DNA of 64,000 bases, from the NCBI GenBank assembly GCA_049513715.1, contig JBEKVV010000003.1, forward strand, positions 96,001 to 160,000, given 5' to 3'. The stretch's first letter is position 1; each line of letters begins with the position of its first letter. The stretch is from Candidatus Bathyarchaeia archaeon. Its GTDB lineage: Archaea > Thermoproteota > Bathyarchaeia > 40CM-2-53-6. Position numbers and translations under genes: made by a program. The notes below the pieces were generated by a model. It searched no databases. It saw nothing but the letters and a program-made list of their open reading frames with translations, and was not told where the DNA came from. This document shows positions 1 to 64,000 of the stretch, one piece after another.

Positions 1-282
1 ATCAAGCTCGTCAAACTCAACCCCAAAAGCCTCTCTTGGTACAATATCCAAATCTCCGGGCCCAACAAACATTCTGCGTTCCTCTACGAAATCGTGCCTG
101 AAGGTAAGCATAAATCAAGACTCAATTTCACCGGACTCCTAGTAGTATACAGCAAGGTCAGGCTTACGCCGCAAAGGATCAGACAAATCGCCAATCGCGA
201 AAGGCGGTATGATTCTATTGCATGGAAACTCCTCGCAAGAGCAATGACAAAAGAGTACCCTGGAGTCAGCAAGCAAACATGA
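1..282 (+). CDS. Hypothetical protein, 5'-truncated by the window edge
   Basis: Frame 1 is open from base 1 (IKLVKLNPKSLSWYNIQISGPNKHSAFLYEIVPEG...) to TGA at 280-282. Confidence 0.6.
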   Translation: MKLVKLNPKSLSWYNIQISGPNKHSAFLYEIVPEGKHKSRLNFTGLLVVYSKVRLTPQRIRQIANRERRYDSIAWKLLARAMTKEYPGVSKQT

Positions 283-367
283 CGTGGACGCTTGAAGACT
301 CGGAGCGAATGTCGCCCAAACGTTCAAAGCCCGCCTGAATATTCAGACAAGCTGCACGCTGTCATCT

Positions 368-1195
368 GTGGCACGAGAACAGAGAGAATTGTTCAACGAA
401 AATAGTAAGGAAACGCAGCTCCTGAAATCATTGGGATTGTCAGGGGGCGAGTCTGCAATTTACCTCAAACTCCTCTCCCAATCTGAGGGAGAAATGCTCG
501 ACAGGGTTGTTACGGCGTTCGGGGTCCCGGCGGACATTGCTGAGGATGCGTTGAAGGCCCTTGCGGACAAAGGCCTTGTCAAAATCCAAAGCAACAGAGT
601 TGAGGTGGTGCAACCTCGGATCGTACTTCAAAGAATATTGGAGCATAGGAAACGGAATGTGGATAGCCAATTGGCGCAGGAAACCTCAGTCGCGCTGCAG
701 CTGGAGAAGTTGTTGGAGCCAGTCTACTGGGAGAACCGGCTGGGAATTAGGCCGGAGGATATCATAGAGCCTCTCCGCGATCTTCCCGAGATGGAGCTCC
801 GCACCGCTCGAATCCTTGGCAACGCTGGCAAGGAGGCTTTCATTTTCGCACAAACCTTTGGCTGGTTCAGCAAGGTCCGAGAATCAGTCTTCCAAGCCCA
901 CGACCGCGGCGTAGGCATGAGGATATTGATGATGGTTAACGACGAGTCCACACGGGAAAAGGCGAAGGAGCTCAGGGATTTGGGCATTCAGGTGCGGCAC
1001 TGCGCCGAGGAATGGTACCCAGTTCGCGGAACCCTTGTGGACGACCAGGAATTGGTTTTCTTAGTTTGGGCTACCAAGAAGCTTGACGTTCCACGGCCAA
1101 TCTACTACCGCCCACACTACACACAAAACCAGGGCCTAATCCGGGTTTTCAGGGACGCGTTCCTGAAAAGATGGGAAGAAGGCCAGAAAATCTAG
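368..1195 (+). CDS. TrmB-family transcriptional regulator
   Basis: N-terminal LKSLGLSGGESAIYLKLL wHTH; C-terminal effector domain (WYPVRGTLVDDQE); paralog of 6508-7344. Confidence 0.85.
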   Translation: MAREQRELFNENSKETQLLKSLGLSGGESAIYLKLLSQSEGEMLDRVVTAFGVPADIAEDALKALADKGLVKIQSNRVEVVQPRIVLQRILEHRKRNVDSQLAQETSVALQLEKLLEPVYWENRLGIRPEDIIEPLRDLPEMELRTARILGNAGKEAFIFAQTFGWFSKVRESVFQAHDRGVGMRILMMVNDESTREKAKELRDLGIQVRHCAEEWYPVRGTLVDDQELVFLVWATKKLDVPRPIYYRPHYTQNQGLIRVFRDAFLKRWEEGQKI

Positions 1196-1682
1196 CTCCG
1201 CGGTTCACATGGAATGTGAAAGGGTCACCGAATTCGCAGTAGATCTTGCTAACGCTGGCCAGAATCGTCCTTAGTGATGAATCCACTTTAACCAGATGAC
1301 TTTGGCAAGTGCAATCCGTTGCACCTAGGTGCGGGAGTACAACTCTGACATCGACCGCTCTGTGAATACGTCTATTCACCAAACACTCCAGTCGCCTTCC
1401 AGATTTCACGCAAACACCCGCCCTGACCACGTACTCCTCGCGCGTTGTGAGGTAGTCAACATGCCAGTGGGCTCTTTTGGAACGGCGAATGTGACGACCG
1501 AGCCTTCTCTCAAGAGACAGCGCTCCCTGTCCTAGGGCGGAACCTGTGTAAACGTAGTACCCCGTGGTAAGCCTCGCGGAGCCCAGCTTACCGAACCTTA
1601 CCCGCATCGGCCTCTTGGATTCAATGACTAACGTGTACGTTCCTTTCACGAACGGGAGCTCCGAAGCACAAATAGCGCCCAT
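1149..1682 (-). CDS. GIY-YIG/Uri superfamily endonuclease (DUF123-like)
   Basis: KGTYTL, GYYVYTGSA, RLGRH, HWHVDYL, GATDCTCQSHL motifs; start placed at ATG 1682. Confidence 0.8.
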   Translation of the reverse strand: MGAICASELPFVKGTYTLVIESKRPMRVRFGKLGSARLTTGYYVYTGSALGQGALSLERRLGRHIRRSKRAHWHVDYLTTREEYVVRAGVCVKSGRRLECLVNRRIHRAVDVRVVLPHLGATDCTCQSHLVKVDSSLRTILASVSKIYCEFGDPFTFHVNRGARFSGLLPIFSGTRP

Positions 1683-1717
1683 GGGCCGCCTTATGCTGAA
1701 TGGTCTAGGTGGTGGCG

Positions 1718-2815
1718 ATGAAGGCGATAGTTCTTGCGGGCGGCTACGCAACTCGCCTCAGGCCCATAAGCTACGCCCTACCCAAACTCCTCTTCCCAGT
1801 CCTTGGAAAACCAATGATCTATTGGACCCTCGAACTTCTCAGGAATTTTGGCGTAGACGAAGTTGTCCTCGGAGTGAACTATCTATCTGATCTACTTCGC
1901 GCTGTTGTTGGCGAGAAATATGGTAACATGACGGTCAACTATTCCCTTGAAAATTTCCCGTTGGGGACTGCTGGGCCGATAAAGCTGGCATCCCAAATGG
2001 TTAGTATTAACGAGACCTTCGTCGCCATGAACGGCGACATCATCACGAACATCGACCTCGCAAAAATGCGACAACGACATGAAACAAACCAAGCCTCAAT
2101 TACAGACGCACTCTACGAAGTGAAAGATCCCCGAAGATTCGGCGTCGTCCAACTGGATTCGGACGGACATATCAGACGGTTTATTGAGAAACCTATTCTG
2201 AAAGAAGCCCCCAGCCACCTCATCAACGCAGGCGTTTACATGATTCAGCCAGAAGTCCTCGAAATGATTCCTCCAAACAGAAAGGTCTCGCTGGAGCGCG
2301 AAATATTCCCTGTTCTAGCAAGTGAGGGCAGGCTGTGTGGGTTCACATTTTCCGGCTACTGGTTCGACATCGGCGACATGGCGGAATTTCGGAAAGCCAA
2401 CTTCCAATTACTCAAACAACGGAGCTTAGGGTCCCTTCTGCAGGAAAGCGACGTGAAGATTGCTGCGGATGCAAAAGTCAGAGTCCCATCATTTTTGGGT
2501 GAATCCTCTCAAGTAGAAAGCAAAGTGTCAGCGGGCCCCTACGTATTGGTAGGTAAGAAGTCTCAGATAATGAGGGGCGCGAGCGTGGCAGACTCAATTT
2601 TGTTCGACAACGTAACGATTGGCGAAGGCTCCATCATTCAAGGGGCAATCGTGGCCTCCAATACAACAATCGGAAAGATGGTGAGAATAGAGGCAGGGGC
2701 GGTTATTTCCCCACACGTTCAAATTCATGACGGAGTCAGGATAGGCCGCAACGCAATAGTTCACCCCTTCAAGGAGATCACCTCAAACATTCGCGCCAAC
2801 GCGCACGCTATGTGA
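1718..2815 (+). CDS. Sugar-phosphate nucleotidyltransferase (mannose-1-P guanylyltransferase-like) with left-handed beta-helix
   Basis: MKAIVLAGGYATRLRP, PLGTAGPI, NGDI, INAGVY, C-terminal hexapeptide repeats; GGTGGTGG SD-like sequence before ATG 1718. Confidence 0.9.
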   Translation: MKAIVLAGGYATRLRPISYALPKLLFPVLGKPMIYWTLELLRNFGVDEVVLGVNYLSDLLRAVVGEKYGNMTVNYSLENFPLGTAGPIKLASQMVSINETFVAMNGDIITNIDLAKMRQRHETNQASITDALYEVKDPRRFGVVQLDSDGHIRRFIEKPILKEAPSHLINAGVYMIQPEVLEMIPPNRKVSLEREIFPVLASEGRLCGFTFSGYWFDIGDMAEFRKANFQLLKQRSLGSLLQESDVKIAADAKVRVPSFLGESSQVESKVSAGPYVLVGKKSQIMRGASVADSILFDNVTIGEGSIIQGAIVASNTTIGKMVRIEAGAVISPHVQIHDGVRIGRNAIVHPFKEITSNIRANAHAM

Positions 2816-4206
2816 AGAAGTGGAGTTCATTGGCAGAAAGAAAACTGTTCGGCACTAATGGTGTTCGAGGCATCGTAAACAAAGAACTCACAGCAGAACT
2901 TGCCCTGAAACTATCGATGGCCACGGGCACATACTTCAAAGGTGAAGACATGGCCGTCGGCTGTGATGGTCGAGTTTCAGGTCCCATCTTCCTAGAAACA
3001 GTCTGTTCGGGGCTCGCAAGTGTCGGATGCAGAGTCTGGAACCTGGGCCTGATAACTACACCCGCCCTGCAATTTCTAACAAAAGACTGGAAGCTAAGGG
3101 GAAGCGTGATGGTCACCGCCAGCCATAACCCCCCCGACTACAACGGCATGAAGGTCATGGGGAATAGTGGCGTCGAACTCCCACACGAGGAAGAGGCAGA
3201 AATCGAAAAGATTTACTACCAATCAAAATGGAAACTCGCGCAATGGAACAAAGTCAAACCGCCACTTCCTGTAGCCGACAGATTCTCAAGATACGTGAAT
3301 TCAGTCATCGAACACATCGGGCGCGTCCCCGCTGGAAGGGGTTTCAAGGTTCTCGTAGACGCCGGCAATGGTGTGAGTGTTCTTGCCACTCCACCAATAC
3401 TGGAAAAACTCGGTTGCGAAGTCTCCATTGTGAACGGGAGGATTGACGGAACATTCCCGGGCAGGCTCCCCGAGCCCACACCAGAGCACCTCAAGGAGAC
3501 TTCGAGAATCCTTCCCACGCTTCACGCCAACTTCGGCGTCGCACACGACGGTGACGGAGACAGGGCGGTCTTTCTCGACGAGCACGGAAAGGTGTGCTGG
3601 GGAGACCAAACCTTCGCCCTCATCATAAAGGACTTCTTAGAAACACACTCTGGCCGCAAGATTGTAACCCCAATCAGCTCGTCTCAGATGATTGAGGAAA
3701 TCGCGGAGAAATACGGGGGCGAAATCGTTTGGACCCCTGTTGGCAGCGTGTACGTCTCGAATCTCATGCTGAAGATCGATGCCAAGCTCGGCGGCGAGGA
3801 GAACGGCGGCATCTTCTACTCACCCCACGTCGCGGCAAGGGATGGGGGAATTACAACTGCGTGGATTTACAAAATCCTCGCTGAAACTCGAAAGCCTCTC
3901 TCGAAACTAGTGGATGAACTTCCGAAATACTACCTCGTTAAGGACAAGATGCCCTGCCCAGATACAATCAAAGAAAAAGTAACCGAGGAAGTTCGAAATC
4001 TCCCCAGAAAGGGCAAGGTGCTGGACATCGATGGCATCAAAGTGTGGGCTCCTCCTAGGTCTTGGATTCTAATCCGCCCCAGCGGAACAGAGCCACTATT
4101 CAGAATCCTCGCCGAGGCACCAACAAAAGGCCTAGCCATGAAAATAGTCAACGACTACAAGATCAAACTGTCACGAATAATCAAGAGGTGCCTTAGAAAT
4201 GCTTGA
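2812..4206 (+). CDS. glmM: Phosphoglucosamine mutase / phosphomannomutase
   Basis: LFGTNGVRG, TASHNP phosphoserine loop, DGDGDR metal loop, GGEENGG, IRPSGTEP. Confidence 0.88.
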   Translation: MKKWSSLAERKLFGTNGVRGIVNKELTAELALKLSMATGTYFKGEDMAVGCDGRVSGPIFLETVCSGLASVGCRVWNLGLITTPALQFLTKDWKLRGSVMVTASHNPPDYNGMKVMGNSGVELPHEEEAEIEKIYYQSKWKLAQWNKVKPPLPVADRFSRYVNSVIEHIGRVPAGRGFKVLVDAGNGVSVLATPPILEKLGCEVSIVNGRIDGTFPGRLPEPTPEHLKETSRILPTLHANFGVAHDGDGDRAVFLDEHGKVCWGDQTFALIIKDFLETHSGRKIVTPISSSQMIEEIAEKYGGEIVWTPVGSVYVSNLMLKIDAKLGGEENGGIFYSPHVAARDGGITTAWIYKILAETRKPLSKLVDELPKYYLVKDKMPCPDTIKEKVTEEVRNLPRKGKVLDIDGIKVWAPPRSWILIRPSGTEPLFRILAEAPTKGLAMKIVNDYKIKLSRIIKRCLRNA

Positions 4207-5206
4207 CCTCCTCGGAATCGCAGGCATACTACTCATTTTCGCTGTTACGTTCATCGTCACTTTCATTGCAACACCAATCATAGCGCACGAGATGAGGAAA
4301 CGCGGGATCACTGGAAAGGATGTTCACAAACCAACCAAAGACCCCGTCCCAGAGATGTGCGGGCTAGCAATTCTATTGGGGTTGACTGTCGGAGCTGCTG
4401 GTTACGTAGTTTTGTTCCCAAGCGCAGCATCAGAGGTTGTGGCGTTTGTTGGCACGTTCCTTATTGCTGGCGCAATCGGAATCCGCGATGACTTGCGGCC
4501 CCTCGGCGCAAGAGCCAAGCCACTTCTAATCGCTGTTGCGTGCCTGCCCATTCTGATTCTTAAAACCTACAAACCCCTAGCTGAGGTGCCTCTAGTGGGC
4601 ACCATCAGGCTCACATTGATCTATCCATTCCTCGTACCCGTAGCTCTCGCAGTCACCGCAAACTCCGTGAACATGATGGACGTCATGAACGGCTCGATGC
4701 CGGGAACGGTCGGGATAATCTCCGCGGCAGCTGTCGTAATCCTCCTACTCTCCGGCCAAACCCAAATCGCGGCACTTGCCGCAGGATTACTCGGTGCAAT
4801 GTTGGCTTTCTATTACTTCAACAGATTCCCGGCCAAGGTTTTCGACGGCGACACTGGCAGCCTCGCCGTGGGCGCTGCAATAGGCGCGATAGCTATTCTA
4901 GGGAGCATTGAGGCCGCCATGATAGTAGCACTGATTCCACACATCATGAATGCATTCTCTGGGCTCGCATCCGTTGGTGGCCTCTACGAGAGACGGCAGA
5001 TACGACAAAGGCCAACAAGACTGCGTGACGATGGAAAGCTGGAAGCGAGCGTTGAGAAGGCGGCCCCGGTCACGTTGACGCGGATGATACTCGCCGCTGG
5101 ACCGTTGGGTGAGCAGGATATTGTTCGAGGCATGATGGTACTTACTCTCATTTCGTCAATCCTCGCAATCTTCACGTATTGGGTTACTGTGGTGGGCAGA
5201 GTTTGA
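4199..5206 (+). CDS. MraY/WecA/Alg7 family polyprenyl-phosphate HexNAc-1-phosphate transferase (AglH-like)
   Basis: Multi-TM protein; DVHKP, VPEMCG, GIRDD, NSVNMMDVMNG, FNRFPAKVFDGDTGS. Confidence 0.88.
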   Translation: MLDLLGIAGILLIFAVTFIVTFIATPIIAHEMRKRGITGKDVHKPTKDPVPEMCGLAILLGLTVGAAGYVVLFPSAASEVVAFVGTFLIAGAIGIRDDLRPLGARAKPLLIAVACLPILILKTYKPLAEVPLVGTIRLTLIYPFLVPVALAVTANSVNMMDVMNGSMPGTVGIISAAAVVILLLSGQTQIAALAAGLLGAMLAFYYFNRFPAKVFDGDTGSLAVGAAIGAIAILGSIEAAMIVALIPHIMNAFSGLASVGGLYERRQIRQRPTRLRDDGKLEASVEKAAPVTLTRMILAAGPLGEQDIVRGMMVLTLISSILAIFTYWVTVVGRV

Positions 5207-5454
5207 GGCGACTATTGGGACTCGCTACGTTCGAAATCTTCGTGTGGTCACTCCTTCTGCTTTGCACTCTCCTGATTTCACACGTGGCCTTCGGAATCAA
5301 CCTCGGAGCCGAGACCTTTCTCGAGAGGTTGCTCACGCAGGCCGCTCGACTTGTAGTGTCCGGGATAGTTATTCTCGGTTGGCTTCTTGTGTGGAAGAAG
5401 GCTACCGATCTCTATTTTTGGCGAACCGCCTCACGCAAGAAGGTTACCGTTTGA
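5203..5454 (+). CDS. Small two-TM membrane protein
   Basis: TTG start overlaps the upstream stop; two hydrophobic segments. Confidence 0.6.
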   Translation: MRRLLGLATFEIFVWSLLLLCTLLISHVAFGINLGAETFLERLLTQAARLVVSGIVILGWLLVWKKATDLYFWRTASRKKVTV

Positions 5455-6511
5455 AAATTCTCTGAAACATTACGCGTAGTGGATCCTCCATGCTACTAAC
5501 GAGCCTAGCTGATTTCTTTTTGTAGAACTCTCGGAAGTCATGGCTCTTTGAGATAGAAACCGTTCTCTGCGCGATCCGGGTAGGATCCAACACTCTTTCC
5601 ACTAAGCCGTAGTTAATGAGGAACCTTTCCACGAAGGTTGGTTCGCCTGGGTAATAGGATATGGCGGGCACGCCGAGTAATGCAGCCTCTGCGGTCATCG
5701 TTCCACCGCCACCAACCACCACCGACGAAAACTGCATCAGAGAAATCGCGTCGATCACGTGCTCAGGGACAATAATCTTGTTACCAAACCGTTTCCTAAA
5801 CCGTTCGCCCTGCGTGGTGTATCTTGGTAGAACTACTACCTGCCCGGTGCCGTCGTTCAAATCCAATACTTTCGCGATAATGTCTACCGCTTTGCCCGAC
5901 GCTGCTGAGGAGTAGTCATACAGGTATGCAGCATATTCTTCAGGTGTTCTAACCACGATTATTGGCTTCGAAAGGTCCAATTTCAATCCATCAATAACCT
6001 TCGGGTTGGCCTTGAAACCGGTCAGCCAAACGGCGGGGTCCAATGCGCGGTAACGTACTATGTCCCTTGGGTTCATTCCGTATCGTTTCCAAGCATAGAG
6101 CGGAATAACCCAAGGTGTGAATAATTTCTCCGACAACGGTAGTGTAAGCCTTGAAACGGCTTCAGCATGTGGCGAATCACTGACACAGTAGTGGGGTATC
6201 TTGAGGCCGAATGCGGTTCTAGCCGCCTCGGGGGACGCGAATGAAATTGCTACGTCTGGCTTTTGCTGCTCGATGACCTCAGCCAAGTTCCAGATGCGCT
6301 TGGCGCTTTCCACTAGCTTGTCTTTGAGCTTCACTCCGCCATGGTGTCCAACCTCAATGGCTTTGAGGCCTTTGAGTTCCAGTAGTTCGTTGACTTCACG
6401 GTACTCACGTGTTGTTAGGACCGTCTTGTGGCCCTTAGCATTCAGCCTGTGGTGCAGTTCACCGAAGAAGTTCGCCTGTTTCGGCGTGAGTATGTCGATC
6501 CAGACTTTCAT
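5444..6511 (-). CDS. DUF354 family protein (predicted GT-B fold, glycosylation-associated)
   Basis: MKVWIDILTPKQ, DSPHA, GGGGTMTAEAALLGVPAIS. Confidence 0.85.
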   Translation of the reverse strand: MKVWIDILTPKQANFFGELHHRLNAKGHKTVLTTREYREVNELLELKGLKAIEVGHHGGVKLKDKLVESAKRIWNLAEVIEQQKPDVAISFASPEAARTAFGLKIPHYCVSDSPHAEAVSRLTLPLSEKLFTPWVIPLYAWKRYGMNPRDIVRYRALDPAVWLTGFKANPKVIDGLKLDLSKPIIVVRTPEEYAAYLYDYSSAASGKAVDIIAKVLDLNDGTGQVVVLPRYTTQGERFRKRFGNKIIVPEHVIDAISLMQFSSVVVGGGGTMTAEAALLGVPAISYYPGEPTFVERFLINYGLVERVLDPTRIAQRTVSISKSHDFREFYKKKSARLVSSMEDPLRVMFQRIFKR

Positions 6512-7344
6512 TTGGGAGTCAACTCCGCCGCCGCGATTCGCTTAGCGTTTCCCCACCGGAGGTCGAAGGATTCCCGGAAGATCCTTATCAGCCCAGGGTT
6601 CTTTGTGTGGTGGGGCGTGTAGACGATTGGGTTCCAATGCCGCTCAGCCTCTTCAGCCGCCCAAATCACAAAAGCCAGGTCCTTGTTGTCGACGAGCGTA
6701 CCGCGGACTGGATGCCACGGTTCTCTCGTGTCCCGAATCTGAGCACCGAGGCCGCTCAATTCGCTTAGGTGCTTCCCCACCTGATTATTGGGAATTTGCA
6801 TTAGAATTCTAACCTTCACACCTCTTCCCAGAGCAGTTCGGAGCGGTGATTTCACTTTTGGAAGCCACGAGAACAGGGCAGTGGAAACGAGTATTTCATC
6901 GGATGCGCCGAGAACGTAACCACTAGTTCTCTTCTCCATAATCCGCAAATCCTCCAATGGCTCCAGCAGTTCCTCCGCTTTCACTTGCAGATGGCTCTCC
7001 ACGTACATCGGCTCCACTTCCTTCTGCAGCCGTTTCATCGTGTCTTCAACAGAGAGAAGGTTCGTCTCAAAGTTCTCGCGAAGATGTGTCAAGTATTCCC
7101 GCTTTGCCTGTTCAGGGGCGATTGCGTGAAATCTTTTCGGTCGACTCTGCACGATTCTCGCGAACCCTTTCTGCATGAGCTGTTCGAGTGTTCCGTAGAC
7201 TCTAGTAATTGGGATAGAGGTCGTTTTCGAAATCTCCTCAGCCGTCAATTCCTTTCTGGACAATAGCGCTAGATATGCCTCTGACTCGTACGCTGTGAGG
7301 CCTGCGCTGCGCAGGGACTCCATCAATCGGCTTAAAGAACGCAT
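6508..7344 (-). CDS. TrmB-family transcriptional regulator
   Basis: GLTAYESEAYLALL, IPITRVYGTLEQLMQKGF, SRPKRFHAIAP; ATGA overlap with the DUF354 gene. Confidence 0.88.
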   Translation of the reverse strand: MRSLSRLMESLRSAGLTAYESEAYLALLSRKELTAEEISKTTSIPITRVYGTLEQLMQKGFARIVQSRPKRFHAIAPEQAKREYLTHLRENFETNLLSVEDTMKRLQKEVEPMYVESHLQVKAEELLEPLEDLRIMEKRTSGYVLGASDEILVSTALFSWLPKVKSPLRTALGRGVKVRILMQIPNNQVGKHLSELSGLGAQIRDTREPWHPVRGTLVDNKDLAFVIWAAEEAERHWNPIVYTPHHTKNPGLIRIFRESFDLRWGNAKRIAAAELTPK

Positions 7345-7411
7345 AATTCACCTATGTAGAGTTAAAAACAGTTAAATATTTCGCAGGGCCGCACTAACAA
7401 AGGTACGGATT

Positions 7412-8800
7412 TTGTCTTCGCAGCCTCCACTGTCATTGGAACCCGGCGAAATTGCGGTAAGAATTCGAGACGGCGCTTTAACAATAGGCGTTGTTGGGTT
7501 GGGCTGGATGGGCCTACCAACCGCATGTCTTTACGCCGATGCAGGGGCCCGCGTAATCGGAGTGGACATGAACCCGAAGGTCGTTGAACGAGTAAGCAAA
7601 GGAGACCCTCCTTTGGAAGAACCTGGCCTTGAAGTCATGTTGAAGAGGTCGATAAAATCAGGCAAGTTGACTGCAACGACTTCAACTGAAGAGGCGACTG
7701 CCAATTCCGATATTATTTTCATTGTTGTCCCTACGATGATTGACCGGCAGAAGCGGGCAGATTACTCCGCAGTCGAGGACGCTTGCACGGGCATAGGGAA
7801 AGGCATCAGAAATGGCAGCCTAGTCATCTTCGAAAGCACCTGTGGTCCAGGGGTTACTGAACGTGTGGTCAAGGGAACGATCGAGAAGTATTCTGGCTTA
7901 GTGGCTGGCCAAGGTTTCGGAATCGCCTACAGCCCCATCCGCGCAATGGGCGGACGCGCACTCCAAGACATGCAGAGCTACGGCAAAATCGTGGGCGCAA
8001 CAGATAAGAAAAGCCTCGAAGCGGCCTGTGCCGCACTTTCCGTAGTCGTAAAGGGCGAGCTGATCCGTGTCCGCGACATAAGAACGGCTGAGTTGTCAAA
8101 ACTCTTTGAGACAATCTACCGGGACGTGAACATTGCTCTCGCCAACGAGTTCGCCCTACTGTGCGAAGAAATTGGGGTTGATTATACGGAGGCGATGACA
8201 GCGGCAAACAGTCAACCATACTCCCACCTTCACCAAACGGGTGTAGGCGTGGGCGGCCATTGCCTCCCAGTATACCCATACTTACTCGCAACGGAGGCCT
8301 ACGCGCTCGACACAAAACTGAGATTGGTTCTCGACGCGCGCAAGATAAACGACTTCATGCCGCGCCACGTAGCAAAGCTCGCTTCAGACGGACTAAGGAT
8401 ATGTGGCAAGTCACTGAAGCGCGCGAAAGTAGTAGTGCTTGGAATTAGCTATAGACCCAACGTGAAAGAGCTCCGCTACTCTCCGTCCTTGGAATTGATT
8501 TCCATTTTGAAGAAACGCGGATCCAAAGTGACCACCTACGATCCACTCTACAGCGCATCCGAAATGGAATCGTTAGGACTAACGTCCGACGCTTCACTAC
8601 GCAGGGCCGTCGAGAAAGCGGACTGCGTAGTTTTGAGCGTGGGGCATGATGACTTCAAGAAAATGGACACCATCGAGCTGGCAGCACACATGTCCAAGCA
8701 AGGGCTAATCATTGACTGCACCGGCATCCTCGACCCAGCCAGCGTTGAAAAGAGCGGCCTAGTTTACCGAGGCACAGGGCGGGGATTGTGGACCCGGTGA
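7412..8800 (+). CDS. UDP-HexNAc 6-dehydrogenase (WecC/WbpA family)
   Basis: GLGWMGLP, FEST, AELSKLFETIYRDVNIALANE, GVGGHCLP. Confidence 0.9.
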   Translation: MSSQPPLSLEPGEIAVRIRDGALTIGVVGLGWMGLPTACLYADAGARVIGVDMNPKVVERVSKGDPPLEEPGLEVMLKRSIKSGKLTATTSTEEATANSDIIFIVVPTMIDRQKRADYSAVEDACTGIGKGIRNGSLVIFESTCGPGVTERVVKGTIEKYSGLVAGQGFGIAYSPIRAMGGRALQDMQSYGKIVGATDKKSLEAACAALSVVVKGELIRVRDIRTAELSKLFETIYRDVNIALANEFALLCEEIGVDYTEAMTAANSQPYSHLHQTGVGVGGHCLPVYPYLLATEAYALDTKLRLVLDARKINDFMPRHVAKLASDGLRICGKSLKRAKVVVLGISYRPNVKELRYSPSLELISILKKRGSKVTTYDPLYSASEMESLGLTSDASLRRAVEKADCVVLSVGHDDFKKMDTIELAAHMSKQGLIIDCTGILDPASVEKSGLVYRGTGRGLWTR

Positions 8801-9753
8801 GAAAACTCCGCGTGGCAGTCATAGGAACCGGTTTCTGGGGAAAAAATCAAACAAGAGTGCTTTCTCAACTCGCCTGCACTGAGTTAGCGTGCGTGTGCGA
8901 CGCGAACGAGGCCGCTGCTAAGGCCATCGGGGCACAATTTGACGTACCCTACACGGGCAACGTCGATGAGCTCCTCTCCAAGAAGGATGTGGAAGCTGTG
9001 ACGGTTTGCACTCCGACCACTACCCACAGGGAAGTTGCGACACAGGCATTGAAGGCTGGAAAGCATGTGCTCGTGGAGAAACCGATGACAAACACGGGCT
9101 CCGAAGCCCGAGAACTGCTCTCCCTCGCCGAACAGCAGGGCCTCCGAATAATGCCGGGCCACATTGAACGCTTCAATCCTGCAGTTAGCCATCTGAAGCA
9201 TCTCGTGGATAACGGCGAGTTGGGAAGCGTCATGCTCCTACTCGCCAGGCGTGTGGGCAGATGGCCTGAGCGTATTGGGGACGTGGGCGTCGTGAAGGAC
9301 TCGGCGATTCATGACATCGACCTGGCGAGGTACATCTTCAAGGACGATGTGAACACCGTCTACGCCCGCACGGGCAGCATGAGGCATACGAAGGAAGACT
9401 ATGCGGAGATAATGCTCCAATTCAAGAACGGAGGAACAGCCTTCATCGACGCCAACTGGTTGACGCCGCGTAAAACTCGTACGTTGGTTGTGACGGGAAG
9501 CGAGGCCACCGTCGAGCTCGACTACATCACTCAGGAAATAGCGGTCGAAGATTCCGAGAAAACCGTTAAACCAAACATCGAAAAGAAAGAACCGCTCACA
9601 CTCGAACTAACACACTTCGCAGAATCAATACTCAACGACCAACCATTCGCGGTAAATGGGCTGGATGGCCTAAGAGCTGTGGAGATCTGCGAAAGCGTTC
9701 TGCAATCAGGCGCCGCAGGACGACCCCTGACGCTCTCACAATCGCCCAGTTGA
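8788..9753 (+). CDS. Gfo/Idh/MocA oxidoreductase (WbpB-like UDP-sugar 3-dehydrogenase)
   Basis: GTGFWG, HVLVEKP, GHIERFNPA, DVGVVKDSAIHDID, NWLTPRKTR. Confidence 0.85.
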   Translation: MDPVRKLRVAVIGTGFWGKNQTRVLSQLACTELACVCDANEAAAKAIGAQFDVPYTGNVDELLSKKDVEAVTVCTPTTTHREVATQALKAGKHVLVEKPMTNTGSEARELLSLAEQQGLRIMPGHIERFNPAVSHLKHLVDNGELGSVMLLLARRVGRWPERIGDVGVVKDSAIHDIDLARYIFKDDVNTVYARTGSMRHTKEDYAEIMLQFKNGGTAFIDANWLTPRKTRTLVVTGSEATVELDYITQEIAVEDSEKTVKPNIEKKEPLTLELTHFAESILNDQPFAVNGLDGLRAVEICESVLQSGAAGRPLTLSQSPS

Positions 9754-10107
9754 CAATCTGACTCGGTTGAAAACACGAATAAAACCCAAGGCAAACTCAT
9801 CAGCGCGCTTCTCCACTTGCCCCCGAGTAACGCCCGAGGCTCTCAAATGGTGATAGAATTCGTGAAGAATGATGAAAGGCTCCGTAATGAAATCACTTTT
9901 TGATAGGTAGATCCGTTTCTCTCTTTCTACATAACAAGCAAGCACTCTCCTATGCCTCTTCACAGTTCCCACTCGCAGGTCAGGTTGATCGACTCCGTAG
10001 TGTTCGGAGAGTAACTGGAGTGCCGCCTCAGCGCGCCCATTAACAATGGTGGCCACTATTTTGGCTCGGAATTCTCGCTCTGCCTGCCCCGCGTCTTTCA
10101 TGGTCAT
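9736..10107 (-). CDS. Small HEXXH protein (minimal zincin-like)
   Basis: ILHEFYHHL followed by VEKRADEFA. Confidence 0.7.
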   Translation of the reverse strand: MTMKDAGQAEREFRAKIVATIVNGRAEAALQLLSEHYGVDQPDLRVGTVKRHRRVLACYVEREKRIYLSKSDFITEPFIILHEFYHHLRASGVTRGQVEKRADEFALGFIRVFNRVRLSTGRL

Positions 10108-10167
10108 GACTCTCGAAAGTGGTATATTTGAGTAAGCGCCTCGTCATGCTCATTGGACGGCTTCGCG

Positions 10168-10446
10168 TTGAAGAGAAAACTAATGGACATATTGGCCTGC
10201 CCTATTGACAAATTCTTCCCGCTCGAATTGCTTGTGTTCGAAGAAAAAGAAGAAATCAATTCAGGGCTGATCACTTGTCCGAAGTGCAATCGCTGGTACC
10301 CAATCATCGACGAGATTCCACACATGCTGCCAGATGATTTGAGAGAACAACCAGAAGACCTATCCTTCCTCCAAAAGTGGAAGGACAAGATTCCCGAAAA
10401 GACCAAGCAAGAAGGAAAGCCCTTCAACCTCAAGCCTGGGGCCTGA
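10168..10446 (+). CDS. Trm112 family methyltransferase activator
   Basis: MKRKLMDILACPIDK...CPKCNRWYPIIDEIPHMLPD. Confidence 0.88.
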   Translation: MKRKLMDILACPIDKFFPLELLVFEEKEEINSGLITCPKCNRWYPIIDEIPHMLPDDLREQPEDLSFLQKWKDKIPEKTKQEGKPFNLKPGA

Positions 10447-10464
10447 GCCCACAGGTGAACGAGA

Positions 10465-10845
10465 ACGCCCGCACAATTTGTCACATCACCAAACGCACCA
10501 CAACCTAAAGGACCATACTCGCAAGGGGTAGTAGCAGAGGGCTTCCTGTTCATTTCAGCCCAAGGCCCATTTGACCCAAAGACCGGAAAAATCTCCGGAA
10601 CCAGTATTGAATCACAAACCCATCAAACCCTGGAGAACGTGAAGGCCATTCTGGAGGCTGCAGGCCTCACTATGCATAACATTGTGAAAGTCTCACTCTT
10701 TTTGAAGAACTCAAGCGACTTCCCGAAAATGAATGAAATCTATAAGACATATTTCCCTGAGCGCCCCCCAGCTAGAACCACGCTTGAAGCTGGGATGCCG
10801 ATTCCAGACGTGCTCGTATCCATGGATGCCATTGCCCACGCATGA
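10465..10845 (+). CDS. ridA: RidA/YjgF family enamine/imine deaminase; probable ACG start
   Basis: The frame extends upstream of the listed ORF (APQPKGPYSQG...QTHQTLENV...PPART); AGGTGA SD-like site at 10453-10458; no ATG/GTG/TTG upstream of the conserved N-terminus. Confidence 0.85.
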   Translation, partial: TPAQFVTSPNAPQPKGPYSQGVVAEGFLFISAQGPFDPKTGKISGTSIESQTHQTLENVKAILEAAGLTMHNIVKVSLFLKNSSDFPKMNEIYKTYFPERPPARTTLEAGMPIPDVLVSMDAIAHA

Positions 10846-10886
10846 GGGTGCAGTTTTTCAAGTATTGTAACAGTTCAGTGAATTGA

Positions 10887-11870
10887 TCAGAGTTGGACGG
10901 CCCTTCCAACTCCCTTCTTAATTGCGAGGTCATAGACCTTTCTTGCTGTCGAAATGTCCTGAATGGCGAGGCCTTGAGATTTGAAGACAGTAATCTCTGA
11001 ATCATTTTCACGCCCAGCTTTCTTTCCAGTCACGATCTCACCGAGCTCTGCGTAGATGTGATCCTGCGAAAGCAGACCCTGTGCGATTGGAATGATTAGG
11101 TCGCCTGCTTCTTTGAGGGCCGCCTCCCTCGAATCAACGACTAATTTGGCTCGTTTCAAAACGGCCGCGTCAAGTTCCCTTGCATCAGGAGTGTGGGAGC
11201 CAATCGCATTTACATGCGACCCGGCTTCCAGCCATTCCCCTTCCACCACAGGCGTCTTTGAGGTGCTCGCTGTCATCACAATATCAGACCCGCTAACCGC
11301 CTCTCTTCCACTCTCGACTTGCACAACTTGAACACCAAGCTCCTTCGCGACTTCGTTGCAGAACAATTTGCATTTGTCTGGGAGAACGTCGTAGGCCTTC
11401 ACTTTCTTTATCGGCCTTACTTCGCAAACAGCCGCCACTTGCTTCTTCCCCTGCACCCCAGCTCCGATTATTCCGATTTCGTTAGCGTCCTTTCTTGCGA
11501 GATATTTCGTCGCCACACCGCTTGCTGCGCCTGTGCGAACGGCAGTGAGAAACGCGCCGTCCATAACCGCGAGCAATTCCCCGCTCTTCGGGTCAGTCAA
11601 GAGAACAACACCCAGTATCGTTGGCAGACCTAGCTTCACTGGATTATCCAAATAGACAGACACGACTTTGATCCCGAGGGCATTCATTTCTTCCAAGTAT
11701 GCGGGCATGAAAAGAACCGCCCCCTTCTGTTTGGGGACTTTGATGGTTGGCCTGAGTGGCATGTTGACGGTTCCGTTTCCGTATTCTCCGAACGCCTTCT
11801 CGACGGCCTCGATTGCGTCCCGCATCGTGAGAACAGATTCAACGTCGTTTCTGCTAAGAAATAGAACCAT
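10887..11870 (-). CDS. Ornithine cyclodeaminase/mu-crystallin family (archaeal alanine dehydrogenase-like)
   Basis: GIKVVSV, LTAVRTGAASG, GAGVQG, FKSQGLAIQD. Confidence 0.9.
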   Translation of the reverse strand: MVLFLSRNDVESVLTMRDAIEAVEKAFGEYGNGTVNMPLRPTIKVPKQKGAVLFMPAYLEEMNALGIKVVSVYLDNPVKLGLPTILGVVLLTDPKSGELLAVMDGAFLTAVRTGAASGVATKYLARKDANEIGIIGAGVQGKKQVAAVCEVRPIKKVKAYDVLPDKCKLFCNEVAKELGVQVVQVESGREAVSGSDIVMTASTSKTPVVEGEWLEAGSHVNAIGSHTPDARELDAAVLKRAKLVVDSREAALKEAGDLIIPIAQGLLSQDHIYAELGEIVTGKKAGRENDSEITVFKSQGLAIQDISTARKVYDLAIKKGVGRAVQL

Positions 11871-12213
11871 CTCGTTTCACTCGACACGCGCAGTTCAGTG
11901 ATTTCCGTATTGAGCCTTTCGGGGCCTAAACTTGGTCTTCCTCGAGTGGGCTGAGAAGTGAGGTTGCAAATTCTATGTGTTTGCAGCCTTCTCCGATTCG
12001 GTGTCAGCTATCATAGACCGGATGTCTTCTTGGGCGCTGTAAAGTTGACGGTTGATAGCGGTCAATTGGCCGACTGTCAAAAGTCAGTTGATGGAAAACC
12101 GCTCATACGATGACACCTGATAGCAGCTTTCACGGCAACCTGGAACAATGATTCACCTGTTTATGCGATTCTAGTTGGTCTAAGCACTTTATACCGACCA
12201 GCACAATGAGGCT

Positions 12214-12486
12214 GTGATTGTGATGACGACAGGTTTTGATGAGTTCCACAACAGAATCCACGACTTGGCTGAACGGGAAAACGAGTGTGACGGCCTGTTC
12301 GAAGAAATTAAGAATGGCAACGGCGAAAACTCACTGCGCTATCTTGCACTGAGAGATGCTTGCAAAGAGTTGAGAAAAGGAATTTTCAGAAGCGCCATGT
12401 CGGCAGGATTAACGCGGGAAAGCATCAACATAGAGATCAAACAAGTAAGAAGCGAGACGATCGCTACTAACGCGAAGCAGACGTAG
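12214..12486 (+). CDS. Hypothetical protein
   Basis: Isolated 90-aa helical-looking ORF; TTTATA box upstream at ~12188. Confidence 0.45.
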   Translation: MIVMTTGFDEFHNRIHDLAERENECDGLFEEIKNGNGENSLRYLALRDACKELRKGIFRSAMSAGLTRESINIEIKQVRSETIATNAKQT

Positions 12487-12676
12487 GAAGAATCAGCAGA
12501 ATCAACCGATTTCTTACAACAGGAACCAGTATGTCAGTCAACCGACAACTTGACCGACCCGCTTCTTGAAATCCTTGTTGGTTCCTTGCGGATCCTTACA
12601 GTTACGGATTCCCCCTCATCTCTCCTCATAATGGCTTAATTCCAGTCGGCCGCTAAACAAGCTGGGCCCAATTGGC

Positions 12677-13945
12677 TTGACAAAGGTCACCGTCATCGAC
12701 TGCCAGACAGCAGGCATCTCAGGTGACATGCTGCTCGGGGCCCTAATTGACGCAGGAGCCAACCACAAACCAATCCAGGAAACCTGGCAACTCATCCCCA
12801 AATATTACCCGAAATGCAAGTCAATTCAGCTGGAGACCACTGAAGTCCTGAAGCACGGGTTCAGGGCCCGAAGAGCTGTGTCCAAGATTTCGGAAGATTC
12901 AAGTGAAGTTCATGCGGAATCCATGATTGAGGCAACAGAGAAGATAGCGACGTCATCGCAGATGAGTGCAGAGGCGGTGGCTTTCGCCAGGAACTCCGTG
13001 AAAACACTCGTTGAGGTTGAAAGCGGGCTTCACGGAGTAAGCATGAAACAGACTCATCTACATGAGGTGGGCTCAACGGACACGTTAGCAGATATTCTGG
13101 GCGTTGCGTCAGCATGCGACAGCCTAGGCATATTCGACGGGGAAATTTACTCCACTCCTGTTGCTGTTGGCGGAGGCACAGTCAACTTCTCACATGGGAA
13201 ATTGGCCGTTCCGGCACCAGCCGTTCTGGAGATACTCACGCGGAACAGGGTACCCGTAATTGGTGGACCCGAGCCCACAGAACTCGCCACCCCCACCGGC
13301 GTGTCGATGCTCGTCAACCTAGTCGACGCTTTCCTCGAACAGTACCCCCCAATCGTCCCAGAAAGAACAGGATACGGCGCAGGAAACCTAGACCTGCCAA
13401 CCGCACCGAACATCCTCCGAGTTGTCATTGGCCAAAGCCTCGAACCCAACCTCAACAGAGACAGCGCTCAAGTCCTCGAAACCAACTTGGACGACCTACC
13501 AGGCGAAATGCTGGGCCACGCCATCCAACGCATTCTCGATTCGGGCGCGAAAGATGTGTGGGTAACCTCAGCGCAATTCAAAAAGAACCGCCCCGGCCAC
13601 ATCCTACACGCAATATGCGACCCACAAGATACGGAAAGAATCGCAGAACTAATCATTGAAGAAACAGGCACATTGGGCGTGAGGTATCAAGAATACACAC
13701 GTTTCACACTAAACAGGGAGATTCGAACTATCAAGGTGAGAATACACGAGAAGACGTTTGACGTGAGAATCAAAACAGCCACCACCGCTTCAGGGAGAGT
13801 GATCAAAACCAAACCCGAATTCGACGACATCCACACAATAGCTGAGACACTGGCAATACCAGCGCGCACAGTGGCTGAGCTGGTTACCCAAGAAGCACAG
13901 AAACAAATCGAAAGAAAAACAGGGGAAACTAGGCCTCTCGCCTAG
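12677..13945 (+). CDS. larC: Nickel-pincer cofactor nickel insertase LarC (single uninterrupted ORF)
   Basis: DCQTAGISGDMLLGALID, HLHEVG, SHG-PAPA, ELATPTG, ETNLDD, KKNRPG, ETGTLGVR, KPEFDD. Confidence 0.92.
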   Translation: MTKVTVIDCQTAGISGDMLLGALIDAGANHKPIQETWQLIPKYYPKCKSIQLETTEVLKHGFRARRAVSKISEDSSEVHAESMIEATEKIATSSQMSAEAVAFARNSVKTLVEVESGLHGVSMKQTHLHEVGSTDTLADILGVASACDSLGIFDGEIYSTPVAVGGGTVNFSHGKLAVPAPAVLEILTRNRVPVIGGPEPTELATPTGVSMLVNLVDAFLEQYPPIVPERTGYGAGNLDLPTAPNILRVVIGQSLEPNLNRDSAQVLETNLDDLPGEMLGHAIQRILDSGAKDVWVTSAQFKKNRPGHILHAICDPQDTERIAELIIEETGTLGVRYQEYTRFTLNREIRTIKVRIHEKTFDVRIKTATTASGRVIKTKPEFDDIHTIAETLAIPARTVAELVTQEAQKQIERKTGETRPLA

Positions 13946-16904
13946 CCAATCGCACTAATCCAAAAGCCGGCGCGATGCCCCCCACAAAGAGAACCGTTAG
14001 AATAAGCCCAACACTTGCAATCATCATCAGACTAGCCAATGCCAACAGCTCAGCTACGATGAAAACTGCGAACAATGCCATGGCAACTGTCACTGTCAAT
14101 TTCAATACCCTCCGTTTGGTTCTTGCACTAATCTTTTCCTTCGCCAGACAGAGTATACCGAATGCGGGCAACCCGACATATGCCAACCCAATCAGGAAAC
14201 TGGCGACGATGCCTGCTGTGAGCGCTGCTAACTCAGGTTGAAAGGCAAGCGTGGCATAAGAATCGGATGAGACATGCAAGATGCCGATTAGTGGATAGAG
14301 GACCTCTTTCATGGCCGTGCGTGTTGTTTCGTGCGAATACTCAAACTGAGCCACAGCCGGGCTGAAGGAATAGTACCAGGCATTGAATACGTCCATGAAA
14401 CTTGAGCCCGCAAAAGTGCGTAGGATTTGTTGGTCGCGGAAGTTGCGGAGGAACTGAACCTCAGGCGACAGCTCGGAGCCGTAAGTGGCTGTAGCTATTA
14501 GGCATGGGGAAATGCTTATCGTTATTTGATAGGTTTTCGGCGACACCTTCCCAGTCGTGTCAGTTGCGGTTACTGTGAACTGATACGTGTTACCTGGCGT
14601 GCCTCTCTGGGCCACAATCTCCAATGTCGATACCGCGTATCCACCGAGCGGAGGCGTCACCGAGGAAGGAGAAAAAGCAGCGGTCAGTGATGGGTCCGAT
14701 GGCGAGAATGCGCCAGCAAGTGTAACTGGGCTATTGAATACACCGTACGCGTTCACCGTTACCAAAATATCCACCCTCGCACCCTGCACAAAGCTCGCGC
14801 TGGTTATGGGTTCCGAGTTCCTGGTGAACGAGAGAGTAAAGTCTCGCAGTTGAGGCTGCGTCACAAGCGTGACGGTGACGGTGTGACTTGTACTTTCACC
14901 GCTGGCGGTGATAGTGATTGGAAAAGTGCCAATTGTCACTCCCAGTATTGTGCTTACAGTTAGCGTTGAACCGAAATTAGGAGCATTGCTTGCCGGATTG
15001 AACGAGGCGGTTGCCCCAGTCGGCAACCCACTAGGGCTCAGAGTGACCGTACCTGCGGTTCCGCTGACCTGTGCAACATCTAGGCCGTACGTAGCAGAGC
15101 TGCCTTCAAGCACGGTCGCAGTATCCGAACCAACAACTGAGATTTGGAAGTCGCTTGCGACTCCGCTTGTGGAACTGCTAGAGACGGACGTGGTGACCTG
15201 GTTAACGATGAGAGTAATCTGGGCGGTATTTGTCTGCCCCCCACCCGTTCCCGTAATTGTCATTGGATAGCTTTGCGGAGTAGTCGTGCTGCTTGTGAAA
15301 ATCGTTAGGGTTGAAGTGAAGGGGGTTCCTGACGTCGGGGTGCCTGAAGCTGGGTTGAAGTTGTCCGTTAGACCCGAGGGCGCATTGACGGATAGCTGCA
15401 CCGACGACGCAGCACCGCTAACCAAACTAACACTAACAGTGAAAGTAGCTGACTGCCCTTGGGTTACGGTCTGCGTGGAAGCAGACGTAACCGTAACCTG
15501 AAAAGAGTTAGGGATGACTTGAACTCGCCCAATCTTGTTCGCGGAATTCGCGTTCTCAGCCACCCAGACGTTCCCTGAAGCATCCAACGTGACGGATTGC
15601 GGTTGTGAACCCGTGCTTGTTAGTGGGTACTCGTATGCTCCATTCAAAGCATTGCCTGGGGTCAAAGTGTTCGTTGGCCCAGGGCCTTGTACATTAACGG
15701 TTGGACTAGTGCCAGGTGTGCTTGGACTACTCAAAGTGCATTGGTTGGCTCCTGACCCATTTGAGCTACTCGGATTGCATGTCAGGACTGTTGGAGCGGT
15801 TGTACCTATTGGCTGCGGACAATTTCCTCCGCCGCTGGTGAGTGTGCAGAGACTAGTGGGGACTATTTGAGTAGGCTGCGAAAACGTTGTGTCAATGAAG
15901 CCTATGTTTCCAGAATTGCTTTCCGGAAACCAAAGCCTATTGTTCGCAGAATCCATTGCTACGGCTGTAGGCTTCGCGCCACCAATCCCCCCGAAAAGAT
16001 TGTAACTACTTAACGTGTCCGTGGGGCCTATGACTGAGATTTGATTCGTGTTACTGGATGAGAAGAAAACCTGATTGCTGTTACATGTGGTACCACTGCT
16101 GGAGCATGTGGCAGGCGTCGCAACGATGCCGGCAGGGCTATGATGCGCAGAGACGCCAAGAGTGCTAATGTCGTATAATACCAGCTGACCGGTGCTTGTG
16201 TTCAATCGTCCGATCTTATCCCCGAGGAGTTCGGTAAACCAAACGAGCCGGTTGGTGCCGCTCTGTGAATTTACCACCTGAACTGAAATTCCCCAGACTC
16301 CCAGATTCCCAAGATTATTGTTTGAGCCTGCGCTCGTTGTGGCGCCGGGGAGTGTCCATTCGGTTAAAGTGTTCGAACTTGGGTCTAAGACTCCGATTAT
16401 GTCACGACCTGACTCGGGGAAGTACATTACGCCTTGGTCATCGACAGCAATGTTCACCGGATTGCTCCCACCGTGTAGCTGATACTCCGTGAACCGATAT
16501 GGCGTACCAGTGTTGTTGTCGAAAAAGGCAACCTTATTCGAAGAGCCCTCGGTGAAAAAGACCCGACTCGATGAGTAACCGGTAAGGGCAACAGTTCTGA
16601 CGGCAAGACCTCGAGGGCTTGAGCTAGGCGTATTCATTTCATAAAATGTGTTTGTAGTTGGGTCCAGCATTCCAAGTCTGTTTGTTACGTTTTCAGTGAA
16701 CCAAGTCTTCCCGTAGGAATCGACAGCTATACCCCAAGGGCCAGCATTGCTCGATGGCACCTGCCATTCCTGGAGGCTTAGGGTGGGACTGGTCGCCTTC
16801 GCTTCTGGCAAGGGAACGATCGGGGAAGCAAACATTGCAATCATGATTATGATTAGCAGAATCCTTTTCGAGTTCAGGAACGACCTAGAGAACATGCTCC
16901 GCAC
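13929..16904 (-). CDS. Large secreted protein: Vgb/NHL-like beta-propeller, three Ig-like repeats, CFI-box-CTERM-type membrane anchor
   Basis: Signal peptide; PWGIAVD/WFTE/NKIGR blades; repeats of type DFxI...G.SA.....V...SG....V.LS....GL.A.F.P; CLIATATYGSELSPEVQFLRNFRD followed by TMs. Confidence 0.85.
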   Translation of the reverse strand: MRSMFSRSFLNSKRILLIIIMIAMFASPIVPLPEAKATSPTLSLQEWQVPSSNAGPWGIAVDSYGKTWFTENVTNRLGMLDPTTNTFYEMNTPSSSPRGLAVRTVALTGYSSSRVFFTEGSSNKVAFFDNNTGTPYRFTEYQLHGGSNPVNIAVDDQGVMYFPESGRDIIGVLDPSSNTLTEWTLPGATTSAGSNNNLGNLGVWGISVQVVNSQSGTNRLVWFTELLGDKIGRLNTSTGQLVLYDISTLGVSAHHSPAGIVATPATCSSSGTTCNSNQVFFSSSNTNQISVIGPTDTLSSYNLFGGIGGAKPTAVAMDSANNRLWFPESNSGNIGFIDTTFSQPTQIVPTSLCTLTSGGGNCPQPIGTTAPTVLTCNPSSSNGSGANQCTLSSPSTPGTSPTVNVQGPGPTNTLTPGNALNGAYEYPLTSTGSQPQSVTLDASGNVWVAENANSANKIGRVQVIPNSFQVTVTSASTQTVTQGQSATFTVSVSLVSGAASSVQLSVNAPSGLTDNFNPASGTPTSGTPFTSTLTIFTSSTTTPQSYPMTITGTGGGQTNTAQITLIVNQVTTSVSSSSTSGVASDFQISVVGSDTATVLEGSSATYGLDVAQVSGTAGTVTLSPSGLPTGATASFNPASNAPNFGSTLTVSTILGVTIGTFPITITASGESTSHTVTVTLVTQPQLRDFTLSFTRNSEPITSASFVQGARVDILVTVNAYGVFNSPVTLAGAFSPSDPSLTAAFSPSSVTPPLGGYAVSTLEIVAQRGTPGNTYQFTVTATDTTGKVSPKTYQITISISPCLIATATYGSELSPEVQFLRNFRDQQILRTFAGSSFMDVFNAWYYSFSPAVAQFEYSHETTRTAMKEVLYPLIGILHVSSDSYATLAFQPELAALTAGIVASFLIGLAYVGLPAFGILCLAKEKISARTKRRVLKLTVTVAMALFAVFIVAELLALASLMMIASVGLILTVLFVGGIAPAFGLVRLARREA

Positions 16905-17113
16905 ACACCCGACTTGGTTTTGCGTGTATAGTAAAGGTTTGACCTATTAAGAAAAGTCCTCTAGCAGATTTGAGGCAAATAGGCCGGTTTTGGGAATGGA
17001 AACCATACTATTCTGACACAATTTGGAAAGGCGTACGCGCTGGCATGAAATGAACATCGAACACCCCAAGACTGAGGCCTCTTCGAGGTCAAGATGCGAT
17101 TCGTAATCTACAC

Positions 17114-17200
17114 CTAGGCAGACGTGTAGGTGGAGGAGGATATGCTCGTTGTTGTTGTGGTTGTCGTGGATCAGGAGGTGGACGTTGCGATCGAGCATAT
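17114..17200 (-). pseudogene. Remnant of a Ser/Thr-rich surface-protein gene
   Basis: Minus frame reads ICSIATSTS*STTTTTTTSISSSTYTSA* with internal stops. Confidence 0.4.
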
Positions 17201-17353
17201 GGACACCCAACACACTTGGAGAACACTAACTCGCTTCTGTGACATTCCCTTGGCAACTAGGTGGCGCCAACCTCCAAATTCACGATGTAAACTCAATCGC
17301 TTCGATCTTTCCCTTCCAACTCGGGTCCTATTCGCTACACCTAAAGAAGCCGT

Positions 17354-19288
17354 TTGAAGAAGATTACACCTGACCAGAGTAGACTAGCTTTGGACCAAAC
17401 GGGCTGTCCCAATCGTGGGAGGGGGCGCAGGGTTCTGTTCTGCTTCTATGTGGCCCTCGTTATCGCGTCCAGCCTAGCGGTCATGTCCACTGTTATTCCA
17501 AGTCTCTTGGCCACGTTCAGCGGGTCAGAGGCGCAACCTGTCTTCGTGGGCGCGAACACTAGTGAATGGTTGCTCGACGGCAGTACATCAGCAAGAATCG
17601 CCGCTAGAGCCATAATCTTCGACACATATTCCTACACGTTATCAGTTTCGCAGCCCCTGCCGATCATGCAAGGGCAAACTGCAGTTTGCATTGTGTCCGT
17701 GAATCTGCTCAGCGGTGTTTCTCAGCTCACTCAGCTCACCGTCACCAACGTCCCATTAGGGTTGACCGCTAGCCTTGGCCAAACATCCGGAACACCGAAC
17801 CCTACATTTCAAACAATATTGACTATTGCTAGCTCGACTTCAATAGCGCCGGGTACTTATCAAATCACGGTCCAAGCTCAGTCGGGCAGCGGCGGTGGAA
17901 CTAACACCCAGACCGTCTTCATCAGCCTAACTGTCCAGCAAGCTACAACAACAACGTCTACATCGATATCCGTTTCTACTACGCACACAACTAGCACATC
18001 CACAACATTAACTAAGATTACTACAACAACACCTCTAATCACGTCGACTTTCACGGTGATCACTCCGTTTACGTCGACTTCAACGTTAGTCAGCACCTCA
18101 ACGACTAGGATTAGCACATTGGTCTTCACGGCAGTAACGCGAAACTTGCAAACAATGACGAATCTTGTGATAGCGACTGTGGCGACAGCAACTTCAACAA
18201 CGTATACTCAAAGCGCGTCGAGATCAACTACAACTAGGTTAAGCTCTTACACAACGACATCGGTCACTCGAACGTCTGCGACGCTAACTCAAACAATCTC
18301 ATTCACCCTGAAGAGTTTGTTCACAACGCCCGCCACGTCAACGACCACGCAGACCCTGTCGTCAATAGCGCCTACGACCACGTCCACGACATCTACGACG
18401 ACTGTTCCAGCTACTTTGACGGTTCCATCAACAGAGTACAGCACGACTTTTACCGGCATTTCCACCTCAACCTCAACGTCAACTCAACCGTCCACCACGT
18501 ACACCTCGACCACCCTTACCTCTTCTACAACCAGCTCACTGCCCAGCGTGTCAACATCCACGAGTTTCGTATCAAGCATGAGCACACTTAGTGTGACAAG
18601 CACCACAACGCAAACGCAGATTATCTATGTGTTAGCGTACGTGACTTCCGTTGCGTGGACATCTTTCACTGGGAACCCGTCGACCACAGTCATAACCACA
18701 TTATCCAAGGGAATTACGACGATTTTGACCAGTACGTTTTCAGTGATTTCATCGCAACTAACAACTTTAACCTCATCTACGACATCCACTTCCTCATCCA
18801 TTTCCACAACCACTTCGTCCCAAACTTCCACCTCGACTTCAACCACAACGTCAACCTCGACAAGCAGCACGACCACAACGACTACTGGCTACGTTGCCCC
18901 AAACAGTTGCACGCTGGCGGTGATATTACTCCCCAATGCTACCGGCACCGTCCCAGTGACCGTTACGTTTGCCGCGTACGCCATATCCAGCGGAAGCTCG
19001 GTTTCGTACAACTGGTTCTATGGCGACTATTACGGTGCCCAAACTACTAGCGTATCGATCGTGACTGGCCCGATGGCAACGTATACGTATCTCAACGCGG
19101 CGAATTACACCGCCGCTGTTCAGGTGCATGATTCTAGTGGCTGCTTCGCCCAATCTCACGTTGCCATTAACGTACTGAGCGGGGTGATACCGGAATTTGA
19201 CACCGGCATTTTCGCGGTATTCGCGGTGGGGCTCGTTTTGGTGCTCACTTTCGCCAACAAGATCAAGCGCGAACCGAGCCTGGATTAG
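17354..19288 (+). CDS. Mucin-like Thr/Ser-rich surface protein with Ig-like and PKD domains and PEF-CTERM tail
   Basis: N-terminal TM/signal; long T/S tract; PKD-like GTVPVTVTF...YNWFYGD; VIPEF-TM-KIKR. Confidence 0.82.
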   Translation: MKKITPDQSRLALDQTGCPNRGRGRRVLFCFYVALVIASSLAVMSTVIPSLLATFSGSEAQPVFVGANTSEWLLDGSTSARIAARAIIFDTYSYTLSVSQPLPIMQGQTAVCIVSVNLLSGVSQLTQLTVTNVPLGLTASLGQTSGTPNPTFQTILTIASSTSIAPGTYQITVQAQSGSGGGTNTQTVFISLTVQQATTTTSTSISVSTTHTTSTSTTLTKITTTTPLITSTFTVITPFTSTSTLVSTSTTRISTLVFTAVTRNLQTMTNLVIATVATATSTTYTQSASRSTTTRLSSYTTTSVTRTSATLTQTISFTLKSLFTTPATSTTTQTLSSIAPTTTSTTSTTTVPATLTVPSTEYSTTFTGISTSTSTSTQPSTTYTSTTLTSSTTSSLPSVSTSTSFVSSMSTLSVTSTTTQTQIIYVLAYVTSVAWTSFTGNPSTTVITTLSKGITTILTSTFSVISSQLTTLTSSTTSTSSSISTTTSSQTSTSTSTTTSTSTSSTTTTTTGYVAPNSCTLAVILLPNATGTVPVTVTFAAYAISSGSSVSYNWFYGDYYGAQTTSVSIVTGPMATYTYLNAANYTAAVQVHDSSGCFAQSHVAINVLSGVIPEFDTGIFAVFAVGLVLVLTFANKIKREPSLD

Positions 19289-19327
19289 AGCACGTTGTAT
19301 TCTAAGGCCGGATAAGGTCTAGGTTCG

Positions 19328-19387
19328 GGTCGGCATTCTTCGATGCGTTCCTCTGCACATCGAAGGTGCGGAATCACCTAGCCGACC
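19328..19387. terminator. Nested inverted repeat between convergent genes
   Basis: GGTCGGC (19328-34) pairs with GCCGACC (19381-87); inner CTTCGATG (19338-45) pairs with CATCGAAG (19358-65). Confidence 0.4.
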
Positions 19388-19449
19388 GTGCTAAGCAGGA
19401 ATGCCAGCGAGAAGCTTTGTAGAGTGAGGCTCAGACGCGGAGTAGGGGC

Positions 19450-19974
19450 TTACTCTGTTTCTGTTTTGCGAGCCTGCCTTCTACGTACAATCAGGCCCAT
19501 AAGGCCCACGAGCAAGCCCACCAGAATTGCTTCAATCGGAAAGCCCGGTATCCCAATTGGAAGGAAAACACCTGCAGTAGTGGTCAAGACCGAGATGAAT
19601 GTGATGGCTTGCGTTAACGATGCTCCGATGGTCTGGGTAATCGTCGATTGAAAGCCACTTGTAATCGTCCACGTGTAGGTTGTGGTGGCCTGTATGAAAG
19701 TCGAAAGAATCGTTGTCGAAGTGGTCAGGGTTGATGTGTACGTGATGAAGGACGACGTGCTGGTTGTGCTTGTGCTTGTGGTGGACGTGGAGATCGAAGT
19801 TGTGGTCGACGTAGCTGAAATCGATGAGACCGCTGAAGTACTTGTCGTGGTGGTTGTTGAGACAAAGGTTTGCAGTGGACCCAGGCTCGCAGCCACCTGA
19901 CCATTCAATGGCAACGCACCCAAAAGCGCGAAGCCAAGTATGAACACGCAAAATGCAGTGTCGCGCTTCGACAT
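19450..19974 (-). CDS. Thr-rich surface protein with IPGF (PGF-CTERM-like) tail
   Basis: Signal peptide, T/S tract, GIPGFPIEAILVGLLVGLMGLIVRRR; TGATG overlap with the upstream gene. Confidence 0.78.
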   Translation of the reverse strand: MSKRDTAFCVFILGFALLGALPLNGQVAASLGPLQTFVSTTTTTSTSAVSSISATSTTTSISTSTTSTSTTSTSSFITYTSTLTTSTTILSTFIQATTTYTWTITSGFQSTITQTIGASLTQAITFISVLTTTAGVFLPIGIPGFPIEAILVGLLVGLMGLIVRRRQARKTETE

Positions 19975-21086
19975 CAACTCACCAGCCTCCTTACGATAAC
20001 CCAACCTAGAAGTAACATCATTCCTAATAGGCCAACATAATCAGGCGCCCCAGCGCTGGCGGCTTGCGCAACAGCCCCCGTAATGAAACCGGAAACAGTA
20101 ACGGTAGTGGGAACTGTAATAGATATGAACACGGTTCCACCAGTCGTTGTCACGTTAAACTGAAAAGTGCCTAGGGGTGAAATTGTGATTGAGGTTGTGG
20201 TCGGCCCCACAACAGTAGATGACGAGTAGATTGTGTATGTTACACTTGTGAGACCAGTGGAACTGAACGTTGTAGTGCTGAACGATGTTGAAGTTGCCAT
20301 CAAGGTGGTGGAAGTTATTGTAGTGGTAGAAACGGTAGTGGTCGAAGTGAACGATGTGGAAATGGATGTTGAGGTTACCCCCCCAACAATCACGATGCTA
20401 GTGAACCCTATATCTATCGGGACCGGGGGATTACCTCTATTCCCATTAACTGTCACAGTGTATGTCCCAAAATCAGAAGGTGTAATCGAGGGTACGGTGA
20501 ACGACCCCTGAATCCCTCCGCTCCCCGGGCCCGTAATTGAGCAGGTCCCATGTGTAGTGATGGGAGTGTTTACTGATATACTACAAAATTGGTCTAGAGG
20601 ACTGAAGCCTGAACCTGTCACGGTCACGAAAAACGTTGGACCCACTTGGTTAGGCGAGACCGAAACAGTAGGCGAAGTAACCGTGAAAGTTTTCAGCGTC
20701 GTAGCTCCGGTGATAGTTCCGGTTACAGTAATCGTGTAGGTTACTGGATTGATACCGTAGGCGACAGTGAATTGGCATCCCGGACTAATGATTCCGGTTC
20801 CGACCGGGATGTTGCACGTGTCGTTTACAGCGAGGCCTGTGGGGTTGCTCGGAAAAGTGAGACCTGTTTCTAACGGGCCCCATCCTGAACCGGTCACGGT
20901 GACGACTGTGCCTACCGGGCCAGAAGTTGTCGAGAAAATGGCGGTTCCTCCTGCAACAGCGAAGGCCGGAGGTTCAACATTCGAAAGAGTGATGACTATG
21001 ACGCTCATCAACACAAGCATGAGTACGAGTGATTCTTTCTTACGTCTCTTGGTCAATTCACGAATTCTCCAATACCTATGTGACAC
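19974..21086 (-). CDS. Surface protein with two Ig-like (IPT/TIG-like) domains, T/S linker and C-terminal TM
   Basis: Repeats GPVGTVVTVTGSGW and GPTFFVTVTGSGF; C-terminal TM followed by RR. Confidence 0.78.
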   Translation of the reverse strand: MSHRYWRIRELTKRRKKESLVLMLVLMSVIVITLSNVEPPAFAVAGGTAIFSTTSGPVGTVVTVTGSGWGPLETGLTFPSNPTGLAVNDTCNIPVGTGIISPGCQFTVAYGINPVTYTITVTGTITGATTLKTFTVTSPTVSVSPNQVGPTFFVTVTGSGFSPLDQFCSISVNTPITTHGTCSITGPGSGGIQGSFTVPSITPSDFGTYTVTVNGNRGNPPVPIDIGFTSIVIVGGVTSTSISTSFTSTTTVSTTTITSTTLMATSTSFSTTTFSSTGLTSVTYTIYSSSTVVGPTTTSITISPLGTFQFNVTTTGGTVFISITVPTTVTVSGFITGAVAQAASAGAPDYVGLLGMMLLLGWVIVRRLVS

Positions 21087-21362
21087 TCAGTGAGAGGGTA
21101 GCCTAACTCCAATACCAATGCTTGGGCATTGACGTTTCCAAGCTAATATATTGTTTCTTAGCTTGCTTTACAGTAACATGTCTAATTCCAAAGCACAAAC
21201 AGGCTCCACTTGAGCCTTACAGAACGAAATTCCGCTCACAGACGCCCAAAACACCAAAAGAACCCCAAAACACGCCAATCAGGAACTCCACAAACTACGC
21301 GTCGATACAGCCCGTCTACGCCGCTTTGAATCGTTTTTGGCAACTTGTACGATTGTTCCACA

Positions 21363-21713
21363 TTACTTGAGTTCCTTTCTACATTCTTCTAAGCGGTCTA
21401 CTGCACGGCGTAGATGCAGTATCGTAATTGAACCTCCTACTACGAGTGCAACATTGAATGCTTCAAAGAATTCTGGATCGGTTACTCCCTCCTCAACACA
21501 TCGGGTTACATGGTAGGTGACGCAATCGTCACACCTGAGAACCATCGACGCGACAAGACCCATCAGCTCCTTTGTCTTAGTTGACAGCGCACCTTCCACG
21601 TACGCTCGCGTGTCCAGGTTGAAGAACCGTTGAATCTGCAAATTTCCCGAAGCAAGGATCTTCTCATTCATCTGCTCCCGATACTTCTTGAACCCGTCTA
21701 GGCTTCCATGCAA
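21363..21713 (-). CDS. Carboxymuconolactone decarboxylase/AhpD family protein
   Basis: GALSTKTKELMGLVASMVLRCDDCVTYH, VVGGSI. Confidence 0.88.
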   Translation of the reverse strand: MHGSLDGFKKYREQMNEKILASGNLQIQRFFNLDTRAYVEGALSTKTKELMGLVASMVLRCDDCVTYHVTRCVEEGVTDPEFFEAFNVALVVGGSITILHLRRAVDRLEECRKELK

Positions 21714-21794
21714 AGGATAAACACCCTGCCCAACTCCTCCTCGTGAAAATGGCGTACGTGCACATTAAGGACATGCACACCTAGCCGATGTCAT

Positions 21795-22079
21795 TTAATG
21801 GGTATTTTCATTGACCTCTGCTGATTCATGTTTCCACTTTTCTTGACGTCTGAGGCTGTGGTCGCAGGCCACTTTGAGCCTTAAGTGGTCAATTTGTAGG
21901 CGGCAAGATTCGTGGATAGAATTGGATTGCCCATATTGCGCTTTGAACCCAACCTCATTTTCCTGAATATCCAAAACCTGTTCAGCTAGGCTTTGGAGTA
22001 GTTCACAGTTCCCGCCACATCTGCAGCGCGGCGACGAATCAATCAGAATCCGCAACCGGTCCAATGCTTCTTGTTCCAT
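21795..22079 (-). CDS. Hypothetical protein (Cys-containing)
   Basis: 94-aa ORF with ATG start; CRCGGNC. Confidence 0.4.
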   Translation of the reverse strand: MEQEALDRLRILIDSSPRCRCGGNCELLQSLAEQVLDIQENEVGFKAQYGQSNSIHESCRLQIDHLRLKVACDHSLRRQEKWKHESAEVNENTH

Positions 22080-22389
22080 GAGTTCAGTTGTGAAGAATTT
22101 AGTGTTTAACCCGGAAGTTGCTCACTTGAACAACCCAGAGCACTCGCAAACTGTAAGAAGTTGCACACTGAGACTTCACCGAAAGTGTCTCCAACCAACA
22201 ACAACGTGGCTATAAGCCCCCGCCAGCGACCGCTTACTAGCCGTAACAGAAGGTAATGACGTTACCCTTGCAAGGTAACGGTACGTCTTCGTCAGCCCGA
22301 AAGGGCTGTTACCAATCGTCTGCTAGATCATTGAGGCCCACTTTAGAACTAGTTGGGAATCACCGATTAGAAACTCATATCTGCAAATC

Positions 22390-22645
22390 TAAGGGACTAG
22401 TAAATGGAGAACCACAAACGCCAAACGAAATTGCCGAGGTCATAGGCATGAATCAGAAAACTGTTCAGATGGCTCTCATGGAGCTAGTAAGCACGAAGCC
22501 AGATGTCGCGGGGATCTTTGCAACGCAATACCCGATTCCAGAATTTGGACCAACCAATATCTCATTGACTGCAGTGGTTATTGCATTCGTCTTATGCTCC
22601 ATTGCTTTTCTGAGGAGAAGAAACGTCTACACGCAAACCTGCTGA
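22390..22645 (+). pseudogene. Chimeric remnant: HTH fragment fused in frame to a PEF-CTERM tail
   Basis: EPQTPNEIAEVIGMNQKTVQMALMEL (HTH-like) followed by YPIPEF-TM-RRRN; no signal peptide. Confidence 0.5.
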
Positions 22646-22669
22646 GAAGAATCGGAAGACTCTCATTTC

Positions 22670-22693
22670 GTGTGGTGCCTATGGTGCGCACAC
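22670..22693 (+). repeat. Intergenic motif, copy 1
   Basis: GTGTGG-tgccta-TGGTGCGCACAC. Confidence 0.65.
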
Positions 22694-22808
22694 AAACCTA
22701 AGACCATCATAGTTTCCAGTCGTTCTCAGCTTTGTAAGTACAATAAATAAAGTAGCTTGGGAACTGTAATAAGTTTAGAGATAGCTATAATGTTCCGAGG
22801 AAGGTCAA

Positions 22809-23609
22809 ATGAGAAGACTACTACTAAAAGCGGTTCTGGCTTTCGCTTTTCTACTCTTCACCTACCCGCTTGCGTCCGCACAAACAGACCATCCGGTAGC
22901 TTCTCCGTTAACAACTCAAGTCACCCTAGATGGCAGGTATACTACTGCCTCCGAATGGACCGACACCTCCGAGTTCCCCATTGAGGTGGGTGTCAGGGGA
23001 GTTGTGGCTTACTTCAGCGTCAAATACGATGCAGCTTCCATGTACTCAATCTGGGATTTCGTGGAGTGCCAAAAAATGTTCCCAGGAAATCAATCGAACG
23101 GCTACTATCCAAACCAAGTCGTAATGTACCTTGATCCCTTGAGCAAACAAACTTCTAACTCAGTTGATCCGAGCATGTACCGTATCGACGTTTTTACTGG
23201 CAGTGTGCCGACAGGGACCGTCAGAGTGTCGAAGGGCACAAATTCAGGCGGATGGGCCGATTGGGATTCTTCCAACGTCGGGATTTCCAATCGTGTTCAG
23301 TATGTCTCGTCGTCACACTCTTCGGTTTCCCACATGATACTGGAACTGAAAATTCCCCTAACTTTTGCCACTCTGAAGGCTCAAATTCCAGGCAAGATCG
23401 GTATTGGAATCGAGTTCTCTGACTACTGGACAGAGGTTCATGCAAACTATCCATCTAGCTGGGGCTGGAAGGACCCAAGCTCTTGGGGCACATTGGATTT
23501 CGCGTCAGCGCCAATACCGGAATTTTCGTTCACTAGCGTGTCGTTGATCCTGTCGGTTCTGTCCGTTGCTGTGCTCTTCAGATTGAGAAAGCGATCTGTC
23601 CTGTCTTAA
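22809..23609 (+). CDS. Secreted beta-sandwich (DOMON/CBM9-like) protein with PEF-CTERM tail
   Basis: Signal peptide; VTLDGRYTTASEWTD; ILELKIPL; PSSWGTL; APIPEF-TM-RLRKR. Confidence 0.8.
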   Translation: MRRLLLKAVLAFAFLLFTYPLASAQTDHPVASPLTTQVTLDGRYTTASEWTDTSEFPIEVGVRGVVAYFSVKYDAASMYSIWDFVECQKMFPGNQSNGYYPNQVVMYLDPLSKQTSNSVDPSMYRIDVFTGSVPTGTVRVSKGTNSGGWADWDSSNVGISNRVQYVSSSHSSVSHMILELKIPLTFATLKAQIPGKIGIGIEFSDYWTEVHANYPSSWGWKDPSSWGTLDFASAPIPEFSFTSVSLILSVLSVAVLFRLRKRSVLS

Positions 23610-23638
23610 AGCAGAAGATAGAAGACAAGCATCATTCC

Positions 23639-23681
23639 GTGTGTGTGGTATCAATGGTGTGGGCACCCAAATTTGAACCGT
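23639..23681 (+). repeat. Intergenic motif, copy 2
   Basis: GTGTGTGTGG-tatcaa-TGGTGTGGGCAC...AAATTTGAACCGT. Confidence 0.7.
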
Positions 23682-23703
23682 CGTCGTTCGTCGTCGTTTG
23701 AAA

Positions 23704-23731
23704 GTGTGTGTGGGTATGCTGGTGCGAGCAC
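23704..23731 (+). repeat. Intergenic motif, copy 3
   Basis: GTGTGTGTGG-gtatgc-TGGTGCGAGCAC. Confidence 0.7.
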
Positions 23732-23813
23732 AGATTGTTATTTCCTAATTACGCCCACGTACTCGATGCCGCGCCGCTTGATTCTTTCAAGCCGAAACAA
23801 GTTCTTCGGAAGC

Positions 23814-25124
23814 TTACTGGATTGAACCTGCTTGTCGTATGCGCTGTGAACCGCAGTCACCGCAAAACTTAGCGCGCTGAAGAAGCTTCGCTCCGCAGTT
23901 TATGCAAAATGGAGGAGTTGGCGTCGGTCCGGTGGGGGCGGTTTGCGCTGGTGAAGTGGTTTGTATCGAGTTTGCGTCGGTTGTTGGGGTCAGGTTGGCT
24001 GGTGAAGGTCTACCTCTCAAGAGTAGAAACAGTGTGGCCAGGAACAGGGCTATGAAGATGAGCATTAGGGAGCCGAACATTGTTTCAGTTGTGGGGTCTG
24101 TTGTGGTTGTTGTGCTTGTCACTATGCCGGTTATGATGATGGGGTTAGGGGTTGAGGTTGTTGTTTGGGTTGTATAGCTCGTTTGCGTCAGAAGTGAAAG
24201 TGCAGTAGCGGTCGTGGTCGTTTGTTGTTGATAGCCGTTACCTGGGGAGCAGTAGGGATAACTCGGGTCGTTTGGGTAGCAAGGAGCGGGAACCTGATTG
24301 TAACACCCATAGTAGTTACAGTTCGAATAGCAACCAGAGTAGCCGCAGTTCGAATTGCACCCATAGTAGTTACAGTTCGAGTAGCAACCATAGTAGTTGC
24401 AGTTGGTTGTATAGCAGTTGTACCCGTGGTGACATGTGCTGTACGGGGGATCCGTTGATACCGTTGTCGAGCTTGTGATCACGACAGTCGTGGTTACGGC
24501 CGATGTAGTGGGGTCAGTGGATGTGGTAGCTGTAGGGGGTGCAGACGTCGTAGATGTTGATGAAGCCGAAGTTGAAGATGCTAACGAAGTTAATGTTGTC
24601 ACGGCAGACGTCACAGGAATCGTAGCCGTCTCGGACGACGTAGCCGAAGAGGTTACGCTGGTGCTGGAAGATGTTTCACTTGTCACCGAAGATGACTCAG
24701 ATGTTGAACTCGTAGAGATTGTGGACGACCCGGATGTTGTAGACGACGACTGGTCCGTCGTGTCAGTAGACACCGATGAGGACGAAATCACGGTAGAATC
24801 CGTTGAGGACGAAACCACAGAGGTCGTCGGCGTTACAGACGTAGATTCCGTCGAAACCACAGATGTCGTTGATGTTACAGAGGTAAATTCTGTCGAAACC
24901 GTAGGGTCCGGAGACGTTGTGGAAGAGTCCGGCGACGCTGTAGACGACGAAGAGTCCGTCAGAGTAGAGTTACCTGTCTGGAAGACCCTGGCGGCGCTCG
25001 CCGTCGGGCCGCTCAAGACCAGGCCCAATAGAGCTAGGGAAATGATTACGAATACGGCAACTCGCAGATTAGGACGCACCCCTAGCAGACTCCTGTTCAT
25101 TCGTCGATTCTTCTTGCACTGCAT
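23814..25124 (-). CDS. Ser/Thr-rich membrane protein with Cys/Tyr tandem repeats and C-terminal zinc ribbon
   Basis: Signal/TM, S/T stalk, (S/T)NCNYYGCY-type unit x4, TM, FCINCG...FCGDCG. Confidence 0.8.
   Translation of the reverse strand: MQCKKNRRMNRSLLGVRPNLRVAVFVIISLALLGLVLSGPTASAARVFQTGNSTLTDSSSSTASPDSSTTSPDPTVSTEFTSVTSTTSVVSTESTSVTPTTSVVSSSTDSTVISSSSVSTDTTDQSSSTTSGSSTISTSSTSESSSVTSETSSSTSVTSSATSSETATIPVTSAVTTLTSLASSTSASSTSTTSAPPTATTSTDPTTSAVTTTVVITSSTTVSTDPPYSTCHHGYNCYTTNCNYYGCYSNCNYYGCNSNCGYSGCYSNCNYYGCYNQVPAPCYPNDPSYPYCSPGNGYQQQTTTTATALSLLTQTSYTTQTTTSTPNPIIITGIVTSTTTTTDPTTETMFGSLMLIFIALFLATLFLLLRGRPSPANLTPTTDANSIQTTSPAQTAPTGPTPTPPFCINCGAKLLQRAKFCGDCGSQRIRQAGSIQ
24303..24404 (-). repeat. 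24-bp coding tandem repeat (~4 units; NCNYYGCY)
   Basis: Recurring ccatagtagttacagttcga-like units at a 24-nt period. Confidence 0.8.
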
Positions 25125-25287
25125 GCACTTAACTATGTCTTGTAGTTGACGTATAAACGAAATGGATGAATCATCCTTTCTGCTCCATTCTTTAGCGAAA
25201 GCCTACTAGCGGTTAGGAAGGACTCAGAAAGCAAGAACCAATGCTGAAACTGCGAATTGCGTTCATTACGATGGAATAATCGCTTCA

Positions 25288-25330
25288 GTGTGTGTGGCAC
25301 TATTGGTGCGAGCACTGGAAATCGAACCGT
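25288..25330 (+). repeat. Intergenic motif, copy 4
   Basis: GTGTGTGTGG-cactat-TGGTGCGAGCAC...AAATCGAACCGT. Confidence 0.7.
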
Positions 25331-25348
25331 AAGTTCAGGCAGTTTTTT

Positions 25349-25379
25349 GTGCGTGTGTGCGCGCACCAGCGTATCCAAC
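25349..25379 (-). repeat. Intergenic motif, copy 5 (inverted)
   Basis: Minus strand reads GTTGG-atacgc-TGGTGCGCGCACACACGCAC. Confidence 0.6.
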
Positions 25380-25431
25380 TCGTCAACAATGGGAGAGAGG
25401 GATGTGGCGGCAATGTGTGTTCTGAGTTTCC

Positions 25432-26163
25432 TTAACTAATAGTCGCAAGGTAGGTTAGGTTTGCGTGTGCGAGCGCATCGTTCGCTGCGGTGAAGCTACC
25501 GCCATTCAGGTCTGCGATGACTGTGCCGTTGTACATGGCTGCGAGTCCTTGTAACTGCCATCTGAGTGTGTTTCCGTTAGAGTCGGTTGCTGTGCCGCCT
25601 ATGACCAGTCGACCAAGGCTGCTCATTTGGCCTTTGCCACCGGTTATGGTGAACGTGTTTCCGTTGACAACGATCGAGCCACTTTGAATTGTCCATTGTA
25701 TTCCGCCGTTAGCCGTGTCGGTTGCTACTTGAGCGGTTATCGTTATCGAGGTGCTGTACGTTGTGACAGGGGGCATGAAGGTGCCATTCCAGCTAGGATT
25801 GATGAAGGTCTGATTCCGGTTGTGGTCGATCGCGGTCTGGTTCAGGTTCTTGTGGTTTCTGATGGTTTGATTCAGGTTGTGAAATCCGCCTGTCTGATTC
25901 CAGTTATGATTCTTGTTAGTTTGGTTCCAGTTCCGGTTTCCTGGACCCGGCATGCTGCTGGCATTGAATGGATGCGAAGGAACCGTGGCTATTCCGTACA
26001 CTGAGGTAATGGTGACCGTGGAACCCACTGGGAACTCTGTCTGTGGGTTGAAAGAGCCCGAGGCTGCCTGCGCTGATGCATTGCTGGTTGTCACCCAAAG
26101 CCCTGCAACAGTCAACGTTAGGAGGATTCCAGCTATGAGAGAATACTTCATGGTTTTCTGCAT
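25432..26163 (-). CDS. Secreted protein with tandem N-x-T sequon repeats
   Basis: Signal peptide (ASA); five NQT plus NAS and NGT in a short His/Asn-rich insert. Confidence 0.78.
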   Translation of the reverse strand: MQKTMKYSLIAGILLTLTVAGLWVTTSNASAQAASGSFNPQTEFPVGSTVTITSVYGIATVPSHPFNASSMPGPGNRNWNQTNKNHNWNQTGGFHNLNQTIRNHKNLNQTAIDHNRNQTFINPSWNGTFMPPVTTYSTSITITAQVATDTANGGIQWTIQSGSIVVNGNTFTITGGKGQMSSLGRLVIGGTATDSNGNTLRWQLQGLAAMYNGTVIADLNGGSFTAANDALAHANLTYLATIS

Positions 26164-26457
26164 TTTCTTCAGCTCATTGGAACTATGCAGTGTAGTTCAC
26201 CACTTATAACCAGAGTGGACGAATCATCCACTGCATGAGTGCGCAGCTTAACCATGGCTCGTGGCTTGCAAGAAGTATCTACACACACACGAAAAATGAT
26301 TAAACTTACGATTCAAATTCTGTTAGCTCGCCGAAAATCCAAAGAGAGCAAAGAGATAATGTAGAGTACTGTCTAAGAATCATTGCCTTCTGTAGGTAAT
26401 GTGGGACGAAACTCTAGACGCAGAACATACACTGTGCACAGTTGTTGCCGCGCTTTG

Positions 26458-27243
26458 TCAAGGTTCTGTCCGTTCAGTTATTTCATGTCCACCGTACACG
26501 AAGAGTCTGGGCTTTCCACCACTAAGCTCCACGTAGGTGTTGTGGATGACAGCGTCTTTAACCCAAGAACCGGTGTTCACTACGTTTTCCGCTTTGTTGA
26601 CGAATGGAACGTGGGTGTGACCAAATATGAGAACTTCCCCAGGCTTGACTTCATTACAAGCAGTCATATTGATTTTATTGAGAGACTCCTTTAGTCTATC
26701 CTCAGGGCGCCGGTGAAGCCGCTCAGCCATCGCTGCTAGATCTGCTTTTACGAAAGAGGGTTCTATCTTCGAGAAAATATTGTTCACGCTATTGAAATCT
26801 ACCCATAAGTTACTCTCTAGGGCACCGCCTTGGTCGGACATTACTCGACACAAGAATGCCATCAAAGGCATCTTCTGTTCAGGATCGAACTGGTAGCCGT
26901 GAACGAAACGATAATTGAACTGTCCATCAGTCAGGCTCAATTCCTTCCTGAACTCAAGGGGATATGCTGGGTTGACAAGATCCACGACATGATAATCATG
27001 ATTTCCCGCCACGTAAAATACCTGGACCCCTTTGGATTTGAGAGCAAGAAGCTTAGCAACTGTGTCGTGGTGTTCCAGGAATACCCCTGCAGCATCCCTC
27101 CTCCACATATCCACCACATCTCCAAGAAGAACCATGTGCGTAACATCGCTTTCTTGACTAAGGTTGTCGAGGAATGCGTTGAACGCTGTCTTGTCAGCAT
27201 TTGCGTAACCTAAGTGCTGATCGGATGTGACAACGACTTTCAT
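26458..27243 (-). CDS. Calcineurin-like metallophosphoesterase (LpxH-like)
   Basis: SDQHLG, LGDVVD, GNHD, HG, FGHTH, NTGSW. Confidence 0.9.
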   Translation of the reverse strand: MKVVVTSDQHLGYANADKTAFNAFLDNLSQESDVTHMVLLGDVVDMWRRDAAGVFLEHHDTVAKLLALKSKGVQVFYVAGNHDYHVVDLVNPAYPLEFRKELSLTDGQFNYRFVHGYQFDPEQKMPLMAFLCRVMSDQGGALESNLWVDFNSVNNIFSKIEPSFVKADLAAMAERLHRRPEDRLKESLNKINMTACNEVKPGEVLIFGHTHVPFVNKAENVVNTGSWVKDAVIHNTYVELSGGKPRLFVYGGHEITERTEP

Positions 27244-27262
27244 AGTACCCCCTCTAAGCTGA

Positions 27263-27412
27263 CTACAAATGCAGATCGAGAGCCTGCTGGAAGTTGCGCT
27301 TGGCCTCTTTCAGAGTCTTTCCCACCGAGTAGACGCCGAGAGCTGAACACGCCACGGCGTAGGTTCCATTATCCTCTTCCATAATCTCCGTCTTCACGTC
27401 TTTCAGTTTCAA
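27263..27412 (-). CDS. Short orphan HicB-family antitoxin (possibly truncated)
   Basis: EEDNGTYAVACSALGVYSVGKTLKEAKRNFQQALDLHL; TTG start at 27412. Confidence 0.65.
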   Translation of the reverse strand: MKLKDVKTEIMEEDNGTYAVACSALGVYSVGKTLKEAKRNFQQALDLHL

Positions 27413-27513
27413 AGCCAAGCTACGACCACACAGCAGCGGAATGGCCATGACTCCTATAAGTGCTTCAAGGGCTTCCGCTAAGTAGAGAGTAACGATCTTA
27501 CCGCGATTAAGGT

Positions 27514-27855
27514 TCAGGTTTTCTTGTCTTTCTTCTCTTTCTCTTCTTTTGCTTCTAGGGTCCGGCCGCATTTAGCGCAGAACTTTGCTTCTACGGGGTT
27601 TCTGTGTTTGCAGATGGGGCAGGAGGTTGTGGGCACTTTCTGTAGGCCGGATTTGGCTTTGACGAACACTACGTCTCCTATTCTTTCAATTTCTTCGAAG
27701 GACAGGAATGATTCTTCTTCATCGCCAATTTCCACAATCAATGCTAGTTGGCCGTTGTTGGACCATGCCAGGTCTTTGGTTACGCCCAGTTTCTTGGCCT
27801 CGCCGTCGATTACTTCTTTGCCGACTACTTCTTCACGTCTTCGCCATTGCACCAA
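27514..27855 (-). CDS. PRC-barrel domain protein with zinc ribbon
   Basis: VVGKEVIDGEAKKLGVTKDL...IERIGDVVFV; CPICKHRN...FCAKCG. Confidence 0.82.
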   Translation of the reverse strand: MVQWRRREEVVGKEVIDGEAKKLGVTKDLAWSNNGQLALIVEIGDEEESFLSFEEIERIGDVVFVKAKSGLQKVPTTSCPICKHRNPVEAKFCAKCGRTLEAKEEKEKKDKKT

Positions 27856-27947
27856 CCCTAAAACCTCAACCCTAATTTGACGTGTAGTTTGCTGCTTATG
27901 TATTTAGCATTGCTCAACGTAATTCAGTCTCACACGGAGGTTGGGGT

Positions 27948-29018
27948 ATGAGGGAGGCGGCGGGCGTTCTGGTTCCGTTGCAGAATGCGGAGAGAACCAT
28001 CCGAACCCTGCGAAAGCTCAAGCTCATCGATGAAACGCTTCAATTCACAAGAACCCGTGAGGGCTTGATCATCCCTCTCATCCATGAACCCGCTCCTGAA
28101 GAACTAACCGCAATCCGAGAGCAATGCGGGAATTTGACCGCTCAACGAACCTGGTTCGAAGAATCGAAACGCAACCCCCGAGACCTTAAGGAGGCCCTGC
28201 AAAGCAAAATCCCAGCCGAATCGATTTCAATGCTACCCACATCTTTCGACGTCATTGGCGATGTGGCCATCGTTGAGCTCCCCGAAGGGCTGAGCCAGTA
28301 TGGGTCCATGATTGGGGCTGGAATTCTGAGCCTAAACCCACGCATCCGGCTTGTGCTGAAGAAGATGAGCGAGACTTCGGGAAGATTCAGAACCCGGCAA
28401 TTTCAAGCAATAGCCGGACCCGGAACCACAGAAACCCTCTACACCGAGTTCTCTTGCCGTTACCATCTCGACGTCGCGAAAGTTTACTTTAACCCGCGTT
28501 TGTCGCACGAGCGAATGCGCGTTGCGCAGCAGGTCCAGCCGGGGGAACGCGTGCTTGACATGTTTGCCGGCGTCGGCCCCTACTCAATCCTCATCGCCAA
28601 GAAACAACCCGAAGCCGAGGTTCATTCAATCGACGTCAACCCCGACGCGTACAGGTACCTAACCGAGAACGTTTTCCTGAACAAGGTTGCTGACCGGGTG
28701 ATCCCGATGCTCGGGGACGCGAGGGATTTAGTGGAAACGAACCTACGTGGAAAGGCTACGCGGGTGATCATGAACCTCCCGGCAGAAGCATGGAAGTTTG
28801 TGGACGTAGCGGTCGACGCCCTAAGTGAACAGGGCGGCGTATTGCACTACTATACGTTCGCGTCCCGGATGGACCGGATAGAGGATTTGATGAACACATT
28901 CCGGTCCGCCGTGGAGTCTCAGAGAAGGAAAGTTCCTGAATTCAAATTCTGCAGGCCCATTAGGGAAGTTGCCCCAAACAGAGTGCAAATAGCCATAGAC
29001 GCCCAAGTGAAAAGGTGA
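27948..29018 (+). CDS. trm5: Trm5/Met-10 family tRNA methyltransferase
   Basis: SFDVIGDVAI, KVYFNPRLSHER, LDMFAGVGPY, IMNLP. Confidence 0.88.
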   Translation: MREAAGVLVPLQNAERTIRTLRKLKLIDETLQFTRTREGLIIPLIHEPAPEELTAIREQCGNLTAQRTWFEESKRNPRDLKEALQSKIPAESISMLPTSFDVIGDVAIVELPEGLSQYGSMIGAGILSLNPRIRLVLKKMSETSGRFRTRQFQAIAGPGTTETLYTEFSCRYHLDVAKVYFNPRLSHERMRVAQQVQPGERVLDMFAGVGPYSILIAKKQPEAEVHSIDVNPDAYRYLTENVFLNKVADRVIPMLGDARDLVETNLRGKATRVIMNLPAEAWKFVDVAVDALSEQGGVLHYYTFASRMDRIEDLMNTFRSAVESQRRKVPEFKFCRPIREVAPNRVQIAIDAQVKR

Positions 29019-29065
29019 TTATAAGCAGCTCATAATGACAATTATCTTTAATAGACGCTCATAAT
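29018..29065. promoter_or_regulatory. Putative toxin-antitoxin operator/promoter
   Basis: Palindrome ATTATAAGC-A-GCTCATAAT (29018-36); second GCTCATAAT at 29057-65; TTTAATA between them. Confidence 0.45.
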
Positions 29066-29087
29066 CGGAAGCAATTGCAGAGCAACG

Positions 29088-29276
29088 ATGACAGCAACCA
29101 CCATTCCTCTCGAAAAAGAAACCAGAGACCGTTTGAGGTCACGCGGAAGGAAAGGGGAAACATACGATCAGATCCTCAAGCGACTAATGTCCTTGGTCGA
29201 GTATGAAGAATTCATGGAAAGACAGTATGAGCGTCTCAAAGACAAGAAAGAGTATGTCTCCTTGGACGAACTGTGA
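29088..29276 (+). CDS. Antitoxin (RHH-like, archaeal)
   Basis: TTIPLEKETRDRL...GRKGETYDQILKRL...YVSLDEL, directly upstream of a RelE gene. Confidence 0.82.
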   Translation: MTATTIPLEKETRDRLRSRGRKGETYDQILKRLMSLVEYEEFMERQYERLKDKKEYVSLDEL

Positions 29277-29549
29277 TTGCCCTACGAAATCAAACTTCAC
29301 AGAGTAGTTTCCAGGGCCCTTGCCAGAATGGAACCTAAGCTGCGAGAAAGGATCATAATGGGCCTGCGGAAGCTGAAGGAGAACCCGCATGAATCAAGGT
29401 CAGGCCTAGACATAGTCAGGTTGACAGGCACCAAGGGGAGGCAAGATTTGTATCGTTTGCGGATCGGCGACTATCGAGCAATATACGGAGTCGAGGGCAA
29501 GGTAGTATACGTGACAGATCTCTTCCACAGAGGAAGGGGATACGACTAG
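29277..29549 (+). CDS. RelE/ParE family toxin
   Basis: LKENPH...LYRLRIGDYRAIY...HRGRGY. Confidence 0.88.
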   Translation: MPYEIKLHRVVSRALARMEPKLRERIIMGLRKLKENPHESRSGLDIVRLTGTKGRQDLYRLRIGDYRAIYGVEGKVVYVTDLFHRGRGYD

Positions 29550-29989
29550 CCGCTAGAGCAAGCCTGGGTCTCAGCGATCAGCCGGACTCTCAACTTGGTG
29601 TTTGGAGAAGTAAGCATGTGAACTAATTCCCGGTTGAGGTCGCAGGCGGCCTTGTCCGCCAGCACCATAATCGTCCTATCAGAGGCGAAAGTTGACTTTC
29701 TCCCCACAATCTCTGTTGGATGCGTCAATGAGAGATCGTGTGAGCCTTTGCCTCGTATAGTTTCAGTCAGGTTCTCGGTGGAGAGCTCCGCAATGATTGT
29801 GGCATTGTCGTTCCTGCATAAGTCTCGGAATTCCTGGGACAAATCCGCTAACCCTTTCGTCGCGCAGACCGCGACCACGCAATCCCCACGCCTCGACAAC
29901 TCAAAATCCTTCGTGATCTCCCACGTCATCGAATGCGAACCCAAAACGTTCCTATGCCCTTTCGCGTAGAACTCCTCAACAACCCGCAA
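29546..29989 (-). CDS. DUF371 family protein
   Basis: AKGHRNVLGSHSMTWEITKD...GDC...RKSTF...ADKAACDL. Confidence 0.85.
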   Translation of the reverse strand: MRVVEEFYAKGHRNVLGSHSMTWEITKDFELSRRGDCVVAVCATKGLADLSQEFRDLCRNDNATIIAELSTENLTETIRGKGSHDLSLTHPTEIVGRKSTFASDRTIMVLADKAACDLNRELVHMLTSPNTKLRVRLIAETQACSSG

Positions 29990-30041
29990 ACCAAAAACCC
30001 ACTCTCTTCTGTTTCACAGCGTAACTTGAACCTTTATTGAC

Positions 30042-30755
30042 TTGCATTGCATTCCTTACGTGTTGAAGGCCTTGAAGGATTTCGCTGCATTAAGAAAGAA
30101 CGCCGTGGAAGAGTTGCGGAGTCAGGGAATTCTAAAAGACCTGAACATCGTCAAGGCCATGGGAAAGGTGCCGAGGGAGGAATTTCTTCCAGAAGACGTA
30201 AGGTCGTACGCGTACGTTGATTCGCCCTTACCCATCGGTTTTGGGCAGACGACGAGCGCGCTGCACATGACCGCTTTGTTCTGCGAGTACGGGGAAATGA
30301 AGGCCGGCATGCGGGTTCTGGAGGTGGGGGGCGGGTGCGGTTACATGAGCTGCGTGTACGCGGAGGTGGTTGCTCCGTTGGAGTTGCCGAAAGAAAAGTG
30401 GGGGCACGTCTGGTCCGCAGAAATTGTCCCTGACTTGGCGGATTTTGGCAAGAGCAACGTAGAACGACTAGGGTACGCGGAGAAAGTAACCTACCTTCAG
30501 GAGGATGCGTCGGAAGGGCTGCCGGGGGAAGACCCCTTCGATTTGATCATCGTAACCAGCGCAGCGCCCGAAATACCGGACCGGCTTGTGAAGCAAATCA
30601 AACCAAGGGGCACACTGCTCATACCCATCGGGGACAGCAGCTTCTTCCAACAACTAATCCGGGTCAAGAAGAAAACGGACGGGAGACTCTCACAGGAAAA
30701 CCTTGGCGGCGTCGCATTCGTGCCCATGAGGGGAAAACGAGGCTGGAGCCAATAA
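30042..30755 (+). CDS. pcm: Protein-L-isoaspartate O-methyltransferase
   Basis: VPREEF, AYVDSPLPIGFGQT, VLEVGGGCGY, PFDLI, VAFVPM; the true start may be a few codons downstream. Confidence 0.9.
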   Translation: MHCIPYVLKALKDFAALRKNAVEELRSQGILKDLNIVKAMGKVPREEFLPEDVRSYAYVDSPLPIGFGQTTSALHMTALFCEYGEMKAGMRVLEVGGGCGYMSCVYAEVVAPLELPKEKWGHVWSAEIVPDLADFGKSNVERLGYAEKVTYLQEDASEGLPGEDPFDLIIVTSAAPEIPDRLVKQIKPRGTLLIPIGDSSFFQQLIRVKKKTDGRLSQENLGGVAFVPMRGKRGWSQ

Positions 30756-30757
30756 GA

Positions 30758-31792
30758 TTACCCGAAGTAAGATTCGAGCGTTGTCTTGGCGCCAGCTGAT
30801 CTGGGGGTCGCGCTCATTTTTGAAACGGCCTTTCTCACCCGGTCCTCGGAGAAATCCCGCTCCCCGCACAGAAATGAGACGACCTTCTCCTCGTCTGGTT
30901 TGGACCATTTCAGAGAGTAATCTGACGTGACGTTTGGTTGAAGAAAAATCCTCCTTATCGTTTCGGGGCTGGGTTGGATTTTGATGTCGGGGTTGTGGGC
31001 TAAGAGGTTCTCTAGGTTGCCGTGTTCTTGGATGAGTTTCGCTGCGGTTTTGGGGCCGACCCCTTTCACTCCGTCTGGATTGAAATCGGTCCCGATCAAG
31101 ATGCCAACGTCAACCAGCTGCTCCCTAGTTAGCGAAAGAAGCTTCAGAGTGTTAGCTAGCTCGATGAGAAGTGGTTCAACCTCAACGTACGCTTCCCTTC
31201 GCGGCAACTTTCTACGCCCTGTTATTGCAAGGTTCTTCACCATCCTCGGGGCGCCGAAAAGAAGCGAATCATGGTCTTGGGAGGCGACGCCCCAGACATC
31301 GCCGCGGGAGGCAACGAACGCTGCTTGCGCTTCCCCTTCAGACGGGGCTTGAATCCACGCTATTCCAAGGGCGTCCAAGAGCTTCTTCGAATCCTCCACC
31401 ATCATGTCCTTCAAAGAAGACGTGGCCTGCGCGTACGTTCTAGCCTCCTCCAACTTGCCCTCCTTCAATGCCCGCTCGTACCGCACTATAGCCTCCTCTT
31501 TCACAAACCGCCTCCTACGAATCTCCATCTCCTTCAATTCCGGGGGTTTACCGTCGAAAACGAAAACGAGGCGCATGCCCTTCTCTACGAGGTTTGCGGT
31601 GCGGTACAGCAACCCACTCAGGTGACTCGTTACCCTTCCGTGACGATCCTTGAGCGGGGTTCCGTCCGGTTGCCGAATTATCGCCAGGAACTGGTAGAGG
31701 GTGTTGTATGCGTCTACGGCGAGCGTTTTGTTGGATAGGTTGTCGAGGGTTGTGGGTTGCTCTGGGATTATGTCGGCTAAGTCGACGCCCAA
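30758..31792 (-). CDS. fen: Flap endonuclease FEN-1
   Basis: (M)GVDL..., VDAYNTLYQFLAIIRQPDG, FDGKPP, APSEGEAQAA, GTDFN, GVGPKTA, TLESYF PIP-box; TTG start at 31792. Confidence 0.95.
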   Translation of the reverse strand: MGVDLADIIPEQPTTLDNLSNKTLAVDAYNTLYQFLAIIRQPDGTPLKDRHGRVTSHLSGLLYRTANLVEKGMRLVFVFDGKPPELKEMEIRRRRFVKEEAIVRYERALKEGKLEEARTYAQATSSLKDMMVEDSKKLLDALGIAWIQAPSEGEAQAAFVASRGDVWGVASQDHDSLLFGAPRMVKNLAITGRRKLPRREAYVEVEPLLIELANTLKLLSLTREQLVDVGILIGTDFNPDGVKGVGPKTAAKLIQEHGNLENLLAHNPDIKIQPSPETIRRIFLQPNVTSDYSLKWSKPDEEKVVSFLCGERDFSEDRVRKAVSKMSATPRSAGAKTTLESYFG

Positions 31793-31874
31793 GTTCTGAG
31801 ACCGGTCTTCTAGGTATTCTGTCGAGGCTACAAACGTTGCTTTGTCAGCGACGGGGTTCGAGGCTCTGGCTCGG

Positions 31875-32009
31875 TTACTTATCTTCCCGACGCCTAACAA
31901 TAATCTCCTGAAGCGACCCGCGGACGTAGACCTTGATAATTCGCCATTTCCCATGAACAAAATGTCGCTCTAATTTGGGAAATTCGCGGACTTCCGATTC
32001 AAGCCGCAT
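31875..32009 (-). CDS. Candidate 44-aa small protein (below the ORF-track cutoff)
   Basis: ATG 32009: MRLESEVREFPKLERHFVHGKWRIIKVYVRGSLQEIIVRRREDK*. Confidence 0.35.
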   Translation of the reverse strand: MRLESEVREFPKLERHFVHGKWRIIKVYVRGSLQEIIVRRREDK

Positions 32010-32129
32010 TCTACATCTACGCCTTTCGTAGCTGATCCCTTCCCCATTGCAGATTAGTTGTTTAGGCTACTACAGCGCAAAACCCAGCGGCGTCCATGTC
32101 TCGGAGAGCGCGTTGCCGTGGCGTTTTAG

Positions 32130-32609
32130 TCAAGTATCAGCGAAAGCTTCGTTGATCGAATCCGTTCCTTCTGTGCTTTTTTCCGCGTCCTCCGTGGCCT
32201 CTGCCGTATCTTCGGCTTCTGTTTTGGTTTCACGCTCGCGCCCGGTTATCGCGTAAGATTCTAGTAGTGCCTGGGACGCGAAAAGGTTCACTAAAGTGTT
32301 GGTGCTTGCTTCGCCGCTGAGGCGGCCGGCCCTTCCCTGCAGGTGACGCCATTTTACTCGCGTATTGCCGCTTTTGGAGTTGTAGATTATGCCGAGGACA
32401 TTCGATGCGCGGGTGAACCTGATTTCTCGTATTTGGCTGACAGTTTCTTTATCCTCAGCCTCGACGTACATAGTCCCCTTATCGGACGCCCGTTCCGGGT
32501 AAATTGTCTCATCCTCATCCAATTCCAGCGGAATGTAGGATTGACAAGTGCTCATGATCATAAACCGCCGAAACCTGTCGAGGTCGCAGACTGAATCTAT
32601 AGCCACCAC
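32130..32609 (-). CDS. Hypothetical protein with acidic tail
   Basis: 159-aa ORF with a globular-looking N-terminal domain. Confidence 0.7.
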   Translation of the reverse strand: MVAIDSVCDLDRFRRFMIMSTCQSYIPLELDEDETIYPERASDKGTMYVEAEDKETVSQIREIRFTRASNVLGIIYNSKSGNTRVKWRHLQGRAGRLSGEASTNTLVNLFASQALLESYAITGRERETKTEAEDTAEATEDAEKSTEGTDSINEAFADT

Positions 32610-32763
32610 TACATCTCACCAGAAGAAGGATTGATGGTTCCTGAGTCTTAGCAGGCTCCTGTTTGAATTTGCCGGTACGACAAAGAGCATCGCCGACGGG
32701 CAATGGGCAGCAATCAATTTATAACCTTCAGAAGTGTGGGTGTGGAACCCGAAGGCCCCAAAC

Positions 32764-32967
32764 TTGAGTGCAACAACAACCACGAGTAGCGAGAAAGTCA
32801 TCCGTATGCCTACATGCTCGTGGTGCGCGCGCACAATTCTACCCGGCGAAGGCGCGGTCAAATTCCCTTGCCCAAGCTGCGGAGAAGTCACCATTTGGCG
32901 ATGCGAGAAATGCCGCATGTTCGGCCGCCCCTACAAATGCGTCAAGTGCGGACACATGGGCCCATAA
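32764..32967 (+). CDS. Small Zn-finger protein (DUF1610 family)
   Basis: CSWC...FPCPSCG...IWRCEKCR...YKCVKCGHMGP, directly upstream of aEF-1beta. Confidence 0.88.
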   Translation: MSATTTTSSEKVIRMPTCSWCARTILPGEGAVKFPCPSCGEVTIWRCEKCRMFGRPYKCVKCGHMGP

Positions 32968-32990
32968 AACAAACAAGCGGTTGGGAACTA

Positions 32991-33260
32991 TTGGCGAAGG
33001 TACTCGCGTCCATCAAGATATTCCCCGACGACGCAAACATCGACCTCAACGCTTTGAAGGCAAGGATACAGGAATCGCTACCTGCCGGATTCAGCGCCCA
33101 GAAGTTTGAGGAGGAACCCGTTGCCTTCGGCCTAGTAGCGCTAATTGCACTCTTCGTCATACCCGAGGATGCAGCAGGCCAAATGGAGCGGCTGGAAGAG
33201 GCCCTCAAGGGCGTCGAGAGAGTAAGTCAGATTGAGGTCCTGAGGGTAGGACGATTCTGA
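32991..33260 (+). CDS. ef1b: Translation elongation factor aEF-1beta
   Basis: (M)AKVLASIKIFP...EEPVAFGLVAL...VSQIEV. Confidence 0.92.
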   Translation: MAKVLASIKIFPDDANIDLNALKARIQESLPAGFSAQKFEEEPVAFGLVALIALFVIPEDAAGQMERLEEALKGVERVSQIEVLRVGRF

Positions 33261-33481
33261 ACGGTTCCGTCGTTACCTGAAGTAACATTTAAATCCACCA
33301 TTTGTTACTGTTGGTAACAATCGTGGTGGACCGGAAACATCATGAACAATTCCGAAAGCTACGCATCAATCCAAACAGTCGGGCAACGCGTGGTTTGCAT
33401 GGACAAAAGGAATTTTAATGGCACACATCAAGGACTCATCGGAACAAAACGTGCCACCTCATTACTAGGGAGAGTATAATC

Positions 33482-35662
33482 ATGTCCAGTCACGAATCTT
33501 CTCTAAGAGTTGCTGATGCAAGGCAACGAGATGTCGGACACGGGAAAGTCCGAATCGACAACGAAACCATGCAGAAACTCGCAATTACAGCAGGAGATTT
33601 CGTTGAAATTCACGGCAAGAAGATGACAGTTGCCGTTGCATGGCCCGCCTACGCTGAAGACCAAGGACAAGAAATCATCAGAATGGACGGGCTCATAAGG
33701 AGGAACGCAGGCGTAGCACTGAACGAATTCGTCAGCGTAAGGAAAGCTGACGTAAAGGAGGCGCAGGCGATCGTTTTCGCGCCAACTGATGTTCGCCTTA
33801 GTGTGGATGAGGAGTTTGTCAGTTTCGTAAAGCGACGCTTCATGGACATGCCCTTCATCGAAGGCGACATGACTCTACTCTCGATCTTCGGAAGCGCCGT
33901 CCCACTCACGGTCACTCGTACACGCCCTCACGGCCCAGTAAAGATCACAGAAACCGCACATGTTCAAGTCCTAAGCGAGCCAACCCCAGAAAAGAAAGGC
34001 ATCCCGATAGTAACTTACGAAGACATTGGTGGCCTGCACGAGGAGATTCAGCGCATCCGAGAAATGGTGGAATTGCCTCTAAGGCACCCCGAGCTCTTCC
34101 AACGCTTGGGAATCGAACCACCGAGGGGAGTGTTCTTGTACGGGCCGCCGGGTTGCGGTAAGACTCTTCTTGCAAAAGCAGTTGCGAACGAGTCCGACGC
34201 GAACTTCTACGTAATCTCAGGCCCCGAGATCATGTCAAAGTTCTACGGCGAATCAGAAGCTAGGCTCCGTGAGATATTCCAGAAGGCTCAGGAAACATCA
34301 CCGAGCATCATATTCATCGACGAAATGGACGCCATAGCGCCCAAGCGTGAGGAAGTTACGGGCGAAGTCGAGCGAAGAGTCGTCGCCCAGCTCCTATCAC
34401 TAATGGACGGAATGGGTTCACGCGGCAACATTATCGTAATCGGCGCGACCAACCGACCAAACGCAATCGACCCCGCACTGAGAAGGCCGGGAAGATTCGA
34501 CAGGGAAATCGAAATTGGAGTTCCCGACAAAGCGGGGCGGTACGAAGTTCTGCAGATTCACACGAGGAACATGCCGCTTGCAGAGGACGTGGAGCTGAAG
34601 CGATTGTCGGATGTAACGCATGGTTACACTGGAGCAGACACCGCCTCACTATGCCGGGAAGCGGCAATGAAATCGCTCAGGCGGTACATTCCAGAAATCA
34701 ACCTTGAGGAAGAACGCATCCCGCCCGAAACGCTCGAGAAGATGGTTGTGAAGATGGACGATTTCCTCTACGCCTACCGGGAAATCACGCCCACAGCCAT
34801 GAGAGAAGTATACGTCGAGATCCCGCAGGTTAAATGGGACGAAGTTGGAGGCCTCAAGCAAGTCAAACAGCAGCTCATGGAATCTGTTGAGTGGCCACTG
34901 AAGAAACCCGAGATCTTCAAGAAAATGGGCATCAAGCCCCCCAGAGGAATCCTCCTATACGGCCCGCCCGGATGCGGAAAGACACTACTAGCCAGAGCTG
35001 TAGCCACAGAAAGCGAAGCAAACTTCATTTCAATAAAAGGCCCCGAAATATTCTCGAAATGGGTAGGGGAATCCGAGAAAGCAATACGCGAAATATTCCG
35101 CAAAGGCCGAACAGCCGCACCAGCCATAATATTCTTCGATGAACTGGACGCAATAGTACCCAGACGTGGCCTAGGCTATGGGGACTCAGGAGCAAGCGAA
35201 CGAGTCATCAGCCAACTACTCACAGAGATCGATGGAATCGAATCACTTCAGAATGTGCTCGTCATAGCGGCAACGAACCGGCCCGATATGCTGGACCCAG
35301 CGGTTATGCGGCCTGGGAGATTTGACAGGTTGATTTACGTTCCGTCGCCAGACATTGAATCCCTCAAGGAAATCTTCTCGATTCACACACGCTCCATGCC
35401 ACTTTCCAGAGACGTGGTGCTGGAAGACGTTGCGAGGAAGGCCCCGGGCTATTCAGGTGCCGACATTGAAGCCATAGTCCGCGAAGCCGCCATGAATGCA
35501 CTTAGAGAGAACATAGAGGCCACTGAGGTTTCACGGCGAGACTTTGATGTGGCTATGGAGAGGGTTGGGCCGAGCGTTACACCCGATGACGACGCTTCGT
35601 ACCAGAAATTCTCAAAGCGGCTGAGAAGAGAGCGAGCTGCCGCCATCACACCCGTAGCATGA
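33482..35662 (+). CDS. cdc48: CDC48/VCP family AAA ATPase
   Basis: N-domain plus two AAA modules (GPPGCGKT twice, RPGRFDR twice). Confidence 0.96.
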
Positions 35663-35691
35663 AACTAATTCTAACTGGAAGGCAATGCTGA

Positions 35692-35934
35692 ATGGACAAG
35701 GTATGGGGCCCCCGCCCACTCCAACTTTCCGTCGTAGACCTCATACAACGAAAAGGCCCACTCACCGATGACGAACTGCTTCGAGAGATCCGGAACCTAA
35801 AAGATGACATGAGTTTCAGAGAACTGAACGGCATTCTTCTCAAACTGGAAGTTAGTGGCATCGTACGAGTTTCACGGCAAATGAAAGGTAAGCGCCGTGT
35901 GGAACTTGTAGAGCAACCGCAACGCAGTACTTAA
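35692..35934 (+). CDS. Small winged-helix protein
   Basis: KGPLTDDELL...ELNGILLKLEVSGIVRVS. Confidence 0.7.
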   Translation: MDKVWGPRPLQLSVVDLIQRKGPLTDDELLREIRNLKDDMSFRELNGILLKLEVSGIVRVSRQMKGKRRVELVEQPQRST

Positions 35935-35998
35935 CACATCGAACACCAGTCCTCCACAGTAGCCAAACTATAGTGCTTCCCAGCAGGAAGCATGCACT

Positions 35999-37246
35999 AT
36001 GCCGCATGAACAAGTCGACTTGGCCGTTGTTGGATGTGGGGTGAGTGGAGCGGCTGCCGCACTGGCAGCAGCGCAACGGGGCATTTCGGTGTCGATTTTG
36101 GAAGAGCATTCGAAAGTTGGGGAACCCACACACTGCTCTGGCCACGTTGGAATCTTGGCCTTCAAGCAATTCGCCCCCAAAATGCCGCGAAGAATCATTG
36201 AAAATGAAATCAAAGGCGCTGTACTGTACCCGCCAAACGAAAAGCCCATCACCCTCAAGAGAACCACTCCGGTAACATGGGTCTTGAACAGGGCCGAACT
36301 CGACAAGCACCTCGCCCGCGTGGCAACCGAAGCAGGCGCTCGGCTCCGTATGAATTCACGCGTCGAAACTTTCAAGCGGCTGGACAAAGGGTTTCAAGTC
36401 AGAATTACAGGTGCCAAACCCGCAGAACTTACATGCAAAATAATCATTGACGCAAGCGGATTCGGAGGGTCTGTCTCGAAGTATGCTGGTTTATCACAGG
36501 CAGGGCCTCGAATGCTGGTCAATTCAGCTCAGTTTAGTGTTGACAACGTTTCAGATGTGGACGAAGACTTCGTGGAACTCTACTTCGGCCAGCAGTATGC
36601 TCCTGGATTCTTTGGTTGGATAATTCCACGACGAGATGGATCTGCTAAAGTAGGCATAGCCGCTGGACCACGAGCAAACGCGCGTCAATGTTTCGAAAGA
36701 TTCGTTAGCAGACACCCAGTCGTTTCTAAGAAACTGAAGCACGCCCGCCGATTAACGAAAACCATGTTCCACCCCATACCGGTAGATGGAGCAACCCGTC
36801 GCACGTACGCTGAGGGCATTCTCTCCGTTGGAGATTCAGCCTCCCAAGTGAAACCAACCACCGGAGGAGGCATAGTATTTGGTCTTGCCTGTGGCCGAAT
36901 CGCCGGGGCTACGGCTGCCAACGCAGTGATGACCGACAATACCTCTGCTCTGTCCCTTAGCACATATGAGAAATCCTGGCGACAGCTGATCGGGTTCGAT
37001 CTGAAGGCAATGTCGTGGCTTCGACGCCTGCTCTACAGGTTGCCTGACCAGCACCTCGACAGAATCTTCAAAGTATCCAACGAGTTAAGGGTTGACGAAA
37101 TCCTGAACAGGACCGCGGACATTGATTTCCAAGGCAGAACTCTGGCCTCTCTGGCGCGTGACCCGAGGTTGTTCATCACCCTCCTATCGGCGTCTATTCT
37201 CTCGGCCCCGTCATTACTTAGAACGGAAGCACAGGCGCCCAGATGA
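35999..37246 (+). CDS. Geranylgeranyl reductase family flavoprotein
   Basis: VVGCGVSG, HCSG, FFGWIIP, VGDSASQVKPTTGGGI. Confidence 0.88.
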   Translation: MPHEQVDLAVVGCGVSGAAAALAAAQRGISVSILEEHSKVGEPTHCSGHVGILAFKQFAPKMPRRIIENEIKGAVLYPPNEKPITLKRTTPVTWVLNRAELDKHLARVATEAGARLRMNSRVETFKRLDKGFQVRITGAKPAELTCKIIIDASGFGGSVSKYAGLSQAGPRMLVNSAQFSVDNVSDVDEDFVELYFGQQYAPGFFGWIIPRRDGSAKVGIAAGPRANARQCFERFVSRHPVVSKKLKHARRLTKTMFHPIPVDGATRRTYAEGILSVGDSASQVKPTTGGGIVFGLACGRIAGATAANAVMTDNTSALSLSTYEKSWRQLIGFDLKAMSWLRRLLYRLPDQHLDRIFKVSNELRVDEILNRTADIDFQGRTLASLARDPRLFITLLSASILSAPSLLRTEAQAPR

Positions 37247-37357
37247 TTACCTTATATTATACCGAACTGGAGACGCAATAATTTAATTACTAAACAGAAC
37301 TATTTTCGTACGTGGGATATTTGTTCGGGCTTTTTGGCGTGAGGCATACCGAGTGCG

Positions 37358-37561
37358 GTGACACCTACGACATGCAGTCTTTGTAGACACAAGGCCGGGA
37401 AGCAGATCGACAAGATGATCAAGTCTGGAGTGCCTTACAGGAAGATAAAGTCCAAATTCCGCATAAAAAGCATCTCGATGATATCTTACCACAAAGGAAC
37501 ATGTCTTGGTTTGATTCCACCGAGGAGACGCAGCGCATACCCTCGGGAAGTTCCGTGGTAG
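37358..37561 (+). CDS. Small basic CxxC-HTH protein (phage-like)
   Basis: CSLCRH...IDKMIKSGVPYRKIKSKF...ISYHKGTC. Confidence 0.45.
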   Translation: MTPTTCSLCRHKAGKQIDKMIKSGVPYRKIKSKFRIKSISMISYHKGTCLGLIPPRRRSAYPREVPW

Positions 37562-37578
37562 CTAATGGAATCAAGGAC

Positions 37579-38556
37579 CTAGGTTTTGCTGAGCTGTTTC
37601 ACCGCATCGTTCAAAGCAGGTATTATTTGGTATAGGTCTGCCACTACACCGTAATCGCTGAACTCGAAGATTGGAGCCTTCGGGTCATTGTTGACCGCTA
37701 CGATTATTCTACTATTTCTGATTCCTGTGAGATGCTGAATTTGGCCTGAGATTCCGAAGGCAAAGTACAATTTCGGGCTGACCTTCTGGCCTGAAAGGCC
37801 TACGTATTGCTCCTCCGGCAACCAACGCAAATCCTCCGCTATGGGCCTAGAACATCCAATTACTCCCCCAACCATCTGAGCAAACTGTTCCAACATGGCC
37901 ATATCCTCCTTCTTCCTGACCCCCCGCCCAAATGAAACAATGATTGGCGCGTCAGCGAGTTTAACTCCCTTCGCAGTTTTCGGCCTACTCTCAACCAACT
38001 TTGTGGTTGATGGCTTCACATTAGGCTCGACTCTCACGACCTCCCCCTTTCGCGTGGAGTCTGCAGCGAGTGGAACGAAAAGTCCCCTGGGTACCGTAGC
38101 TACTTGCGGTGTCGACCTGCAGATCTGCGTCTCAACGAGATTACCGCCCAAGGTGATTCTGTCCATCAATAGGAATTTCTTCTCAGCGTCGACTTCCAAG
38201 CGAGTTACTTCAGTCACGCAACCAGTCTTCAACCGCTCAGACAAGCGCGGGGCAAACTCTAGCCCATTCCTGGTGGCACCTATGAGGAGTATGTCTGGTT
38301 TCTGTTCAGCCGCCAGATTCGCCATTGCGTCAGTGTATGTATCCACGTTGAAGACATCCAGCGCCGGGTTGTTCAGCACGAACACTTTGTCAGCACCATG
38401 CTGAACGTAGCCCTGAGGATCCTGTCCTGAGCCAATGGAAACCGCTACCAGTTGCGTACCTAACTGATTTGCTAATGCTCTCCCCTTCCCGAGCAACTCG
38501 AAAGCCAGCTGTGATACCTCCGAGAATACCCAGACCCCTCCGTGTTCTTGTGACAT
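37579..38556 (-). CDS. etfA: Electron transfer flavoprotein alpha subunit
   Basis: IIVSFGRG, GCSRP, VGLSGQKVSPKLY, GISGQIQHLTG, APIF. Confidence 0.93.
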   Translation of the reverse strand: MSQEHGGVWVFSEVSQLAFELLGKGRALANQLGTQLVAVSIGSGQDPQGYVQHGADKVFVLNNPALDVFNVDTYTDAMANLAAEQKPDILLIGATRNGLEFAPRLSERLKTGCVTEVTRLEVDAEKKFLLMDRITLGGNLVETQICRSTPQVATVPRGLFVPLAADSTRKGEVVRVEPNVKPSTTKLVESRPKTAKGVKLADAPIIVSFGRGVRKKEDMAMLEQFAQMVGGVIGCSRPIAEDLRWLPEEQYVGLSGQKVSPKLYFAFGISGQIQHLTGIRNSRIIVAVNNDPKAPIFEFSDYGVVADLYQIIPALNDAVKQLSKT

Positions 38557-38558
38557 AC

Positions 38559-39353
38559 CTAACTCGCCTTGAGAACCCCTTCCTGAATGAGAGCCTTCAC
38601 GAGCTTAGGAGCAATCTCCCTCGCCTCACCTTGAAACATTACTCGCTTTCTGTCCCCAACTGAAACTGTGCCCCTTAGGACTTCCACCAGAGCCCCATTG
38701 AATCCAAGCTCCTCCGCGCTTAGGTGCAAGTCTTCGGAAGTCCATGTTTTCATGGGTTTCTTGGAAGCAGCCATGATCGCCATGAGCGTTGGGAGGCGTG
38801 GTTCGTTGATCTCCCTCACAACAGAAACCAAGCAGGGTAGCTTTCCCTCCACTACTTGCCGCTCGTTCTCTAGGTCCCTCTCAGCCGTAATCTTTGTTCC
38901 TTCCACGGTGATCTTGGAGGCGTAAGTGATCTGCGGCAGATTGCATATTTCCGCCAACCTTGGGCCGACCTGGAAGGCGAACAAGTCCTCAGAGTACGCG
39001 CCGCACAGGATCAGGTCGTAATCCAAGATGTTCGTGACTGCTGCCGCCAAGACGTTTGCCACGGCGTGCGCGTCGGAGCCCTCGAACAACGGATCGCTTA
39101 GCAGGTACCCTTCGTCAGCCCCCATGGCCAAAGCTTCTCTAAGCGCCTCCTTGGCGTCAGGCGAACCCATAGTAATAACGGTGATTTTGCCGCCATGCTT
39201 CTCCTTTATCCTGACTGCTTCTTCAATGGCGTTCTTGTCGGATTCGCTGATGACCCTTGGAACGCCTTGGGTGACTATGGTCTTGGTTGACTTGTCGACC
39301 CTTAGTCCTTCAGTCTGAAGAACATGCTTCGCGAGCACTATGACGTGTAGCAT
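38559..39353 (-). CDS. etfB: Electron transfer flavoprotein beta subunit
   Basis: DKNAIEEA, REALAMGAD, QVGPRLAE, INEPRLP. Confidence 0.93.
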   Translation of the reverse strand: MLHVIVLAKHVLQTEGLRVDKSTKTIVTQGVPRVISESDKNAIEEAVRIKEKHGGKITVITMGSPDAKEALREALAMGADEGYLLSDPLFEGSDAHAVANVLAAAVTNILDYDLILCGAYSEDLFAFQVGPRLAEICNLPQITYASKITVEGTKITAERDLENERQVVEGKLPCLVSVVREINEPRLPTLMAIMAASKKPMKTWTSEDLHLSAEELGFNGALVEVLRGTVSVGDRKRVMFQGEAREIAPKLVKALIQEGVLKAS

Positions 39354-39495
39354 CGATCATCACAGCCCAATCACCCTCAACAAAACGTCTGGACTTAAGA
39401 ATTGCGAAGCAACCTGATTAACAAGGCCGTCATGTTGAGTCGCCTAAATTTTCGGCTTCGGTCTCGGCAAGAAGTATGCGAAGTTTGGAGCGGGG

Positions 39496-40698
39496 CTATT
39501 CCCATTTTTCCCAAGGGACGAATTCTCTACCCAGCAATTGCAGTGCTATGACGATTTTCTGGGCACTTCTAGTGCCTTCGGCGATGACCGCCTGCCTGAC
39601 TACTCGGAAGACTTGTTGAACATCGTATTCCGTGGTTGTTCCAAGCCCCCCATACCATTCGAGGACATCGCTTACAGCCTTAACGCAGTGCTCGGACGCC
39701 ACAAGTTTCGCCGTGGACGCGCCCATCATCGCGTCGAAGAACGAGGCTTTCCCTTTGTGGTACTGGTCGATGAGCCATGCAGCCCGATAGCAGAGCCACT
39801 TGGCCGCTTGAACGTTCGAGTAGTCTTCTGCAAGTTCAAATTGAATGCCTTCATGGGCGCCGATGGGTCGACCGAACGCTTTCCTTTGTCTTATGTATTC
39901 GATCCCTTTTTCAAGAGAAACTTCGGCTGCTGCGACGATGCTCATGGTCGTTGGAACTCGCGCGTGAACAAATGATTCGTAGGTCATCTGGTATCCGGCT
40001 CCCTCGAACCCGACGAGGTAACGTTCTGGGACCCGTGTGTTCTCATACCTGATTCCGCCGATGTCTATTCCCATTCCGGTGTAGTTGGAAGTGGTAATTC
40101 CGTTTGAACTGGACGGAATGTAGAGCAGGCTCATGCCTTTACTTCCCAACTCTGGTCGCGTCTTGACTGAGGTGATGTATCCTCCTCCGTACTTCACAAC
40201 CTCTGGGACGCAGCTGAGACAGATCTTCTCCCCATTGACCACGTACTCTCCGTCGGTTTTCTTCGCCGTTGTGGTTATGGCCGTGAAGTCCGTTCCGCAA
40301 CTTGGCTCAGTGGAGTGTAACGGCGTCACCCAACCATCCTTCACGATTCTTGGAAGAATCTCATCTTTCAACTCTGCATTGCCATAGACTGAGAGCAGGC
40401 GCGCGCATGAAGCACCGTACCATGCGGCCAGGCCCGCGAAGCCGGTGGCGTCACCGCGCGTCAATTCCTCGACTGCGATGATGAAGGTAACGTAATCAGA
40501 ATTCGCACCACCATACTCCGAAGGAAGTAGCAGACCGAAGAAGCCGGCGTCTGTGAGGGCTTTGTGCACTTCCGGCGTGAGAATCCTAGCCTGAGTTAAT
40601 TCCTTGGCTCTCGGTGCAACTGCTTTGCTCATCAGTTCTCGAATACTTCTTCGGAAGAGTTCTTGCTCTTCCGTGAAAGTGAATTCTAATGGCATCAC
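39496..40698 (-). CDS. Acyl-CoA dehydrogenase family protein
   Basis: PSEYGG, STEPSCGTD, YVVNGEK, RKAFGRPI, YGGLG, IAEGT. Confidence 0.92.
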   Translation of the reverse strand: MMPLEFTFTEEQELFRRSIRELMSKAVAPRAKELTQARILTPEVHKALTDAGFFGLLLPSEYGGANSDYVTFIIAVEELTRGDATGFAGLAAWYGASCARLLSVYGNAELKDEILPRIVKDGWVTPLHSTEPSCGTDFTAITTTAKKTDGEYVVNGEKICLSCVPEVVKYGGGYITSVKTRPELGSKGMSLLYIPSSSNGITTSNYTGMGIDIGGIRYENTRVPERYLVGFEGAGYQMTYESFVHARVPTTMSIVAAAEVSLEKGIEYIRQRKAFGRPIGAHEGIQFELAEDYSNVQAAKWLCYRAAWLIDQYHKGKASFFDAMMGASTAKLVASEHCVKAVSDVLEWYGGLGTTTEYDVQQVFRVVRQAVIAEGTRSAQKIVIALQLLGREFVPWEKWE

Positions 40699-40875
40699 AT
40701 AACCTCCTTACTTCATTTTTTTCCTTTGAACTCGGGTTTTCTTTTTGACATGAATGCTGAGACGCAGAAATGAGAAATTGAAGGTGGACTAATATACGGT
40801 ATGGTTCTAATGCGCGTTCGATCCTCAGATGCAACCAGCAATTGAGGAACCGTAGGATGTGGAGCTGGGCACCTC

Positions 40876-41304
40876 TTGTTCGAGATTCCATCTTTCATCG
40901 CTGGGCTCATCGCTTTCCTCTTCGTCTTTCTGCTGATGGGGATGTTGTTCTTTGTTCTCAGAGAGGAGAGAGACAAGACGATGCCGTCGTTGAACACTCT
41001 TGAACCTACTGACTTGGTGAGATTAGAGAATCCTCTTTCATCCGTTGATGCTCCATTCGTTGCGATCATTACGCTGGTAACTCTGGAAGTCGCACTGGAA
41101 GTATTGATAGTTGTCAGCGCCCTTCAAGGAATAGGATCGATTGCTATGGGGACCATGCTCGCGGTCGCAACATTCCTTGCAGCAGCCATCTTGGCAGTCT
41201 ACAGAAGCGCCTTCATGAGCGATGCGTTCACGAGAAAACCTCGGTTGGAGACGGTGGCCGCGCGCCAGCTCGAGAAAGCTCGTCAGAGTGATGAGCATGA
41301 GTGA
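40876..41304 (+). CDS. Three-TM membrane protein, first gene of the Rieske/cyt b operon
   Basis: Three hydrophobic segments; its stop overlaps the Rieske start. Confidence 0.7.
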   Translation: MFEIPSFIAGLIAFLFVFLLMGMLFFVLREERDKTMPSLNTLEPTDLVRLENPLSSVDAPFVAIITLVTLEVALEVLIVVSALQGIGSIAMGTMLAVATFLAAAILAVYRSAFMSDAFTRKPRLETVAARQLEKARQSDEHE

Positions 41305-41935
41305 GAAGATCGCTCCCGATTCTGGAAAGAAAGCGCGGCATTCGGTTAGCAGACGTCACTTTATCCAGATGATGGTTGCCGTAGGTTCCTTGGGAACCGT
41401 CGCCTCCTTTCTAACACTTCTTACGTCTCTCCTACCAGGCTCAGGAACTGGTGAGCAACAGGGCGAAGTTGACAACACCTTCCGGTACGGTCCAGAAAAG
41501 GGAACTTGGTATTCCGACAAGTCAGGGACTGAGGTGAAGGTGGAGGATTTCGATCAGGTCGGAAAGGGTGCGGGAGTCCTTTGGCGCGGTAATATCCCGG
41601 CGATTCTCATCCGCGTTGATGAAAGTAAGCTTCGGGGCGCAACATCGAACAGCGGATTGATTGCCTTTTCGAGCACCTGCACGCATCTCTGCTGCATAGC
41701 CACGTGGCACCTAGACCGACCAAGCGAGGACGTCCTCTTCTGCAGATGCCATGACGGCATCTTCGATCCGTATGATATTGTAAAAGACATCATGCCGAAT
41801 GGTGTCGAGTATAAAGGAGCGAGAGTAGTCGGTGGACCACCGCCGAGAGCTGCGCCGATCATCCCTGTTGAAATAAAGGATGGAAAAGTCGCCGGCGTTC
41901 CCTCGAATCTAGAGACCTATGCGTACTGTGGGTGA
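41297..41935 (+). CDS. Rieske 2Fe-2S subunit of a Rieske/cytochrome b complex
   Basis: Tat motif SRRHFI plus TM; CTHLCC and CRCHDGIF boxes; GGPPPR. Confidence 0.92.
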   Translation: MSEKIAPDSGKKARHSVSRRHFIQMMVAVGSLGTVASFLTLLTSLLPGSGTGEQQGEVDNTFRYGPEKGTWYSDKSGTEVKVEDFDQVGKGAGVLWRGNIPAILIRVDESKLRGATSNSGLIAFSSTCTHLCCIATWHLDRPSEDVLFCRCHDGIFDPYDIVKDIMPNGVEYKGARVVGGPPPRAAPIIPVEIKDGKVAGVPSNLETYAYCG

Positions 41936-43281
41936 ATCACACAATGACCACACGCGGAAAGAGAGTCTACGAATGGCTCGACAGGCGCCTTCTCATCTCT
42001 CCGCTCATTGCGAAAACTCAAAGAACAATCAACTTTGCGTTACCGAGCACGCTCACAAGACAGAATAGATCACGAGTCTTCTGGTTCATTTATCCCTACT
42101 ATTATGCAGGAGCTATCACAGCATTTCTCGCTATCCTGCAAGGAATCACAGGACTCCTTCTCGCCTTCAACTACGTTCCATCCGCCGTCGGCGCCCCAGG
42201 AACACCAACACAGGCCTACTTGAGCGTCCAAAACATCATGAGAACCGTTCCGCTCGGAGCCTTGATCAGAGGAATGCACCAGTGGGGCGCCAACCTTCTA
42301 GTCGCCGCCGTAACCGTCCACGCGTTCTGGGCGTTTTTCCGCAGCCCGTACAGAGTCGGCCGCGAACTGACTTGGTTCCTAGGCGTTTTCAGCCTGGGCT
42401 TGGCACTTGCGTACTCGTTCTCAGGTTATCTCCTTCCGTGGGACCAGTTGGGCTACTGGGCCGCAACTATAAGCATCCAGATAATAAGAGCAATCCCACT
42501 CTTGGGGGACTTCCTAGCTCAGATCCTCTTGGGCGGAACAGGATTATCGGCGACCACACTGACAAGAATCTACTTCTACCACGTGAGTCTCCTCCCTGTT
42601 GTCGCCCTTGTTCTTGTCGGGGCGCATATGCTACTAGTCATCCTTCAGGGAGTGTCGGAACCTGAAGAAGCATGGAAGACCAGAAGCGAAAAGCAAGCAG
42701 CTCCCCTCTTCGGTCCATTGTTTCCACAACAGATTGCTCCAGTCTTGTTAGTCTCTCTGGTTACGCTAGGGATAGTTCTGCTATTGAGTGCATTCGCCGT
42801 CCAATTTCCGGGCGACCCGGCGAACAAGTTCCTGACGCCGCAATTCATAGTTCCAGAGTGGTACTTCCTGTGGGCATATGGACTACTCAAATGGGTAGGA
42901 TGGATCTACGACATGGTACATTTTGCACCTCCATCCGCAGTCTTCGGCGTCGATCTCCTAAGCGCGAAGGTGGTTGGGATCCTATTCGCCGCGGTATTGT
43001 TCCTCGTCCTTCTACTCCTACCCATAATTGACCGTGGCAAAGAAATCCGGGCGCTTCGGAGACCACTGAAGACAGCCATAGGCGTGTGGGCGATCGGATT
43101 TCTGGCCACCCTGACGCTCTATGCCTTGAATGAGATTCTATCAGTAGATCTTTCTATTCCAATCGATACGCTGAATCTGATTCTCGGATCCATCGTAATC
43201 ACTGTACCCCTCGTCGTAGCCGCACCCGTCTACTTGATGCTCCACCAACATGTGGCGAGGGGGCTTCATAGGAGGGAATGA
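41932..43281 (+). CDS. Cytochrome b (b and subunit IV fused)
   Basis: HQWGAN...H, GYLLPWDQLGYWA, FYH...AH, PEWY. Confidence 0.93.
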   Translation: MNHTMTTRGKRVYEWLDRRLLISPLIAKTQRTINFALPSTLTRQNRSRVFWFIYPYYYAGAITAFLAILQGITGLLLAFNYVPSAVGAPGTPTQAYLSVQNIMRTVPLGALIRGMHQWGANLLVAAVTVHAFWAFFRSPYRVGRELTWFLGVFSLGLALAYSFSGYLLPWDQLGYWAATISIQIIRAIPLLGDFLAQILLGGTGLSATTLTRIYFYHVSLLPVVALVLVGAHMLLVILQGVSEPEEAWKTRSEKQAAPLFGPLFPQQIAPVLLVSLVTLGIVLLLSAFAVQFPGDPANKFLTPQFIVPEWYFLWAYGLLKWVGWIYDMVHFAPPSAVFGVDLLSAKVVGILFAAVLFLVLLLLPIIDRGKEIRALRRPLKTAIGVWAIGFLATLTLYALNEILSVDLSIPIDTLNLILGSIVITVPLVVAAPVYLMLHQHVARGLHRRE

Positions 43282-43282
43282 A

Positions 43283-45193
43283 ATGGATCTCATCAGAAAT
43301 ATCTTTCAGTTTGTTCCTCTGCCCTTCGTTATTGCTTGGTGGATAATTGCAGCAGTCACAGTCTACCTGTTCTTTGTCGGCCTCAGAAGACACGTGCGTG
43401 CTTGGATGAAAGGAAGACCTGAGAAGGTCTCGGGTACTCGGCTTTCTAGGTTAGGTAGATTCGTCTCGCTTGGTCTTGGGCAGTCAAAGGTTCTCAACAA
43501 GAAGTACAACGGAATCAACCATTTGTTGATCTCGATAATCGGCTTCCTGTTGCTCCTCGGAATGTTCTTCCCAGTTCTCGAAACAATCGTAGGCTACGTC
43601 GCCTTACTCTTTGGGGTTGGATTGGTACTGCTGGAATTCAGGCGCCTCAAAACCACCGAGCCGAAGCTTGAGACCGCCTGGGAGGACTCGTTCGTATACG
43701 GCGTAATTGTCGCGATGGCAGTTTCAGGGTTCCTCATGATGGGTGTCAATACTTGGGCTTGGAGGTCTCCGGTAGGCAGCCTGCTCTCTCCACTCTTTGG
43801 TTCACTGGGGCCGAAGGCGCTTGTTGAAGTCTACCCGAGCCTATGGTTGCTTCACTCTGCGCTTGTCTTCTCACTCATTGCCTACATACCAAACTCACGC
43901 CTGATACACCTAATCACTTCTCCCCTCAACATCTACTACACGCCAACGGCCGTGAAAGGCGAGTTATCAACGCCCTTCGATCTGAAGCAGATGATGGAGA
44001 CGGGAAACTTCGATGTCAAGATCGGAGCCACCGAAATTGATGACTTTACTTGGCGCCAGAAGCTCAGCTTCGACTCATGCACCCTGTGCAAACGCTGCAC
44101 AGACGCCTGCCCAGCAACAACCGCCGGAACGAAACTATCACCCATGCACCTCATACTCAAACTAAAGAATCATGAATTAGCTCTCGACACCGATCGACAT
44201 CTCCATGGAGATGTAATAGATGCAGAAGAGCTTTGGGCGTGTACTACTTGTCGTGCGTGCGTGCAGGAATGCCCTGTCCTCATTCAACACGTCGAGGCCA
44301 TCTATGATATGCGTAGGCATCTAATGGCTGAAGGAAAGGTGGACCGAAAAAAAAGAGACCTCATCACTTACCTCTCGACCGCCGGCAACCCATACGGGCT
44401 CCCCAGCTCAGACCGAATGAAATGGGCAGACGGGCTGGACGTCAAGCTGTGGGGCGAAGAACCTGACCAAGAAATCCTGTACTGGGTTGGATGCGCAGGA
44501 TCATACGACATGAGGAACCAAATGGTTTCACGCGCCTTCGTCAAAATCATGAGAACAGCAGGCGTGAGATTCGGTGTCCTAGGAAACGAGGAAAAATGCA
44601 ACTGTGAAGTTGCCCGCCGAGTCGGAGAGGAGGGAAGATTCCAGCAAGCAGCGACGGAATTGATAGAGCTGATGAACAAGCGCGGTGTGAAGAAGATTGT
44701 CACCCAATGTCCACACTGCTTCAACACTTTCAAGAACGAGTATCCGAGATTCGGCGCAGAGTTCGAAGTCGTGCACCACACGCAACTCATATCGAAACTG
44801 ATACGCGATGGGAGGCTGAGGCTCAAGGAAGGAAAGGGGCAGAGCATTGCATTCCATGATCCTTGCTACTTGGGCAGATACAACGAAGAGTACGAAGCTC
44901 CGCGCGAAACAATTCGAACCATCTCGGCCGGAAAACTGGTGGAATTGCCTAGATGTCGTGCGAAGAGTTTCTGTTGCGGCGGCGGAGGTGGAAACACGTG
45001 GTATACCGTGGAAGCCGAGAAGAAACCTAGCGTGATAAGGATCGAGGAGGCGCGTAAGGTAGGCCCTAGCATCCTTGCAGCAGCATGTCCGTATTGCATC
45101 TCCATGTTCGAGGACGCCTCAAAGGCCCTAGGAACATCGGAGAGCATGCCAATCAAAGATATAGCCGAGTTAGTCGTTGAAGCATTAGAGTAA
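43283..45193 (+). CDS. Membrane Fe-S oxidoreductase (FadF/HdrD-like; probable ETF:quinone oxidoreductase)
   Basis: N-terminal TM domain with His residues; CTLCKRCTDACP and CTTCRACVQECP; two CCG domains (GCAGSYD, CPHC, HDPCYLGR, FCCGGGGG, ACPYC). Confidence 0.9.
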   Translation: MDLIRNIFQFVPLPFVIAWWIIAAVTVYLFFVGLRRHVRAWMKGRPEKVSGTRLSRLGRFVSLGLGQSKVLNKKYNGINHLLISIIGFLLLLGMFFPVLETIVGYVALLFGVGLVLLEFRRLKTTEPKLETAWEDSFVYGVIVAMAVSGFLMMGVNTWAWRSPVGSLLSPLFGSLGPKALVEVYPSLWLLHSALVFSLIAYIPNSRLIHLITSPLNIYYTPTAVKGELSTPFDLKQMMETGNFDVKIGATEIDDFTWRQKLSFDSCTLCKRCTDACPATTAGTKLSPMHLILKLKNHELALDTDRHLHGDVIDAEELWACTTCRACVQECPVLIQHVEAIYDMRRHLMAEGKVDRKKRDLITYLSTAGNPYGLPSSDRMKWADGLDVKLWGEEPDQEILYWVGCAGSYDMRNQMVSRAFVKIMRTAGVRFGVLGNEEKCNCEVARRVGEEGRFQQAATELIELMNKRGVKKIVTQCPHCFNTFKNEYPRFGAEFEVVHHTQLISKLIRDGRLRLKEGKGQSIAFHDPCYLGRYNEEYEAPRETIRTISAGKLVELPRCRAKSFCCGGGGGNTWYTVEAEKKPSVIRIEEARKVGPSILAAACPYCISMFEDASKALGTSESMPIKDIAELVVEALE

Positions 45194-45212
45194 TTGTAAT
45201 CGAACAGGCCGA

Positions 45213-46259
45213 GTGATGTTGAAGAACATTAAGGTAGTCCAATATGGCTTGGGGCCGATCGGACTCGGAATCGTTGACGTCCTTCTAGCTAGACCGTGGG
45301 TTCAGTTGGTCGGCGCAATAGACATCGACAAGAAAAAAGTTGGAAAAGATGTGGGCCAACTCCTTGAGAACCCTAAGAACACAGGAGTGATCGTTAGCGA
45401 TAAGGCGAGTGACGTACTGAAACGTACATCTCCCCACGTTGTGACACACGCCACTTCCTCATACATGAAGACAGTACACCCTCAAGTTTCGGAACTCGTC
45501 CGTTATGGCGTGAATGTTGTTTCAACAGCTGAAGAGCTCTCGTATCCTTTTGTCAAGTACCCAGATTTGGCCAAAGAACTAGACGACCGCGCCAAGGAGA
45601 AGAAAGTGGTCGTGCTTGGGACGGGAGTGAATCCTGGCTTTCTGCTTGACACTCTGGTAGTAGTCATGAGCGGAGTATGCCAGAAAGTCAATTCGATTCG
45701 GGCTGAGCGAGTAGTAGACGCGTCTAGACGAAGGCTGCCACTTCAAAGGAAGATTGGAGCAGGACTGACCCCCGCAGAGTTCGAAAAGAAGGTCGCAGAA
45801 GGATCGATAAAACACGTAGGCTTGCCAGAATCTGTGGGTCTCATTGCCCTAGCAATGGGATGGAAAGTAGGCGAAATCCAAGAGAGAATCACCCCAATAG
45901 TTGCCGAGAAAGATGTGAGCAGTGAGTTCTTGAAAGTTCCAGCTGGCGCTGTCGCAGGTGTACGGCAGGTCGCGAAAGGAATCCTAGCCGGTTTCGAATT
46001 AGTTGTGCTTGATTTGAGAATGTACTTGGGCGCCCAGAATCCGCATGATTCGATTTTGATAGATGGTCTTCCACCTGTCGATATGACGATTCGGGGAGGA
46101 GTTCATGGAGATATCGCAACGCCTGCGACCATCGTCAACTCGCTTCCGAAGATTGAGCGTTTGGAACCAGGCTTGCGAACGATGGTTGACCTCCCACCTA
46201 TCGCACCTTGCCTGAATTTCCCTGAAAGCGACCGGTCAGTTATGCTCAAGACATTCTAG
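45213..46259 (+). CDS. 2,4-diaminopentanoate dehydrogenase-like NAD(P)-dependent amine dehydrogenase
   Basis: YGLGPIG, STAEELSYP, GTGVNPGF, HVGLPES, GDIAT. Confidence 0.82.
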   Translation: MMLKNIKVVQYGLGPIGLGIVDVLLARPWVQLVGAIDIDKKKVGKDVGQLLENPKNTGVIVSDKASDVLKRTSPHVVTHATSSYMKTVHPQVSELVRYGVNVVSTAEELSYPFVKYPDLAKELDDRAKEKKVVVLGTGVNPGFLLDTLVVVMSGVCQKVNSIRAERVVDASRRRLPLQRKIGAGLTPAEFEKKVAEGSIKHVGLPESVGLIALAMGWKVGEIQERITPIVAEKDVSSEFLKVPAGAVAGVRQVAKGILAGFELVVLDLRMYLGAQNPHDSILIDGLPPVDMTIRGGVHGDIATPATIVNSLPKIERLEPGLRTMVDLPPIAPCLNFPESDRSVMLKTF

Positions 46260-46410
46260 TGTCTCTCAAGCTTTATCTTGAATTGGATGACTCTGGGCGC
46301 AGTCGCTCACTTAGATGATTGGCTGCCTCCGTCTATTTTCGGCGTGACTGAGTGTGGGTAATCTTAGGTGGACCGGAATGTTACTTGCAGCTTGAGAAGG
46401 TGCTCCGCCC

Positions 46411-47718
46411 CTAACCTTTGACAGATTGTTCAATGGTTGATGTCAGGTGCTCTATGTCGGCGCCTGTGTGCGCATAACTAATTGAGGCGTGAAGGTTGTC
46501 GGGCAGTATCATCAGTATTCCGTTTTCAAGCAGGCTGGCAAACAGTTTCTTGGATAGTTTCTCATCGCTAGTTGCATAGCACGATGTGTCCAGGATTGGC
46601 TTTTTCGCTGTTGTATGAATGCCTACGAGTGATTTGATTCCGGTTGCTTGAGCTGAGACTTTGTTCTCCTCGAAGATACGGTTCAAGTCATTCCGGCATT
46701 TGTCTCCTAGCTTGCCGATGTGGTCGTAGACCGGCGAGTGCTCGAGAGTGTTGATTGTGGCTAACCCAGCCGCGAGTGTAATTGCATTGCCTGCGAAGGT
46801 TCCACCGTGATAGGCGTAGTCTAATCCCGAGAACTTGGTGTGGTCCATTCGCTCCACTACTTCCCGACGACCGCAAACGGCACCGATTGGGAAACCTCCG
46901 CCGATTATTTTTCCTAAGACGGTTACATCCGGCTTGACTCCAAAGTATCCTTGCGCCCCACCCAATCCAAGCCTGAAACCTGTGATCACCTCATCGAAAA
47001 CCAGCAAGGCACCTGTATCGTCGCAGTATTCGCGCAATCCCTTGAGGAACTCCTTTTGTGCGGGTATCATGCCACCCGCTCCGAGAACGGGTTCCAGGAT
47101 TACGCATGCCAACTTTTCCCCTTTTACTCGTTCAAGGAAACCAGTCAGGTCATTGTAGGGCACGACGGTCGTATCCTGCTGGGACGATGACGTGATGCCC
47201 CCCGAAGGGGGTTTGTCAAATGGCGGTTTCATCGCTACATGCAATGGATCGTAAGCGCCGTGCCAGCAACCTTCAAACTTCGCGATCATAGAGCGCTTCG
47301 TGAATGTTCTTGCCAAACGAATTGCGAAGAAATCCGCTTCACTCCCGGAACTAGTGTAACGAACAAGCTCTGCACTGGGGACATGCTTGCAGAGAGATTC
47401 AGCGTGCGTCACCTCCAATTCATGTACGAGGCCGAAATGCCAGCCGCTCTCAGCTTGAGTCTTCACAGCTTGCATTACTACAGGGTGTGCATGACCCAGA
47501 ATCATTGCGAAATGAGTACACCAGTAATCCGTGTACGAGTTACCATCAATGTCGGTCAGTTTGGCGCCTTTGGCTTCTTTGACGAAGAACGGGTACGGCT
47601 CGAAATATCTGTTCTTGTAGGAAACTCCTGCGGGCTCAACTTTCCTAGCGCGCTGGAACATTGCCCGAGACCTTGGAGTGCGCTTTGAGTATTGCGACTC
47701 AACGAGAGAAGGCTTCAA
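46411..47718 (-). CDS. Class III PLP aminotransferase (glutamate-1-semialdehyde aminomutase-like)
   Basis: SSGSEA, KFEGCWHG, FDEVITGFR, GKIIGGGFP, GTFAGN. Confidence 0.9.
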   Translation of the reverse strand: MKPSLVESQYSKRTPRSRAMFQRARKVEPAGVSYKNRYFEPYPFFVKEAKGAKLTDIDGNSYTDYWCTHFAMILGHAHPVVMQAVKTQAESGWHFGLVHELEVTHAESLCKHVPSAELVRYTSSGSEADFFAIRLARTFTKRSMIAKFEGCWHGAYDPLHVAMKPPFDKPPSGGITSSSQQDTTVVPYNDLTGFLERVKGEKLACVILEPVLGAGGMIPAQKEFLKGLREYCDDTGALLVFDEVITGFRLGLGGAQGYFGVKPDVTVLGKIIGGGFPIGAVCGRREVVERMDHTKFSGLDYAYHGGTFAGNAITLAAGLATINTLEHSPVYDHIGKLGDKCRNDLNRIFEENKVSAQATGIKSLVGIHTTAKKPILDTSCYATSDEKLSKKLFASLLENGILMILPDNLHASISYAHTGADIEHLTSTIEQSVKG

Positions 47719-48038
47719 GAAACATCCATAGCTTGTTTGCGAGCTTGGAAATTTCAGGTTTTCTGCTGACGCCTAACCTTGCTAGGACTCTGTCATAAAG
47801 ACCATGTGGATGCAGCGCGAGTTTGCAAGTACATCAACGAAATATCAAAATCCAGACGCTTCGTCATGCAGCTCGATGACGCTTGGCATATGCATCGACT
47901 TACATCAGGTGTTCATATTGCGGGCAGACGATACCGCGTGAGTCACCCTACTGCCCTTATTGTCAACACAAGTTTCTGTTGAAAGGACTTGGGCTGTAAT
48001 CGGTAATAACCCTGGTAAGTGTGTTTTCGCGCAAACTG

Positions 48039-49256
48039 TTAAGCTAGGACAAAACCGTCGACGATGCTGATGTATCTGAGCGTGCCTTTTCTCGTCATCC
48101 GCGTTAGGGTTTCATCGACCTCTTCAATCCTGTAACCATCCTTCACTGCCAACGCCACCAGATCACGCTTGTCGTAAGTGTAACCAGGGGTCTGAAAGGA
48201 CTTGAGCAGCAGCTCTTGGCAGCGCGCAAGTCTGCTCTCATCCAGTTCTTGAGATTCACGCTTTTTTGGTGGCCTCTTAGCTTCAAGTGACCGGGCCGGA
48301 ATCTTGAACCGCTTGGAAACCATCTGCGCGAACACGCCGCTAGCTCCATAGAAGGTTAGTACGGCTTTTGGTCTCGCTTCTTGCACGAATTCGAGAAGCT
48401 GATTGAGGTCTGCTTGATCGCTCAATCGGAAGAACGCGGACTCTTCGCTGGCAATCTTTGGTCGCGAGCTTGAAACGTAGGCTGTCCTGAAGTTCCCATA
48501 ACGAGAGGTGTCGAAACGCCTCGGGACAATCACAATGCACCCTGACTTCTCAATCATCTTCGCAGCCTCTTCAGTTGAAGCGTCCAGATACTGAAGCCCA
48601 ACCCCGCTACTTTCGTATGCTCGGTTGATTCGCGCTATTCGGGGATGGACTATCACGGGCATCTTTGTCCACGTATTGAATATCCTCACAAGTTCCTGCG
48701 CATTGCCGATGGCATCTGTTTCGAAGGACGGAACTCTGTTGTCCTCGACACATTCCAGAGCCCACTTCACAATCTCAGCGACCACTGATTGGCGGTCGGC
48801 TGTGGAGGTAGGAGCTGTAGCATAGGGTGCTTCCAAGACGAGTAGGTCACAGGGAGCAACATCGGCCGCACGAAGGAGTAGCGTGTCTTGGAAGTTGAGG
48901 TGGCTGGCATATACGACGGTTCCCTCAGGAGTGATTATCTCATATTGTACGCTCCCTAGCACATGTCCCGCATTGTGCGCCTCGACTTCAACTGCTCCAA
49001 GCTTTGCGCGTCTGCCGACACGAATTTCTTGCCAGTTTCCGACTTTTTTCTTGCTGTCAGATTCATAGATCTCCTTAGTTTCTTTCGTGGAGTATTTCTT
49101 CTGAATAGGAAAGGCGAATCCTAGCGCGTGATCGTAGTGTACATGGGAAATGAACACGTCGTCTACGATGGTATCACTTTCATTGGGATCGAAGAGCAGT
49201 TTGGTTTCATCCCAACGGACGAATACTCCGTTAGACCATCTGACAAGAGGCTTCAG
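48039..49256 (-). CDS. Metallo-beta-lactamase-fold (beta-CASP-like) nuclease; probable CTG start
   Basis: LLFDP...FISHVHYDH, AGHVLGS, LVLEA; the frame is open upstream of 49157 to a CTG at 49256 preceded by GAGGT. Confidence 0.8.
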   Translation of the reverse strand: MKPLVRWSNGVFVRWDETKLLFDPNESDTIVDDVFISHVHYDHALGFAFPIQKKYSTKETKEIYESDSKKKVGNWQEIRVGRRAKLGAVEVEAHNAGHVLGSVQYEIITPEGTVVYASHLNFQDTLLLRAADVAPCDLLVLEAPYATAPTSTADRQSVVAEIVKWALECVEDNRVPSFETDAIGNAQELVRIFNTWTKMPVIVHPRIARINRAYESSGVGLQYLDASTEEAAKMIEKSGCIVIVPRRFDTSRYGNFRTAYVSSSRPKIASEESAFFRLSDQADLNQLLEFVQEARPKAVLTFYGASGVFAQMVSKRFKIPARSLEAKRPPKKRESQELDESRLARCQELLLKSFQTPGYTYDKRDLVALAVKDGYRIEEVDETLTRMTRKGTLRYISIVDGFVLA

Positions 49257-49312
49257 CTCGACAACCTCAATGGGGCATTTCAGCTCAGGGTTTGATTACT
49301 TCCTAACAAGAC

Positions 49313-49507
49313 CTATGGGCAGAATTCTCGTCGCCATCCATTCTTCGCGAAGTATGCTCCACATTGCTTGTCGCGCTGAGTACCTCTGCGAATATTGCAG
49401 TCCTTGGTGAAAACCGACTTTTCCAGCACTCTTTGGGAAGCGTTGTTGTTGGGATGCGTTTCGGCTTGGATCCGAACGACGTCCTTGGTGAGGAATAGGT
49501 AATCGAT
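49313..49507 (-). pseudogene. Frameshifted 3' fragment of a RimJ/RimL GNAT acetyltransferase
   Basis: IDYLFLTKDVVRIQAETHPNNNASQRVLEK, then WSILREEW in another frame; no N-terminus. Confidence 0.7.
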
Positions 49508-49634
49508 CTCAGATTCTGTCAAACGAAGACCCATCCGCGGCGATCTGAATCGTCATTACTTAACATACAATCCTTGTGTATTCTCTAAATGCGCCTAATG
49601 TTATTATTTCTGGTGCAAGCTGAGCATATCTGAT

Positions 49635-50735
49635 TTGCGTGGACACATGCACCAAGTCTTCGAAGACATCTGGAAAATCTATCCTGAAAATATGCTCAAG
49701 AACCGCACGTGGCATTGGTGGTGGTGGATTCACTTTTTCGAGAATCCGGACGCCCCCGAATTCCCTAGGCAGCTCATGATCCTTTGGGGATCCAGGAATT
49801 GCAGAAAAGTTCGCGTGAACGATTATCGTTGGGAACCAACAATCCCAATGCAGATCGACGGGAAACGCACTGCGTTTGAATCAATAGTCGCCTCCTGGTA
49901 TTATGATGGAAAAAGAATGCACGATCCTCTTGTCCTCGATCATGGGAAGACTGAAACTGAACGAGATGACCACTCTGGAAAAATCAGAATGGTAGGTAAC
50001 AAAGGAGTCTACTCATACGGTGGAAGCAGCGCGGATTTCTGGCTGAACGTGGACACGGACAGTGTCGTAATAGAGCTGTCAATGAAGGTGTGGAAAGACG
50101 TTATGGCGGAACTGGTGGCCACTGGAAGGAACTTCATTGGAAACATGGGATATTCAATGCTCAAATACAGAGGCCTGTCGTCATCGGGAAGGATCCGAGT
50201 CGGCGAAACCGAGACCTCCGTTACGGGTAGATCGTATTTCCAGAAAGTGCGAATATCCTCGATAACCCCCTGCTGGTACTGGGGCACAGTACAGTGGGAC
50301 AATGGTGCTTACTTGCAGTACTTCTTGCCGCACATCGGGATACCAATGCTTAGGCGGTCAAGATCCCACGAGAGTTCGATGGACTGGGGTGAAAAAATGG
50401 TTTCAAAGACTCTCAACTTCTACGATCCCGAGGAGGGGAAGGAGCATTTCATGGAAGACATTAAGATAACCAAGCGCTACGCGAATGACCTGCCCATATT
50501 CAATGTGAGCGCATCCTCTGGTCAAAATGAGATCAGCATAGAGATGGAAACATACGCGAGATGTTGCTGGAACATATCGCAACCCTTGATATGGCCGATC
50601 TGGTCAGGGATATTCTACAACGAGTACCCCGCTAAGGTCAGGAATTTCAAATTCAAAAGCAATACTCGCAACGCAAGCAATGACGACTTTGGCAAGAGCT
50701 ATTGCAACTGCGAGCACACGTGGGGTACGGTTTAG
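49635..50735 (+). CDS. Trp-rich hypothetical protein (possible double beta-barrel)
   Basis: TWHWWWWIHFF, SYFQKV, PCWYWG, EHTWG. Confidence 0.75.
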   Translation: MRGHMHQVFEDIWKIYPENMLKNRTWHWWWWIHFFENPDAPEFPRQLMILWGSRNCRKVRVNDYRWEPTIPMQIDGKRTAFESIVASWYYDGKRMHDPLVLDHGKTETERDDHSGKIRMVGNKGVYSYGGSSADFWLNVDTDSVVIELSMKVWKDVMAELVATGRNFIGNMGYSMLKYRGLSSSGRIRVGETETSVTGRSYFQKVRISSITPCWYWGTVQWDNGAYLQYFLPHIGIPMLRRSRSHESSMDWGEKMVSKTLNFYDPEEGKEHFMEDIKITKRYANDLPIFNVSASSGQNEISIEMETYARCCWNISQPLIWPIWSGIFYNEYPAKVRNFKFKSNTRNASNDDFGKSYCNCEHTWGTV

Positions 50736-51222
50736 GGCATCTGTGTTTGCGTAAGCCTGACTCGTACACTATAACACCCGTCATAACTCCAACGGATTCA
50801 AATGTGCCCACGCGTAGTGCAACATGAGCTACTCCTACACGCCCAATCGGTGCAGCAATGAGAAGAAGAGGGAAGCAGCCGCAGCCCATAAACCGTCCCA
50901 GCTGGGCCTAATCCATCTTAACGACAATCCCTGCTTAGACCACTCAGAACGATAGACACGTCCGGTTGCACTGCGCTTCTGCTTCGGTCATGATAGCAGT
51001 TGCCGAATGTGCCAGTTACGGTAACTGGAGATGTTCTGTCGTTTGGTTCCCCGTCGCTTGTGGGGGCAGTTGAGGTGACGCCGTTGTTTGGTGGTTTTCT
51101 GTCGGTTCTAAGGTTCATCGCAGCTTTCAGCTTCGTAACCCTCGACGTCGGAAGATCACTTGGCTTATGGCGACTCAGGCTGCTCTTGTTGGGGGGTTAC
51201 CGTGACGAAAGCGGTTTGAAGG

Positions 51223-52170
51223 TTACTTCTCTCGGGCAGCTATGGTGATTTCTTTCTGTTCATCCAAGAACGTGAGGGCGTCCATTGCTGCCTTGCAGCC
51301 TTCTCCGGCGGCTGTTACGGCTTGGCGGTACCTGTGATCGTGCACATCTCCGGCCACGAAGACTCCGTCCGCGCTTGACTGGGAATGGTTCTTGACGAGG
51401 ACGTAGCCTTTCTCGTCGAGTTGAATTTGGCCTTCAAAGACCTTTGTGTTCGGTTGGAAACCGATAGCAACGAAGATTCCGTCGCATGGAATCACAGACA
51501 GTTCGCCGGTTTTCAGGTTCTTCACCTTGATACCTTCAACCTTCTCCTTTCCTAGGACTTCGTCAATCGCTGAATCCCAGATGAATTTGATTTTCTTGTT
51601 CGCGAAGGCTCTGCTTTGCATGATTTTGCTTGCGCGCAGTGTATCGCGCCTGTGAATCACAGTTACCTCCGCGGCGTATTTTGTGAGGAAGAGGGCTTCT
51701 TCTAGAGCGGTGTCACCGCCCCCAATAACAACAACCCGTTTCTCTCTGAAGAAGTATCCATCGCACGTTGCGCAACTTGAGACTCCCCTTCCCCTGAGTC
51801 GCTTCTCAGTTGGGAGGTCAAGCCATTTTGCGGAGGAGCCTGTGGCGATTACTACCGCACTCGCGGTATACGTCTGCTTTCCAGCTGAGACATGCATGGG
51901 TCTTCGCTTGAAATCTACGGACTCCAAATCTTCATCGACAATTTCTGCACCGAACCGTTCCGCCTGTTTTCGCATTTCCTGCATTAGATCAGGTCCTTGA
52001 ATTCCGTTAGAGAATCCGGGGAAGTTTTCGACACCGCTCGTGAGCATGAGTTGCCCGCCCGATAGACGACCTGCGATTACGAGCGTCTTCACCAATGCGC
52101 GGCCCGCATAGATGGCGGCAGTCAAACCCGCCGGTCCAGAACCAATGATTATGATATCGTAGTCAGCCAT
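51223..52170 (-). CDS. trxB: Thioredoxin-disulfide reductase
   Basis: GSGPAG, GGQL, CATCDG, GGGDTALEEA, AGDV, YRQAVTAAG. Confidence 0.96.
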   Translation of the reverse strand: MADYDIIIIGSGPAGLTAAIYAGRALVKTLVIAGRLSGGQLMLTSGVENFPGFSNGIQGPDLMQEMRKQAERFGAEIVDEDLESVDFKRRPMHVSAGKQTYTASAVVIATGSSAKWLDLPTEKRLRGRGVSSCATCDGYFFREKRVVVIGGGDTALEEALFLTKYAAEVTVIHRRDTLRASKIMQSRAFANKKIKFIWDSAIDEVLGKEKVEGIKVKNLKTGELSVIPCDGIFVAIGFQPNTKVFEGQIQLDEKGYVLVKNHSQSSADGVFVAGDVHDHRYRQAVTAAGEGCKAAMDALTFLDEQKEITIAAREK

Positions 52171-52262
52171 GCTTCTCGCGCACTCGCCCTGCTCGATTGA
52201 TTATAAGCCGAACCCTTAAGCTATCGAACGTAAACATTCGTGTTCGTTTTCCACCTTAATAC

Positions 52263-52760
52263 TCAAGGTTCTCCCGCGTACTCCCCTTTCTTGACGACAC
52301 TTTCAGAGCCACCGATGAATATGACAATAGTATTAGAGAGTTTGTTGAACAGGCGTTGCCTTCTTTCATGGCAGGGTTTCCAAAGCCACCCAACCAGACA
52401 GTCAAGGGGAACGAGGAGGGATTTGCCGATGCTCTGAATCGCAGACGCCTTCAGGCTCACACTTCCGCCTTGGAGATTAGCCAGTCTCACGTTGAGTAGA
52501 AGTTGACCGATGGATCTTCCAAAGTACCATTCCGAGAGCGTCCAGTAAAGGAAGAAAATCAGAATGGAGAGAGGGGACCAAATCGATATGTCGAAACCTG
52601 GCAGCCGCGGAAGCAATATTGCTGGAAGAAGTTGTGTTTCTAGGTCCTCGAGCCTGAAATACGCCAGCATTATGTTGATGATCAGGTAATCGATGAACCA
52701 TGCGATGATTCGGCGACCCCAATTCGCAAGGACGATCTTGTTCGGCGCGGTTTTCTTCAT
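52263..52760 (-). CDS. RDD family membrane protein
   Basis: LANWGRRIIAWFID, GRSIGQ, RQRLFNKLSNTIV. Confidence 0.85.
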   Translation of the reverse strand: MKKTAPNKIVLANWGRRIIAWFIDYLIINIMLAYFRLEDLETQLLPAILLPRLPGFDISIWSPLSILIFFLYWTLSEWYFGRSIGQLLLNVRLANLQGGSVSLKASAIQSIGKSLLVPLDCLVGWLWKPCHERRQRLFNKLSNTIVIFIGGSESVVKKGEYAGEP

Positions 52761-52885
52761 TTCTGAATCAACCGTGTAACCCAGCTCGTCCTAACGTTAC
52801 ATTTCGCAACCACTGTAGAATAGCACGTAAGAATCGAATCGAACACGTCGCTAGATTCTGATTGCTACAGCTAACATTCCCGCGT

Positions 52886-53956
52886 TCATTTTCTGCTACG
52901 AGCGGGACGACCGCCCATGGTCATAGCCATCACGGCCTTTTGCACGTGCAATCTGTCCTCTGCCTGTTCGAAGTACAAGGAGTAATCCGCGTTGTCTATC
53001 ACGTCGTCCGTAACTTCTTGGCCTCGGTCTGCGGGGCCGCAATGCATGTACTTGCCTTTGCTGGTCAAGTCCATCATTTCTTGCGTGCAAATCCAGTCTT
53101 TGAATTTGTCCTGGTACGTGGTAGCGCCGGTCTTGTCGAGTTCTGCGCTGTGCGGGGGGAAGTAGTTCTTCGGAGACCACGCTTTCGGGTAGACTACGTC
53201 TGCCCCTTCAAAGGCCTCTTTCATATCGTTGACGACGCGGAATCCTCCACCGTATTTGTCCGCGTTCGCTTTCGCTGCGTCGAGCACAACATCTTCAAGT
53301 TCAAACCCCTGAGGGTGCGCGAGAACAACATCCATTCCCAAATGAGTCCCAATCAGGACCTCGCTTTGGGGAACGGCGAGTGGTTTGAGGCCCCCTGAGT
53401 ATGCGTACGAAACGACAAGTTTCTTTCCAGCCAGCTTTGGTATCGCGGCCCTCATGGCCTGGGCATCGGCTAGGGCTTGGAATGGATGGTACATGTCATC
53501 CTCCATGTTTAGGACCGGAATGGTGGCGTGCTTTGCGAACTCTTTGACGACCTTGTGGCCTCTGCCAATGTTCCATTTGGCAGCGTCGCCGTAGATCCTG
53601 ATTGCAATAGCATCACCGTACCGACTTAGCACTCTGCTTACGTCGGATATGGCTTCAGTCTGGTATGCCACCATATCTTCTGGGAGGGCCGGAGTGTAGA
53701 CGTCTTGTGGGCTGAGAAAGTGCGCATGGCCCCCGAGCTGGTACATGCCAGCTTCGAACGAGTTGCGCGTCCTCAGCGACCGGTTGTAAAAGAACATGAA
53801 CAGAGTCTTACCAGGAAGGTAATGGTGCGGTTTACGCGCCCGGAACATTTTCCTTAAGACGTCAGCCGCGTTCAGAACCTTCTTGATCTCCTCTTGCGAG
53901 AAATCGTTTGTATCTAGGAAATGCTTTCCTTTCAGATCGCCAACGAATGATGCCAA
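52886..53956 (-). CDS. Atypical transcarbamylase (AOTCase/YgeW-like)
   Basis: SLRTR, HPFQALAD, YAYSGGLKPLAVPQS, YPKAW, MHCGPA. Confidence 0.88.
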   Translation of the reverse strand: MASFVGDLKGKHFLDTNDFSQEEIKKVLNAADVLRKMFRARKPHHYLPGKTLFMFFYNRSLRTRNSFEAGMYQLGGHAHFLSPQDVYTPALPEDMVAYQTEAISDVSRVLSRYGDAIAIRIYGDAAKWNIGRGHKVVKEFAKHATIPVLNMEDDMYHPFQALADAQAMRAAIPKLAGKKLVVSYAYSGGLKPLAVPQSEVLIGTHLGMDVVLAHPQGFELEDVVLDAAKANADKYGGGFRVVNDMKEAFEGADVVYPKAWSPKNYFPPHSAELDKTGATTYQDKFKDWICTQEMMDLTSKGKYMHCGPADRGQEVTDDVIDNADYSLYFEQAEDRLHVQKAVMAMTMGGRPARSRK

Positions 53957-53992
53957 AATGAATCCCTCGGTTTGTCACGGTCACTATTCGAA

Positions 53993-54955
53993 TTAAGCTT
54001 TTAGCACCACGACGTGCGTTCCAGTTCTACCTTCTAGGGCCTCCGTGAGGCTTTCGAGTTTGGCGATTATCGCTCTCTCTCCACCGCTTTCAACGAATCT
54101 GATGGCGGCCTCGATTTTCGGTGCCATGCTGCCTTCTTTGAAATGGCCCTCTTTGAGGTAGTTCCTCAGTTTCCCGGAGGTGATTTCATGAATCATTTCT
54201 TGTTGAGGAGTTCCGTAGTTGATGTAAGCTCCATCTATGTCAGTTAGAATCACGAAAATGTTGGCTCCAATCAAAGTGGCCAAACGTTGCCCTCCCAAGT
54301 CTTTGTCAATGACTGCTTCTACGCCGACAGCGAGGTCGTTCTCTTCTATTATTGGGATTCCTCCGCCACCGGTTGATATAACTACGAACCCGGCATCGAC
54401 GAGTGCCTTGATTGCCGATCGCTCTGCGATGACTTTAGGGTCGGGTGATGGGACTACTCGCCGGTAACCGCGGCCGGCATCCTCCTTGATAACCAAGTTC
54501 GGTTTTTCTTGCCTCAGCTTGGCAGCTTCATCTTTCGAGTAGAATGGGCCAATTGGTTTTGTTGGGTTCTGGAACGCAGAGTCATGTTTGTCGACAATGA
54601 CTCGCGTTACTACAGCCACAACATATTTGTCGATTCCGCGGGTTTTTAATTCGTTCCTCAGCGCCTGCTCAATCATATAGCCAATGAACCCTTGTGTCTC
54701 TGCCCCGCAAGCATCCAGAGGAAAGGCTGGCACTATTGCTTTTGCTGCTTCATGCCTGAGAAGCGTTGCGCCGACCTGCGGCCCATTGCCATGAGTTAGG
54801 ACTACTTTGTAGCCCTGCTCGATTAGGTCAGCAATCTTTGGGACAGTACCCTTTGTGTTTTGGTATTGTTCCTCGAACGTGCCCTTCTGACCACGTTGAA
54901 GGAGTGCGTTGCCGCCCAGTGCGATTACGACGAGCTTCTCTGCCAACTCTCTCAC
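53993..54955 (-). CDS. arcC: Carbamate kinase
   Basis: ALGGNAL, THGNGPQVG, NPTKPIGPF, YRRVVPSP, EAVIDKD, GSMAPK. Confidence 0.95.
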   Translation of the reverse strand: MRELAEKLVVIALGGNALLQRGQKGTFEEQYQNTKGTVPKIADLIEQGYKVVLTHGNGPQVGATLLRHEAAKAIVPAFPLDACGAETQGFIGYMIEQALRNELKTRGIDKYVVAVVTRVIVDKHDSAFQNPTKPIGPFYSKDEAAKLRQEKPNLVIKEDAGRGYRRVVPSPDPKVIAERSAIKALVDAGFVVISTGGGGIPIIEENDLAVGVEAVIDKDLGGQRLATLIGANIFVILTDIDGAYINYGTPQQEMIHEITSGKLRNYLKEGHFKEGSMAPKIEAAIRFVESGGERAIIAKLESLTEALEGRTGTHVVVLKA

Positions 54956-55076
54956 ACCAATAACTCGAAGTGCAGACAGTTGCCAGTTCTAGGCCTTATG
55001 AACTTGTCACATTTAGATTAGCAACGCCTATTTACAACATAAAATCGTCCAACAGGAAAGACTGGAGCTCAACTGA

Positions 55077-56090
55077 TTGCCCAAAGCTGACTTGTCAGGA
55101 AAGGATCTGATCACCACACAAGACTGGTCGATCGAAGAACTCGACGCCACCCTCAAAATGGCGCGAAAGCTGAAGGCCGATTATCACCGAGGACGAGTTC
55201 CACACCTTCTCAGTGACAAGACGTTCTTCATGCTCTTCTACGCCCCTTCAACAAGAACACGGGCTGCCTTTGAGGCCGGTATGACATACCTTGGGGGGCA
55301 TGCCCAGTACATTGATGTCTCAACAACTCGTCTAGGATCCGGGGAGGCTGCGAAGGATGTTGCGAAAATGTACGAGAAATATGGACACGGCCTAGGCGTC
55401 CGAATTCTGGATTCAGCAATCGATTACGTTTACGGTGCAGGCATCTCCGTTGTGCGGGAGTACGCGGCGCACTCCGAAATTCCTGTCATAAACATGGCCT
55501 GCTGCACATACCACCCTACCCAAGGCCTGGCCGACCTGATGACGACTCAAGAAGCCTTGGGGAGAGTGAAGGGAAAGAAGTACGTGATAATGTGGGGGTA
55601 CTCTACGAGCTTCCGCGGCCGGTGCAGCATACAAGAAGAAGCCCTTATCCTCCCACGCTACGGGATGCATGTGGTTCTTGCACATCCACCAGGTTTCGAG
55701 ATCGATCCCAAGATTGTTGAGGTTGCGAAGTCGAACGCCAAAGCAGCGGGGTCCGAATTTGAAATCACAAATGACCTCGACTCAGCCCTTGAAGGAGCGC
55801 ACGCGGTGTTCCCGAGAAACTGGGCATCCAACGAGTTGCTGAGGGTTGGTGCAAGGAAGTTTGGAAAAGAAAAGGAGCTCGAGTTGCACGAGAAATATCG
55901 TAACTGGACCTTAACCCAGGAGCTCTTGGACAAGACGGATGGTAAATCAGTTGTCACACACGTACTACCGGTTCTTCGGGGCGAAGAAGCAACGGACGAG
56001 GTAATGGACGGACCGCATTCAGTCATTTATCCACAAGCTGAGAACGGGATGTACACCAAAATGGCTGTGCTGGCCTTGACGATGAGCTGA
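55077..56090 (+). CDS. Second atypical transcarbamylase
   Basis: STRTR, HPTQGLAD, WGYS loop, FPRNW, THVLPV, QAEN. Confidence 0.88.
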   Translation: MPKADLSGKDLITTQDWSIEELDATLKMARKLKADYHRGRVPHLLSDKTFFMLFYAPSTRTRAAFEAGMTYLGGHAQYIDVSTTRLGSGEAAKDVAKMYEKYGHGLGVRILDSAIDYVYGAGISVVREYAAHSEIPVINMACCTYHPTQGLADLMTTQEALGRVKGKKYVIMWGYSTSFRGRCSIQEEALILPRYGMHVVLAHPPGFEIDPKIVEVAKSNAKAAGSEFEITNDLDSALEGAHAVFPRNWASNELLRVGARKFGKEKELELHEKYRNWTLTQELLDKTDGKSVVTHVLPVLRGEEATDEVMDGPHSVIYPQAENGMYTKMAVLALTMS

Positions 56091-56147
56091 ATCGCTTATC
56101 GCGCTTCGGTATCCTGTTGACAAGCTCTCCAGGCAACAGGTGCGTTC

Positions 56148-57620
56148 CTATGTTTCCAATCGCGAGATTCTCTTGACCTTAGCAGCGTACACGGCATTTG
56201 TTGCTGTTAACGCTGAAACTCCCATGACTAATACGCCTACGATGTAAATCCAATAAGCTAACCCACCGGTTGAAGGATCGATGAAGGCCCATAAAGAGGA
56301 ACCGAGGGTCGCGACGATAAGGCCAACGCCAGCCACCCAACCGCAGACACGTCTCAGCGTACCACTGACCGTATAGCAGTCAACGGCTAGAAGTACCAAA
56401 GCAAAAGCAGCTAGCGTAAAGATACCGAACATCGGATTGATGTTTGTGAACACGTCGTGGTTCGCAGCCATTGTTGAACCGAAAACATCCTCATGGAACT
56501 CGATGTAATACCCTTCAAATACGCTATTGATGACGGCCACTATCCATGTGCCCAGCAGAGTCAGCCTGACACTGTCCTTCCAGGACCTCCTTCCGTTGAG
56601 CTTGGCCAACGCCAAGGGAATCAGCGCGATCATGGCTCCGAGAGCCGTGATCGTCATGACCGTATCGTCACCCGCCATTCCATTCACACCGTCAGGTCCA
56701 CTCGGAAAAATCGTAGGAGGAGAAAACGCGACGACAGCTTCTAGTACGAGGACAATCGATATCGCGATTATGCCGATTGAGGTTACCCACAAGCCAAGCC
56801 TGGCCACGTTCTTGCTTAGGCCTTTCGAGTCTAGAACCTTGAAACGCTGCGCGACCAAAGCAACAACTCCCGTCATGATTGCAATCCCCATCTCATGCGA
56901 ATGAGAACCAACCAACGCACCAAGAAAAGTCTCCAAATCCCCGAACAACGGCACAAAACCTGAAAAGACGCCTGCTCCGAAAATCATTATCCAGAGATTA
57001 ACGAATCCAATCATACCTGCAACGAAAGCCGAACCTACAGACATCAACGCTAGCCAGTATGCTGCACCTGCCTTCGAATATAGTGAGAGCTCTTTTCTAT
57101 TCGGAACCATCCTGAGAACATATTGCGGCCACATCCGAGGTGGCAACGCTTTCATTTTCGGCTTGTAGGTTCCAGCTTGCTTTCGCGGCAAAATTACAAG
57201 TTGGACGAAGAGAGCCCCGCCCACGTCACCGATCAATATGAATGCTACAACAAACAACCCCAAGGGGATGTCCGTTACAGCCGCATCCAAAATGGGACTC
57301 AGGTAGAAGATGCCGCCAACAGCAGCAAAGAGAACAGCCGCGAAAGCTCTATACGCCATTGGAAAGTCAATCGGGGGTTCATACTTTTGGAGGTTGAAGA
57401 TCGAAATAACCAGATATGTTGCGAGAGCTGCGATTCCAATCCCTATCGAATGAAAATAGAGTACACCGTAATAGGTGTCCAGGCCAGCAGGGAGACCCAA
57501 GAAGACGTAAAGCCCAGCCATCACCACGATGATGAGGGTGGTCGCCGAAGTCATTGCTTTCAGCGTCAACATGTAAGTGTGAGTATAGGTAACCTCGCCT
57601 ACTTCCTCAACAGCCGTCAT
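56148..57620 (-). CDS. Polytopic (~12-TM) membrane protein of unknown function with intramembrane His residues
   Basis: Many hydrophobic helices; YFHSIG, GSHSHEMG, EFHED, NHD. Confidence 0.78.
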   Translation of the reverse strand: MTAVEEVGEVTYTHTYMLTLKAMTSATTLIIVVMAGLYVFLGLPAGLDTYYGVLYFHSIGIGIAALATYLVISIFNLQKYEPPIDFPMAYRAFAAVLFAAVGGIFYLSPILDAAVTDIPLGLFVVAFILIGDVGGALFVQLVILPRKQAGTYKPKMKALPPRMWPQYVLRMVPNRKELSLYSKAGAAYWLALMSVGSAFVAGMIGFVNLWIMIFGAGVFSGFVPLFGDLETFLGALVGSHSHEMGIAIMTGVVALVAQRFKVLDSKGLSKNVARLGLWVTSIGIIAISIVLVLEAVVAFSPPTIFPSGPDGVNGMAGDDTVMTITALGAMIALIPLALAKLNGRRSWKDSVRLTLLGTWIVAVINSVFEGYYIEFHEDVFGSTMAANHDVFTNINPMFGIFTLAAFALVLLAVDCYTVSGTLRRVCGWVAGVGLIVATLGSSLWAFIDPSTGGLAYWIYIVGVLVMGVSALTATNAVYAAKVKRISRLET

Positions 57621-57741
57621 TCAGAATCACGAATTCGCTACGATTTGTAATGACTTAACATGTTCGATTATAGAATATAGATTATTCACAACCGCCAAGG
57701 AATAATGTAATGTCCTCTCACGAAGGGGTGACATCCCACCG

Positions 57742-57837
57742 GCCGTGGCTGACGCAATAGTCTACTCTACCGCCGGAGCCTACTCAGCTCGATTGATCAC
57801 AAGCGACAAGAACTTGAAACAACTTCCGAGCGTGTAA
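57742..57837 (+). pseudogene. C-terminal fragment of a VapC/PIN toxin
   Basis: AVADAIVYSTAGAYSARLITSDKNLKQLPSV*; matches the PIN D-x-x-I...T-x-D pattern; N-terminus absent. Confidence 0.7.
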
Positions 57838-57917
57838 TTCAGTGAGTGCCATCCAGGAATGCCATGCAGAATAACACCGACAGTTGTTCCTCTCAATTGA
57901 ACCCACGATATTGGGGA

Positions 57918-57940
57918 GTTCAAATCCCACCCCCGGCGCT
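57918..57940 (+). other. tRNA 3'-end fragment (T-loop plus acceptor strand), possible att scar
   Basis: GTTCAAATCCCACCCCCGGCGCT with no matching 5' half upstream. Confidence 0.6.
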
Positions 57941-57941
57941 T

Positions 57942-58367
57942 TCAGCTCCTCACCTTAAGTTTGATACTTTTTCCGTCGACTGAAACCTCGTAGCTTCGCT
58001 GATCGTACGTCTTGATCTCCGCCAGAATCTTCGCTGAATGTTCGATCAGTTTTAGGAAAGATTGAGGGAGTTTGTCCATGTCCGGGACGCTCCCGCCGAG
58101 TCTTGGTTCTGACTGCTTTTTTCCAGTGGTCACGTCGAACTGTGCACCATGCAGTGGACACGTGACAATGTTTCCTCTGAGGCCGCCACTAGAGAGCCGG
58201 GCGCTCGTGTGGCCGCATCTGTCATCGATCGCGTAGAACTTTCCGTCAACGTTCGCGATGGCAATTTCCCCGTCGTTCACCTCAACATGTTTCATTGTGC
58301 CTACGGGAATTTCATCAACATTGGCAACTTCTAGCCAACCCGAGGAGTCTGATTCATGCATTGTCAA
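57942..58367 (-). CDS. Soluble Rieske-type ferredoxin
   Basis: DDRCGH...VTCPLHGAQFDVTTG. Confidence 0.9.
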   Translation of the reverse strand: MTMHESDSSGWLEVANVDEIPVGTMKHVEVNDGEIAIANVDGKFYAIDDRCGHTSARLSSGGLRGNIVTCPLHGAQFDVTTGKKQSEPRLGGSVPDMDKLPQSFLKLIEHSAKILAEIKTYDQRSYEVSVDGKSIKLKVRS

Positions 58368-58445
58368 TTTCTATCACGCCCCCTGACAAGAGCAGTTAGC
58401 TATATATACTTGGTAGTAAATGCCAACTAACTAGGTAACTAGCAC

Positions 58446-58832
58446 TTGACTAAGTCACCTCAATGCAGCGAGGCAGACTCTGATGTCCATGCTGCGTGGA
58501 ATGATCTTCTGAAGGCTTGGACTTTGCCGGTGATTCATGCGTTGGGACTTGGAGACCCCGCTAGGTTTAACGAGCTAAAGAAAAGGCTCGGGGCGATAAG
58601 CGCCACAAGCCTGACGGAACGACTGAAGGAGCTTGAACAGCGAGGAATAGTACAGAGAAGAGTGTACCCGGAATCTCCTCCAAGAGTCGAGTATTCACTT
58701 ACCAAGAAAGGGCGGGAGTTGCATGTGCTTCTACTCCAACTCGCCGCCTGGGTGCTTAGATGGAACAAGAAACCTGCCATAATCAGTGAATCAATAAAGC
58801 ATCAAAAAACCCCATTGCTGCAATCAAGCTGA
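58446..58832 (+). CDS. HxlR-family transcriptional regulator
   Basis: WTLPVI, RFNELK, LTERLKELE, YPESPPRVEYSLT. Confidence 0.92.
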   Translation: MTKSPQCSEADSDVHAAWNDLLKAWTLPVIHALGLGDPARFNELKKRLGAISATSLTERLKELEQRGIVQRRVYPESPPRVEYSLTKKGRELHVLLLQLAAWVLRWNKKPAIISESIKHQKTPLLQSS

Positions 58833-59059
58833 CCGCATCTAACCTGACAACATAGACGCCTGCGATTCTTTGTGCAGGTCTGGTGCTGCGCACACGCATA
58901 AGAAAACTTCTCTCCAAACTATTTCGACCGACAAAGCGAGGATGAGGGAACTCAGCTAGCTTCTCTCAAGTTCACCATAAACCAATGTGCTGGGCACTTT
59001 GTTATGGCGGTTAAGGTCTCGACCCGATCTCAATGTACCCACTAACACGTGGGTTCGAG

Positions 59060-59677
59060 CTAGGAGTGCAAGTTTCTAGTTCCGTTTCTTGTCTTGTAGA
59101 AAGCGTGTACTGCGTCAGCAACTTGAACAGGCAATGCGCTCGTGAGTCTTCCGAGGGTTCTGATGATGTCTTGATATTGCAGAGCCTCAGCTACAGTAAA
59201 ACCTCCTCCACTGTATGGTTTAGGCGGTAGATCAAACCCGAGAACTCCTAGAGCATGCCATGAAGTATTGTCGAGAATTCCGTAAGTTTCTGGCCAGGTC
59301 AACGTTAGCACTGCGCATGCGAGGACAGGGCCAAATCCTGGTATTCTGCACAATGCGCCGACGCGGTCTTCATTATCGGGCTGCATCAAGGCGATGCCTA
59401 GTTGCTTCTCTATTTCAACTGAGCCCTGTTCGATTCTTCTCCGCAACGGTTGAAGCTTCTTCCATCGTATGATGGAATTCACATCAGTCTTGGTCCAGAA
59501 CCTCTTGCCTTCTTTTACTTGAGTTCCGACCTTGAAGAGATGCTCACTCAATGAAGTACGTTCGACTGCCTCAAGCTCTCTATATAGGCAGACTAATGCG
59601 TCGAAGTCTCGGACAAAATCAACTAAAACTGGGCCATAACTCCCTAGATCAATTCCAGATACTTGCGGCGGTTCCAC
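59060..59677 (-). CDS. Helix-hairpin-helix protein (DNA-glycosylase-like)
   Basis: IIRWK, LCRIPGFGPVLACAVL, YGILD. Confidence 0.65.
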   Translation of the reverse strand: MEPPQVSGIDLGSYGPVLVDFVRDFDALVCLYRELEAVERTSLSEHLFKVGTQVKEGKRFWTKTDVNSIIRWKKLQPLRRRIEQGSVEIEKQLGIALMQPDNEDRVGALCRIPGFGPVLACAVLTLTWPETYGILDNTSWHALGVLGFDLPPKPYSGGGFTVAEALQYQDIIRTLGRLTSALPVQVADAVHAFYKTRNGTRNLHS

Positions 59678-59694
59678 GCTCTGTCACTCCTAGC

Positions 59695-60906
59695 TCAACG
59701 TTTCATAGCTTTTTCGAACAATGGTATGGCGGCAGTCATGGTTAGGAACGTGTAAACTATGAGGATGAGCAGGTCAGGCGTGATGACGGCTAAGCTCGCG
59801 TTGAGGATTATCACCTTGCGAAGGGCATCTGCTGCGTAGTAAAGTGGTAAAGCTTTTCCTATCAGTTGCAGCCATCCCGGGAGTTGGTCGATTGGGAATA
59901 GAATTCCGCTGATGAACATCATCGGAAATTGGAGAATCATTGTCATCATTTGGGCGGTTTCTTGGTCGGGAGCTATAGCAGTCATGATTATGCCTACGCC
60001 AACGAAACTTGCTGTTCCGAGCAACAAAACGACGCACATGATGATTGGGCTGCCGTATATCTGCACGCCGAAAAGCAGCATGGATAGTCCAAGGATGAGG
60101 AAGCCTTGAATTAGTCCGCGTACGGTTTGCGCACCCACTTTGCCAAGTATTATTGATATGTGAGGAATGGGTGAAGCAAGTAAACCGTCCATTGTTCCTT
60201 GTTCTTTTTCGCGGGATATTGCGGTTGCGACTCCTTGGAGGGAGCCAGTGATTACAGTCAGTGCCATGAAACCTGGTGCTAGGAATTGGAACGAGGATGA
60301 GACGCCGCTGATGAGAGGTATGTTGGTGACGGAGATGGGTTGCATGATGAATGTAGGGTTGATTTTGCCGTCGCTCATGTTGTTGATGTTTTGCGTGGAC
60401 ATGCTTGACCCAATAATGTTGAAGACGGCTGAGATTTCGGATTGAACGACGGAGGCGGTTGTCGGGTTCGTTTCGTCGACGGTCACTTGGACGGTTGCGG
60501 GCTGTCCTGCGGCTAGGGCGTCGCTGAAGCCTTGCGGTATGACTATGATGCCTTTGAGGTTTCCTTCCACAAGTTGGTTGCGGGCTGTCTGGTAGCTGGC
60601 GCTATCAGAAATCTTGAAGAGACGTTGCTGTGTGGAGATTTGAATGAATTGGGCGGCAATTAGGCTAGCCGTCTGACCATCATCCATCTGTACTAATGAT
60701 ACTGGGAGGTTGGGGAATGCGGTGCCTATGCTGCCTGTGGTTGGATTTGATTTTGGTACTGGCGGATAAATGTTGCCGAACATGCCCATCAATAGGAGGG
60801 GAAATAGAATGAAGAAGAACAGCAACATTTTGGACCGCCACAAGTCCAGAAGGTCGCGCTTCGCTATTCCAAGCGCGATTGGTATCAGCTTAGGTCGGCC
60901 TCGCAT
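59695..60906 (-). CDS. ABC-2 type exporter permease
   Basis: REKEQGT, PMMFISGILFP, PLYYAADALR. Confidence 0.92.
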   Translation of the reverse strand: MRGRPKLIPIALGIAKRDLLDLWRSKMLLFFFILFPLLLMGMFGNIYPPVPKSNPTTGSIGTAFPNLPVSLVQMDDGQTASLIAAQFIQISTQQRLFKISDSASYQTARNQLVEGNLKGIIVIPQGFSDALAAGQPATVQVTVDETNPTTASVVQSEISAVFNIIGSSMSTQNINNMSDGKINPTFIMQPISVTNIPLISGVSSSFQFLAPGFMALTVITGSLQGVATAISREKEQGTMDGLLASPIPHISIILGKVGAQTVRGLIQGFLILGLSMLLFGVQIYGSPIIMCVVLLLGTASFVGVGIIMTAIAPDQETAQMMTMILQFPMMFISGILFPIDQLPGWLQLIGKALPLYYAADALRKVIILNASLAVITPDLLILIVYTFLTMTAAIPLFEKAMKR

Positions 60907-60909
60907 TGT

Positions 60910-61725
60910 TTACGCCCTCCCCATTGGAGACCTGAGTGCAATGCGTGCGGTCGCTGAATCTCTTAGCTCACGTCCGGTAAGAGTTAGAAAGACGTCAAGC
61001 AAGCTTTCTGAAGTGTATTTGGTCTTAAGTGCTTGAGGTGAATCAACCGCCATAATTTTACCATTGTCGATGATGCAGACACGGTCGGAAAGTTCGTCAG
61101 CCTCTTCCATTATGTGCGTTGTAAGGAGAATTGTGTGCCCGCGTTGTCTCAAGTCCTTAACCAAATCCCTGACGAAACGTGTGCTCTGCGGGTCCAGTGC
61201 GGTCGTAGGTTCATCCAAAAACAGTATGTCTGGATCGTGTAGGATTGCACGTATCACGTTCACCCTCTGCCTCATACCACTTGAGAAACCTCCCACAAGC
61301 TTGTCCTTGAACGGCGTTAGCTTAACCATTTCAAGCAGCTCCTCCGACTTGCGCCGAAGTTCGCTCTTCTCCATCCCGTACAGGCTACCGAAAAATTCCA
61401 GGTTTTCCAGCGCAGTCAAACGAGGATACATAATCATCTTCTCGGAAACTAACCCAATCCTTTCTCTAACTTCGTTCGCTTGGTGAACCACATCGAAGCC
61501 TGCAATGCTAGCTGTCCCTTCAGATGGAGTGAGAAGTGTGCAGAGCATTCGGATGATTGTGCTCTTACCAGCACCGTTTGGCCCCAAGAGACCGTAGATT
61601 TCTCCAGTTTGAATGCTGAGGTCAACGTGGTCGACCGCAGTGAAATTGTTGAATCGTTTTGTTAGACGATGCGTCTCAATTGCTTGGTCTGACAACGAAG
61701 AGACTGACATTTCTTCATCACTCAT
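60910..61725 (-). CDS. ABC transporter ATP-binding protein
   Basis: GPNGAGKST, FSSGMRQR, LFLDEPT, TTH. Confidence 0.95.
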   Translation of the reverse strand: MSDEEMSVSSLSDQAIETHRLTKRFNNFTAVDHVDLSIQTGEIYGLLGPNGAGKSTIIRMLCTLLTPSEGTASIAGFDVVHQANEVRERIGLVSEKMIMYPRLTALENLEFFGSLYGMEKSELRRKSEELLEMVKLTPFKDKLVGGFSSGMRQRVNVIRAILHDPDILFLDEPTTALDPQSTRFVRDLVKDLRQRGHTILLTTHIMEEADELSDRVCIIDNGKIMAVDSPQALKTKYTSESLLDVFLTLTGRELRDSATARIALRSPMGRA

Positions 61726-62968
61726 ACTTCAACGCGTTTATCACATTCATTTTTGATGCTCTCCAAGCAGGATAAAGACCAGCCACAATAGCGATAACAA
61801 CTGGGAAGAACAAGCTAAACAGAATCAGTTCTGGGCTAAAGACGGGGCTAGAAGCAAATGACGTTGAACTCGCACCTCTGGCTCCACCCCCAGCCCCGAA
61901 CCCACCTCCGCCACCGCCGAAGAGGCCACCTCCTATCACGAACGATAATATGTAACCAGCCGCCGTACCGAGTAAGCCGCCGATTAATCCGATGATGATG
62001 TTTTCGGAAAGAAACATGGCAAGTATTTGGTCTCGTCTGAAACCTAGTGCTTTCAGGATTCCGATTTCTCTTGTTCGCTCCATTACTGCAACGTAAGTTG
62101 TGTTAGCAACCATTATTGCTGCAACGAATAATGACACGGCTCCTATGCTTCCGAGAAATATCGTTAATTGTCCGGTGATTGCTGATATGCTGCTTGCAAT
62201 TGAGCCCGCACTTATTACTGAAATATCGGTGCCGTACATGCCTTGAATTTCCGATTGAACGGTTGCAACGTTATCTGCTGAGTCAACGATCACGTAGATT
62301 GCGCTGAAATTTTGAATTTTCATCAATATTTGTGCGGCTTGTAGCGACACGAATATGTTGTTGTCAACGTTACTGAATAGGGCGGAGCCATATGCCGCGA
62401 GGATACCTTTCACTAGGAAACTGAGGCTTGAGCTGCTTGAGCCTATTTTCATGGAAACAACTTGATTCAACCCAACCAATCCTTGACCTGATGTTGGATA
62501 AGCGATGTTGTATCCGATTGCGGCAGAAGTAGACTCGTATGAGTCTGGGAACTGCCCCTCTTCAAGCGCTAACCCTTTGAATATTACTGGGAGCGCCCTT
62601 GAATCAATTCCAATGAGTGTTCCTGAAACTGATTGACCTCCCACGCTCACGGTGGCTGGTCTACTGTAGTATGGGTAGACCTGTGTGACATATGGAAGAT
62701 TACCTAACCGTGGAATATCTTGAATGGAAAGCGCAAAAGACGAGGAACTTCCTGAAAGGAAATTTGAGCCTCCAGCACGAACTATGAGAACGTTTGCGCC
62801 AATCTTTTCCACTTGAGCTTTTATGCCAACACTTAATCCGCTTGAACTTGCAATTAAAGCCATGATTACGGCTGAACCAATCATTATTCCAATAACGGTC
62901 ATAGCGCTTCGGGCTTTTCGGTCAAGTAGAGCTTTAACCGCTAATTTGAGTAAATCATTTACTCGCAT
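61718..62968 (-). CDS. MacB/FtsX-family ABC permease
   Basis: KARSAMTVIGIMIG, ERTREIGILKALG, GLYPAWRAS, ALKYE. Confidence 0.92.
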   Translation of the reverse strand: MRVNDLLKLAVKALLDRKARSAMTVIGIMIGSAVIMALIASSSGLSVGIKAQVEKIGANVLIVRAGGSNFLSGSSSSFALSIQDIPRLGNLPYVTQVYPYYSRPATVSVGGQSVSGTLIGIDSRALPVIFKGLALEEGQFPDSYESTSAAIGYNIAYPTSGQGLVGLNQVVSMKIGSSSSSLSFLVKGILAAYGSALFSNVDNNIFVSLQAAQILMKIQNFSAIYVIVDSADNVATVQSEIQGMYGTDISVISAGSIASSISAITGQLTIFLGSIGAVSLFVAAIMVANTTYVAVMERTREIGILKALGFRRDQILAMFLSENIIIGLIGGLLGTAAGYILSFVIGGGLFGGGGGGFGAGGGARGASSTSFASSPVFSPELILFSLFFPVVIAIVAGLYPAWRASKMNVINALKYE

Positions 62969-62990
62969 GGGGTCTCACATTTCATATTTT

Positions 62991-63108
62991 CTAGCGTCTC
63001 ATTGCCTTTTCAAACAACGCTATGGGCGGCAGTTATGGTCAGGAACGTGTAGACCTTGAGTATGAGCACGTCGGGCATGATGACGGCCAAGGTGGCGTTG
63101 AGGATTAC
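62991..63108 (-). pseudogene. Degenerate copy of the 3' end of the ABC-2 permease
   Basis: Aligns with 59695-59815; reads VILNATLAVIMPDVLILKVYTFLTITAA, frameshift, IALFEKAMRR*. Confidence 0.8.
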
Positions 63109-63154
63109 CAAGATTGATTCAGAGCTGAGCGAAGTCATTGTGTCCTCTTCCATA

Positions 63155-63224
63155 TATCGATACGATACTATCTCATCGATATTGAGTTATATTAAAATAA
63201 TCCGCTTGGTATATCGATCCGATA
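63155..63224. promoter_or_regulatory. Three TATCG-N3-CGATA palindromes (putative PadR operators)
   Basis: 63155-67 perfect; 63169-81 one mismatch; 63212-24 perfect. Confidence 0.65.
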
Positions 63225-63234
63225 GTGATGGTCA

Positions 63235-63630
63235 ATGGCGAAGGGATTCCAGACGGGCCCTTACGAGGTAATGTTCTTTCTGGCGTTGAAGGATGGACCA
63301 GCCTACGGGTATGAACTAGCTACACGGTTTAGGAAGATGACTAGAGGTCACATTAGGTTTAGTTTTGGTACGATCTACCCTTTTCTACGTCGCATGGAGC
63401 GGAGAGGAATAATCAAATCGACTCGAAAGGAAAGGTTGGGCAGAGTATACTACGCACTAACTCCGAAAGGCCGAACAGCTCAAGAAAGGGTCTTCAAGCA
63501 AATGAAGAAGTCGCAGAAGGAATGGGAGGAGAAGTTGCTCGGCATACTAGCGATGCACGCGGAAGTGTTTGGACGAAGATCGCTTCACGACCTGTTGGAA
63601 CGTGGAAAGCTCTTGGCAAAGCCGTCATGA
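63235..63630 (+). CDS. PadR-family transcriptional regulator
   Basis: GPAYGYEL, GTIYPFLRRME, RVYYALTPKG. Confidence 0.92.
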   Translation: MAKGFQTGPYEVMFFLALKDGPAYGYELATRFRKMTRGHIRFSFGTIYPFLRRMERRGIIKSTRKERLGRVYYALTPKGRTAQERVFKQMKKSQKEWEEKLLGILAMHAEVFGRRSLHDLLERGKLLAKPS

Positions 63631-63649
63631 TAGGGGGTCTGGTGAAAGC

Positions 63650-63832
63650 ATGAAACGGCGCGCCTTCTCAATAGTTGGAGCAATAATCGCTCTGTTTGGT
63701 TTGGTATGGTTCCTACAAGGAGTCGGTGTTCTTCCTGGCAGTGTCATGAGCGGTTCACAATTCTGGGAAGTAGCCGGTGCAGTAACTTTCATCGTAGGAC
63801 TCGTAATCATCACTTATTGTTTGAGGCCTTGA
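63650..63832 (+). CDS. Small two-TM membrane protein
   Basis: GLVWFLQGVGVLPGSVMSG; GGTGA SD-like site before ATG 63650. Confidence 0.75.
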   Translation: MKRRAFSIVGAIIALFGLVWFLQGVGVLPGSVMSGSQFWEVAGAVTFIVGLVIITYCLRP

Positions 63833-64000
63833 TTGAATCCTGCATAATGTGCGTGCGAATCGCTTCGGCATCCGAGATAGGTCTACACCATACGTCGGTG
63901 GTACAGGTTTGACTACTACCGACCATAACATTCAGTGTAAGACATGCATTAAGTGAAGCGTGAGTGTAGTTGCCCGACGAGAAGAACCCGTTCAACCATC

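Follow-up and report, generated by a model that had tools for sequence, protein, structure and literature searches.

In mycobacteria, electrons have been shown to pass from acyl-CoA dehydrogenase (ACAD) via electron transfer flavoprotein (ETF) and EtfD to menaquinone and complex III, and each part of the four-gene cassette described here, in which an EtfD-type oxidoreductase (EMO) is encoded in a Rieske/cytochrome b operon, is known as such. Among the closest known counterparts of this oxidoreductase are EtfD, the Syntrophus EMO and Bacillus FadF. EtfD of M. smegmatis (structure 9OJN; PMC13083937) drives proton pumping that depends on butyryl-CoA and proceeds via the menaquinone pool; it has the same NarI-like domain, two cubane clusters, D1/D2 ligands, His241 and Arg306, and is likewise encoded beside EtfAB, although with 1042 rather than 636 amino acids. 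The cassette EMO differs from it in a deletion of 22 residues, seen against its own paralogues, and in one additional, invariant Cys that forms part of a C-N-C motif; it also lies directly behind cytochrome b, a position not reported for EtfD in the passages of PMC13083937 covered here.

On the Rieske/cytochrome b side, the halocyanin-linked cluster of haloarchaea (PMC3509893; subfamily N in PMC5600118) equally lacks cytochrome c1 or f, has a total of eight helices, and shares the upstream hypothetical membrane protein (DUF7318 rings, Haloferax volcanii) and, of the CxGG motif, only the first Gly. The cassette, in contrast, has a fused instead of a split cytochrome b, a Gly/Phe Rieske protein of predicted low rather than high potential and no halocyanin gene; an ETF:quinone oxidoreductase follows, and by its fused cytochrome b, missing halocyanin gene and Rieske type the cassette would fall outside subfamily N. 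Anammox Rieske/cytochrome b complexes (PMC12954380, PMC5600118) share an operon with a cytoplasmic Fe-S oxidoreductase, whereas the cassette partner has the EtfD/HdrD fold with its own haem domain and is not NAD(P)-binding, c-type cytochromes are lacking and the Rieske potential is predicted to be low. In mammals, PMC10896730 reports an ETFDH-complex III-COQ2 association and quinol channelling to complex III for muscle ETFDH. The functional logic is the same, in that complex III is linked to an ETF:quinone oxidoreductase and a prenyltransferase is close by, but ETFDH is non-homologous to EtfD (PMC13083937) and in the cassette the tie is known solely through gene linkage.

Loci from Geothermarchaeales (L054) and Bathyarchaeia (L055) show the same order of DUF7318 protein, Rieske protein and cytochrome b, the same Rieske boxes, a sister cytochrome b and the same cytoplasmic module of 2x[4Fe-4S] plus 2xCCG. 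Their cytochrome b is, however, split, the HdrD-type module is fused to subunit IV, and HdrA follows instead of ETF, joined in L054 by FrhB, MvhD, GcvH and an FAD oxidase; G236 carries cytochrome c maturation genes. Since the nearest relatives fuse subunit IV to an HdrD-type module, two forms of cytoplasmic Fe-S partner are kept within the clade. Our literature search returned no published account of such subunit IV-HdrD fusion complexes, nor of an EMO inside a Rieske/cytochrome b operon, the latter in agreement with the initial annotation, to which the arrangement was unfamiliar.

The locus and its conserved core

The window, i.e. the whole analysed stretch of 64,000 nucleotides, stems from a soil and sediment archaeon of the Bathyarchaeia. 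Two divergent gene runs with eight open reading frames had been claimed for it, and all eight were recovered with the expected positions and domains:

39496-40698, minus strand: acyl-CoA dehydrogenase (ACAD); four ACAD Pfam domains, no NCBIfam model over cut-off
38559-39353, minus strand: etfB, predicted canonical (non-bifurcating) type; PF01012; conserved cassette neighbour
37579-38556, minus strand: etfA; PF01012 and PF00766; conserved cassette neighbour
40876-41304, plus strand: DUF7318-like membrane protein with three transmembrane segments (3-TM protein), core gene 1; PF24002 at 23.4 bits against a cut-off of 27
41297-41935, plus strand: Tat-anchored Rieske protein, core gene 2; RRHF and TM anchor, boxes CTHLCC and CRCHDGIFD
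41932-43281, plus strand: fused long cytochrome b, core gene 3; PF00033, PF13631 and PF00032 over cut-off
43283-45193, plus strand: EtfD/EMO/FadF-type oxidoreductase, core gene 4; NarI-like domain, 2x[4Fe-4S] and 2xCCG
45213-46259, plus strand: 2,4-diaminopentanoate-dehydrogenase-like flanking gene (amine dehydrogenase family, Ord-like); PF19328 over cut-off

The genes had been described as overlapping or abutting, which holds for the plus-strand core (3-TM/Rieske overlap of 8 nt, Rieske/cytochrome b overlap of 4 nt, cytochrome b/EMO gap of 1 nt, with 19 nt between EMO and the dehydrogenase) and for etfB/etfA (gap of 2 nt), but not for ACAD and etfB, which lie 142 nt apart. No CxxCH motif was found in the eight locus proteins and a Pfam search returned no cupredoxin or oxidase domain at the locus, which bears out the absence of a c-type cytochrome, blue-copper protein or oxidase from it. 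Contrary to the weight initially given to it, the lack of a cytochrome c is nothing remarkable, since archaeal Rieske/cytochrome b complexes are normally without one (PMC3509893). A sigma-70 promoter and terminator scan, using a model unsuited to archaea, gave counts that did not stand out from shuffled sequences (8 against 6.3 and 6 against 8.5, respectively).

The conserved unit comprises the four core genes, encoding the DUF7318-like 3-TM protein, the Tat-Rieske protein, the fused cytochrome b and the EtfD/EMO-type oxidoreductase, beside canonical EtfBA. Among loci that are close kin and hence non-independent, and with the metagenome locus L171, identical to the window, excluded from every count, EMO directly follows cytochrome b in 39/40 testable metagenome loci, as the co-encoding claim had predicted for a synteny search, and in 11/11 close genome loci, with a gap of 2-14 nt in all 33 measured cases. 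The Rieske gene is preceded by the 3-TM gene in 68 of 74 testable loci and followed by cytochrome b in 58 of 63. EtfB comes after EMO in 21/29 testable loci (spacing of 45-63 nt in 27/27 measured) and is divergent and upstream of the cassette in 18 loci; in genome and metagenome loci alike, etfB is followed by etfA. As the arrangement recurs in other genomes and on metagenome contigs, it is not due to chance, and the four genes change place together, the cassette lying between an ordinary emo and etfB in L158. Exceptions are a split EMO gene in 1/11 genome loci (L043) and Rieske genes without the 3-TM gene (6/79 metagenome loci and G172), of which the five with enough flank are also without cytochrome b. 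Named relatives with 74-80% cytochrome b identity place the host in the Bathyarchaeia. Over a phylum-wide sample, the Rieske profile matched in 1/401, namely in this genome only; since L054 places the clade in Geothermarchaeales, such a sample misses rare members.

The initial annotation had proposed a self-contained eight-gene module, of which the four-gene core and its link to EtfBA stand, whereas ACAD and the amine dehydrogenase do not belong to it. ACAD was rejected as a core part, as it is missing from 11/11 genome loci and present in only 2/79 metagenome loci. In L172 a hydratase, a 3-hydroxyacyl-CoA dehydrogenase, an OB-fold protein and a thiolase lie between ACAD and the cassette, which amounts to a full beta-oxidation set between etfB and the cassette, including an acyl-CoA synthetase fragment; the ACAD found here is probably a lineage-specific remnant of such an inserted cluster. 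The amine dehydrogenase, placed in this superfamily via PF19328, scores 302.7 bits against the NF040740 cut-off of 400. It lies immediately behind the cassette in 7/29 testable loci and in one orientation only, and in relatives without Rieske/cytochrome b it flanks the ordinary emo-etfBA genes, divergent from emo in 5/6 loci, which led us to reject it as a core part and to place it probably outside the system. Within the genus, emo-etfB-etfA without Rieske/cytochrome b was found in 6/6 loci examined and the cassette Rieske protein in 1/22 other members.

Cofactor ligands and sequence features

The earlier identification of EMO as an ETF:quinone oxidoreductase of the FadF/EMO type is corroborated by its alignment to EtfD of M. 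smegmatis (E 1e-95), by ligand mapping and by Foldseek, for which 9OJN was the best match (E 4.8e-28, TM 0.54, model pLDDT 63.6). PF02665 is matched with 44.5 bits (cut-off 22.9), together with Fer4 and two copies of PF02754. Based on the ligand list in PMC13083937, C266/269/272/276, C320/323/326/330, C404/439/476/479, C528/564/565/602/605 and H478 align with the EtfD cluster ligands and are invariant in 31 rows, and all D1-D4 ligands of EtfD (17 Cys and His583) are kept. H209 aligns to the haem ligand His241 and the propionate partner Arg306 also maps to a conserved residue, while H80, invariant in 31/31 rows, may be the counterpart of His78, short of which the pairwise alignment ends. Where the EtfD menaquinone site has Phe230, the cassette EMO has Leu, and the second residue before it is a Phe, in an alignment that stops short of the Phe85 region. 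At the outer end of helix 2, the cassette EMO is missing 22 residues that are retained in ordinary paralogues, a deletion present in 22/22 rows of the cassette clade, a separate clade common to two genera (21 rows, support 100/99). Since the cassette EMO shares 49-55% identity with ordinary EMOs and 23% with the fused HdrD module, its origin by fission of that arm was rejected. The cassette EMO is the sole EMO in this genome, which holds six ACAD matches, and is likely an ETF:menaquinone oxidoreductase that feeds electrons from acyl-CoA oxidation to the quinone pool.

A Gly at position 123 of A. fermentans EtfB marks bifurcating ETFs (PMC12630350). The EtfB encoded here has Leu124 at this position, and Leu or Gln, never Gly, was found in 45/45 cassette-linked EtfB proteins. 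A bifurcating ETF was therefore rejected, and by these residues the neighbouring ETF is of the canonical, non-bifurcating type.

The 3-TM protein has three hydrophobic segments and is devoid of a conserved His or Cys; its counterpart in L054 scores 55.7 against PF24002, and it is likely a structural subunit of the Rieske/cytochrome b complex. An ESM Atlas search (best score 0.89, bacterial clusters) provides a lead at most. Cytochrome b joins a b6-like half to an 8th-helix subunit IV in one chain. Its haem ligands H116, H130, H217 and H232 are invariant (13 rows) and the PEWY motif of the Qo site is present in 49/49 cytochromes b. The haem-ci Cys is absent, YYAGA replacing YCLGG, and at the putative quinone-reducing (Qi) site the stretch past the last haem His, MLLVILQGVSEP, is without the His or Arg that bc1 or b6f complexes carry at this position. 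Judged strictly (cytochrome c1 or f; haem-ci Cys), the complex is neither bc1 nor b6f, and neither PF01578 nor multi-CxxCH proteins were found in the whole genome. Because three further Rieske/cytochrome b sets are encoded in the genome, generic quinol oxidation does not depend on the cassette.

The Rieske protein retains both boxes, the Cys pair linking them and the Tat anchor (TIGR01416 E 8.8e-08, below cut-off). In an alignment to the Thermus Rieske protein, Gly and Phe occupy the Ser and Tyr positions, both potential-raising residues thus being absent, and among its relatives Gly is found in 83/83 and Phe in 82/83. From these residues a low potential, below +200 mV, is predicted (PMC3509893, PMC12954380), which would fit a low-potential quinone.

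Quinone, acceptor and direction of electron flow

The genome-wide search for missing partners suggested by the initial annotation succeeded in part, as the 99%-complete genome yielded no head-group pathway for menaquinone (PF02621 0/1, menD under cut-off), whereas the acceptor candidates, two halocyanin-like (blue-copper) proteins, lie elsewhere in it, at C2:468041-468505 and C4:126938-128095. A known quinone pathway was likewise not found in the Bathyarchaeia of PMC11697101. Two MenA-like prenyltransferases, both under their cut-offs, are encoded in the genome and a menA-like gene occurs in 28/79 metagenome loci. The genome further encodes Nuo-like and sdh genes (sequence inspection and Pfam), a gNOR-type enzyme and cytochrome bd; no multicopper oxidase/NirK domain and no molybdopterin oxidoreductase was found in it with the models used. 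The C9 enzyme was dropped as an O2 reductase after re-reading as gNOR-type. Cytochrome bd is a quinol oxidase. As gNOR may also oxidise quinol directly (PMC11214002), both enzymes could bypass the Rieske protein. An intact O2-type haem-copper oxidase is present in only 1/12 cassette genomes, so that the carriers probably respire something else; in G034 (94% complete) no haem-copper oxidase, bd or cupredoxin match was obtained. A cupredoxin domain occurs in only 8/13 cassette or fusion genomes, and the early view that cassette genomes are without cupredoxins, derived from PF00127 (2/10 genus-g5 genomes), was softened by PF13473 (6/10).

With slightly better than even confidence, we propose that electrons flow from acyl-CoA via ETF and EMO to menaquinone and, through a Q-cycle, to an acceptor on the outer face. 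Gene order and its conservation, cofactor ligands and ETF type are read from the sequences; the quinone, the direction, the acceptor and the co-transcription we infer. On one low-potential quinone pool, the four membrane proteins would act as a pair of entry and exit enzymes: the canonical ETF encoded next to the cassette would be reduced by acyl-CoA dehydrogenases and would pass its electrons to the EtfD-type protein, whose four Fe-S clusters and haem b would lead them on to menaquinone. The quinol would then be re-oxidised in a Q-cycle by the Rieske/cytochrome b complex, which has no cytochrome c, with a blue-copper protein or an anaerobic reductase probably taking the electrons outside. The acyl-CoA potential is about -10 mV. 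With menaquinone at -80 mV (PMC4683180), the transfer from ETF would run near or against equilibrium and would be drawn onward by a quinol-oxidising complex kept for this purpose, which could provide the rationale for the pairing. For this reading we counted the conserved order and spacing of the cytochrome b, EMO and EtfB genes, the proton pumping by M. smegmatis EtfD, the kept EMO ligands, the non-Gly EtfB, the beta-oxidation set in L172, the low-potential Rieske protein, the intact PEWY motif and four haem His, the sole EMO, the six ACADs, the MenA-like genes, the halocyanin-like proteins and the blue-copper domains or six-CxxCH cytochrome that accompany related cytochromes b; against it, the missing head-group pathway, MenA-like matches under cut-off, the lack of an acceptor gene at the locus, cupredoxins in only 8/13, G034 without oxidase, bd or cupredoxin match, the gNOR/bd bypass, the orphan Rieske copies, the split EMO (L043) and the three other Rieske/cytochrome b sets. 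It is puzzling in this context that an intact O2-type haem-copper oxidase has been lost from most carriers, that no acceptor is recognised in some of them and that no known head-group pathway shows up in this genome; how peat and sediment Bathyarchaeia respire electrons derived from acyl-CoA would follow from the identity of the quinone and of the acceptor. The cassette further represents a small, four-gene prokaryotic test of quinol channelling from an ETF:quinone oxidoreductase to complex III.

It is also conceivable, albeit unlikely, that the Rieske/cytochrome b complex includes EMO as a bound subunit through which electrons are exchanged on the cytoplasmic side, either from ETF to the quinone-reducing site or from a low-potential bifurcation branch to ETF, as has been suggested for the NAD(P) oxidoreductase subunits of anammox complexes. 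In the cytochromes b that group closest to that of the cassette (6 rows, SH-aLRT 95; this tree and that of EtfB are quick trees without bootstrap), subunit IV is fused to a module of 2x[4Fe-4S] plus 2xCCG that begins about 10 residues past the last helix. The fusion was found in 7/8 clusters returned, and precedents exist in PMC12954380, PMC5600118 and PMC10896730 (ETFDH-complex III-COQ2). The separate EMO clade with its helix 2 loss and the joint shift of the four genes in L158 point the same way, but with a membrane domain and haem ligands of its own the EMO would need no partner to reach quinone, its identities (23% to the fused module, 49-55% to ordinary EMOs) suggest replacement rather than the same arm, a low-potential Rieske protein offers less drive for low-potential acceptors than the +303/+335 mV of anammox (PMC12954380), and binding does not follow from operon order alone. 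One could speculate, with a low but not negligible probability, that the cytoplasmic Fe-S arm is exchangeable, the fused HdrD of the sister complexes being swapped here for a trimmed EtfD docked on cytochrome b, which would give a four-subunit ETF:acceptor oxidoreductase in place of reliance on a free quinone pool. If true, beta-oxidation would be wired straight into the Q-cycle of an organism that does not respire oxygen.

Electron transfer from menaquinol to enoyl-CoA would be slightly downhill, which speaks for a reverse flow, in which quinol from an NADH-dehydrogenase-like complex or succinate dehydrogenase would reduce ETF via EMO, and thereby enoyl-CoAs as a sink or for biosynthesis, with Rieske/cytochrome b, likewise expressed under anoxia, draining quinol in parallel. 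The rarity of an intact O2-type haem-copper oxidase (1/12), the Nuo-like and sdh genes and the reversed beta-oxidation enzymes that PMC5600118 mentions in archaea with cytochrome bc complexes would agree with it. We nevertheless deem it improbable, given that the characterised homologue EtfD runs oxidatively (PMC13083937), that the L172 insert is a usual degradative set (acyl-CoA synthetase fragment, hydratase, dehydrogenase, thiolase) and that the block movement of the four genes would be left unexplained. A mere co-location or co-regulation, be it of a Rieske/cytochrome b operon beside ordinary emo-etfBA or of a complex III without a working acceptor, is hardly a more probable case: emo-etfBA alone is indeed the usual state at this locus in the genus (6/6 loci examined; cassette Rieske in 1/22 other members), orphan Rieske copies exist and the loci are non-independent close kin, but the cassette EMO belongs to its own clade of two genera instead of being the local ordinary EMO, it is attached in both orientations, sister complexes bear the same fold as a fusion, and PEWY is intact in 49/49.

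Regarding possible acceptors in relatives, the related cytochromes b P0226 and P0228 have fused blue-copper domains, and a six-CxxCH cytochrome is encoded upstream of a related cytochrome b in L138. Plasmid-borne haloarchaeal cytochromes b share only 33-35% identity with that of the cassette.

The cassette and its conservation

All eight genes of the initial annotation were borne out in position and domain content by open reading frames and domain searches, namely ACAD, etfB and etfA on the minus strand and, on the plus strand, the genes for a three-helix (3-TM) protein, a Tat-Rieske protein, a fused cytochrome b, an EtfD/EMO/FadF-type ETF:menaquinone oxidoreductase (EMO) and an amine dehydrogenase. 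The plus-strand genes indeed overlap or abut (overlaps of 8 and 4 nt, gaps of 1 and 19 nt), and CxxCH occurs in none of the locus proteins, in line with the reported lack of a c-type cytochrome. The close spacing claimed for acad-etfB-etfA holds for etfB and etfA (2 nt apart) and fails for ACAD, which lies 142 nt from etfB. The host genome comprises 2.79 Mb (window, C3:96001-160000), and the named relatives with cytochromes b of 74-80% identity are Bathyarchaeia.

In the 11 close genome loci, cytochrome b is always followed by EMO (a split gene in one case), all nine loci that extend far enough contain the 3-TM gene, and etfB follows EMO in nine, is divergent in one and off the contig in one. 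For the 79 metagenome loci (one locus identical to the window was left out), the 3-TM gene stands upstream of Rieske in 68 of 74 testable cases and Rieske precedes cytochrome b in 58 of 63. The synteny search proposed for Rieske, cytochrome b and EMO found EMO after cytochrome b in 39/40 metagenome loci, the exception being a fusion-type locus. The next gene, in 29 metagenome loci, is etfB (21), the amine dehydrogenase (7) or a second EMO (1), and etfB is divergent upstream of the cassette in 18. ACAD had been counted as part of the module, a view contradicted by 0/11 close genome loci and 2/79 metagenome loci. Of 401 Bathyarchaeia genomes, 13 were found to carry the cassette Rieske, including 9/10 of a second genus (g5) and 1/22 others of the host's genus; the cassette-bearing genomes and loci are kin and not independent tests.

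The four-gene cassette is a real, conserved arrangement of known parts. Judging from the accessible parts of PMC3509893, PMC5600118, PMC12954380 and PMC4683180, cytochrome-c-free archaeal Rieske/cytochrome b complexes are already in print, as are Rieske/cytochrome b operons with cytoplasmic oxidoreductases (PMC4683180 being on Methanoperedens). The arrangement itself is apparently undescribed so far, as no paper on it was found in the literature searched, which was thin on subscription journals and lacked the operon maps of PMC5600118 Fig. S1 that could bear on novelty. In the text available, PMC10896730 reports an ETFDH-complex III assembly in muscle, PMC11697101 deals with soluble Rieske proteins, and PMC6037941 has nothing specific on the cassette.

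EMO, its ETF and the sister complexes

The closest solved relative of EMO is M. smegmatis EtfD (9OJN, E 1e-95), which was also matched by Foldseek with a modest EMO model (E 4.8e-28). The accessible text of PMC13083937 names the EtfD cluster Cys, His583, the haem ligand His241 and Arg306, and 17/17 of these Cys together with the three other residues map to EMO residues that do not vary across 31 rows. The second haem ligand is probably H80, and a C-N-C motif stands in place of the C-T-G of EtfD. At its outer end, helix 2 is shorter by about 22 residues in 22/22 cassette-clade EMO rows than in eight ordinary paralogues, which keep these residues. The cassette EMO is the sole EMO of the host genome; of the host's three other ETF sets, two adjoin FixC/FixX-like genes by sequence inspection. 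The cassette-linked ETF is likely of the canonical type, since EtfB has Leu at the Gly123 position of bifurcating ETFs and Gly occurs there in none of 45 related EtfBs.

Cytochrome b retains the four haem His and an intact PEWY and has no haem-ci Cys. The two potential-setting positions of the Rieske protein (window 41297-41935) are Gly and Phe, for which the rule in the accessible parts of PMC3509893 and PMC12954380 predicts a potential below +200 mV, a rule that can miss according to the latter. Rieske box I (CTHLCC) contains an additional Cys, which perhaps forms a second disulfide with an invariant Cys at the C-terminus (Tyr-Cys). The 3-TM protein resembles DUF7318, a family also matched in Haloferax volcanii.

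The nearest cytochromes b are split, with subunit IV fused to a 2x[4Fe-4S] + 2xCCG module; this fusion was seen in seven clusters from several sources and is therefore not an assembly error. Two modes of pairing with one and the same cytoplasmic Fe-S fold are thus found in this cytochrome b clade. The next-nearest cytochromes b are short forms that end in QG-x-AEPH, among them one named Thermoplasmata.

The fusion loci (L054:123-12588, L055 and L137) read DUF7318-Rieske-cytochrome b6, then the subunit IV-HdrD-type fusion, which in L054 is followed by FrhB, HdrA, MvhD, HdrD, GcvH and an FAD-linked oxidase. Separate EMO/HdrD-like, GcvH-like and FAD-oxidase clusters like this tail occur in g5 (L316, L317 and L318 of G036, G032 and G300). 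Among the short cytochromes b, clusters P0226 and P0228 have N-terminal fusions of one or two blue-copper domains, and P0222, P0224 and P0225 of several Ig-like domains. In L138, a fusion-like relative, the 3-TM and Rieske genes are immediately preceded by the gene of a membrane-anchored cytochrome with six CxxCH (2382-3161). Orphan Rieske genes without partners stand amid transporter-like genes in six metagenome loci (L144, L148, L150, L151, L155, L156) and in genome G172 (L131), with a P-type ATPase-like gene also nearby; in L144 Rieske is in frame with such an ORF.

Electron flow and candidate acceptors

We lean towards a forward, pool-mediated flow through the cassette, in which electrons would pass from acyl-CoA via ETF and EMO to a menaquinone-type carrier, and the Rieske/cytochrome b complex would oxidise this carrier in a Q-cycle and reduce an acceptor on the outer face. 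The first three steps are demonstrated for the mycobacterial homologue EtfD in the accessible text of PMC13083937; here, we infer them from conserved ligands and gene order. The main rival is that EMO is attached as a bound arm to the Rieske/cytochrome b complex, a possible though clearly less probable reading that draws support from the fused Fe-S module of the sister form, the helix 2 deletion and the block-like inheritance of the cassette. It seems improbable that the genes are merely co-located, and a reverse flow of electrons appears unlikely as well.

The host genome has two MenA-like genes below the cut-off; MqnA/D were not found in it, nor was MenD over the cut-off. Cytochrome c maturation and multihaem proteins were likewise not found there, and two halocyanin-like proteins and a cytochrome bd-like pair (G000:C1:83598-86433) were. 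Both of its genes fit the model for subunit I, as they do in many members of the family. Besides the cassette, the host has three further Rieske/cytochrome b sets:

G000:C3:417446-420975, CbsA-SoxL-SoxN-like set
G000:C1:753442-756909, set with a CoxB-like cupredoxin and a haem O synthase-like gene
G000:C3:251144-256500, split b6-type set, with the haem-ci Cys present, directly upstream of succinate dehydrogenase genes

The sole full haem-copper enzyme of the host (G000:C9:7961-10183) reads FWWGLDMIADG for W-x-x-GHPEVY, with Asp replacing the active-site His and the Tyr missing, and its subunit II reads STEYSG and is without the CuA Cys, features that the accessible text of PMC11214002 gives for gNOR. 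Enzymes of this type also occur in G032, G036 (two) and G330, and a 70-residue A-type oxidase remnant lies at C1:315304-315513 of the host. An intact O2-type haem-copper enzyme was found in one of the family's 12 cassette genomes (G017), another having a gene with four stops; 33 of 47 other family genomes reach E below 1e-100 for this enzyme, with GHPxVY in all of their best 30 loci. Cytochrome bd was found in 4/12 cassette genomes, cupredoxin domains in 8/13 and cytochrome c maturation in 3/13. None of these, nor the O2-type enzyme, was found in G034 (94% complete), which has molybdopterin enzymes with twin-Arg leaders; throughout these draft genomes, a negative result does not equal absence. 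Judged by oxidase content, the family of the host may correspond to the soil- and peat-dwelling lineage that the accessible parts of PMC10321748 and PMC11619403 call facultatively aerobic.

Origin of the local gene order

Within the host's genus, six genomes without the cassette have, at the corresponding position, an ordinary emo-etfB-etfA run, from which the amine dehydrogenase is divergent in five. The g5 order is 3-TM, Rieske, cytochrome b, EMO, etfB, etfA on a single strand, and in L158, a compared locus, the four-gene block is inverted between ordinary emo and etfB. The window looks like an L158-like arrangement that has lost the ordinary emo, so that the amine dehydrogenase would have come to lie behind the cassette by chance. 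The cassette EMOs group in a single clade (21 rows, 100/99) separate from ordinary EMOs (8 rows, 99/97), and in a quick tree the window EtfB clusters with EtfBs from loci lacking the cassette (SH-aLRT 96). A locus 88-94% identical (L172) has, between ACAD and the cassette, genes for a hydratase, a 3-hydroxyacyl-CoA dehydrogenase, an OB-fold protein and a thiolase, plus a fragment of an acyl-CoA synthetase; the window ACAD is therefore probably what remains of a beta-oxidation insert.

A 366-aa ORF at window 49635-50735 is without Pfam or NCBIfam match. In relatives, the amine dehydrogenase comes together with genes for a class III aminotransferase (GSA-like), an ornithine carbamoyltransferase-like protein and a carbamate kinase (window 46411-47718 and 52886-54955), which suggests an amino-acid or amine catabolic group.
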